This document shows, in pieces, positions 1 through 28,362 of a stretch of 28,362 nt of DNA. Below the pieces are notes generated by a model. It had not been told where the DNA came from, did not search any database, and saw only the letters and a list, made by a program, of their open reading frames with translations. The position numbers were made by a program, and so were the translations under genes. This DNA comes from a virus (Duplodnaviria; Caudoviricetes), in IMG/VR virus record IMGVR_UViG_3300030095_001066, positions 1 through 28,362 of that record, one strand, 5' to 3'. Position 1 is the first letter of the stretch, and each line of letters starts with the position of its first letter.

Positions 1-1
1 T

Positions 2-64
2 GTAGAGTATGCAAGAAAGCGATTGAAAGACAACAAAAGAGTTTATTATTCTTGTAGTTGGTAA
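2..64 (+). CDS. 3' end of a phage hypothetical protein (partial; ...VEYARKRLKDNKRVYYSCSW*)
   Basis: Open frame from position 2 to TAA at 62-64, ending just before the first promoter repeat. Confidence 0.6.
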   Translation, partial: VEYARKRLKDNKRVYYSCSW

Positions 65-71
65 AATAATA

Positions 72-116
72 GGGAACCTTTATTGATTAGGTTAGTATAA
101 GTAATAGAAACAAAAA
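72..116 (+). promoter_or_regulatory. Early promoter copy 1 (GGGAAC-N17-GTATAAG), ECF-sigma-like
   Basis: The 45 bp are identical to 698-742. Intergenic and upstream of a + strand gene. Confidence 0.85.
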
Positions 117-188
117 TACTTGCCATTGGTGTGCATTGAACAATGTGGCATAATAGTCTTTGCAGTCTGTGAAAGTCAGGCCAAGTAT
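116..188 (+). ncRNA. Candidate structured leader RNA between promoter and RBS
   Basis: ATACTTG (116-122) pairs with CAAGTAT (182-188), with possible inner hairpins. The segment is absent from the other promoter-RBS copies. Confidence 0.35.
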
Positions 189-212
189 AAAACAAAAACA
201 AAAGGAGAGCAG

Positions 213-503
213 ATGAATACGATTGAATATAAAAGAAATAAAAAATGGTATGAAAAAGCATTCAAATTGCTAGTGAATAAAAAAATAATAGCGGTTGGTT
301 GGCAAAAATGGGATGCAGAAGATGAATATTCTTCTACAGGATTAGTATTTAAAGTGGATGATGGAACACAATTCTTTGTAGGTTGTGATGATGAAGGCAA
401 TGACGCAGGTGCATTACATTGGCAAGATGACAAAGATTATAATGTATTGCCTGTTGGTGTTGCTTCAGTAAATGAAATGAGAAAACAAAAGGAGAACAAA
501 TGA
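213..503 (+). CDS. Hypothetical phage protein (96 aa; DDEGNxAG motif)
   Basis: ORF 120..503 re-started at ATG 213, which follows the AAAAGGAG RBS. Confidence 0.85.
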   Translation: MNTIEYKRNKKWYEKAFKLLVNKKIIAVGWQKWDAEDEYSSTGLVFKVDDGTQFFVGCDDEGNDAGALHWQDDKDYNVLPVGVASVNEMRKQKENK

Positions 504-688
504 ACGAATACGTAAACAAAAAAGACGCACAACAAAGAATAAATTATATTTTACTTGAAAGAGTAATATCTAATTTAGATGAGCTAGAAGATGATATGCG
601 AGGTGAAGCAGAAGTAAACCCACACGCATACAGAGTAGGATTAAATAAATTAATACTAGAAAAAATAATACAACAAATTAATGTATAG
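500..688 (+). CDS. Hypothetical protein (62 aa)
   Basis: AAAAGGAG RBS; overlaps the upstream stop. Confidence 0.8.
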   Translation: MNEYVNKKDAQQRINYILLERVISNLDELEDDMRGEAEVNPHAYRVGLNKLILEKIIQQINV

Positions 689-697
689 AAAATAGTT

Positions 698-742
698 GGG
701 AACCTTTATTGATTAGGTTAGTATAAGTAATAGAAACAAAAA
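698..742 (+). promoter_or_regulatory. Early promoter copy 2
   Basis: Exact 45-bp match to 72-116, followed by an AAAGGAG RBS and ATG 756. Confidence 0.85.
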
Positions 743-755
743 CAAAGGAGCAAGA

Positions 756-1013
756 ATGAAATTAGCAGGAAGTGGAATAGATGAAGTAAGACTATGGAAT
801 TTGTCAATGTCATTACAAGATGTAGTTAATGAGATGAACCAAATGCAATTACCCTTAGATGAGGAGGGACAAGAAAAGTTGTTCAATAAGATACAACGCA
901 TGAACGAAATCTATGGAATTATAATTGATATAATCTGTTGTAATCCTAAGATGACAGAGTTCTTAAAGGAGTATTCAGAAGGACAAATAAAAATTGACAC
1001 GTATTGCGAGTAA
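756..1013 (+). CDS. Hypothetical protein (85 aa)
   Basis: ORF with RBS directly behind promoter copy 2. Confidence 0.8.
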   Translation: MKLAGSGIDEVRLWNLSMSLQDVVNEMNQMQLPLDEEGQEKLFNKIQRMNEIYGIIIDIICCNPKMTEFLKEYSEGQIKIDTYCE

Positions 1014-1036
1014 CAAATAAAACAAAAGGAGAACAA

Positions 1037-1459
1037 ATGAACGAACAAAAAACAAGATACTTTAAACATAACATAGATGGTAGTGTCCAAGAGATTTGGG
1101 TGCCAATGTATTTAAATTATTATGAGGCAAAAGAACTGATAGAAACTATTATAGGGCAACCCCCAAATAAATTTCTACAAGAAAGTATAGGAGAAAAAGA
1201 ATATCACCCCCATAAAGAAGAACACCCTGATTGGACTGAAAAAGAAATAAACTTTTCAAAAGAATTGTGGAAAGATTTTATGGATTGGTTTTGGGGTAAT
1301 GGTAGATGGTATGATGAGTTTACAGGCTATAATATATCGTCAGATAGTGATAGTGTAAATGGTGCTTTTCATAAAAACTTAAAGTTTTTTGAGGATAGTT
1401 TAGAATTATACTTTGAAGATGTTAAAGAAAAAAGATGGAGAGATGGGAACAAAAAATAG
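1037..1459 (+). CDS. Hypothetical protein (140 aa, acidic/aromatic)
   Basis: ORF 1004..1459 re-started at ATG 1037 after the AAAAGGAG RBS. Confidence 0.8.
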   Translation: MNEQKTRYFKHNIDGSVQEIWVPMYLNYYEAKELIETIIGQPPNKFLQESIGEKEYHPHKEEHPDWTEKEINFSKELWKDFMDWFWGNGRWYDEFTGYNISSDSDSVNGAFHKNLKFFEDSLELYFEDVKEKRWRDGNKK

Positions 1460-1474
1460 TTAAGTGAGTATAAG
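1445..1474 (+). promoter_or_regulatory. Early promoter copy 3
   Basis: GGGAAC + 17 nt + GTATAAG. The spacer sequence differs but its length is conserved, and the same leader/RBS as copies 1-2 follows. Confidence 0.8.
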
Positions 1475-1503
1475 TAATAGAAACAAAAACAAAAGGAGAG
1501 CAG

Positions 1504-1962
1504 ATGAAAGTATATAGAAAAAACCACAAGAACGAAGTTATGAAAGCAGGTAGATATTACATAGGAGATTTATGTTATATCTTAGATGAGAAAGATTGGG
1601 GAGAGGTATGTGATTTAATATTTCCCTTTAATGAAAAACATAATCACAAAGATGTAGCTAATGTAGAACTTGGCGGAAAGTTTACATTAAAAAATGGAAA
1701 GATTATATCTTTGTATGGAACTGAACATGGAGATGGGACATATCATATAAAGAATATGAAAGATAATAACATAGGAAAACTTTATGTAGATAGCGGAACA
1801 TTAGGTTGTGTTATGATACAAGATAAAAGTGAACTGCCTATGGGTAGTGGATTTAAGACGAAAACATTTAAAGAAGATTTTGAGTTGGACTATACCAATA
1901 GCGGAGAGATTGTATTTAAAAATCTTGATGGAGATTGGATAGCATATATACCAACAAAGTAA
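1504..1962 (+). CDS. Conserved phage hypothetical protein (YYIGDLCY...GDGTY...VDSGTLG; possibly DUF4241-like)
   Basis: 152-aa ORF with strong RBS; the motif pattern is familiar from phage hypothetical proteins. Confidence 0.75.
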   Translation: MKVYRKNHKNEVMKAGRYYIGDLCYILDEKDWGEVCDLIFPFNEKHNHKDVANVELGGKFTLKNGKIISLYGTEHGDGTYHIKNMKDNNIGKLYVDSGTLGCVMIQDKSELPMGSGFKTKTFKEDFELDYTNSGEIVFKNLDGDWIAYIPTK

Positions 1963-1966
1963 GACT

Positions 1967-2114
1967 TGGGGGTGGTGGATATTGTCGCTACTCTTTGCGA
2001 GAGAGTATTTGTTAGGGTAGTAAGTAGTGAGAGAAAATGTTATATGTGCGTCTGCGGATGCTAATAAGAATATCTTACTAGTTATTGCATAGCAATTATA
2101 TTCAGAAACCCCCG
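1967..2114 (+). ncRNA. Candidate multi-stem ncRNA (~150 nt)
   Basis: GGGGGT (1968-1973)/ACCCCC (2108-2113), TGGATAT/ATATTCA, TACTCT/AGAGTA, TAGTAAG/CTTACTA and GCGTC/GATGC form nested helices. No ORF. Confidence 0.5.
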
Positions 2115-2231
2115 CTAGATTTGAGGTGCAGATAGAAGAGGAAAACTGCTTAAAACATTCCTGACTTACGACTATTAATCTGTTAGGGGATTATGAAAAG
2201 TTAAGATAGAACAATGCCTTAAAAGATTTAT

Positions 2232-2261
2232 GGGAACTTTATTTAATTAGGTTCGTATAAG
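2232..2261 (+). promoter_or_regulatory. Early promoter copy 4
   Basis: GGGAAC + 17 nt + GTATAAG. No ORF follows. Confidence 0.8.
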
Positions 2262-2283
2262 TAGTATTAAAAGATATTTAAAA

Positions 2284-2615
2284 ATTGGAGATTATAAAAA
2301 ACTATACAAAGATAGTTTAAGTTGATAGGGTTGAGCAGACATAGCAATATATTGCGTTGAGGTTTGAATAAACTTACATTAACGGCTTTGAGTTTTCTGA
2401 ACTTTGTAAATTCAGTTATCAATCGGAAGTGGGCGACGAGAAAGTATGAAAGCTTTATATAATCTTGGAGAGAAACTAAGAGATATAAAATAAGTAATAT
2501 GAGTAAGCGTGGTTATATGACTTACAAGAGGGTATATATTAACAGGCGAGGTATGATTGAGGTTAAACAACGGAGAAAGAGATAGGTAAGAACGCTAACA
2601 ACAATAATCTCCAAT
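2284..2615 (+). ncRNA. Candidate ~330-nt structured ncRNA with its own promoter
   Basis: Perfect 12-bp terminal helix ATTGGAGATTAT (2284-2295)/ATAATCTCCAAT (2604-2615) and several internal hairpins. It fills the gap between promoters 4 and 5. Confidence 0.6.
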
Positions 2616-2623
2616 AAATAATT

Positions 2624-2653
2624 GGGAACTTTAATTAACAAAAGGAGTATAAG
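2624..2653 (+). promoter_or_regulatory. Early promoter copy 5
   Basis: GGGAAC + 17 nt + GTATAAG. Confidence 0.8.
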
Positions 2654-2657
2654 TAGT

Positions 2658-2855
2658 ATGAATAACAAAAAAATAATACAGGCAATCAAAGAGTGGTTAG
2701 CAGATAATATAGTAACTGATGATGAAATTAGTGACATATCAGATGGGACACACGATATAGTGTATGGAAGAAAAGAGTTAGCAGTTTCTATGCTAGAAAA
2801 AATACATACATGGGAGAGATTTCCTGAAAACATAATAACAAGAGAGAAAAGATGA
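2658..2855 (+). CDS. Hypothetical protein (65 aa)
   Basis: ORF 2622..2855 re-started at ATG 2658; ATGA overlap with the next gene. Confidence 0.7.
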   Translation: MNNKKIIQAIKEWLADNIVTDDEISDISDGTHDIVYGRKELAVSMLEKIHTWERFPENIITREKR

Positions 2856-3214
2856 ATGAATACAAAGCAAACCCCAACATAGAAACAGGTGGGACATACA
2901 GGTTCGGAGAGGTGATGTTAAAACCAGTGGAACTATTGATGGTGTTTGGTAAGCCACACGTTATGGATAGTTACAAGGTATCAGGTGAGTATCTGTTTGA
3001 ACACAGAGAAACAGGAACACCAGTAACTTTATATGATTGGAAGTATACTACTCTGTATGAATCAGATGGTATTGAACCAGTAGATTTTTGGAAGTTAGAT
3101 GAGGAGGTTCAGTTCAATATAGGTTCAAACAATAGTTATGCTTTTGGATTTGATGAATGGATAAAATCTTTTATTAAAGATGAGTTAAATAAAATAAACA
3201 AAGGAGAGAGATAA
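2852..3214 (+). CDS. Conserved phage hypothetical protein (TLYDWK motif)
   Basis: 120-aa ORF, translationally coupled on both sides. Confidence 0.8.
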   Translation: MNEYKANPNIETGGTYRFGEVMLKPVELLMVFGKPHVMDSYKVSGEYLFEHRETGTPVTLYDWKYTTLYESDGIEPVDFWKLDEEVQFNIGSNNSYAFGFDEWIKSFIKDELNKINKGER

Positions 3215-3513
3215 TGGGTAAAATGAGTGAGTTAGATAGACAGAGGCGTGAATTACTTGAGGTATGTAGAGAAGTAGAAGTGGAGGAGCTAGTGAAAAAA
3301 GAGGAGCTAGTGAAAAATATTGATGATACCGACACTATACATATACCAGTCTATTATTCAATAGATGATGAGACAGGTATTACACACTACGATACAGATA
3401 GTATGCGTGATTTCTTTGATAAAGAAATCAAACAACTAGAAGACAACACACAAGCAGAGGTTGATGGATGGAATGAGAAACAACAAGACTATGCTATGGA
3501 TAGCATGGCATAA
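3214..3513 (+). CDS. Hypothetical acidic protein (99 aa)
   Basis: AAAGGAG RBS; TAATG coupling. Confidence 0.8.
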   Translation: MGKMSELDRQRRELLEVCREVEVEELVKKEELVKNIDDTDTIHIPVYYSIDDETGITHYDTDSMRDFFDKEIKQLEDNTQAEVDGWNEKQQDYAMDSMA

Positions 3514-3737
3514 TGAATGACAATGGATTAGAAGCATTAAAAATAATAAAACAAATACAAGGAGAAGTAACAATGAATAAAGATAGTAAGCTAGACGAGT
3601 TAGTTAGCGAAGTCTTTAAAGAACTATACAATATAGAGCAACAAGTATTAAGGTTAAGATTGTTGCTTGGACATTTAGAAGAACGTGCTAAAAAAGACAG
3701 AGACAAAAGAAAAATATTAGAACATGAAATACTATGA
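3513..3737 (+). CDS. Hypothetical coiled-coil protein (74 aa; alternative start at 3573)
   Basis: TAATG coupling; an internal AAGGAG RBS precedes a second ATG. Confidence 0.7.
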   Translation: MNDNGLEALKIIKQIQGEVTMNKDSKLDELVSEVFKELYNIEQQVLRLRLLLGHLEERAKKDRDKRKILEHEIL

Positions 3738-3764
3738 AACTTAATTTAGTTTCATGCGTATAAG
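3734..3764 (+). promoter_or_regulatory. Variant promoter copy 6 (TGAAAC-N16-CGTATAAG) with overlapping 8-bp inverted repeat
   Basis: Same spacing and -10 element as the other copies; inverted repeat ATGAAACT (3734-3741)/AGTTTCAT (3748-3755). Confidence 0.6.
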
Positions 3765-3793
3765 ATATATAAAAAAAGAAAGAGAGAAAGATA

Positions 3794-4132
3794 GTGAGAG
3801 ATTACACAACAGATAGTATTGAATCAAAATATAGAGCAGACATAGAAAAGCTTGGGACTTATTCAGTGATTATACCATTGGATAGAACAGACATAGGATG
3901 TTATGTAGAGGGGTTTGATGACATGGACAGAAAAGATAGTGATGAACTTTGTAGAGAGGTTATTAATGTATTAGAGTTTGAGATATTAGTAATGAACAAT
4001 ACAACCGAAGACAATACAAACAATAAGTTTATGACTTTGGTAAAGAATTGCACACAAAAAATATGTAGGATGAACAACTTAACATTCATAGATAAGGATA
4101 AGTTATTCTTATTAGGAGAGGCAAGTGCTTGA
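3794..4132 (+). CDS. Hypothetical protein (112 aa)
   Basis: GTG start; overlaps the next gene. Confidence 0.7.
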   Translation: MRDYTTDSIESKYRADIEKLGTYSVIIPLDRTDIGCYVEGFDDMDRKDSDELCREVINVLEFEILVMNNTTEDNTNNKFMTLVKNCTQKICRMNNLTFIDKDKLFLLGEASA

Positions 4133-4859
4133 TGTAAAAGAAATATATGCAGGATACTTAAAGAAACTAAATGAGGATAATCGTATCAACAGATACGAAG
4201 ACAGGGAACATTGGTTCCATGCCTCATCCAGTGGAATGTGTATGCGTAAGATATATTACAACAGTGTAGAGAAAGTAGAAAGCACAGAGATAGATGAGAA
4301 CACATTGAGGCTATTTAGACTTGGTGATTTGGTTCATGGGGATATACAGGATGCTTTAACTCTACATGGAGAGAAAGAAAAAGTAGATGTATTGATTGAA
4401 GAAGAGATACAGATACAGGACATAAATGTCAGAGGCTTCTTTGATATATGTATAGTTGATGATGATGCAATGTATGATATAAAAACGTGCAATAGTTTTA
4501 AGTGGAGGAACTTGTTTGGTAGAACACCTGACCCTGAACCTGCGGAGAATTATGCGTTGCAGTTAGGCACCTATGCATACTGGTATCAACAGAAGTATGA
4601 TGTTGAATTACAGAAGTTGGCATTGATTTATTATAACAAAGACAACTCTTTAATGAGAGAAGTCAATGTCCCTAAGTCCTTTATTGATAAGGCTTACAGG
4701 TATTGGCAAGATGTGAATGAACGATTTAAAATTGGGATACCAGAAGTATCTTTAGGCACCGCACCAGTATATGAGTGGGAGTGTAATGTTAAATATTGTG
4801 GCTACTTCAACCACTGCGGAGGTGGATTGAAGGGTCAAAGCAAATGGAGTAAACGATAG
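4125..4859 (+). CDS. Cas4-like / PD-(D/E)xK exonuclease with predicted Fe-S cluster
   Basis: N-terminal CMRK, GDLVH, RGFFD...YDIKT and QLGTY motifs, plus three C-terminal Cys (WECNVKYCGYFNHC). Confidence 0.85.
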   Translation: MLDVKEIYAGYLKKLNEDNRINRYEDREHWFHASSSGMCMRKIYYNSVEKVESTEIDENTLRLFRLGDLVHGDIQDALTLHGEKEKVDVLIEEEIQIQDINVRGFFDICIVDDDAMYDIKTCNSFKWRNLFGRTPDPEPAENYALQLGTYAYWYQQKYDVELQKLALIYYNKDNSLMREVNVPKSFIDKAYRYWQDVNERFKIGIPEVSLGTAPVYEWECNVKYCGYFNHCGGGLKGQSKWSKR

Positions 4860-5222
4860 ATGAGTGATAAAGTAAAATTATATAGCCGTACTGGATACGG
4901 AGAGTGGAACGAGAAAGTTGTAGGTAAAGCAAAACAATTCTGTGTTCTTTGTAGAGATGCTCTTGATGTGCTGTATAAAAACGGCATAGCAATATGGACA
5001 GATGGACACAATGCAGAGCCAATGAGTAGTGGTAGGTGTTGTAACTATTGCAACGATACAAAAGTAATACCTGCAAGGATTAGATTAATTGCAGGAGAAG
5101 ACCCAAAGATTGAGGGATTCTATGAAGACCTTCTTGAGATGGATGAACTTATGTCATCAGTTCAAAGAGTTTGGGATTTAGAATCTTCAAAGTTAAAGTT
5201 AAAGAAAAAAACAAAGGAGTAA
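4860..5222 (+). CDS. Zn-binding phage protein (CxxC...GHNAEP...RCCxxCN)
   Basis: Cys motif pattern; start is adjacent to the upstream stop. Confidence 0.75.
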   Translation: MSDKVKLYSRTGYGEWNEKVVGKAKQFCVLCRDALDVLYKNGIAIWTDGHNAEPMSSGRCCNYCNDTKVIPARIRLIAGEDPKIEGFYEDLLEMDELMSSVQRVWDLESSKLKLKKKTKE

Positions 5223-5224
5223 CA

Positions 5225-5545
5225 ATGGCTAAAACATTAGCAAATGGAAGAAAAAAAGCAGTCAATACAAAAACTTATGCAACAGGTAGAAAGAAACATT
5301 CTAACATACCTACCTTAAAGACAGGTAGAGCGAGGATAACTTCAGCTAAAGGTAGACCAAGCAAAACTTTATATGTGTTAAAACATTTAGAGGAGCATGG
5401 GAGTATCACTAGTTGGGATGCTATACAATTATATAGTGCAACTAGATTGTCAGGTATCATCTTTACCTTAAAAGAACAGGGGTATGTGATTGAAACTACT
5501 GGCGGTGCAGGTAGAAACTTTGCTACATATCATTTAAGAAGTTAA
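5225..5545 (+). CDS. Winged helix-turn-helix DNA-binding protein (HTH_39-like)
   Basis: VLKHLEEHGSITSWDAIQLYSATRLSGIIFTLKEQGYVIET motif; AAAGGAG RBS before ATG 5225. Confidence 0.8.
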   Translation: MAKTLANGRKKAVNTKTYATGRKKHSNIPTLKTGRARITSAKGRPSKTLYVLKHLEEHGSITSWDAIQLYSATRLSGIIFTLKEQGYVIETTGGAGRNFATYHLRS

Positions 5546-5553
5546 AAATAGTT

Positions 5554-5583
5554 GGGAACTTTTTAAAGTTAGTGGCATATAAG
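5554..5583 (+). promoter_or_regulatory. Early promoter copy 7, followed by a 5' hairpin (5590-5617)
   Basis: GGGAAC + 17 nt + ATATAAG; TAAGCCAA/TTGGCTTA stem near the expected start site. Confidence 0.75.
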
Positions 5584-5636
5584 TAGTAGTAAGCCAAAGC
5601 AATGGTGCCTTGGCTTAAACCAATAAGGACTTAAAA

Positions 5637-5816
5637 ATGAACGAAAAAATAAATAAAAGAATCACTGAAAATTGGAACTTAATTAAATGGAAAAGTGAAC
5701 AACGAAATGTAGAACAAGAGTTAATTAATTTAATTGAGAGAGAACAAAGCTTTTTAATTGATTTATTAGAAGATGAACAAGTAAAACAATTAAATAAACA
5801 AAGGAAAAAACAATGA
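5637..5816 (+). CDS. Hypothetical protein (59 aa; not in ORF track)
   Basis: TAAGGA RBS; open frame MNEKINKRI...KQRKKQ*; ATGA overlap. Confidence 0.65.
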   Translation: MNEKINKRITENWNLIKWKSEQRNVEQELINLIEREQSFLIDLLEDEQVKQLNKQRKKQ

Positions 5817-5983
5817 GTGAAGATGAAGATAGAGGAGTGTTAGTCTGCTGTGATTGCGGTGGTTCACCTAGTAGTGAGCCTATGGAAGACGTAGGATGTA
5901 ATATATGGTCTGCCCTATGTGCTGTATGCAGAGACTGGGCTGACTTTAAATATGAAAAAGACATGGAGGAAGAGAATGACTGA
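5813..5983 (+). CDS. Small Zn-finger protein (56 aa; CCDC...CAVC; not in ORF track)
   Basis: AAAGGA RBS; two CxxC pairs. Confidence 0.7.
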   Translation: MSEDEDRGVLVCCDCGGSPSSEPMEDVGCNIWSALCAVCRDWADFKYEKDMEEEND

Positions 5984-6140
5984 ATTTGATAAAGCAATAA
6001 AGTTACAAAGAGAGATTGATGAGCTTAAAAAACATAATATACTAATTGGGATAGATGATAAACTAAAACAATTAGATAGCTTAGGTTATGAATACATGGA
6101 GCACAACATGACTTCTTCAATAAGAAAGAAAAGAAAATGA
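5976..6140 (+). CDS. Hypothetical protein (54 aa)
   Basis: ORF 5919..6140 re-started at ATG 5976 after GGAGG. Confidence 0.65.
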   Translation: MTEFDKAIKLQREIDELKKHNILIGIDDKLKQLDSLGYEYMEHNMTSSIRKKRK

Positions 6141-6280
6141 CAAAAGTAATTGACAATGCTTGGGATATAAAAAAAGAAAAGCATTTAAACCCTAATAATA
6201 TTATATTCAAGGACAAGAAGTATGTCAAGATATACAACGACATGAAAAAAGTAAACGATAAAATAAAGGAGAAACGATGA
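6137..6280 (+). CDS. Hypothetical protein (47 aa; not in ORF track)
   Basis: ATGA overlaps at both ends and fills the gap exactly. Confidence 0.55.
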   Translation: MTKVIDNAWDIKKEKHLNPNNIIFKDKKYVKIYNDMKKVNDKIKEKR

Positions 6281-6951
6281 GAGTAGAAACAACAATGTCA
6301 GAATCAATCAAGAACTTAGCATCAGCACAAGTTAAAGTTCAACAAGAGATTGAAGACATGGCACACGACAGTAAAGGCTATGGATATAATTATACATCAT
6401 ACGATGCATTAGTTAAATACCTTAGACCATTACTAACCAAACATGGAATATCATTTGTTCAGATGCCAGTAGGCTCTAGCAGTGAGATAGGTGTTGAGAC
6501 TTTGTATATGCACACATCAGGAGAGTGGATACGTAGCGGTATGATGACACCGATTGCAGACTCTAAAGGTATGAACATATATCAGTCTGTAGGTTCAGCT
6601 ATTACTTACTTCAGAAGATACAGCTTATCAGCATTCGTGGGTATTGCTAGTGATGCAGACAATGATGTAAAGTCTATAGAGGTTGATGCTAAACCTATAA
6701 ACAAACCTGCAGCTAAACCTAAAAAGGTAGTTAAAGTAAAGGGTGAACCAATATCATCCACCGATGCAGTGATATTACGTGGTATGTGTCAAGGACTAAC
6801 TAGTGATACAAAAGAAAAAGTTAGAGAAGGACTTGAAAGTAATCGTATAAATGCATCTAACATTGAAGATACAAAGAAATGGTTAGAAGGATTGATTGAT
6901 GCACAAGACACTACTTTATCACAAGAAGAAGTAGAGAAAGTTTTCAGTTGA
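6277..6951 (+). CDS. erf: ERF-family single-strand annealing protein (recombinase)
   Basis: GYNYTS, HGISFVQ, HTSGEWI and GSAITYFRRYSLSAFVGIASDADND signature motifs. Confidence 0.9.
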   Translation: MRVETTMSESIKNLASAQVKVQQEIEDMAHDSKGYGYNYTSYDALVKYLRPLLTKHGISFVQMPVGSSSEIGVETLYMHTSGEWIRSGMMTPIADSKGMNIYQSVGSAITYFRRYSLSAFVGIASDADNDVKSIEVDAKPINKPAAKPKKVVKVKGEPISSTDAVILRGMCQGLTSDTKEKVREGLESNRINASNIEDTKKWLEGLIDAQDTTLSQEEVEKVFS

Positions 6952-6982
6952 TTATAGATAGTCAAACACTTAAATTAAATCA

Positions 6983-7318
6983 ATGAAGACAAAAACAGTA
7001 AAAATAAAAAAGAAAGTAGTAGGAAATGTAAAGGGTGAAACCTTTATTAGAGAATTAGATTCTTCTAAAGATTTCCTACGAACTCCACCAGCAATAACTT
7101 TTGATGAATTGGCTCTGTCAAAAGCTGAAGAGTTGGGTGCGAACAAAATAAAAGTTGAAGATACTTTAACAGGTATTAATTATTATTCAACTATCAATGC
7201 TGTCCGCTCTAGGGGTTTTGCTTTCAACAGAGGACTTGGTAGTCAGGTTGGTCTTGCACTATCAGAATGGAGTAAGAATGAAGAGAGCCAAGTTAAAATA
7301 TTCGATAGCACAGAATAA
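6983..7318 (+). CDS. Conserved phage hypothetical protein (111 aa)
   Basis: ORF in operon orientation. Confidence 0.75.
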   Translation: MKTKTVKIKKKVVGNVKGETFIRELDSSKDFLRTPPAITFDELALSKAEELGANKIKVEDTLTGINYYSTINAVRSRGFAFNRGLGSQVGLALSEWSKNEESQVKIFDSTE

Positions 7319-7334
7319 AAAAGGTAATCATACC

Positions 7335-7445
7335 ATGCTTTATAATGTATTGACTTGTAAAGATAGTTGGTTGTATGTCAAGTATTTTAAACTAGATAAA
7401 CAAAAACAAATGTTAAACGAATTAGAAAAAAAGGATAAAGAATGA
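7335..7445 (+). CDS. Possible small protein (36 aa)
   Basis: ATG 7335 in the frame of ORF 7197..7445; ATGA overlap with the next gene. Confidence 0.35.
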   Translation: MLYNVLTCKDSWLYVKYFKLDKQKQMLNELEKKDKE

Positions 7446-7813
7446 AATATAAAACATACTTACTTCTATTGTTTGTAGGCTTAGTATTTTACACTGGTTG
7501 TGTTTTTAGTAATAAACCTAATGTAAAGCTAGAGGCTACAACAGCAGAATATACACCTGAAAAGGTAGTAGAGGCAGAGGTGCCTGAAAGTCCAGAGCTA
7601 ACACCTGAAGAAAAGGTAGAAGTTCAGGAAGAAATCAAGCAATCTTATAAAGAGATAGAAGAAACACTTGATGTTAAAAAGAAATCAGTAGAACAAATGC
7701 GTGACGATGTGCATAAAATCTTAGATGAAATCATTGAAGAAGATAGCAACGTAGTCATTTCATTTAATATGCAGATAAAAAACCCATTGGTATATGAAAC
7801 AAAAGAAAACTAA
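7442..7813 (+). CDS. Putative lipoprotein / membrane-anchored acidic protein
   Basis: Basic N-terminus and a hydrophobic stretch ending in lipobox-like YTGC. Confidence 0.65.
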   Translation: MKYKTYLLLLFVGLVFYTGCVFSNKPNVKLEATTAEYTPEKVVEAEVPESPELTPEEKVEVQEEIKQSYKEIEETLDVKKKSVEQMRDDVHKILDEIIEEDSNVVISFNMQIKNPLVYETKEN

Positions 7814-8060
7814 ATTAACATACAACGATATGTTAGAAGTAATGACATCTCTTAAACAAGAAATGTTAATAATGAAAAATGAAATCTTTAGTGTTCAATT
7901 TCTTATTAACTCCTTATTAGAGATGAATCAAGATGTAGATAAATTAACTGACTTTATAGAGGGTAAAATTGAAAAAGAAAAAGATGACACCACAACAGAT
8001 GGGAAGAAGAAACAGGCAAAGGGGAGCAGAACTACAGAGACTAGCGGTAAACCTAGCTAA
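7794..8060 (+). CDS. Hypothetical coiled-coil protein (88 aa)
   Basis: ORF in operon orientation. Confidence 0.7.
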   Translation: MKQKKTKLTYNDMLEVMTSLKQEMLIMKNEIFSVQFLINSLLEMNQDVDKLTDFIEGKIEKEKDDTTTDGKKKQAKGSRTTETSGKPS

Positions 8061-8328
8061 AGATTTTAACCTTGAAGCACACAACAGAGACAGGGGTGGA
8101 GCTTGTCATCCATTAGGAGATATATTAATTGATGGAAACTACTATGGATGCAAAATGCGTAAAGCTATACCATCCTATTTGTTACCTGAAAAGGAAGAGA
8201 TAGGTGTAGTAGTAAGAGCAGATAGAATTAAACCAGTAATACTTATTGACTTAGAAAGATATTTATTAATGTTAAAACTTTTGAAAGAGGCAGAACATGG
8301 AGATGAGAGCATTGATAAGCTTGTATAA
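7984..8328 (+). CDS. Holliday junction resolvase (Hjc-like PD-(D/E)xK nuclease), with degenerate motifs
   Basis: GRRNRQRGAELQR N-terminus and GDILI...YGCK pattern; start could be 7969, 7984 or 7999. Confidence 0.6.
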   Translation: MTPQQMGRRNRQRGAELQRLAVNLAKDFNLEAHNRDRGGACHPLGDILIDGNYYGCKMRKAIPSYLLPEKEEIGVVVRADRIKPVILIDLERYLLMLKLLKEAEHGDESIDKLV

Positions 8329-8479
8329 GGATTTATACAAAGCAGGTAAGATAACTGGTGCTGGAGTAGAAAGACATAATGAATTGGTTAAAAAATATAG
8401 AAAAAAACTTATGGAGTCTTATGATTCTAAAACAGGAAAAAGAATCAAAGCAATTAAATTAATAGAGGTAAAGAAATGA
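8297..8479 (+). CDS. Hypothetical basic protein (60 aa)
   Basis: GAGG RBS; coupled to the next gene. Confidence 0.65.
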   Translation: MEMRALISLYKDLYKAGKITGAGVERHNELVKKYRKKLMESYDSKTGKRIKAIKLIEVKK

Positions 8480-8742
8480 AAATTAACTACAAAGATATAT
8501 CAATAACATTTAAGTTTAGATTAGAAGAACTAGAGAATATGATAGAGGTATATACAAGACAACCAAAGAAGTGCGTTCTTGAAGATGGTATTAGACAAGA
8601 CCTTAGAAACATAAGAATTAAAGTAGAAGAAAGAATTATTTTAGAAAAACAAACAGAAGAACAAAGGCCACCTGAAGATATGAGAGAGGCTTCAGCTAAC
8701 CCTACATCTGTTGAACACATAAAGGAGACAACTAATGAGTGA
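8476..8742 (+). CDS. Hypothetical protein (88 aa)
   Basis: GAGGT RBS; ATGA overlap. Confidence 0.7.
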   Translation: MKINYKDISITFKFRLEELENMIEVYTRQPKKCVLEDGIRQDLRNIRIKVEERIILEKQTEEQRPPEDMREASANPTSVEHIKETTNE

Positions 8743-9004
8743 TTATGTACCAAAACCAAATACAGCAAACCTATTTCATAATGATGTAGGTGACAATCCA
8801 AAAAGACCTAATTGGAAAACAATAGGGACAGTAACTTTTAATGGAGTAGAAGGATATGTTTCAGGCTGGAGTAAGAAAGCAAGCAATGGAAATGATTTTA
8901 TATCTATTGTCTTTGAAGACAAAGAAACTTACGAAGCTAAAAGAGGCGGAGCAAAACCTCAACCTAAAGAAGCTGCACCACCTAAAGACGATATGCCCTT
9001 TTAA
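8735..9004 (+). CDS. Small SSB-like protein (DUF736-like) with acidic DDMPF tail
   Basis: NPKRPNW...VSGW...FISI pattern and the SSB-type C-terminal DDxPF motif. Confidence 0.7.
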   Translation: MSDYVPKPNTANLFHNDVGDNPKRPNWKTIGTVTFNGVEGYVSGWSKKASNGNDFISIVFEDKETYEAKRGGAKPQPKEAAPPKDDMPF

Positions 9005-9007
9005 CAC

Positions 9008-9228
9008 TTAGGCTAGTAGAATATTTTCCGTATAAAATATCAACACAAGTGCTAGCCTAAAACTTTAATAGCTGTCAGATGTTTATTGTTATACAGTTAG
9101 TTTTTTCCTTTTGGTCTGACAGCTAACATTGGGGTAATATAGTATAAGATTAAACAATTAAAAAAGTGAAAGGAATACTATTACTTTTGATATTGTTTGC
9201 AATACTAAGGTTGGCTACCATTACCCCA
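9008..9228 (+). ncRNA. Three tandem stem-closed elements (9008-9060, 9069-9125, 9130-9228)
   Basis: Closing helices TTAGGCTAG/CTAGCCTAA, TAGCTGTCAGA/TCTGACAGCTA and TGGGGTAAT/ATTACCCCA. Non-coding; strand inferred from the operon. Confidence 0.5.
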
Positions 9229-9237
9229 TAAAAAATT

Positions 9238-9432
9238 ATGAAGAACAACGATAAAATATTACGTATGATTAAGCAGCGGCTAGATATAGGTGCTGCAAAG
9301 TATGGGGAACAAGTTCCTATTGATGGAAGTAGGGACAATCTTAAAGAAAGTATAGAGGAATTGCTAGACCTATGTGTCTACTTGTCCGCTGTTGCCCTGG
9401 AATTGCATGAAAAATACAAAAATGATGAATGA
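9238..9432 (+). CDS. Small all-alpha phage protein (GxxKYG...EELLD..VYL), possibly NTP-pyrophosphatase-like
   Basis: Motif pattern; last gene of the + arm. Confidence 0.65.
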   Translation: MKNNDKILRMIKQRLDIGAAKYGEQVPIDGSRDNLKESIEELLDLCVYLSAVALELHEKYKNDE

Positions 9433-9571
9433 CGCATTAGCTTGTAGCTTCAGGGCATTCAGTGTAATTAATCGATAGTTATATCCAATAGAAAAAGTTA
9501 TGGCCGTATAGGCCTATCCTCGTGAGGAGAATTTTAGAAAAGTGTAGAAAAAATTAAAGAGTTGTTATTAT

Positions 9572-10684
9572 TTATCTGAACTCCATAAAATCGTAATCAT
9601 TTTGATTTAATGACATACCTCTTTTTTTTAATGCTTTAATAATACTAGGATTTCCTATTTCTGTTTTTAATAATTCAGGATATTTTTTTGTAATGTCTGC
9701 AATATTATCTCCTTTTAATATAGTAGCATACGCTGAATCAAATCCCCTTTCAAAAATACTTACGTTATTTCCAGGGCTAATTCCTTTCTCAAAATTTTTT
9801 ATTCCTGCAAACGGAGATTCTATATTTCTAAATCCTATATTAGTATCACTGACAAGACTTGTTTTCGTAGGTCTTCCTGTACCTATATTATAAAGTTTCT
9901 TTAAAAAATAATCATTGGAACTAAAAACTCTAGCATCTCCAGGAAAAAACTTTTCTGACATTTTTTTAATCTCATCTACTGGTACTTCATATTTTATAAT
10001 TTTAATAGGATTATTACCTAAATTAGATGACATATTATTTGCATACCACAATGCAGTTTGAGGGCTAGTCGTTGCATACATATGAACATTTGAAATTCCA
10101 GCTGGTCTACCCATAGCATCTATTAAAGCAGGGTCTTGCAAAGGGTCAAATCTCATTGGGTTTATTCCTTCAGAAGCTTTATAACTTGATGGCACTAACA
10201 TTTTATCTGGAATCTTATCTTGAGCAAAATAAAATCTTTCAAGTTTAACTGGCTCACCCCAGTCAGCAACATTCTCTAGTGGAATATCTCTTATTATTTT
10301 AGAATCAGGAACAGTTCCTTCTATTCCTTTATAGAAAGTAACGAACTCATCTCCAGATTTTTTAGCAGCTACCGCAGCAAGTCTTGTATTAACAGCAGCA
10401 CCAACAAAAGGAAGTATTGCAGCCATTGATAATGCTGCATCACCATACTTTCCTTCTAGTCCATATAACATAGCATCTGTAAAGTCAGCAATAGCACCAA
10501 CGGGTCCAGGAGTAAATCCCATACCTGCTAATGCAATATGAATATTACGTCTGTTATTATTTTTAACCGCATTTTTTTTAGCACTTGTAGCTTCTGCTGT
10601 GTTTAAACTTTCTGCAGCAGCAGTGTAATTAAACGAAGGAGAACCTACTAAGTCTAACATAGTTATTTTCTTTTTATCTGACAC
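9572..10684 (-). CDS. Polymorphic-toxin-like protein A: shared leader + pre-toxin-TG-like domain + ADP-ribosyltransferase-like C-terminus
   Basis: IHIALAGMGFTPGPVGAIADFTDAMLYGLEGKYGDAALSMAAILPFVG; FYKG...YATTSPQTALWYA...IIKYEVP. Confidence 0.7.
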   Translation of the reverse strand: MSDKKKITMLDLVGSPSFNYTAAAESLNTAEATSAKKNAVKNNNRRNIHIALAGMGFTPGPVGAIADFTDAMLYGLEGKYGDAALSMAAILPFVGAAVNTRLAAVAAKKSGDEFVTFYKGIEGTVPDSKIIRDIPLENVADWGEPVKLERFYFAQDKIPDKMLVPSSYKASEGINPMRFDPLQDPALIDAMGRPAGISNVHMYATTSPQTALWYANNMSSNLGNNPIKIIKYEVPVDEIKKMSEKFFPGDARVFSSNDYFLKKLYNIGTGRPTKTSLVSDTNIGFRNIESPFAGIKNFEKGISPGNNVSIFERGFDSAYATILKGDNIADITKKYPELLKTEIGNPSIIKALKKRGMSLNQNDYDFMEFR

Positions 10685-10686
10685 TT
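10611..10686. repeat. 76-bp exact direct repeat, copy 1 (start and first ~24 codons of protein A)
   Basis: Identical to 11937-12012 by direct comparison. Confidence 0.95.
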
Positions 10687-10687
10687 A

Positions 10688-12010
10688 CTATTTACCTTTT
10701 ATTTTCCTGTATAAAAATTTCATTGGTAATCCTTCATCTAATATCATTTCGTTTATCATGCCAGGACTGGCATTTTCTTTCATTTTAAAACTATCTGAAT
10801 TTAGTTTAGAACCTGTTATAGGATACTTCCTACTTCGCAACTGTCCATCTAAACCTACTGATGTACCCCCCTCTTTATATGAGGTAAATTTAAAATCAAG
10901 TTCATCACTAAATTCTTTTACAAACATATTATCATTTCCTCTTAATTTTCTATTTTGAATTTGTTTTCTAAGATATGATTTAGGTACCTTGAAATGTAAT
11001 ACTTCGTCACCATAACTACTTGCTTCTTTAAAATTTGTAGAAGCCCATACCATTCTTGGGGTAGTATATTCCTGACTTACTTTTGTATAGTCGTAGAATT
11101 TTGTTGGCTGCACAAATTCGTTAAAAGGATTTTTAGGAATTTCTTTTGCACGACCATAAAGGTCATTTCTCCCAAAGTAATCTGTTGGTAAGGTATCTTC
11201 TTTTATTGGTATAAAACCAGGTTCAGTTTTAGTACGTCTTATATTTTCAATAGTATTACCAGTTCCAGCTTGTCTTGAGTATGTAAAATCTGCGTATTTA
11301 CCACTATAATTAGCATCATACAAATCATCAATATATTTTGCTCTTGAATATCCCATCTCTTTGTATTGCTTTGGTCCTACTCTTCTTTGTATATTTGTCA
11401 ATGATAAAGGTATTTCTCCAGTTTTTTTATATCTTCTAAATAAATTCATACCATCTTCTGGGTTAGGGACTACTCTTTGAAATATATATTCTAATTGTAC
11501 ATCATCTAACTGTTTAAAAAACCTGTGCTGTCTTCCAACTGCAAACTTTTGCCCACCTTCTGTTATAACATTATGTTTTATAAATTGAGATTCAAATCCG
11601 TGGTACACATCTATTAGCTTTTCTCCAGATTCCTCAGCTAACTTCATACCTCTTTTAGCAGCTACTGCAGCACCTACTACAGGCAGGATAGAAGCATAAG
11701 ATAACGCTGCATTTCCGTGTTCACCTTCTAAGGAGTATAGTACACCATCTGTTAAATCAGCTATACCACCAGCTATTTCTGTGACAGGTGCAGTTACAGG
11801 GGAAGCTATACTAGCACCAGCTGTAGCTAAACCAAAACGTTGTAATGCTCTGTGAATTTTTTCTCTTCTATCTAATTCAACCACATCTTTCTTTGTCTTT
11901 TTAGTTACACGAATAGCATCTGCTGTATTCAAAGCATCTGCAGCAGCAGTGTAATTAAACGAAGGAGAACCTACTAAGTCTAACATAGTTATTTTCTTTT
12001 TATCTGACAC
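10688..12010 (-). CDS. Polymorphic-toxin-like protein B: shared leader + pre-toxin-TG-like domain + ADP-ribosyltransferase-like C-terminus
   Basis: GGIADLTDGVLYSLEGEHGNAALSYASILPVVG; VYHG...WASTNFKEASSYG..VLHFKVP...NEMIL. Start placed at GTG 12010 by homology with protein A. Confidence 0.72.
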   Translation of the reverse strand: MSDKKKITMLDLVGSPSFNYTAAADALNTADAIRVTKKTKKDVVELDRREKIHRALQRFGLATAGASIASPVTAPVTEIAGGIADLTDGVLYSLEGEHGNAALSYASILPVVGAAVAAKRGMKLAEESGEKLIDVYHGFESQFIKHNVITEGGQKFAVGRQHRFFKQLDDVQLEYIFQRVVPNPEDGMNLFRRYKKTGEIPLSLTNIQRRVGPKQYKEMGYSRAKYIDDLYDANYSGKYADFTYSRQAGTGNTIENIRRTKTEPGFIPIKEDTLPTDYFGRNDLYGRAKEIPKNPFNEFVQPTKFYDYTKVSQEYTTPRMVWASTNFKEASSYGDEVLHFKVPKSYLRKQIQNRKLRGNDNMFVKEFSDELDFKFTSYKEGGTSVGLDGQLRSRKYPITGSKLNSDSFKMKENASPGMINEMILDEGLPMKFLYRKIKGK

Positions 12011-12012
12011 TT
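11937..12012. repeat. 76-bp exact direct repeat, copy 2
   Basis: Identical to 10611-10686; overlaps the stop of the 1188-aa gene. Confidence 0.95.
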
Positions 12013-15000
12013 TCACCTAAACGTTTTTGATTCTTTTTTCTAATTAATTCATACACATCAGCAACTGATGGTTCTAATATAGGATAGTCAGGATTAGCTG
12101 TGTTCCAATTAGTTAATACTTGTCTAGCTTTTTTATCTCTACCTTCATAAACTAATTCAATAATCTCTTTATTGATTCTAGTTCTTTGATACTTTAGCTT
12201 ACCTTTTGTTTGTTCGGCAGATTCAGCTCTCTTTGCAATATTATTCATATTACTACCAAGAACTTTACTATATCTTGTTGTTGACCTACGAAGTGCACCA
12301 GCTACTCCATAATCACCTGACTCATTCATAAGCTGTGATGTTGCAGTCCAAAGTTTTTCTATATCAGACATAATAACTGGTGTAATAGTAAACCTTAAAT
12401 TTTGCATCTTACTTTCTGCTGCTAAAAAATCTCCCATAACACCCATAGCACCAACCGCAGCTATTCTATCAATAACATTTTCTGCATTACGAAAATCATA
12501 ATCATCTCTACCTGATAATTTTTTTTCTATAAAATCGTATGAGTGAAGTAAAGCAGTCCCACCTACATTAGCTGCTACCGCAAGTCTCATTATGGGCATT
12601 ACATTACCATAAGATAAATCAGTTCTTAATTGGTCTTTAATAAACTTAGCCTGTTTTAATGGGAAGCTTTTTAAAACTACAAATGGTCTGAACTTAGGAT
12701 GTGTCATCCATAACAATTCTTTTGTGTGGTTTCTAAGTAGCTGCGTATCTCTACTATATCTAATCGCACCACGAGTAAGTTGCTCTGTAGTTAAATCTTT
12801 ACCATTGAATATAATACCATAGTCATTTTGTAGTTTATCTTTAGCCCAAGCCTCTCTTGCTTTTCCAGCAGTTGTTTCTTTTCTAATTTTATCTCTTACA
12901 CTTTTAGGCATTCCTGTGCCAGTGAATAATCCTGACTTACCTTGTGATATTTTATTTAAGTATTGCATCATATCAACACCAATAGAAGCAGCAGTGTATG
13001 TGTTCATTCTATTTGCAAAATTAAAACCAGAAAATTGTGTTGCTTTCATAGCAATTTTTTCTGATAACGTTTGTCCAGGTTTAAATCCAGATAAAACTTC
13101 CATGTGTTGAATGTTAGAATTTCTTGCAATTCCAGCATCTTTAAGAAATTTACCTCTACCCTTACTAACAAATGTTTTCCCCCAACCTGAAAGTCCAACC
13201 GCATAATTAGCACCTAACAAACTTGAAATCATGGGCTGAAATACATTAGCAAGTGTAGCAGTACCACCTGCAATCTTAGTAGTTATTTGCCATTGAGTTG
13301 CAGTTCTAAAAGCGTTTTTAACAGCAGGGCTATAATTAAAGTAAGGCATTGTTTCAATGGCACCTGTTGCTCTAATTAATACATCTGTTAAAACATTAGC
13401 ACTTAATTGGTCACCTTTTAATTCTAAGTCTCTTATCTTTTGTTCAATTCTTTTATTACCTACTCCTAAAAATTTACCTCTAGCTAATTGGTCTGCCCAA
13501 GTATTAGAATAATTAAGAAAGTTTGAAACGCCATCTGTTTCAAATATATCACTTGAATATTTTTTTAAATTTTTATCCCAGTATATATATGTTTCTCTAC
13601 CTTTCTTTAAATTATGAAATGTTTTTTTGTGGACAGAGTTTAAATCATTTCTAATATTTAAATATGCTCTGTAAAAATCATCTCCAGATGATTCTTTAAC
13701 AAAAGAAAGATACTCTCTAACTCCTTTATTGGAATTGTTTTTTATTTCTTTTTCAATTCTTTGTTTTAAAAAACTTGCTTCATCTTTTGTAAACTCTCTA
13801 CCTGCTCTTACAGCATCATCTAATCCAGGCCTATCTTTTAACATCCTCATTCTAAGCTCTGTAAGTTTATCTTTTACATCAAACCTTAAATCTCTCATAG
13901 CATACTTAGCTATAAACGGTGCAATCTCTGAGTCTATTTTTGCATACTGTTCGTACATATCTGTCATAGCAGCTCTTAGTTTTTTAGCCACATCATCTAA
14001 TTGATTATCTGGTAATAACTCTAATTGTTCTGTTAATTTTACTCTATCGTCTTTTGAAAGCTTACCAAGTTCTTTTAAACTAATATTATGTTTTTTAAAT
14101 ATCTCTCCAAGTGCAGCATCTTTTTCAACATGATAATCGTCTAATAATTTCATAGCCTCTCTTGCTCCTGGTAAAGCACCTTTTCTAGTGACAGTAGATT
14201 CAGGTGAAGCAAACGGTGAGTATTTCATATTAAAAAATGTTGGTAAAGTTTCTGTTCTAAAAGTATGAAACCTGTTAAAAATATTTTTATCTACTTTCTT
14301 TTCAATATCCATTGCCTTAATATTTCTTTCAAGGTTTGAAATATATCTTTGTCCCTCAATTAATCTTACTTGTTCATATTTTTGTTTTGGAGACATTTTA
14401 GATAAGTCACTTTTAATTTTTAAAGTAGGGAACTCTTTAACTCCTTCATTAATAAGCCTATCAAGCTGTGCTACTGGAGCATCTTTACCTTTTTCAAATC
14501 CATACTCTTTGAAAAACTTATTCTTGTTCATTTTTTGACTGATTGTTCCATCTAAAGATTGAAACTCTACAGTGTTTTTTGTTTGTTTTGTAACTCTTAC
14601 TCCACCATCTTGTCCAAAAAATATCTGTGGTTTACCAAGAGATACAAAAGCTTCTTGTTCTATAAGGTCATCTCTAAATTGTTTTTCTTTTGTAGTAAGT
14701 GCTCTGTTACCAAACTTTCTTTTAGATGATTCTATATTTCCTGATATGCTTTTACCTATTCCAGAAAGACCTCCACCCAATACTTTAACACCACCAAGAA
14801 TACCTGCAGTAAATGCTAAATCTTGTGGACTAGGTAGCAGTCTACCTTGTTGAAATGTATATGGTTGTGTAAACCCAAGAACTTCTCCCCCAAGTCCAAG
14901 AGTGCTTTTTAACATATTGGGTGCTTTGTTTCCTACAATATTAGTACCAGCTACTTTACCAAACTTACCTAAACCTATGGAAGCAGCACCAACCAAAGAA

Positions 15001-15566
15001 GCATTAATTGCTTGAGCAAAATCTACATCTTCTTTTTCTATTTTTTGATGTAGCATATCGTGAGTACCGCTAACAATACCTAAACCACCTGCTTCATTAA
15101 TAAGTCTATCACCTTTAGTAATAAATGTTTCAGTAAGTTGTTTGTTTACACGGTTTAAATAAGCAGGTCTAGCACCATTCTCTGCTAGTATTTTAGTAAC
15201 TTGATTAGTTGCAGCCTGAACATTCTTTTTACCAACTGTTTTTGCAATACCTCCAACACCTATTTTTGCAGCAGTACCACCTACAAAGAATGTAGGTAAG
15301 TCTAATACAAGAGCTAAGGCAGTAGAACCAACATCAAACAATGTTCCTTGTTCAAAGTTTGACAAGTCATATCGTTCTCCTTTATTTATTATTTGGTCTA
15401 CTAAACCATATGTGCTTTTATTGTAGGCTTCCTTGAATAGGTTATTAACATAGCCAGGCATACTAATTTTAATTGGTCTGGGTGCACCTTGGTATGTTCT
15501 TTGAGATTTTGCTTTATCTAAGTAGGCATTTGCAACTTGATTGATATATCGTGTATTATCTGGCAT
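12000..15566 (-). CDS. Large internal virion (ejection) protein, 1188 aa
   Basis: Size, Gly/Ala-rich hydrophobic N-terminal third, helical composition, and position after the tail tubular gene as in podoviruses. Confidence 0.65.
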   Translation of the reverse strand: MPDNTRYINQVANAYLDKAKSQRTYQGAPRPIKISMPGYVNNLFKEAYNKSTYGLVDQIINKGERYDLSNFEQGTLFDVGSTALALVLDLPTFFVGGTAAKIGVGGIAKTVGKKNVQAATNQVTKILAENGARPAYLNRVNKQLTETFITKGDRLINEAGGLGIVSGTHDMLHQKIEKEDVDFAQAINASLVGAASIGLGKFGKVAGTNIVGNKAPNMLKSTLGLGGEVLGFTQPYTFQQGRLLPSPQDLAFTAGILGGVKVLGGGLSGIGKSISGNIESSKRKFGNRALTTKEKQFRDDLIEQEAFVSLGKPQIFFGQDGGVRVTKQTKNTVEFQSLDGTISQKMNKNKFFKEYGFEKGKDAPVAQLDRLINEGVKEFPTLKIKSDLSKMSPKQKYEQVRLIEGQRYISNLERNIKAMDIEKKVDKNIFNRFHTFRTETLPTFFNMKYSPFASPESTVTRKGALPGAREAMKLLDDYHVEKDAALGEIFKKHNISLKELGKLSKDDRVKLTEQLELLPDNQLDDVAKKLRAAMTDMYEQYAKIDSEIAPFIAKYAMRDLRFDVKDKLTELRMRMLKDRPGLDDAVRAGREFTKDEASFLKQRIEKEIKNNSNKGVREYLSFVKESSGDDFYRAYLNIRNDLNSVHKKTFHNLKKGRETYIYWDKNLKKYSSDIFETDGVSNFLNYSNTWADQLARGKFLGVGNKRIEQKIRDLELKGDQLSANVLTDVLIRATGAIETMPYFNYSPAVKNAFRTATQWQITTKIAGGTATLANVFQPMISSLLGANYAVGLSGWGKTFVSKGRGKFLKDAGIARNSNIQHMEVLSGFKPGQTLSEKIAMKATQFSGFNFANRMNTYTAASIGVDMMQYLNKISQGKSGLFTGTGMPKSVRDKIRKETTAGKAREAWAKDKLQNDYGIIFNGKDLTTEQLTRGAIRYSRDTQLLRNHTKELLWMTHPKFRPFVVLKSFPLKQAKFIKDQLRTDLSYGNVMPIMRLAVAANVGGTALLHSYDFIEKKLSGRDDYDFRNAENVIDRIAAVGAMGVMGDFLAAESKMQNLRFTITPVIMSDIEKLWTATSQLMNESGDYGVAGALRRSTTRYSKVLGSNMNNIAKRAESAEQTKGKLKYQRTRINKEIIELVYEGRDKKARQVLTNWNTANPDYPILEPSVADVYELIRKKNQKRLGESVR

Positions 15567-15567
15567 A

Positions 15568-16716
15568 TCATTGCTGTAGTCGAACTAATTTTCGTCTTGC
15601 AGTGTCTTTCATTTGTTCAGTAGCAGAGTCACTATTAATTGTTCGTGTTAAAGCATTTATTCTGTTTTGATTAAAAGGTTCTACAATTTGTTCAGCTGTA
15701 GGTAAAGTTACTTCTCCTTCTATAGACAACTTAAGATTACCTTCTTCTGTTCTACTTACAAAAGGTTCTATACCTTCATCTATATCTGCTCCACTAATTT
15801 CTAAATCTACTATTTCTTGAATTAATTCATCTTCTGTTTTTAATTCTTCTGAAAGGTCTTTTACTTGAGAATTTACAACTGGACCAGCATCTGACTCCAT
15901 CATAGAATCCATCTTATTAGTTCCTATTTCTTTTTCAAACTTTACTTTACGTTGATTTCTTTCTTGTTGTACAATGTTTAAACCAGCTGAAAGAGGATTC
16001 TTCACTTGATTGTCTAAATTTTTTATCTCTGATTCTAACTCTAATAATCTTTCAGAATATGTTAATAAATCTTGTTCTAATAATTTTTTTTCATCTTCAC
16101 CTATTTCTGGTGGTTGACCATCTGAAGGTCTTAAGATTGCATTATCAAATGCTTCTATGTCAGCTGCAGCATTTCCTGCTGATTCTCTAAGACGTTGCCT
16201 TTCTGATTCTTTTGCTACTTTCTGTACATTCAACGCATTTATAAATTCTAAGTTTTGAAATTTTTTCATAGCCTCAGTTGCCACACCATCTACTGTTTCT
16301 AGGTAAAAACTATCTGGATTATTTTTAATTTTTTCCCATCCAGAAACAATTTCTCTCCAATCTGAAGTTGTTGGGTCTATTGTTTGCATATCTTGTAAAA
16401 TTATTTTTTCTGAATTGCTAGTAACCCTATCATATTTACCATCCATAGCTGCAACAATTTCATTTAATTCCATTACGCTTGCAAGTTCTCTTTTATCTGA
16501 AAGATAAGGAAATTGTTTTTCATACTTTAAATACAATTCATAGTTGTCACGTTTAGCTTTTTGTTCTAATTGTTTTTCAGCAATTCTTTCTTGTGCTTCT
16601 ATCTGTGCACGCTCTAATCTATCTCTTGTAGTGCCAAATATAGAGTCAACGATATTAGTGCTTGGCTCTTTATAACTAACATTTATATCTCTAGTTAATC
16701 CTTTTCCGTTAGCCAT
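15568..16716 (-). CDS. Putative internal virion protein (382 aa, acidic coiled coil)
   Basis: Synteny and composition; TAATG coupling. Confidence 0.55.
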   Translation of the reverse strand: MANGKGLTRDINVSYKEPSTNIVDSIFGTTRDRLERAQIEAQERIAEKQLEQKAKRDNYELYLKYEKQFPYLSDKRELASVMELNEIVAAMDGKYDRVTSNSEKIILQDMQTIDPTTSDWREIVSGWEKIKNNPDSFYLETVDGVATEAMKKFQNLEFINALNVQKVAKESERQRLRESAGNAAADIEAFDNAILRPSDGQPPEIGEDEKKLLEQDLLTYSERLLELESEIKNLDNQVKNPLSAGLNIVQQERNQRKVKFEKEIGTNKMDSMMESDAGPVVNSQVKDLSEELKTEDELIQEIVDLEISGADIDEGIEPFVSRTEEGNLKLSIEGEVTLPTAEQIVEPFNQNRINALTRTINSDSATEQMKDTARRKLVRLQQ

Positions 16717-17885
16717 TAGTAGTTCCCTCCTTGCTGGTTTTCTAATATAGATGTAATAAAGTCAGTCACTTGTTGTTGAGAAGGATATGCAGTATTAGTT
16801 CCATAGTATTCATTAATATAATCTTGTACATTTGCAATTTGTGAATCATTTAAATTGAAGTTTTCATATTGTTGTGAATAGTTTGGAGCAGTTATCACTT
16901 CGTTTGCACCACCTGTTCCACCTTTTAAGTATTGTCCTAAGTCTACATTAGCATCAAGTAAATCATTTCTAGCAGATGATAAACCAGATTTAAGAGTATC
17001 TATTGTTCCTGATAATAAACTATCTAACGATGATACATATTGTCCTTCAGCTCCCATTAGTTGACCTTGTAATACATCTTCTAATGTTTCTCTTGCTTGT
17101 TGTTGTCTAACACCTTGTCTACCACCCATTAATCCAGAAGTGCTAGATTGTGCATTCATATCTAATAAAGTTCTTGCTTCGTTTGATGCTCCAGTTGCTA
17201 CATCCCCAAGCATCATACTTCTTCCCTCTTGAAGGTTTCTTAGTTTTTCTCCAGTTCCCTGAAAGTAATCTCCAAATTGTTCTACGACTCCCATCTCTAA
17301 TAAGGTGTCACGTAATCCATCTTTATTAGTTCTTACATCTGAGATGTTAAAACCCATTAAGGCTCCTATTTCGTCTACATCTAACTTAAAGTCAGATAAA
17401 AAGGTTTTATATTGGTCTGCTTCATTAGGACTTAACCCAGAAAGAAACGAAGAAAATAAATCTGATGTCGGTGTAAAGAATGAACTACTATCTGGTGCTC
17501 CACCAGGCAAGGTTCCCATCATACCACCTGAAGTATCAGATGTTTGTTGCCCTCCTGTTTGGTCTGGGTCAATAGAAAAATTATTTCCAAATCCAAACAT
17601 TTCAGATGAGTTTTGTAACCCTTGATTTTGCATTTGATTTTGATAAAAACTAGGAGCACCAGCTTGTACTGGCCCTGATTGATTCATTGAAGATAAAGGT
17701 TGTTGGAATCCTTGCATTGCAACCTCTGAGGTTTGTCCTATTTGATTGTCTAAGTCTGTATTAAAAGATTGCATACCACCGAAAGGTTTCATCCCTTCCA
17801 TAGGATTTAAATTCATTTTTTTATTTCTTTCTTTTAACTTTTCAAGAGGAGCAACACCTAATAAGCTTTTTAAATTTATTGCCAT
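16716..17885 (-). CDS. Putative internal virion / DNA-pilot-like protein (389 aa, G/Q/S-rich)
   Basis: Synteny and composition. Confidence 0.55.
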   Translation of the reverse strand: MAINLKSLLGVAPLEKLKERNKKMNLNPMEGMKPFGGMQSFNTDLDNQIGQTSEVAMQGFQQPLSSMNQSGPVQAGAPSFYQNQMQNQGLQNSSEMFGFGNNFSIDPDQTGGQQTSDTSGGMMGTLPGGAPDSSSFFTPTSDLFSSFLSGLSPNEADQYKTFLSDFKLDVDEIGALMGFNISDVRTNKDGLRDTLLEMGVVEQFGDYFQGTGEKLRNLQEGRSMMLGDVATGASNEARTLLDMNAQSSTSGLMGGRQGVRQQQARETLEDVLQGQLMGAEGQYVSSLDSLLSGTIDTLKSGLSSARNDLLDANVDLGQYLKGGTGGANEVITAPNYSQQYENFNLNDSQIANVQDYINEYYGTNTAYPSQQQVTDFITSILENQQGGNY

Positions 17886-18670
17886 TATTCTGTACCTCTA
17901 CCTTTCAAGTCAAATTGATTTTGTTCCAAGAAACGTAAGAGAGCTGCAGTAGCATCTTCTGGCATATTTTGTTGAGTTGTTTTATCAATATAGGAAGTTG
18001 GGTCTGATAAATAATCTCCAGCTTCTCCCATAAATGATTGGAATAAACTGTCACTTTTAAAACCTTCTGGATTTTCTAAATACTCATCACTAAATACATC
18101 AAATCCTTCTACATCTTCAAACATAGGAAAATTTTCTCCCTTTTTAAATACATTTAGTGGATTAAACTTTTCTTTAAAAGAGTCAAACTTATCTTTATAT
18201 TTTTCAGTAGCATCTTTAAACTCATCACTCTTCATTACTTCACTAATAATTATATCTAGTCCCATACTTTTAAGACTGTTACTAGCTTTCATATCTTCGG
18301 TTGATTCTCTTAGAGCGTCTTTTACATTTCTGCTAATCTCATCTCCCTTTGTTTTAAGATACTTTAGTTTTGTTGTATTAATTCCTGGAGATGAAAGCAA
18401 AGTGCTTCTTTTTTTATCGTCTACTAAAGCTGCAGTAGCATCAAAAATTAAATCATCGAATTTATTAGGAGTAAGTTTTGTTATAAACTTAGCAGCTTTT
18501 CTTACAAAACCTTGGCTTTTAGTATTTTTTAATTTATTAAGTTTGTTTTGTACCATTTTTTCTATCATAATGGTATCTTCAGTTCTTAGTTTTAAAAGTT
18601 GTAAAAGATTATTTTCTTTAGCTGTACTAAATTTAGTTTGATTTTGATATGTTCCTCGTGCATTATACAT
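17885..18670 (-). CDS. Hypothetical protein, probably virion-associated (261 aa)
   Basis: First gene of the coupled internal-protein operon. Confidence 0.6.
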   Translation of the reverse strand: MYNARGTYQNQTKFSTAKENNLLQLLKLRTEDTIMIEKMVQNKLNKLKNTKSQGFVRKAAKFITKLTPNKFDDLIFDATAALVDDKKRSTLLSSPGINTTKLKYLKTKGDEISRNVKDALRESTEDMKASNSLKSMGLDIIISEVMKSDEFKDATEKYKDKFDSFKEKFNPLNVFKKGENFPMFEDVEGFDVFSDEYLENPEGFKSDSLFQSFMGEAGDYLSDPTSYIDKTTQQNMPEDATAALLRFLEQNQFDLKGRGTE

Positions 18671-18686
18671 AAATGTATTCCCTAGG

Positions 18687-18757
18687 TGTTTGGGTTAAAT
18701 TTACAAATTTGTCGTCAGTCAAGTCAAGAACTACGACAGTAAATACCCTATTAGTGT
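18687..18757 (-). promoter_or_regulatory. Putative sigma70-type promoter (TTGACT-N18-TAAATT) with upstream near-palindrome ACCCTATTAGTGT
   Basis: Lies in a 104-bp intergenic gap; the palindrome resembles 22398-22410. Confidence 0.4.
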
Positions 18758-18774
18758 TTGTATTATTATTCATA

Positions 18775-19161
18775 TTACGGTATTAATATTTTTCCTGCGT
18801 TGCTACCAGTTGTAATTATTTGAGTTTCTCCACTTGCAACCGAATCTCCGTCTTCTGCTAATTTTATAAATGCTTTTTTTCCAGAACCAGCTCCAATCCT
18901 AACTCCTTCTTTAATAATTTTAATAGCGTCTCTTTGAGGTTTCTTTATATCAGAAAACTTTGCAAATGTTTTTAATTCTTGTACTTCTGGACTACTATAC
19001 TCTAGTTCAAATATTTTACCAAATTCTTTTCGTATTACTTTTAGTCTTCCTTTGTGGTATTGTAATATCTCTTCACCATTTTTCATTTGATTAACAGATA
19101 CAGGTCCACGTTTAACTTGTTTGCTTGTTCCAGATACTGCTCTTCCTTTAACTAGTGTCAT
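18775..19161 (-). CDS. Hypothetical protein (128 aa)
   Basis: TAATG-coupled to the tail tubular gene. Confidence 0.7.
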   Translation of the reverse strand: MTLVKGRAVSGTSKQVKRGPVSVNQMKNGEEILQYHKGRLKVIRKEFGKIFELEYSSPEVQELKTFAKFSDIKKPQRDAIKIIKEGVRIGAGSGKKAFIKLAEDGDSVASGETQIITTGSNAGKILIP

Positions 19162-21341
19162 TATCTTACCCCCCTAGACCTATAGACTATTGCTATATCT
19201 TGTATTTCAAAATCAGCTTGTGCATCTCCTGCTATCTTTATCTGCAATGACTTCTTTTTAACCCTAGAGCCACTGGCTACTTGAAACTTTGTAGTTACCA
19301 TTGAACTACTTGTTGAAAATGTATTAGAATCAAAGATATTTGTTGTTGGTGCAGCACCTTCAAACCCACCAGTAATAACTAAATCATCTGCATTCTTATG
19401 TGTTACATAAACTGAATAAAACTTTTTATCTACTGAAGGTTCTCCTAAGTCAATCTCTCCAGTTTGTATATCTATTGTTTGTGCTTGCGGAGATGTGTCA
19501 AATCTTTTAACGGTATACACGTCATTACTACCTGCTCCAGCAGTTGTTCCTGTGGTTAATTCCATACATACTAGCTCTTGGTTGTAAGTAACTAAGTTAG
19601 TTGTCTTCTTACTTACTAAAGTGTTAGTATCATTTATATTAACAAAAGACTTTGTTGCAATGTCATATATATATCCTTTACTGTCAGTAGAACTAGAGTC
19701 TCCTATAACTAGTATTTGATTTTTCTTAGGAATAAATCCAACAGCACAGTTCGTTCCAACAATATTTGTTGCCCATGTATCTTCATCTATAGCTCCACTT
19801 AACGTAGATATGGTATCTGAAAAGCTAAACATTCCATTTTCATTTACCCATACTAATCCTAAATCTGATTTACATACAGCTGCAGGATGGCTGATACCTC
19901 TGTTTTCAAACTCTCCTTCTACATACCAACCAGCATCAGAACCAGATGCAATATTAATAATAAATAGTTTATTCTTTTTGTATACAAATAATCTATCTGA
20001 GAACTCTATAATTTTAACTATAGCGTCACCATCGTTTGTTCCTACATCTAAGTAATATGTCTGTGGAAACGTATCATACTTTCTAACAGGAGTATATTGT
20101 ATTCTATCTCCCATTTCTTTTGTTACGCCTTCGTCATTCACATACAATACATTACCTACAAATGCTCTTTGATTAGCAACAGTAGCTGTCTTATATGAAA
20201 ATGCTTCAACTCCATTGAATGTAATAGCTTTTTCTTCTGGTGCAAATCCGTTAATAGTAGAATAGGTATCTAATCCAGGTGATTTGATAGAATAGGCTCT
20301 AGCATCGGTCTCACTGTTATTGGTGTCATTGGTTACCACATACCCTGATTTGTTTATAAAGGCATCATATTCATCCGCTAAGGACAATCTAGAACCTTTC
20401 TCAAAGTTAACATCAAGTAACAATCTATATTCATCATCTGGATTATTAAAATTCTTTGCATATATTCTCATTCCTTGTAAAAAAGAATTTAAACTATCAT
20501 CTTTAATAGACATACTAGCTATAAAGTATTGAGCATCTGCAATAGAAATAGGGTCTGCTATATTAGTTAACAATGATTCTTGTCCACCAAAATATACATA
20601 GCTAACTCCAATAGCATAGTTTCCTTCTGGCCATAGTCCATCTGTTTTAGAACTACTAGAGCTCATTTCAATTCTAAAATCATCCCCAGAAGCAGGGTCT
20701 ACCCCATCTTCTACATTAGAAGCAGGGTCTACTGGTGCATGAAATGCTCCAGAGTTTAAGGTAAAGTCTGCAGCATCTGGTGCTATCAACCCTCCATTAT
20801 AAAATTTCATTTGGTCTGTTACTGCTGCCGCATAAACATCTGGGTGGTCATCATTAGTCCTTTCAATCCTAGCTAATACTATCTGTTCGTTTCCTGTATT
20901 ACCAAAGTCTGAATCTGCTATGCGTAATCCACCATCAGCATAATAATATACTGGTTGTGCGTCTGTTGCACTACCTGAAGCTAGTAAAGTAGCAGAATCA
21001 AATACTGCTGCACTACCAAATGTAGCACTAGTGCTTAAAAACACCTCTCCCTTTGGAGATGTGTAAGCTAGATATTCTGCAGCTGCGGCTCCACCGCCTG
21101 GTGTGATGTCACTACTAAACTTAAACAATCCATATCCTGGTTGTATTGCAGCGTCACCATCATCTGTTAAGGTAAATGAACTACTAAGGTTGGCAAGCTT
21201 TCCAGTGGTAATTATCTTACCTAGGTGCCCTACATTTACATTAGTAGCTTCTGCTAAGAAGCCTTGTTGTAAGTCTTTAGCAGAGTTTTTATTATTAAGC
21301 CCTGCGTCAAACCTTGCAATATTAAATGCTTGTTTTGCCAT
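19161..21341 (-). CDS. Tail tubular / nozzle protein (T7 gp12 / P22 gp10-like)
   Basis: 726 aa, beta-rich, N-terminal FDAGLN motif, located upstream of the internal proteins. Confidence 0.65.
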   Translation of the reverse strand: MAKQAFNIARFDAGLNNKNSAKDLQQGFLAEATNVNVGHLGKIITTGKLANLSSSFTLTDDGDAAIQPGYGLFKFSSDITPGGGAAAAEYLAYTSPKGEVFLSTSATFGSAAVFDSATLLASGSATDAQPVYYYADGGLRIADSDFGNTGNEQIVLARIERTNDDHPDVYAAAVTDQMKFYNGGLIAPDAADFTLNSGAFHAPVDPASNVEDGVDPASGDDFRIEMSSSSSKTDGLWPEGNYAIGVSYVYFGGQESLLTNIADPISIADAQYFIASMSIKDDSLNSFLQGMRIYAKNFNNPDDEYRLLLDVNFEKGSRLSLADEYDAFINKSGYVVTNDTNNSETDARAYSIKSPGLDTYSTINGFAPEEKAITFNGVEAFSYKTATVANQRAFVGNVLYVNDEGVTKEMGDRIQYTPVRKYDTFPQTYYLDVGTNDGDAIVKIIEFSDRLFVYKKNKLFIINIASGSDAGWYVEGEFENRGISHPAAVCKSDLGLVWVNENGMFSFSDTISTLSGAIDEDTWATNIVGTNCAVGFIPKKNQILVIGDSSSTDSKGYIYDIATKSFVNINDTNTLVSKKTTNLVTYNQELVCMELTTGTTAGAGSNDVYTVKRFDTSPQAQTIDIQTGEIDLGEPSVDKKFYSVYVTHKNADDLVITGGFEGAAPTTNIFDSNTFSTSSSMVTTKFQVASGSRVKKKSLQIKIAGDAQADFEIQDIAIVYRSRGVR

Positions 21342-21362
21342 TAGTTTATTCCTATTATTTTT

Positions 21363-21626
21363 TTATCGTTTGGCATATTCGTATAATTCTTTACATCCTT
21401 TTACAGATAGTTCTACCATATAACTTGTGATTAAAAACAGTAATACTATTCCTACTGCTAACACCATAAGAAAGAATGAAACAGCAAGTGTGAGCGTGTA
21501 GGCTAAAGCCGATACACACTCCACAACCCATTGCTGTAAGCTTTTAGATGTTTTAGATTGCACCTTTTGGTCAAGACTGTTAAAAACAGATTCTAAATCT
21601 TTGGCCAACTTACTTAATGTTTGCAT
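21363..21626 (-). CDS. Membrane protein (87 aa, long hydrophobic segment)
   Basis: ORF 21363..21647 re-started at ATG 21626, TAATG-coupled to the upstream micro-ORF. Confidence 0.55.
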   Translation of the reverse strand: MQTLSKLAKDLESVFNSLDQKVQSKTSKSLQQWVVECVSALAYTLTLAVSFFLMVLAVGIVLLFLITSYMVELSVKGCKELYEYAKR

Positions 21627-21658
21627 TAACCGCAACCGCATCCACATTCACAATTCAT
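21626..21658 (-). CDS. 10-aa Cys-rich micropeptide MNCECGCGCG
   Basis: AGGAG RBS 6 nt before ATG; its stop overlaps the next start (TAATG). Confidence 0.55.
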   Translation of the reverse strand: MNCECGCGCG

Positions 21659-21667
21659 ATAGTTCTC

Positions 21668-21823
21668 CTATTTCTGTAATGATTTTTTAACTTTTTCCCA
21701 AACTTTATTATCTAGTTTATTAGATGATAGTTCGACTAAATAGTCTCCTACTACTAGTAATATAGAAATTAAAGTTTCTTCGCTTACTACTTTTTTTAAT
21801 AAGCTTGCTATTGTTTTACCCAT
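21668..21823 (-). CDS. Small amphipathic protein (51 aa; SSNKLDNK motif)
   Basis: ORF 21668..21916 re-started at ATG 21823 after AAGGGA. Confidence 0.65.
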   Translation of the reverse strand: MGKTIASLLKKVVSEETLISILLVVGDYLVELSSNKLDNKVWEKVKKSLQK

Positions 21824-21872
21824 TTTCTTATCCCTTCTTCGTTTGTTTATCTTGACCAATTCTAAGTATATC

Positions 21873-22010
21873 TTACTTTCCTTGACCCCTGTATTTCTTT
21901 TTGTAATACGACCCAATTTTAGAACCTCTTTTAGTATTTTTGCTATTCCCTTGCCTTGTTTTCTTTGGTCCGTTGCTTCTTCTTGTTTGAGATACGAAGC
22001 CTTTTCTCAT
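21873..22010 (-). CDS. Small basic protein (45 aa; KKTRQG...KKYRGQGK; not in ORF track)
   Basis: ATGA overlap with the holin stop; the motif is common in small phage proteins. Confidence 0.75.
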   Translation of the reverse strand: MRKGFVSQTRRSNGPKKTRQGNSKNTKRGSKIGSYYKKKYRGQGK

Positions 22011-22378
22011 GCTCTACCTTTTACTTTTTCCCAGCTACGCATTCCTGACATACCAAGAAGACCATATAATAAAGTGGTCATTGTATTCATATCAAAGTTT
22101 GGCAGTTGGATTTCTACACCTCGACTAGCCATAATAAACAATAAAAAGGGTTGTAATATATAATGATAACCAAATGCAGCACATAGAACCCACCCTAGAA
22201 AAGGTCTCCATCCACTTTTAAATACATTATCAGAGCCTGCTTCCACTTCATTTATTTTCATTTGGGCAGCATTCATCTCTCTTAATAGCTCTGCTTTTTC
22301 TGTTTGGTCTAAAGTAAAATCATCTACTCTTCCAGCAACCTTATCCATTACATTGGTTATAACTTTTAATCTACTCAT
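22007..22378 (-). CDS. Holin of the 3TM (GTA holin-like) family
   Basis: SGWRPFLGW...LLGMSGMRSWEK signature with hydrophobic helices. Confidence 0.85.
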   Translation of the reverse strand: MSRLKVITNVMDKVAGRVDDFTLDQTEKAELLREMNAAQMKINEVEAGSDNVFKSGWRPFLGWVLCAAFGYHYILQPFLLFIMASRGVEIQLPNFDMNTMTTLLYGLLGMSGMRSWEKVKGRA

Positions 22379-22397
22379 AATCTTTTCTTCCTAGGGA

Positions 22398-22472
22398 ACC
22401 CTAATAGGGTAACCCTAATACCAGTCCCTTGAAGTAGTCTTCAAAGATAACTGGTTATGACCTTTTTGTCAA
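22398..22472 (-). promoter_or_regulatory. sigma70-type promoter TTGACA-N17-TATCTT with overlapping hairpin and downstream palindrome ACCCTAATAGGGT
   Basis: -35 at 22472-22467 and -10 at 22449-22444; palindrome at 22398-22410. Confidence 0.6.
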
Positions 22473-22484
22473 TGTTTTTTTAAT

Positions 22485-22769
22485 TTATCTACACTTCCAA
22501 CGTCTACGTGCCTGTCTAATTCTTGAATTAGGGTCGTTTCTAGTTGCAGCAGAACTTCTTTTTAGTTGCCCTAAAGACCTTGCACAATAAGACCTTCTTC
22601 TTTTAGCTTTCTTACTACCTGGCTTTACTTTACCAGTAACAGCAGTTTGTAACTTACTTCCAGGGTTTGCTTTTCTATAAGCAGCTACACCTTTTTTAGT
22701 CATCCCTGCACCATCTTTAGTCTTTCTATAGTTAGGACTTTTACCTGTAGTAGTTTTTCTTATAGCCAT
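22485..22769 (-). CDS. Basic conserved phage protein (DUF6321-like; RRRSYCARS...ARRRWKC)
   Basis: Recognisable motif; TAATG coupling. Confidence 0.75.
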   Translation of the reverse strand: MAIRKTTTGKSPNYRKTKDGAGMTKKGVAAYRKANPGSKLQTAVTGKVKPGSKKAKRRRSYCARSLGQLKRSSAATRNDPNSRIRQARRRWKCR

Positions 22770-23050
22770 TATGCTCTTTTCTTATTGTTTTGTTTCATAG
22801 CAAATGTTCTTACGTTTGTTGGCTTACCGCCTACGCCTTGTTTTTTTGCTCTTTTTCTTTGTACAGCACTTTTCTTTTGTGATGCTGACATAGTTGCTGC
22901 CTTAGAAGAAGGTACGCATTTAGGATATTTTCTTTTACTACCCTTTGTTGATGAGCGACCACATTTCTCATGTCCACCACCTTTTTTCTTTGAACCTATA
23001 TCTACCCAGTTCTCACTAAACCACTTCTTAAGACCGCCTTGGTAAGCCAT
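22769..23050 (-). CDS. Basic conserved phage protein (GGLKKWFSENWVD...CGR...YPKCVP; DUF5872-like)
   Basis: Recognisable motif; TAATG coupling. Confidence 0.75.
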   Translation of the reverse strand: MAYQGGLKKWFSENWVDIGSKKKGGGHEKCGRSSTKGSKRKYPKCVPSSKAATMSASQKKSAVQRKRAKKQGVGGKPTNVRTFAMKQNNKKRA

Positions 23051-23211
23051 TAATACTTACCACCACGTTTTTTATATTCTCTTACTAACCAAGCATTTGC
23101 ATATGCAGAAGGATATACATCAAACTTACTCTTTGCTGCTGACTTAACCCTAGAGTATAAAGCTTTATTTTTAGGAGTAGGACTACCTTTACGTTTCTTT
23201 TTCTTAGCCAT
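23050..23211 (-). CDS. Basic conserved phage protein (53 aa; YPSAYANAWLVREYKKRGG; not in ORF track)
   Basis: TAATG-coupled at both ends and fills the gap exactly. Confidence 0.8.
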   Translation of the reverse strand: MAKKKKRKGSPTPKNKALYSRVKSAAKSKFDVYPSAYANAWLVREYKKRGGKY

Positions 23212-24302
23212 TAGTATATCAACCAGTTAAGTCCAACCTTCGATTCGTATGATTGTACGTCATACATCGAAAGAAATCTTCCTTCTAAAAATACTCCAAA
23301 CTTATTAGTAAGCTTCCAACCATATACCATTCCTAAGTCGTAATCCATGCCATTCTCGGCTACTTCATAGTTAAAGGCATAGTCAGACATACCTTTAGTT
23401 ACTGGATAAGCTGTAACCCACATATGCAACCAGTTCTTAGGTGTGTATTTATAATAGTCTGCACCTACTGATAAACTTAGTTCGTTCTGGTATCCTAACT
23501 CTTTTGCATATTCTTCATTATATTGTTTAACAATCTCTCCATAAACTTGTTTATAGAATTGTTCATCTGTATTAGCAACAAGGTTTCCTTCTGCATCATA
23601 CCATTTAAAATCAAAGTAGCTATATCCATATTGTGTGAATTGTTCTACAAACTCATCTGAATAACCATAGAAATATGCAAACTCCCAAAAAGGTGTAGAC
23701 TCTTCTATGTCAATTCCTTGTTCAGCCCACCATAAATCAATAGGTCTAAAGTCTAAGTATGCTGGATGCATTCTACCAGCTACGCCTAATGATAGTGCTA
23801 GATTACCTACATCCTTTTTGTAACGCATATCTAATGCTGCAAACTCTACATCTTCTAATCCTCTGGAATCATAGTTAGCTTTTACTAAAAAATTCTTTCC
23901 CATATATCGTAACATATATTGTTCGTTTACAAACTCTTCTTCAAACTCTTTGTGGTCAGAGTATTGTATTACATACTCCCAGCCAGTAGGTACATTACCA
24001 ATAGCAACACTTTCATTAATAGGTGCTTCATCTCCTGTGTACCAAACTTCTGGTTTATTCTCATAGCCAAACCTTGCTAGTTTTCTAATACCAAATGTCA
24101 TAATAGTGTGGTCATCTAGTTCTTCTTGTAACTCTTGTAATTGCCCACCAGACACTTGATATTGTAATTCTTTAGTTACAGGACTACTAAAGCTATAAGC
24201 ACCATATATAGTGCTAAACTTAAAAAAGTCTTGTGCTGTTAATGCTCCCATAAATAACACGCAACCAAATAATTGTTTAAACCATCTTGCTAAATATATC
24301 AT
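23211..24302 (-). CDS. Putative outer-membrane beta-barrel protein
   Basis: Signal peptide (ALTA-Q), Tyr/Trp-rich alternating strands, C-terminal KVGLNWLIY beta-signal-like end. Confidence 0.7.
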   Translation of the reverse strand: MIYLARWFKQLFGCVLFMGALTAQDFFKFSTIYGAYSFSSPVTKELQYQVSGGQLQELQEELDDHTIMTFGIRKLARFGYENKPEVWYTGDEAPINESVAIGNVPTGWEYVIQYSDHKEFEEEFVNEQYMLRYMGKNFLVKANYDSRGLEDVEFAALDMRYKKDVGNLALSLGVAGRMHPAYLDFRPIDLWWAEQGIDIEESTPFWEFAYFYGYSDEFVEQFTQYGYSYFDFKWYDAEGNLVANTDEQFYKQVYGEIVKQYNEEYAKELGYQNELSLSVGADYYKYTPKNWLHMWVTAYPVTKGMSDYAFNYEVAENGMDYDLGMVYGWKLTNKFGVFLEGRFLSMYDVQSYESKVGLNWLIY

Positions 24303-24700
24303 TGAAACTTCCTTAGTTGTATTTCATCAATTTCATCTTTGATTTCCTTGATGATTTTATTTTTATCTAAATTGAAACTTAATCCAGCTTCAAATCTTTT
24401 TACTTCTTTACCATATTCAAACATAATTATTGTTGGCACAGAAACTATCTTCCACTCATTTGTAATAATTGCACCATATTCTTTGTCGTCTATACTTGCA
24501 TTAAACCATACACAATTATTTAAACCATTTAAATCTAACGATGATTTAAAATTCCAATCTGCATTTACTTGAACTATAACGCATTCATCCTGACTCAATA
24601 ATTGAATCTGTTGTAAATCTTTTAAACTACTTTGAGCATATAAGGGCGATACAGATAAACAAATACCAACCAAATATGAAATACCATATAACCAATTCAT
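24299..24700 (-). CDS. Exported thioredoxin-fold protein lacking CxxC
   Basis: Signal peptide; VQVNADWN in place of WCxxC; IVSVPTIIMFEYGKEVKRF cis-Pro region. Confidence 0.75.
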   Translation of the reverse strand: MNWLYGISYLVGICLSVSPLYAQSSLKDLQQIQLLSQDECVIVQVNADWNFKSSLDLNGLNNCVWFNASIDDKEYGAIITNEWKIVSVPTIIMFEYGKEVKRFEAGLSFNLDKNKIIKEIKDEIDEIQLRKFQ

Positions 24701-24709
24701 CTCTGTACC

Positions 24710-25000
24710 TCACTTTTGCATTAACATACGTTCTATGTTTTTAACGTCTGTACGCATTTCTTTTTGTTCTTCTTTAATTTCCTGTACATCTTTTTCAGTT
24801 TCAATGATTGTGTTTCTAATCATTTGGTCCTTTAAGTCGTACTCAGTTCTACCTATTGGAGGTTCAGGTAATTCTTTTGCTTCTTTAATATCTGCTTGTA
24901 ATGTAAACCACATACCTACTACTAACACTAAAGTAGTTGCTAATGATATTAATGTTTCTAAACTTAATGTAAATTTACTGTCTTTACTCAGTTCTGCCAC
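24710..25000 (-). CDS. Single-pass membrane protein with C-terminal coiled coil (96 aa)
   Basis: One hydrophobic helix, a Pro linker and heptad repeats. Confidence 0.75.
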   Translation of the reverse strand: MAELSKDSKFTLSLETLISLATTLVLVVGMWFTLQADIKEAKELPEPPIGRTEYDLKDQMIRNTIIETEKDVQEIKEEQKEMRTDVKNIERMLMQK

Positions 25001-25124
25001 TTTTTTTTCCTTCTTTCTTTTTTTTATTAAATATTATGTCCCAACGCTTCGCATATTCTTTTTGAGATATACCTATATTCCTAGGTTTATCTCCTTTTCC
25101 TACTCCGTTGGGACCCCTAAACAC
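24984..25124 (-). CDS. Small basic protein (46 aa; GKGDKPR...EYAKRWDIIF; not in ORF track)
   Basis: GTG start and open frame; the motif is common in small phage proteins. Confidence 0.7.
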   Translation of the reverse strand: MFRGPNGVGKGDKPRNIGISQKEYAKRWDIIFNKKKKEGKKSGRTE

Positions 25125-25130
25125 TTTTTA

Positions 25131-25370
25131 TTAACCCTTTATTTTCTTGTATTCAACAATATCTGCTTTAAGTTCAGTTACTTTTGCTTCTGCAACTACT
25201 AAGTTTGCTTCTGCTTGTGAAATTGCTTCATCTGCTGATTTTGATTCAGTCCAATCTACCACAGATACATCTTTACCTGCTTCATCTTTCATTGAACGAA
25301 GATGTTTGATTTCAACCATTTTAACTGCACTTGCTGACTCTACTGCTTTTTCTGCTATTTTCTTAGCCAT
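25131..25370 (-). CDS. Hypothetical protein downstream of the tail fibre (79 aa)
   Basis: AGGAG RBS; overlaps the fibre stop. Confidence 0.7.
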   Translation of the reverse strand: MAKKIAEKAVESASAVKMVEIKHLRSMKDEAGKDVSVVDWTESKSADEAISQAEANLVVAEAKVTELKADIVEYKKIKG

Positions 25371-28362
25371 TTTTCTCTCCTAGTTTGAGTTTGAGTTCAT
25401 CTATTTCACACTTCATTTCTTGAATTGCTTTTACTAAATACATATTCAAGTCGTGAGGTGTAAATTGTTTTAAGTCATCGTAGATAACTTTACCATCTAC
25501 AACTAATTCTTTTTCAGATGTTACTGCATCTGGAAAAACTTCTTCATACTCTTGAGCAATAAAAGAGTTATATCTTTGTGAGCCAGAAAGTTCTGGGTTT
25601 GCTTTTAAATAATCTTCTGTATAATTAAAGGAAACTGGTCTTAGTTTCAGTATTTTATCTAAACCATTTTCTATATTCTCTACATTAGTTTTAATTCTTT
25701 TATCAGAAGTGTTAGTCCAAGCTGTTCCTGTGCTTAGTCCTGCAGTTCCAACTACGTCTATCTTATGTGCAGGTGATGAAGTTCCTATCCCAACTCTTTC
25801 TGCACTTGCATCAATATAAAGAAGATTGTCATTAGTATCTCCACAGAAATTAAAATCTCTATCTCTATTATCTTTATTAAAAAATGATACTCTTGGGTCT
25901 GAACCTGATGAAGAAATTTCTAACATATTCTCTCCACCAGAATAAATATTTAATATATCTCCAGAACTTTGTTGTATATAAGTATTACTACCGCCATCTA
26001 AGAAAAGTTTCTGAGTTTCAGGTACTGCAAGTCCATTAGTAAAAGAACAAGCAGCACTATTGTCTGTCAAGAAAGTTGTAACACCACTATCAGCTACACT
26101 AATTTGTAATCTTGTAGAAGCATCATAAGCTATACTTGCTTGATTAGCACCAGTGCTTAGTACTGTAAATTTATTACCAGGTGATGAAGTTCCTATTCCG
26201 ACATTTTGAGAATTATTAATAGTCATAGCAGTAGTATTATTGGTATTTAGGTGCAGACTTGCATTAGCAACATTATTAATAAATAATGCTCCTGTTCCAT
26301 TTTGAACTGACGAATTACTACCATCGTGATATATTAATAAATCATCACTTGCACCAAGTTTTAATTGTTTGCTATCGCTTGGTATTCTTAAATGTTGTGC
26401 TACATCAACATTGGTTGCACTACCATCTAATGTTAGGTAGGCAGTTACTCCACCAGAACCATCATCACAACTCAATATTAAATCTTGGTCATCTTTTTGA
26501 TTTCTAATATGAAGGTTTCCAGTTCCACTATGGTCAATATAAGTATTACTTCCATCGTGATAGAATATTGCATCTGCAGCTTCTCCAACTTGTAGTTGTT
26601 CACTATCGTCAAATCTTAAATCTTTATGAGCTTTAATTCTAACATCTCCACCATCTAATGTTAGATAAGCAGTAGTTCCTCCTGAACCATCATCAGTACT
26701 AAATATAATGTCTGCATCAGTAGCTTCGTTTCTTATCTTGGTATCTCCATTAGCATTTCTGATATATAAATCATCATTAGTTCCCTCGTAGTAAATATAA
26801 GCGTCTGAGTGTGAGCCGAAGTATGCTTTTACATCATCGTTCCAGTATGTATTTTTGTGCATAGATATTAATGTAGCACTACCATCTAATGTTAAGTAAG
26901 CAGTTTCTCCACCACTACCATCATCAGACATTAATATTAAATCACCATCATCAACTTGTTGTACAATGTGCATAGTTCCAGTTCCATTATAGATATAAGA
27001 ATGTCCACCTGTGTGCTTCATATACATATCAAGACTATTACCAGCACCTAATAATATATCATCTCCTACTCTTACATAGTCTGTTCCACCCTCAACCATA
27101 GTTAGCATTTGTTGTCCACCAACTACAAAGTCTAATGTATCTGCTGATGCTTCATAAATATAAGTATCACCACCACCATCAAAGTAAAGTTTTTTGGTAG
27201 CAGTAAGTTTTACATCTTGTGTTATGTTTACAGAAGTAGCACTACCATCTAATGTTAGGTAGGCAGTAGTTCCACCTGAGCCATCATCGGAAAGTAATAC
27301 TATATCTTTATCGTCAGCATTATTATAAATCTGTAAATCGCCTTTTGTGTTATTAATAACAGCATTGGTATCATCGTGATACATTTCAATATCATTATTT
27401 GTTCCAAGCACTAATTTAATACTATCGTTTAATTGTATTTTATCATTTCTTGCATCAATATTAATTATTGAAGTGCTACCATCATTTCTTACATTTATTA
27501 ATCCACCATCTGTTCCACTATAAATATCTACTGCACCTACTGAACCATTGTGTTCAAATCTTGCAATATCGCCACTTGCACCTTTTACTACAAACTTTTT
27601 GCTTGGTGATGTAGTTCCTATACCGACATTACCAGTATGGTCAAGTAACATTCTTTGGTCCATTGTTTGCGATGAAGCAGAGCTATCGGAAGTATAAAAT
27701 CCTATTCCTACTTTATCTACATCACTATCTGTTTGAACAGATGCAATCGCACTTCCTGTTCTCAATGATGAGCTATCTGCTTTACCAAATCCTAATACTG
27801 CTTGAACATTCCCATCTCCATCAGAACCACCACTTCTTAAAAATATTGCTTCTCCTGCGTGAGTATCATTACTTAATGTTGGTGCTGTTGCACTAATAAC
27901 ACTTAAAATATTTCCATCAAAAGTAAGGTTGGCTTCTGCGTTCATAGCGTCTGTACCAGTAGCAGTTACAACATAGTTGTTAGCACCATTAGCCATAAAG
28001 TCAGATACATCAACACTTATAGTAGTGCTTGATATATCTATACCAGTTCCTGCTGTGTCAAGTGTTGCGTCTAACTGCGTTTGAATATTTGATGTTACTC
28101 CATCTACATAGTTTAGTTCAGTTGGAGTTGCTGTAATTACAGTTGTAGAAACTGCGTTTAATAGTGGAATATATCCACTTGCGTTTAATAAATATTGTGT
28201 GTTGTCATCATTGGTAGGGTCAACAATAGATAATATAGTTTCGTTTGCGTCTGCTGTTGCTCCTTCAAATTTAACAGCATTTGCAGCGTTCATTGTAACT
28301 GTATCTACTGTAGTAGTTGTTCCTGCTACGGTTAGTTTAGGAACTAATAATTCTCCTGTGCT
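25363..28362 (-). CDS. Tail fibre/spike with C-terminal peptidase S74 intramolecular chaperone (5'-truncated by the window)
   Basis: SDKRIKTNV...LRPVSFNY...IAQE...YLVKAIQE; VGIGTxSP repeats; the frame stays open from 28293 to the window edge. Confidence 0.9.
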   Translation of the reverse strand, partial: STGELLVPKLTVAGTTTTVDTVTMNAANAVKFEGATADANETILSIVDPTNDDNTQYLLNASGYIPLLNAVSTTVITATPTELNYVDGVTSNIQTQLDATLDTAGTGIDISSTTISVDVSDFMANGANNYVVTATGTDAMNAEANLTFDGNILSVISATAPTLSNDTHAGEAIFLRSGGSDGDGNVQAVLGFGKADSSSLRTGSAIASVQTDSDVDKVGIGFYTSDSSASSQTMDQRMLLDHTGNVGIGTTSPSKKFVVKGASGDIARFEHNGSVGAVDIYSGTDGGLINVRNDGSTSIINIDARNDKIQLNDSIKLVLGTNNDIEMYHDDTNAVINNTKGDLQIYNNADDKDIVLLSDDGSGGTTAYLTLDGSATSVNITQDVKLTATKKLYFDGGGDTYIYEASADTLDFVVGGQQMLTMVEGGTDYVRVGDDILLGAGNSLDMYMKHTGGHSYIYNGTGTMHIVQQVDDGDLILMSDDGSGGETAYLTLDGSATLISMHKNTYWNDDVKAYFGSHSDAYIYYEGTNDDLYIRNANGDTKIRNEATDADIIFSTDDGSGGTTAYLTLDGGDVRIKAHKDLRFDDSEQLQVGEAADAIFYHDGSNTYIDHSGTGNLHIRNQKDDQDLILSCDDGSGGVTAYLTLDGSATNVDVAQHLRIPSDSKQLKLGASDDLLIYHDGSNSSVQNGTGALFINNVANASLHLNTNNTTAMTINNSQNVGIGTSSPGNKFTVLSTGANQASIAYDASTRLQISVADSGVTTFLTDNSAACSFTNGLAVPETQKLFLDGGSNTYIQQSSGDILNIYSGGENMLEISSSGSDPRVSFFNKDNRDRDFNFCGDTNDNLLYIDASAERVGIGTSSPAHKIDVVGTAGLSTGTAWTNTSDKRIKTNVENIENGLDKILKLRPVSFNYTEDYLKANPELSGSQRYNSFIAQEYEEVFPDAVTSEKELVVDGKVIYDDLKQFTPHDLNMYLVKAIQEMKCEIDELKLKLGEKNG
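26419..27288 (-). repeat. Four intragenic repeats encoding DDGSGGxTAYLTLDG (26419-26466, 26647-26694, 26878-26925, 27241-27288)
   Basis: Visible in both DNA and protein; spacings of 228, 231 and 363 bp. Confidence 0.9.

Follow-up and report, generated by a model that had tools for sequence, protein, structure and literature searches.

The DNA stretch analysed here (the window, 28,362 nt, the whole of an IMG/VR virus record that is 64% complete) carries on its plus strand a 332-nt element, RNA B, which is very probably a structured RNA under selection and which represents a new family of a known kind, the large phage RNAs without known function. Its fold is conserved and no ORF is conserved along with it; it is patchily present among related phages, has cassette boundaries and occurs in two genomic settings. 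RNA B is accessory, being gained or lost as a cassette between repeated promoter-like boxes. A preliminary description of this DNA had proposed a new large class of phage ncRNA, with its gene in an early-gene cassette slot. Both proposals are supported by covariation, the lack of a shared ORF, the absence of an Rfam match, contigs from RNA runs inside the element and exact promoter-to-promoter indels ( Table 1 ).

The window record was detected in marine runs. Its left arm holds small plus-strand genes, a Cas4-like nuclease and an Erf-like annealing protein, and seven copies of a GGGAAC...TATAAG repeat, putative promoters, are interspersed among these genes. The window belongs to a phage lineage (lineage 1) with a P22-like portal and an SU10 capsid protein; a second lineage (lineage 2) has a different terminase and capsid. 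A complete relative of the window, G001, encodes terS, terL, a P22-like portal and an SU10-type capsid protein and is devoid of RNA B.

The two strands of the closing helix P1 are exact reverse complements, as the preliminary description had claimed, and no second perfect 12-bp inverted repeat with arms within 400 nt exists in the whole window; any such 12-bp repeat occurred in 32 of 5000 dinucleotide shuffles of positions 2262-2625. Also as described, P1 ends 8 nt ahead of the next GGGAAC box (2624), and no plus-strand ORF of at least 40 aa follows the fourth promoter-like copy, none starting anywhere in the gap 1963-2621. Folding z of the region is -2.39 on the plus and -1.98 on the minus strand. 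Three of the nine full-length homologous rows carry P1 changes from G-C to A-U and from U-A to C-G, and the homologue L215 carries a third variant. Among the homologues it is the pairing that is conserved, rather than a small ORF, no ORF being common to both sequence types.

Homologues were collected by scans for neighbouring proteins and by four motif scans, three on viral and one on metagenome contigs, and the candidates were judged by nhmmer; 5 of 32, 6 of 74, 6 of 70 and 9 of 25 candidates per pattern scan were true homologues, most matches being due to chance. Including the window, ten distinct RNA B sequences were obtained (332 to about 375 nt, 63-99% identical), one of them truncated at the 3' end and one sharing 99% identity with another of the set. 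Their interiors are of two types, with identities of 86-95% and 87-99% inside each type and of 63-71% across types, and both types are present in both marine phage lineages. In lineage 2, a TTGACA-type promoter precedes RNA B, which has a sigma-region-4-like gene on one side and the terminase genes on the other, and both its upstream and downstream neighbours differ from those of lineage 1. Each record holds one copy. RNA B was found in 4 of 80 examined loci with terS relatives (of 272), a count that yields no absence rate since many loci end short upstream. These searches employed no covariance model and may miss distant homologues; a descriptor search with 187 motif pairs returned eight weak non-family candidates, none of them backed by nhmmer. 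GenBank phages and plasmids gave only two chance 33-nt matches and no homologue. In GTDB genomes, none occurred at 120 loci (42 of 64 parts scanned) or at 57 loci with motif-only matches, and protein queries recovered no relative. No protein tracks RNA B, as those shared by the lineages either occur in relatives without it or are lacking from the window.

From P1 inwards, the trunk proceeds through the side hairpin P2, P3, a three-way junction with P4, and then P5, which is formed in all ten sequences and encloses an interior of 204-245 nt including P8. In a 35-pair core (10 distinct rows, the L215 row being off by one column in P1), 95.9% of 338 cells are paired. Eleven cells of this core are changed on both sides, against 3.8 in shuffles (none of 500 as high), while the number of pairs with a change on both sides, 3 against 2.1 (152 of 500), is not unusual; in the full fold of type 2, compensation occurs at 7 of 116 pairs, the shuffled value being 2.0 (0 of 500). 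All these shuffle counts are support and not probabilities, since the sequences tested, themselves related, also gave rise to both structures. Covariation, for which the preliminary description had suggested testing homologues from viral metagenomes, is supported by both the core and the type-2 fold. P2 and P5 are nearly invariant and so contribute no covariation signal. The strands of P1 and P3, about 300 nt apart, are matched in all nine full-length rows, even though versions of P1, P3, P4 and the interior occur in mixed combinations among the homologues. Contigs from RNA runs add a C-G to U-A variant at 2464/2480 and a U-A to C-G variant at 2463/2481. The base of P8 reads GAAA/(A/G)AGTA in 9 of the 10 homologues; elements of this hairpin may be a T-loop and a loop E. 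The inner fold has competing pairings around 2397-2419, and the 3' side of the 2397-2415 hairpin could alternatively pair with about 2553-2561. Variable pairs comprise 22 G-U against 1 A-C types, in a count for which G-U was permitted when folding the structure, and the alignment fold is -122.8 on the plus against -88.8 on the minus strand; because of this G-U bias and the stronger plus-strand fold, an RNA of the plus strand is favoured over a DNA hairpin.

Eight inner helices had been proposed from the single sequence. Their motifs are all present, and homologues support four of them, one in part and three not at all. Pairing of AAACTAT/ATAGTTT (2299-2318) is found in 100% of cells, TCTTGG/CTAAGA and TTTATAT/ATATAAA are upheld, and CTGAA/TTCAG shows a U-A to C-G change between the two types. 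GCAAT/ATTGC survives as the tip of the variable arm only. TTGATA/TATCAA is replaced by the pairing of 2321-2332 with 2591-2602 in all ten sequences, and AGGTTT/AAACTT, the AGGTTT side of which is unconserved, by that of CTTAC with GTAAG (P5), again in all ten; TAAGT/ACTTA is missing from the type-1 alignment fold and unconserved in type 2.

Table 1. Features of RNA B, its cassette and other RNAs of the slot. Positions refer to the window unless a related locus (L) is named.
Feature	Position	Strand	Description
Promoter-like repeat, 7 copies	63-116, 689-742, 1436-1489, 2223-2276, 2615-2668, 3726-3779, 5545-5598		
Promoter-like repeat, copy 4 of 7	2232..2265	+	GGGAAC box 2232-2237, TATAAG 2256-2261; left cassette boundary
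Promoter-like repeat, copy 5	2624..2653	+	Next copy; right cassette boundary
AU-rich leader	2270..2283	+	Conserved ahead of RNA B in all ten homologues
RNA B, whole structured RNA	2284..2615	+	332 nt, closed by P1 (2284-2295 with 2604-2615)
P2 hairpin	2299..2318	+	Near-invariant: no change at 6 of 7 pairs, U-A to U-G at the other
P3, 5' strand	2321..2332	+	Pairs with 2591-2602; two alternative versions, strands always co-travel
P4 variable arm	2335..2366	+	32-71 nt, one hairpin or three, at three-way junction
Invariant 16-nt block	2368..2383	+	Contains P5 5' strand CTTAC (2373-2377)
Inner hairpin	2397..2415	+	One compensatory pair between types
P8 long hairpin	2444..2500	+	G-C-closed AG(A/C)GAAA loop (2469-2475) in 10 of 10
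Invariant 12-nt block	2582..2593	+	P5 3' strand GTAAG (2586-2590) and start of P3 3' strand
Element A, rod-like structured RNA	1967..2114	+	z -4.08; separate, upstream in the same non-coding gap
Element C, small RNA candidate	2120..2223	+	Closing stem and covarying pseudoknot
Element D	L129 about 1770-1910; L090, L210		After RNA B in lineage 2; possible pseudoknot
Element E	L010 4050-4122; L215 upstream of RNA B		About 73 nt, closing helix of at least 14 bp, directly after promoter copy
Element F	L010 4139-4653		About 515 nt, multi-helix candidate, z -4.4, same leader as RNA B, no Rfam match
Element G	L010 about 4655-4735		Follows element F
Two structured RNA candidates	L403 2384-2520; L406 2115-2310		Same leader, TTGACA-type promoter, lineage 2

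The promoter-like repeat has GGGAAC where TTGACA would stand, and this box is reminiscent of the -35 box of ECF sigma factors. The scanned proteins of the window's lineage include no sigma factor, and a sigma-70 scan left copy 4 unscored. The promoter had been described as dedicated to RNA B, a claim that did not hold in general: it is absent or displaced in 2 of 10 homologues, RNA B following element A without a preceding copy in L017 and being separated from the promoter by another RNA in L215, and for these reasons it is not RNA B's own; lineage 2 has a TTGACA-type promoter instead. The AU-rich leader also precedes unrelated RNAs in L010, L403 and L406 and is likely a processing leader. No terminator-like site occurs in 1900-2750, and as no intrinsic terminator follows RNA B, a free 3' end would need processing.

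RNA B is absent from all five relatives that are at least 94% complete and present in 2 of the 15 contigs holding element A. In two pairs of loci (L219/L007 and L002/L008) its presence and absence correspond to an exact 431-nt indel from promoter box to promoter box, the exchanged unit being promoter, leader and RNA; a third pair (L017/L010) gave no clean indel alignment.

The slot houses an exchangeable set of unrelated structured RNAs, which in the window includes elements A and C. The 5' motif of element A occurs in 15 IMG/VR contigs, so that it is more widespread than RNA B; its homologues were aligned, and it had no match in Rfam. In its internal loop, AGAGAAA- and (U)GAGAAU-like strands face each other, an arrangement that presumably recalls the interlocked T-loops that bind the tRNA elbow. 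Element C is composed, in the window and in L002, L008, L009, L215, L443 and L449, of a hairpin with a purine-rich loop, a UUAAA linker and the partner strand of that loop. Changes in the loop are accompanied by changes in the partner (four versions among seven loci), the MFE z is only -0.73, one RNA-run contig lies at 2103-2246 and Rfam gave no match; element C is a candidate small ribozyme or nuclease-resistant RNA. Element D is followed by a hairpin and then by an intrinsic terminator. Elements D, F, G and those of L403 and L406 were delineated from single-sequence folds and closing helices. The profile of RNA B matched none of the nine other slot RNAs tested, and the slot RNAs of relatives had no Rfam match. 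Long-stemmed non-coding inserts also occur beside promoter copies in lineage 1 (L014 about 3760-4060, L008 712-795, L006 2990-3110 and L007 4886-5000). The slot could conceivably be a hypervariable, promoter-shuffled array of RNAs (A, B and C; D, E, F, G and others) with a shared leader, cut into stable RNAs and forming the RNA counterpart of anti-defence protein islands, with RNA B as a new family of large decoy RNAs traded between unrelated phages of one host, a picture that as a whole we regard as rather doubtful.

RNA runs were searched with positions 1500-3200 as query and not with RNA B alone. All five runs with a small share, from three studies, yielded contigs inside 2284-2579 (2315-2550, 2296-2532, 2343-2531, 2284-2579 and 2284-2575), the last two of which, both from one study, begin at the first base of P1; a sixth run (X4) covers all of 1000-4200. 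Over 1-20000, outside RNA B, runs X17-X20 gave read-sized or partial pieces among the matches listed, X18 and X20 also having pieces of 137-157 nt on neighbouring genes, and lack of cover elsewhere was not taken as evidence of level. The contigs have low depth (3-23), cannot show strand, ends or level, and come from RNA libraries that may hold DNA. Of the discrete RNA of 330-350 nt foreseen in the preliminary description, they bear out that RNA-run sequence lies inside RNA B, and they hint weakly at a discrete transcript with a 5' end near 2284, trimmed about 15 nt past the inferred start.

Rfam searches of the window and 18 loci returned no match at the gathering score, with chance-level E-values only (best 6.9, for 1900-2700), and ARAGORN detected no tRNA or tmRNA gene in the window or in any of 12 related loci. 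The lack of tmRNA, RNase P and tRNA signatures claimed previously is in agreement with both searches, and no Rfam family was found for the region. A tmRNA- or tRNA-like RNA was also rejected on the basis of the T-loop motif (0 of 10 rows) and of the lack of an ORF common to both types. RNase P RNA, SRP RNA, 6S RNA, introns and small ribozymes were discarded for want of an Rfam match, core motifs of RNase P, group I and group II introns and hammerhead being found in 0 of 10 rows each; resemblances to an RNase P-like permutation, the hairpin ribozyme and retrons were weighed and dropped. The non-coding RNAs of retrons and DRTs have a closing inverted repeat at their ends, as RNA B does in P1 (12 bp); this assignment was rejected as neither the 42 proteins of the window nor 38 selected ones from relatives include a reverse transcriptase, although a distant one may exist, the records being 22-67% complete. 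A counterpart of the phi29 pRNA, an essential packaging RNA of phi29-type phages, was rejected as the complete relative G001, with its terS, terL and P22-like portal, lacks RNA B. RNA C and RNA D of T4 are about 120-140 nt long and lie in a tRNA cluster. Neither has a sequence match to RNA B in the phage collection; they are phage non-coding RNAs of the late class, with no known function (PMC9697503).

The closest likeness in kind is to ROOL and GOLLD, which are phage-borne and, as RNA B, large, multi-helix RNAs with no known function (PMC12286853). Both are longer, RNA B (332 to about 375 nt) being about half the length of ROOL (659 nt in one example) and GOLLD (more than 800 nt) (PMC12286853). 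They often lie near tRNA islands, whereas no tRNA gene is near RNA B, and RNA B does not match their Rfam covariance models. The setting is reminiscent of the PeSL cassettes of the T4-type phages RB49 and phi1, in which repeated promoter motifs mark a hyperplastic region whose cargo is swapped by recombination, as here (PMC2839356). The cargo of PeSL is however an ORF, whereas in the present case it is a structured RNA gene, in a small podovirus-like phage and with a different promoter motif, and the terminator stem-loop joined to the PeSL promoter was not found in 1900-2750 (PMC2839356). Racr (PMC10651486) and pseudo-ToxI (PMC3475682) are non-coding RNAs with which phages counter host defence through mimicry; both are short repeat mimics, whereas RNA B is one large fold with no known RNA as its model. 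Pseudo-ToxI consists of tandem antitoxin-like repeats, and no tandem array occurs in 1900-2700; Racr has a solitary CRISPR-repeat-like unit, and RNA B has no Rfam CRISPR repeat match and is far longer than a CRISPR repeat. No published description of RNA B was found in titles and the openings of abstracts, a survey in which few subscription journals were covered. Part of the supplements to the IMG/VR screen of Fremin et al. 2023 (PMC10690425) was searched for four motifs and two contig names without a match, and the alignment files of that study may list RNA B or parts of it.

RNA B is tentatively proposed, with somewhat less than even confidence, to be an accessory conserved non-coding RNA that is made early, trimmed, and acts in trans through its shape, as a decoy or ligand of a host protein. 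Early transcription is likely, and the transcript would then be trimmed to a stable RNA, the ends of which are predicted to be sealed by the 12-bp helix. Action in trans is suggested because neighbours differ, no protein tracks RNA B and no complement of at least 13 nt exists elsewhere in the window, and the new promoter box that follows RNA B was also counted toward it. The host protein bound could be, for instance, a defence nuclease or a sensor. A decoy, a role that the preliminary description had also raised as possible next to an anti-defence one, is favoured because high turnover in the early-gene region and the presence of RNA B in unrelated phages suggest that host factors exert selection; with unrelated RNAs occurring behind the same leader, the slot turns over in the way accessory early genes do. 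The analogy is with Racr and pseudo-ToxI, neither of which RNA B resembles.

The main rival, which is compatible with a decoy and which we consider unlikely, is that RNA B is a smaller ROOL/GOLLD-like ornate RNA forming an RNA-only homo-oligomer (cage or scaffold) through contacts that conserved A-rich junctions and loops would make between copies. The invariant A-rich junction blocks, the stretch with two or three possible partners, the absence of a co-occurring protein and the RNA of about 515 nt in the same slot of L010 are consistent with it, as is the fact that ROOL, phage-borne like GOLLD, is abundant and non-essential, with no known protein partner (PMC12286853); half the length of those RNAs, no Rfam match and no tRNA gene in the window or 12 loci argue against it. 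Absence from all five near-complete relatives, movement with promoter cassettes in the manner of PeSL-flanked genes (PMC2839356) and a long closing helix without a terminator would also fit a near-neutral passenger, or a cis element of the early transcript (a processing site or stabiliser), spread by promoter-to-promoter recombination. Yet a multi-helix fold of 330-375 nt kept at about 65% identity between types goes beyond what a processing stem needs, the flanking genes differ by lineage and a new promoter box follows RNA B, so that this origin is quite improbable.

Conservation is concentrated at one junction, as in catalytic RNAs, and RNAs in tandem arrays require separation, which could point to a ribozyme or self-processing RNA whose catalytic core would be the invariant three-way junction, made up of P3, P4 and P5 together with the blocks of 16 and 12 nt; with no ribozyme or intron match in Rfam, the core motifs named above in 0 of 10 rows and no spliced joint at the ends of RNA B in RNA-run contigs, we hold a catalytic role to be hardly probable. 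Similarly small is the chance that RNA B is an sRNA controlling host or phage mRNAs through base pairing, for although it has invariant unpaired or weakly paired segments and phage sRNAs acting by pairing are known (PMC10884466), its invariant blocks are mostly paired internally and the window offers no complement of at least 13 nt. A DNA-level element, namely a MITE whose terminal inverted repeats are 12 bp long or else an origin or packaging site, would agree with the perfect terminal inverted repeat, the presence and absence among relatives and the proximity to terminase genes in lineage 2. This reading is largely refuted and very improbable: empty sites (both aligned pairs) break at promoter boxes about 50 nt outside the left repeat, there is no target-site duplication and one copy per record, G-U bias points to one strand, the inner helices covary, and a complete relative lacks what would be an essential origin or pac site.

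Only a small number of large structured RNAs is known from phages, and RNA B adds a family with covariation support and RNA evidence from the field that is small enough for direct synthesis and structure solution. The swapping of many RNAs in one slot provides natural pairs of phages with and without each, and the signature of leader plus promoter is a simple handle for finding more of them. If RNA B is indeed a decoy, RNA-based counter-defence of phages would be wider than repeat mimics.

Two further observations concern other parts of the window. Two adjacent minus-strand genes at 9572-12016 have near-identical N-terminal ends (a 148-nt repeat, 80% identical), and the pair is absent from G001. 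Positions 9005-9235 form a non-coding gap where two transcription directions meet; in L005, L006, L007 and L008 the corresponding gap contains three long hairpins, which may be terminators together with a further RNA.

What the first reader, a model, noticed from the sequence alone, without database searches (positions are those of the whole stretch)
9572..12012. Tandem polymorphic ADP-ribosyltransferase-like effectors with a pre-toxin domain at the end of the ejection-protein operon, without immunity genes
Seen: both genes have the same three-part layout. First, an identical N-terminal leader (MSDKKKITMLDLVGSPSFNYTAAA). Second, a homologous Gly/Ala hydrophobic domain (IH.AL...G.IAD.TD..LY.LEG..G.AALS.A.ILP.VGAAV). 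Third, C-termini that I could not align except for ordered motifs Y[K/H]G, aromatic-A-[T/S]-T-[S/N]...A..Y and a hydrophobic strand ending in VP. Protein B also has a late NEMIL glutamate, which protein A appears to lack. The genes are 3 nt apart, directly follow the 1188-aa internal protein gene, and have no immunity-sized ORF after them. Known: the middle domain resembles the pre-toxin TG region before toxin tips in Rhs/LXG polymorphic toxins, the motif order fits the ART fold, and T4 Alt is a capsid-packaged, injected ART. Inference: a phage polymorphic effector system distinct from MuF toxins, in which exchangeable enzymes are packaged and injected with the DNA to modify host targets such as RNA polymerase, defence proteins or nucleic acids.
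Basis: partly seen in the sequence, partly recalled or inferred. Interest (0 to 1): 0.9.

Follow-up and report, generated by a model that had tools for sequence, protein, structure and literature searches.

The report
Swappable enzyme cassettes in marine phages
This marine phage carries two related genes with a shared front end and a variable back end predicted to fold like ADP-ribose-transferring enzymes; close relatives swap, double or drop such cassettes with no antidote gene, so they are likely enzymes packed into the virus particle and injected to alter the host.

Summary
The layout is real. Genes A (370 aa) and B (440 aa) share a 24-residue leader and a Gly/Ala helical module, lie 3 nt apart and have no immunity gene. 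Both tips are predicted ART-fold, with modest Z (best 5.5 and 5.7), but the named rows that span a tip are ART-superfamily. Correction: the two tips are distant homologues, not unrelated. B keeps an invariant Glu; A-type tips lack it. Polymorphism is shown: 92-97% identical N-modules carry 25-30% identical tips, and near-identical phages hold A+B, A, B or an unrelated tip at this site (one contig lacks both genes). The module defines a larger family in uncultured phages (1,437 profile hits). Compact members sit beside terminase or portal genes (78 of 80 loci) and carry ART-like, GNAT or unknown tips. The module matches the region before toxin tips in Rhs proteins but not Pfam PT-TG or MuF. Packaging, injection, catalysis and target are inferred only. 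Verdict: a new variant of phage-delivered polymorphic effectors.

The parts
9572..10684 (-). Gene A, 370 aa: leader + helical pre-tip module (short form) + A-type ART-like tip without the catalytic Glu
10688..12010 (-). Gene B, 440 aa: leader + helical pre-tip module (long form) + B-type ART-like tip with H137 and E421
10613..10684 (-). 24-codon leader of A, identical in DNA to that of B; likely 5' homology arm for exchange
11939..12010 (-). 24-codon leader of B
10349..10552 (-). Gly/Ala helical module of A (residues about 45-112), homologous to the region before toxin tips in Rhs-type proteins
11630..11863 (-). Gly/Ala helical module of B (residues about 50-127), with a 14-residue insert
9575..10348 (-). 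A-type tip (residues 113-370), predicted ART fold; K119, Y203/T205, Y214, V308
10691..11629 (-). B-type tip (residues 128-440), predicted ART fold with a large insert; H137, W322/S324, Y333, E421
12000..15566 (-). 1188-aa gene directly upstream; likely internal or ejection protein by position only
9440..9555 (.). Intergenic stretch nearly invariant among five phages with different tips; likely 3' homology arm, own function unknown
   Evidence: no Rfam, tRNA or folding signal

Best explanation
A and B are two copies of an exchangeable phage cassette, a conserved leader and helical module joined to a variable tip predicted to have the ADP-ribosyltransferase fold, and they are likely loaded into the virion through that module and injected with the DNA to modify host defence or gene-expression components. 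Shown: the modular layout, the swapping, doubling and loss of cassettes in close relatives, the tie to virion-assembly operons and the lack of an immunity gene. Predicted: the fold. Inferred: late synthesis, packaging, injection, NAD+ use and targets. B (His/Glu kept) would be a working transferase. A (no Glu) would act by a Glu-independent route, on nucleic acid or small molecules, or would bind NAD+/ADP-ribose. No immunity gene is needed if the target is narrow and non-essential or the cell lyses anyway. Exchange likely runs by recombination between the shared leader and conserved downstream DNA.
Confidence: 0.58

Rival explanations
1. The proteins are made late and act inside the producing cell, not in the next host: they would disable defences that sense terminase, portal or capsid, or block superinfection, and the module would tether them to the membrane or the assembling head.
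For: The compact family sits beside terminase and portal genes (78 of 80 loci); PMC9503650 (section 27) names this as an alternative reading of such contexts. The module is mildly hydrophobic (19-residue hydropathy peak about 1.5). Lack of immunity fits a cell that will lyse.
Against: The module is the one found before delivered toxin tips in Rhs-type and eCIS-core proteins, which points to trafficking. The leader family uses two other sites, among tail and putative ejection genes, far from terminase.
Confidence: 0.2
2. Most members, A included, are not transferases: the fold would serve as an NAD+/ADP-ribose or nucleic-acid binder, a sponge or decoy against NAD-based defence signals, or an NADase/phosphorylase; only the B branch would transfer ADP-ribose.
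For: Glu absent in 0 of 24 A-type and present in 5 of 48 compact tips, while the strand-1 Arg is kept in 48 of 49. A-type tips are still under purifying selection (dN/dS about 0.27-0.43 in six pairs). RES-family ARTs replace S and E by Y and N and phosphorolyse NAD+ (PMC9503650 passage). RES and Tpt1 entries are among the fold matches.
Against: Compatible with packaging, so only partly a rival. Interchange with GNAT tips suggests the slot holds modifying enzymes. Loop register before the last strand varies, so an acidic residue may be supplied from a neighbouring position.
Confidence: 0.14
3. The cassettes are largely neutral or selfish passengers that spread by recombination at conserved flanks, with no role in infection.
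For: The site can be empty, 53-aa remnants exist in L011 and L012, and one B-type pair has dN/dS near 1.
Against: No nuclease or recombinase tip in the leader family; dN<dS in 12 of 12 tip pairs; the module is kept at three kinds of site across many phages; tips are drawn from conflict-type enzyme classes.
Confidence: 0.05

Closest known systems
MuF polymorphic toxins (Jamet et al. 2017, PMC5576092; Zhang et al. 2012, PMC3482391; passages read)
   Same: Phage-encoded; conserved N-terminal part with variable enzymatic C-terminus; 14% of MuF toxins are putative ARTs; genes near portal or terminase; delivery by the head hypothesised.
   Different: No MuF domain here. [quoted passage not shown]
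Phage polyvalent proteins with ART-PolyVal (Iyer et al. 2017, PMC5512222; passages read)
   Same: Predicted virion-packaged; ART and GNAT domains occur together; the third tip type (phrog_2579) also occurs beside two ART-PolyVal domains in a virion-operon protein of an unrelated phage.
   Different: Polyvalent proteins are large multi-domain chains with H-Y-D ARTs; these are single-tip cassettes of 200-450 aa, without a PF18760 match, varied by gene-level exchange and tandem copies.
T4 Alt (packaged, injected ART; PMC5512222 and PMC9503650 passages)
   Same: Late virion-operon ART without an immunity gene; model for how B may work.
   Different: Alt is R-S-E clade with no pre-tip module and no polymorphism; B has His/Glu and A has Lys/Val at those sites.
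Rhs/T6SS ART tips TreX and RhsP2, and pre-toxin regions such as PT-TG (PMC11606950 passages; PMC13483458 passages and section 13)
   Same: TreX and RhsP2 are among the best fold matches; the module matches the region just before DddA-like, Ntox5, GIY-YIG, AHH and REase-7 tips or a HINT domain.
   Different: Those are bacterial, secreted and paired with immunity proteins; here the module is near the N-terminus of a phage protein, with no Rhs core, and does not match PF14449.
AcrIF11 (PMC12421852; abstract and section 5 read)
   Same: Phage ART with a narrow defence target and no need for an antidote: a model for lack of immunity.
   Different: A small stand-alone early protein with no trafficking module; no sequence or fold link was tested here.

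Membership tests
ART superfamily | Split beta-sheet ART fold | tested here: met
ART superfamily | His or Arg on strand 1, aromatic/Ser/Thr on strand 2 | tested here: met
   B H137, W322-A-S-T; A K119 (Arg in at least 90% of alignment A2), Y203-A-T-T; Arg in 48 of 49 compact tips
ART superfamily (B) | Catalytic acidic residue on strand 5 | tested here: met
   E421 invariant in 11 of 11 B-type sequences; its place in the pocket was not inspected in the model
ART superfamily (A) | Catalytic acidic residue on strand 5 | tested here: not met
   V308; Val, Ile or Tyr in 24 of 24 A-type genes
ART superfamily | NAD+-dependent activity | not testable with these tools
   Needs biochemistry
T4 Alt / R-S-E clade | R-S-E triad | tested here: not met
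   A has K-T-V, B has H-S-E; fold matches mix both clades
PT-TG (PF14449) | Match to the Pfam model | tested here: not met
   0 of 14 N-parts (E up to 10), 0 of 142 profile hits (E up to 0.01; best 5 families shown per protein), A and B
Pre-toxin region of Rhs-type toxins | Sequence homology and position just before a variable tip | tested here: met
   Profile hits at E about 1e-7 to 1e-9 directly before known toxin or HINT domains in P0137, P0141, P0151, P0153, P0158, P0159, P0162
Polymorphic toxin systems | Conserved N-terminal part with exchanged C-terminal tips | tested here: met
Polymorphic toxin systems | Cognate immunity gene downstream | tested here: not met
   22 of 22 second-site loci run straight into a virion gene; small ORFs after 29 of 88 compact-family genes follow the site, not the tip
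Polymorphic toxin systems | Toxicity to a target cell | not testable with these tools
   Needs expression assays
MuF toxins | N-terminal MuF domain | tested here: not met
   No MuF-family Pfam or PHROG hit in A, B or homologues
MuF toxins | Temperate phage or prophage | tested here: inconclusive
   No relative in GTDB genomes by two pattern scans; the contig is partial
Phage polyvalent proteins | Large multi-domain chain with ART-PolyVal (PF18760) | tested here: not met
   Single-tip proteins; no PF18760 hit; longer fused forms not found in a weak search
Virion-packaged effectors | Presence in the virion and injection | not testable with these tools
   Gene context only

The most novel reading that the evidence does not exclude
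A widespread, immunity-free polymorphic effector system of uncultured marine podovirus-like phages, in which a pre-toxin module shared with Rhs toxins is the capsid-loading tag for swappable ART-like, acetyltransferase and unknown enzymes, most of them ART-fold proteins working without the catalytic glutamate.
Probability: 0.45. Interest if true: 0.85.

Novelty: new variant of a known kind. Interest (0 to 1): 0.68.

Why it matters
Known phage-delivered effectors use MuF or giant polyvalent chains, and ARTs were reported in only 3% of sipho- and podoviruses among sequenced isolates (PMC9503650, section 13). This family would add a third delivery format that is common in uncultured marine phages and segregates as presence, absence and swap alleles within one phage population, a direct trace of an arms race. 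The module gives a search handle for new host-modifying enzymes (several tip classes have no family), offers a short candidate packaging tag, and gives a testable role to a pre-toxin region whose function is open. A large branch without the catalytic glutamate may hold new NAD+ chemistry.

Full report
Observation. The two genes are as described. A is 9572-10684 (-), 370 aa; B is 10688-12010 (-), 440 aa; they are 3 nt apart and B overlaps the end of the 1188-aa gene. They share 24 identical residues, 74 identical bases from the start codon, and 48% identity over the first 130-150 residues; BLASTP aligns nothing further. No same-strand ORF of 50 aa or more follows A. The window is part of a tailed phage: tail fibre, holin, Erf, SSB and an exonuclease have PHROG or Pfam hits. 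Runs that hold it are marine where an origin is given. It has no cultured relative in INPHARED.

A and B are homologues. Profile comparison aligns strands 2-3 at 81% probability, E 1.2e-5. A profile of 49 compact relatives, which lack the inserts, hits 25 of 25 A-type and 17 of 17 B-type tips. So the pair is two branches of one family. B has H137, W322-A-S-T, Y333 and E421; E421 is invariant in 11 of 11 B-type sequences. A has K119, Y203-A-T-T, Y214 and V308, and none of 24 A-type genes has Glu there. Among compact tips, strand-1 Arg is kept in 48 of 49 but the Glu site is E in only 5 of 48. Tips are still under purifying selection: dN<dS in 12 of 12 non-identical pairs, about 0.27-0.43 for A-type and 0.25-0.95 for B-type (simple pairwise count).

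Polymorphism. Of 44 loci fetched, 42 had a leader ORF by my pattern (several are the same phage). Twelve lie after the large gene, as here; 30 lie upstream of a ~710-aa virion gene that is 47% identical to window 19161-21341 and hits an internal-virion PHROG. Twelve loci have two leader genes in tandem. Tips fall into A-like, B-like, a third class (phrog_2579, E 4e-26) and a 60-residue fourth. The most discordant pairs have N-parts 92-97% identical and tips 25-30% identical, and both forms of the module occur with more than one tip class. L013 matches the window at 95-98% over long flank stretches yet has one gene with the third tip. Contigs from four runs show, at this exact site, B alone (join 9551-10685), A directly after another large-gene allele, the third tip, and neither gene (join 9554-12009 with arms of 179 and 165 nt). 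Each joint rests on one contig at 88% likeness and was not re-tested. L011 and L012 carry a 53-aa leader-plus-tail remnant. A ~115-nt intergenic stretch below the site is nearly invariant. I infer exchange by recombination between the leader and conserved downstream DNA.

The module. A profile of 14 N-parts found 1,437 proteins at E<=0.001 among 1.84 billion representatives; I examined the best 150. Seventy-seven of these carry the ART-like tip; others carry GNAT domains, the third tip, or tips of no family. Lower in the list the same module lies directly before DddA-like, Ntox5, GIY-YIG, AHH and REase-7 tips or a HINT domain in Rhs-type proteins, and in eCIS-core proteins. The best 80 of 110 viral loci of the compact form were fetched: 78 have terminase or portal genes within 3 kb, and 8 have two module genes. 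After 88 module genes comes the large terminase (36), portal (6), another module gene (5), a small ORF (29), another gene (6) or the contig end (6). The small ORFs depend on the site, not on the tip, and mostly also occur without a cassette, so they are not immunity genes. In the leader family, all 22 second-site loci with a visible next gene run into the virion gene within 44 nt.

How it likely works. The genes would be made late with virion proteins. The module, which elsewhere precedes delivered toxin tips, would load the protein into the head or ejection channel. After injection the tip would modify a host target; B fits a transferase, whereas A needs Glu-independent chemistry or only binds NAD+ or ADP-ribose. 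Lack of immunity and the empty allele fit a narrow, host-dependent target such as a defence system, as for AcrIF11 (PMC12421852, abstract), better than a lethal toxin. Everything after gene context is inference. The main rival is action in the producing cell, which PMC9503650 (section 27) also allows for ARTs near packaging genes.

Comparison. It works like T4 Alt, polyvalent-protein ARTs and MuF toxins but belongs to none: no R-S-E triad, no PF18760, no MuF, no immunity ORF. Six literature searches showed no description of this family; I read passages or named sections of seven papers and no supplements. I rate it a new variant of phage-delivered polymorphic effectors, interest 0.68.

Noticed in passing
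P0210 residues about 420-790 (homologue of window 12000-15566): A 1620-aa homologue of the 1188-aa protein has a ~370-residue insert with ART-like motifs by eye (Y-H, F-F-S-E-S, late E-x-E); no Pfam or PHROG hit. The large protein may itself be turning polyvalent.
   Followed up: partly
window 9440-9555: Intergenic stretch between converging operons is nearly invariant in five phages with different cassettes; no Rfam, tRNA or folding signal.
   Followed up: partly
window 12000-16716 versus L002 671-6000, L001 747-6001: The 382-aa and 1188-aa genes are also swapped between otherwise 95-98% identical phages: starts conserved, middles diverged. The hypervariable island is about 7 kb, not only the cassettes.
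   Followed up: partly
L002 6001-6900; L045 2527-3651; L046 5533-7572: The phrog_2579 domain, annotated 'ParB C-terminal domain', has ART-like motif order by eye, occurs in 180 phage records, and sits with a weak GNAT match in Gordonia phage Skog and with two ART-PolyVal domains in a P22-like phage. The annotation may be misleading.
   Followed up: partly
L090 3299-4423, L094 2705-3670, P0108, P0121, P0136: An unnamed tip class with a conserved Q-P-F-Y-R-S ... G-x-W-L-P-F motif on the same module; further unnamed classes in L121/L122/P0055/P0064/P0086/P0092 and P0123/P0127.
   Followed up: no
window 23211-24700: A conserved pair in the lysis region: a 133-aa thioredoxin-like protein without CxxC (weak Pfam, E 0.028) and a 363-aa protein, both with hydrophobic N-termini; in relatives they lie just upstream of the second cassette site.
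   Followed up: no
L011 8236-8397, L012 3824-3985, P0012: In-frame internal deletions join the leader to the tail of an A-type gene at short matching sequences: decaying cassettes.
   Followed up: partly
L018 23-547: Leader and module with only a 60-residue tip unrelated to the others, in tandem with an A-type gene; also P0032.
   Followed up: no
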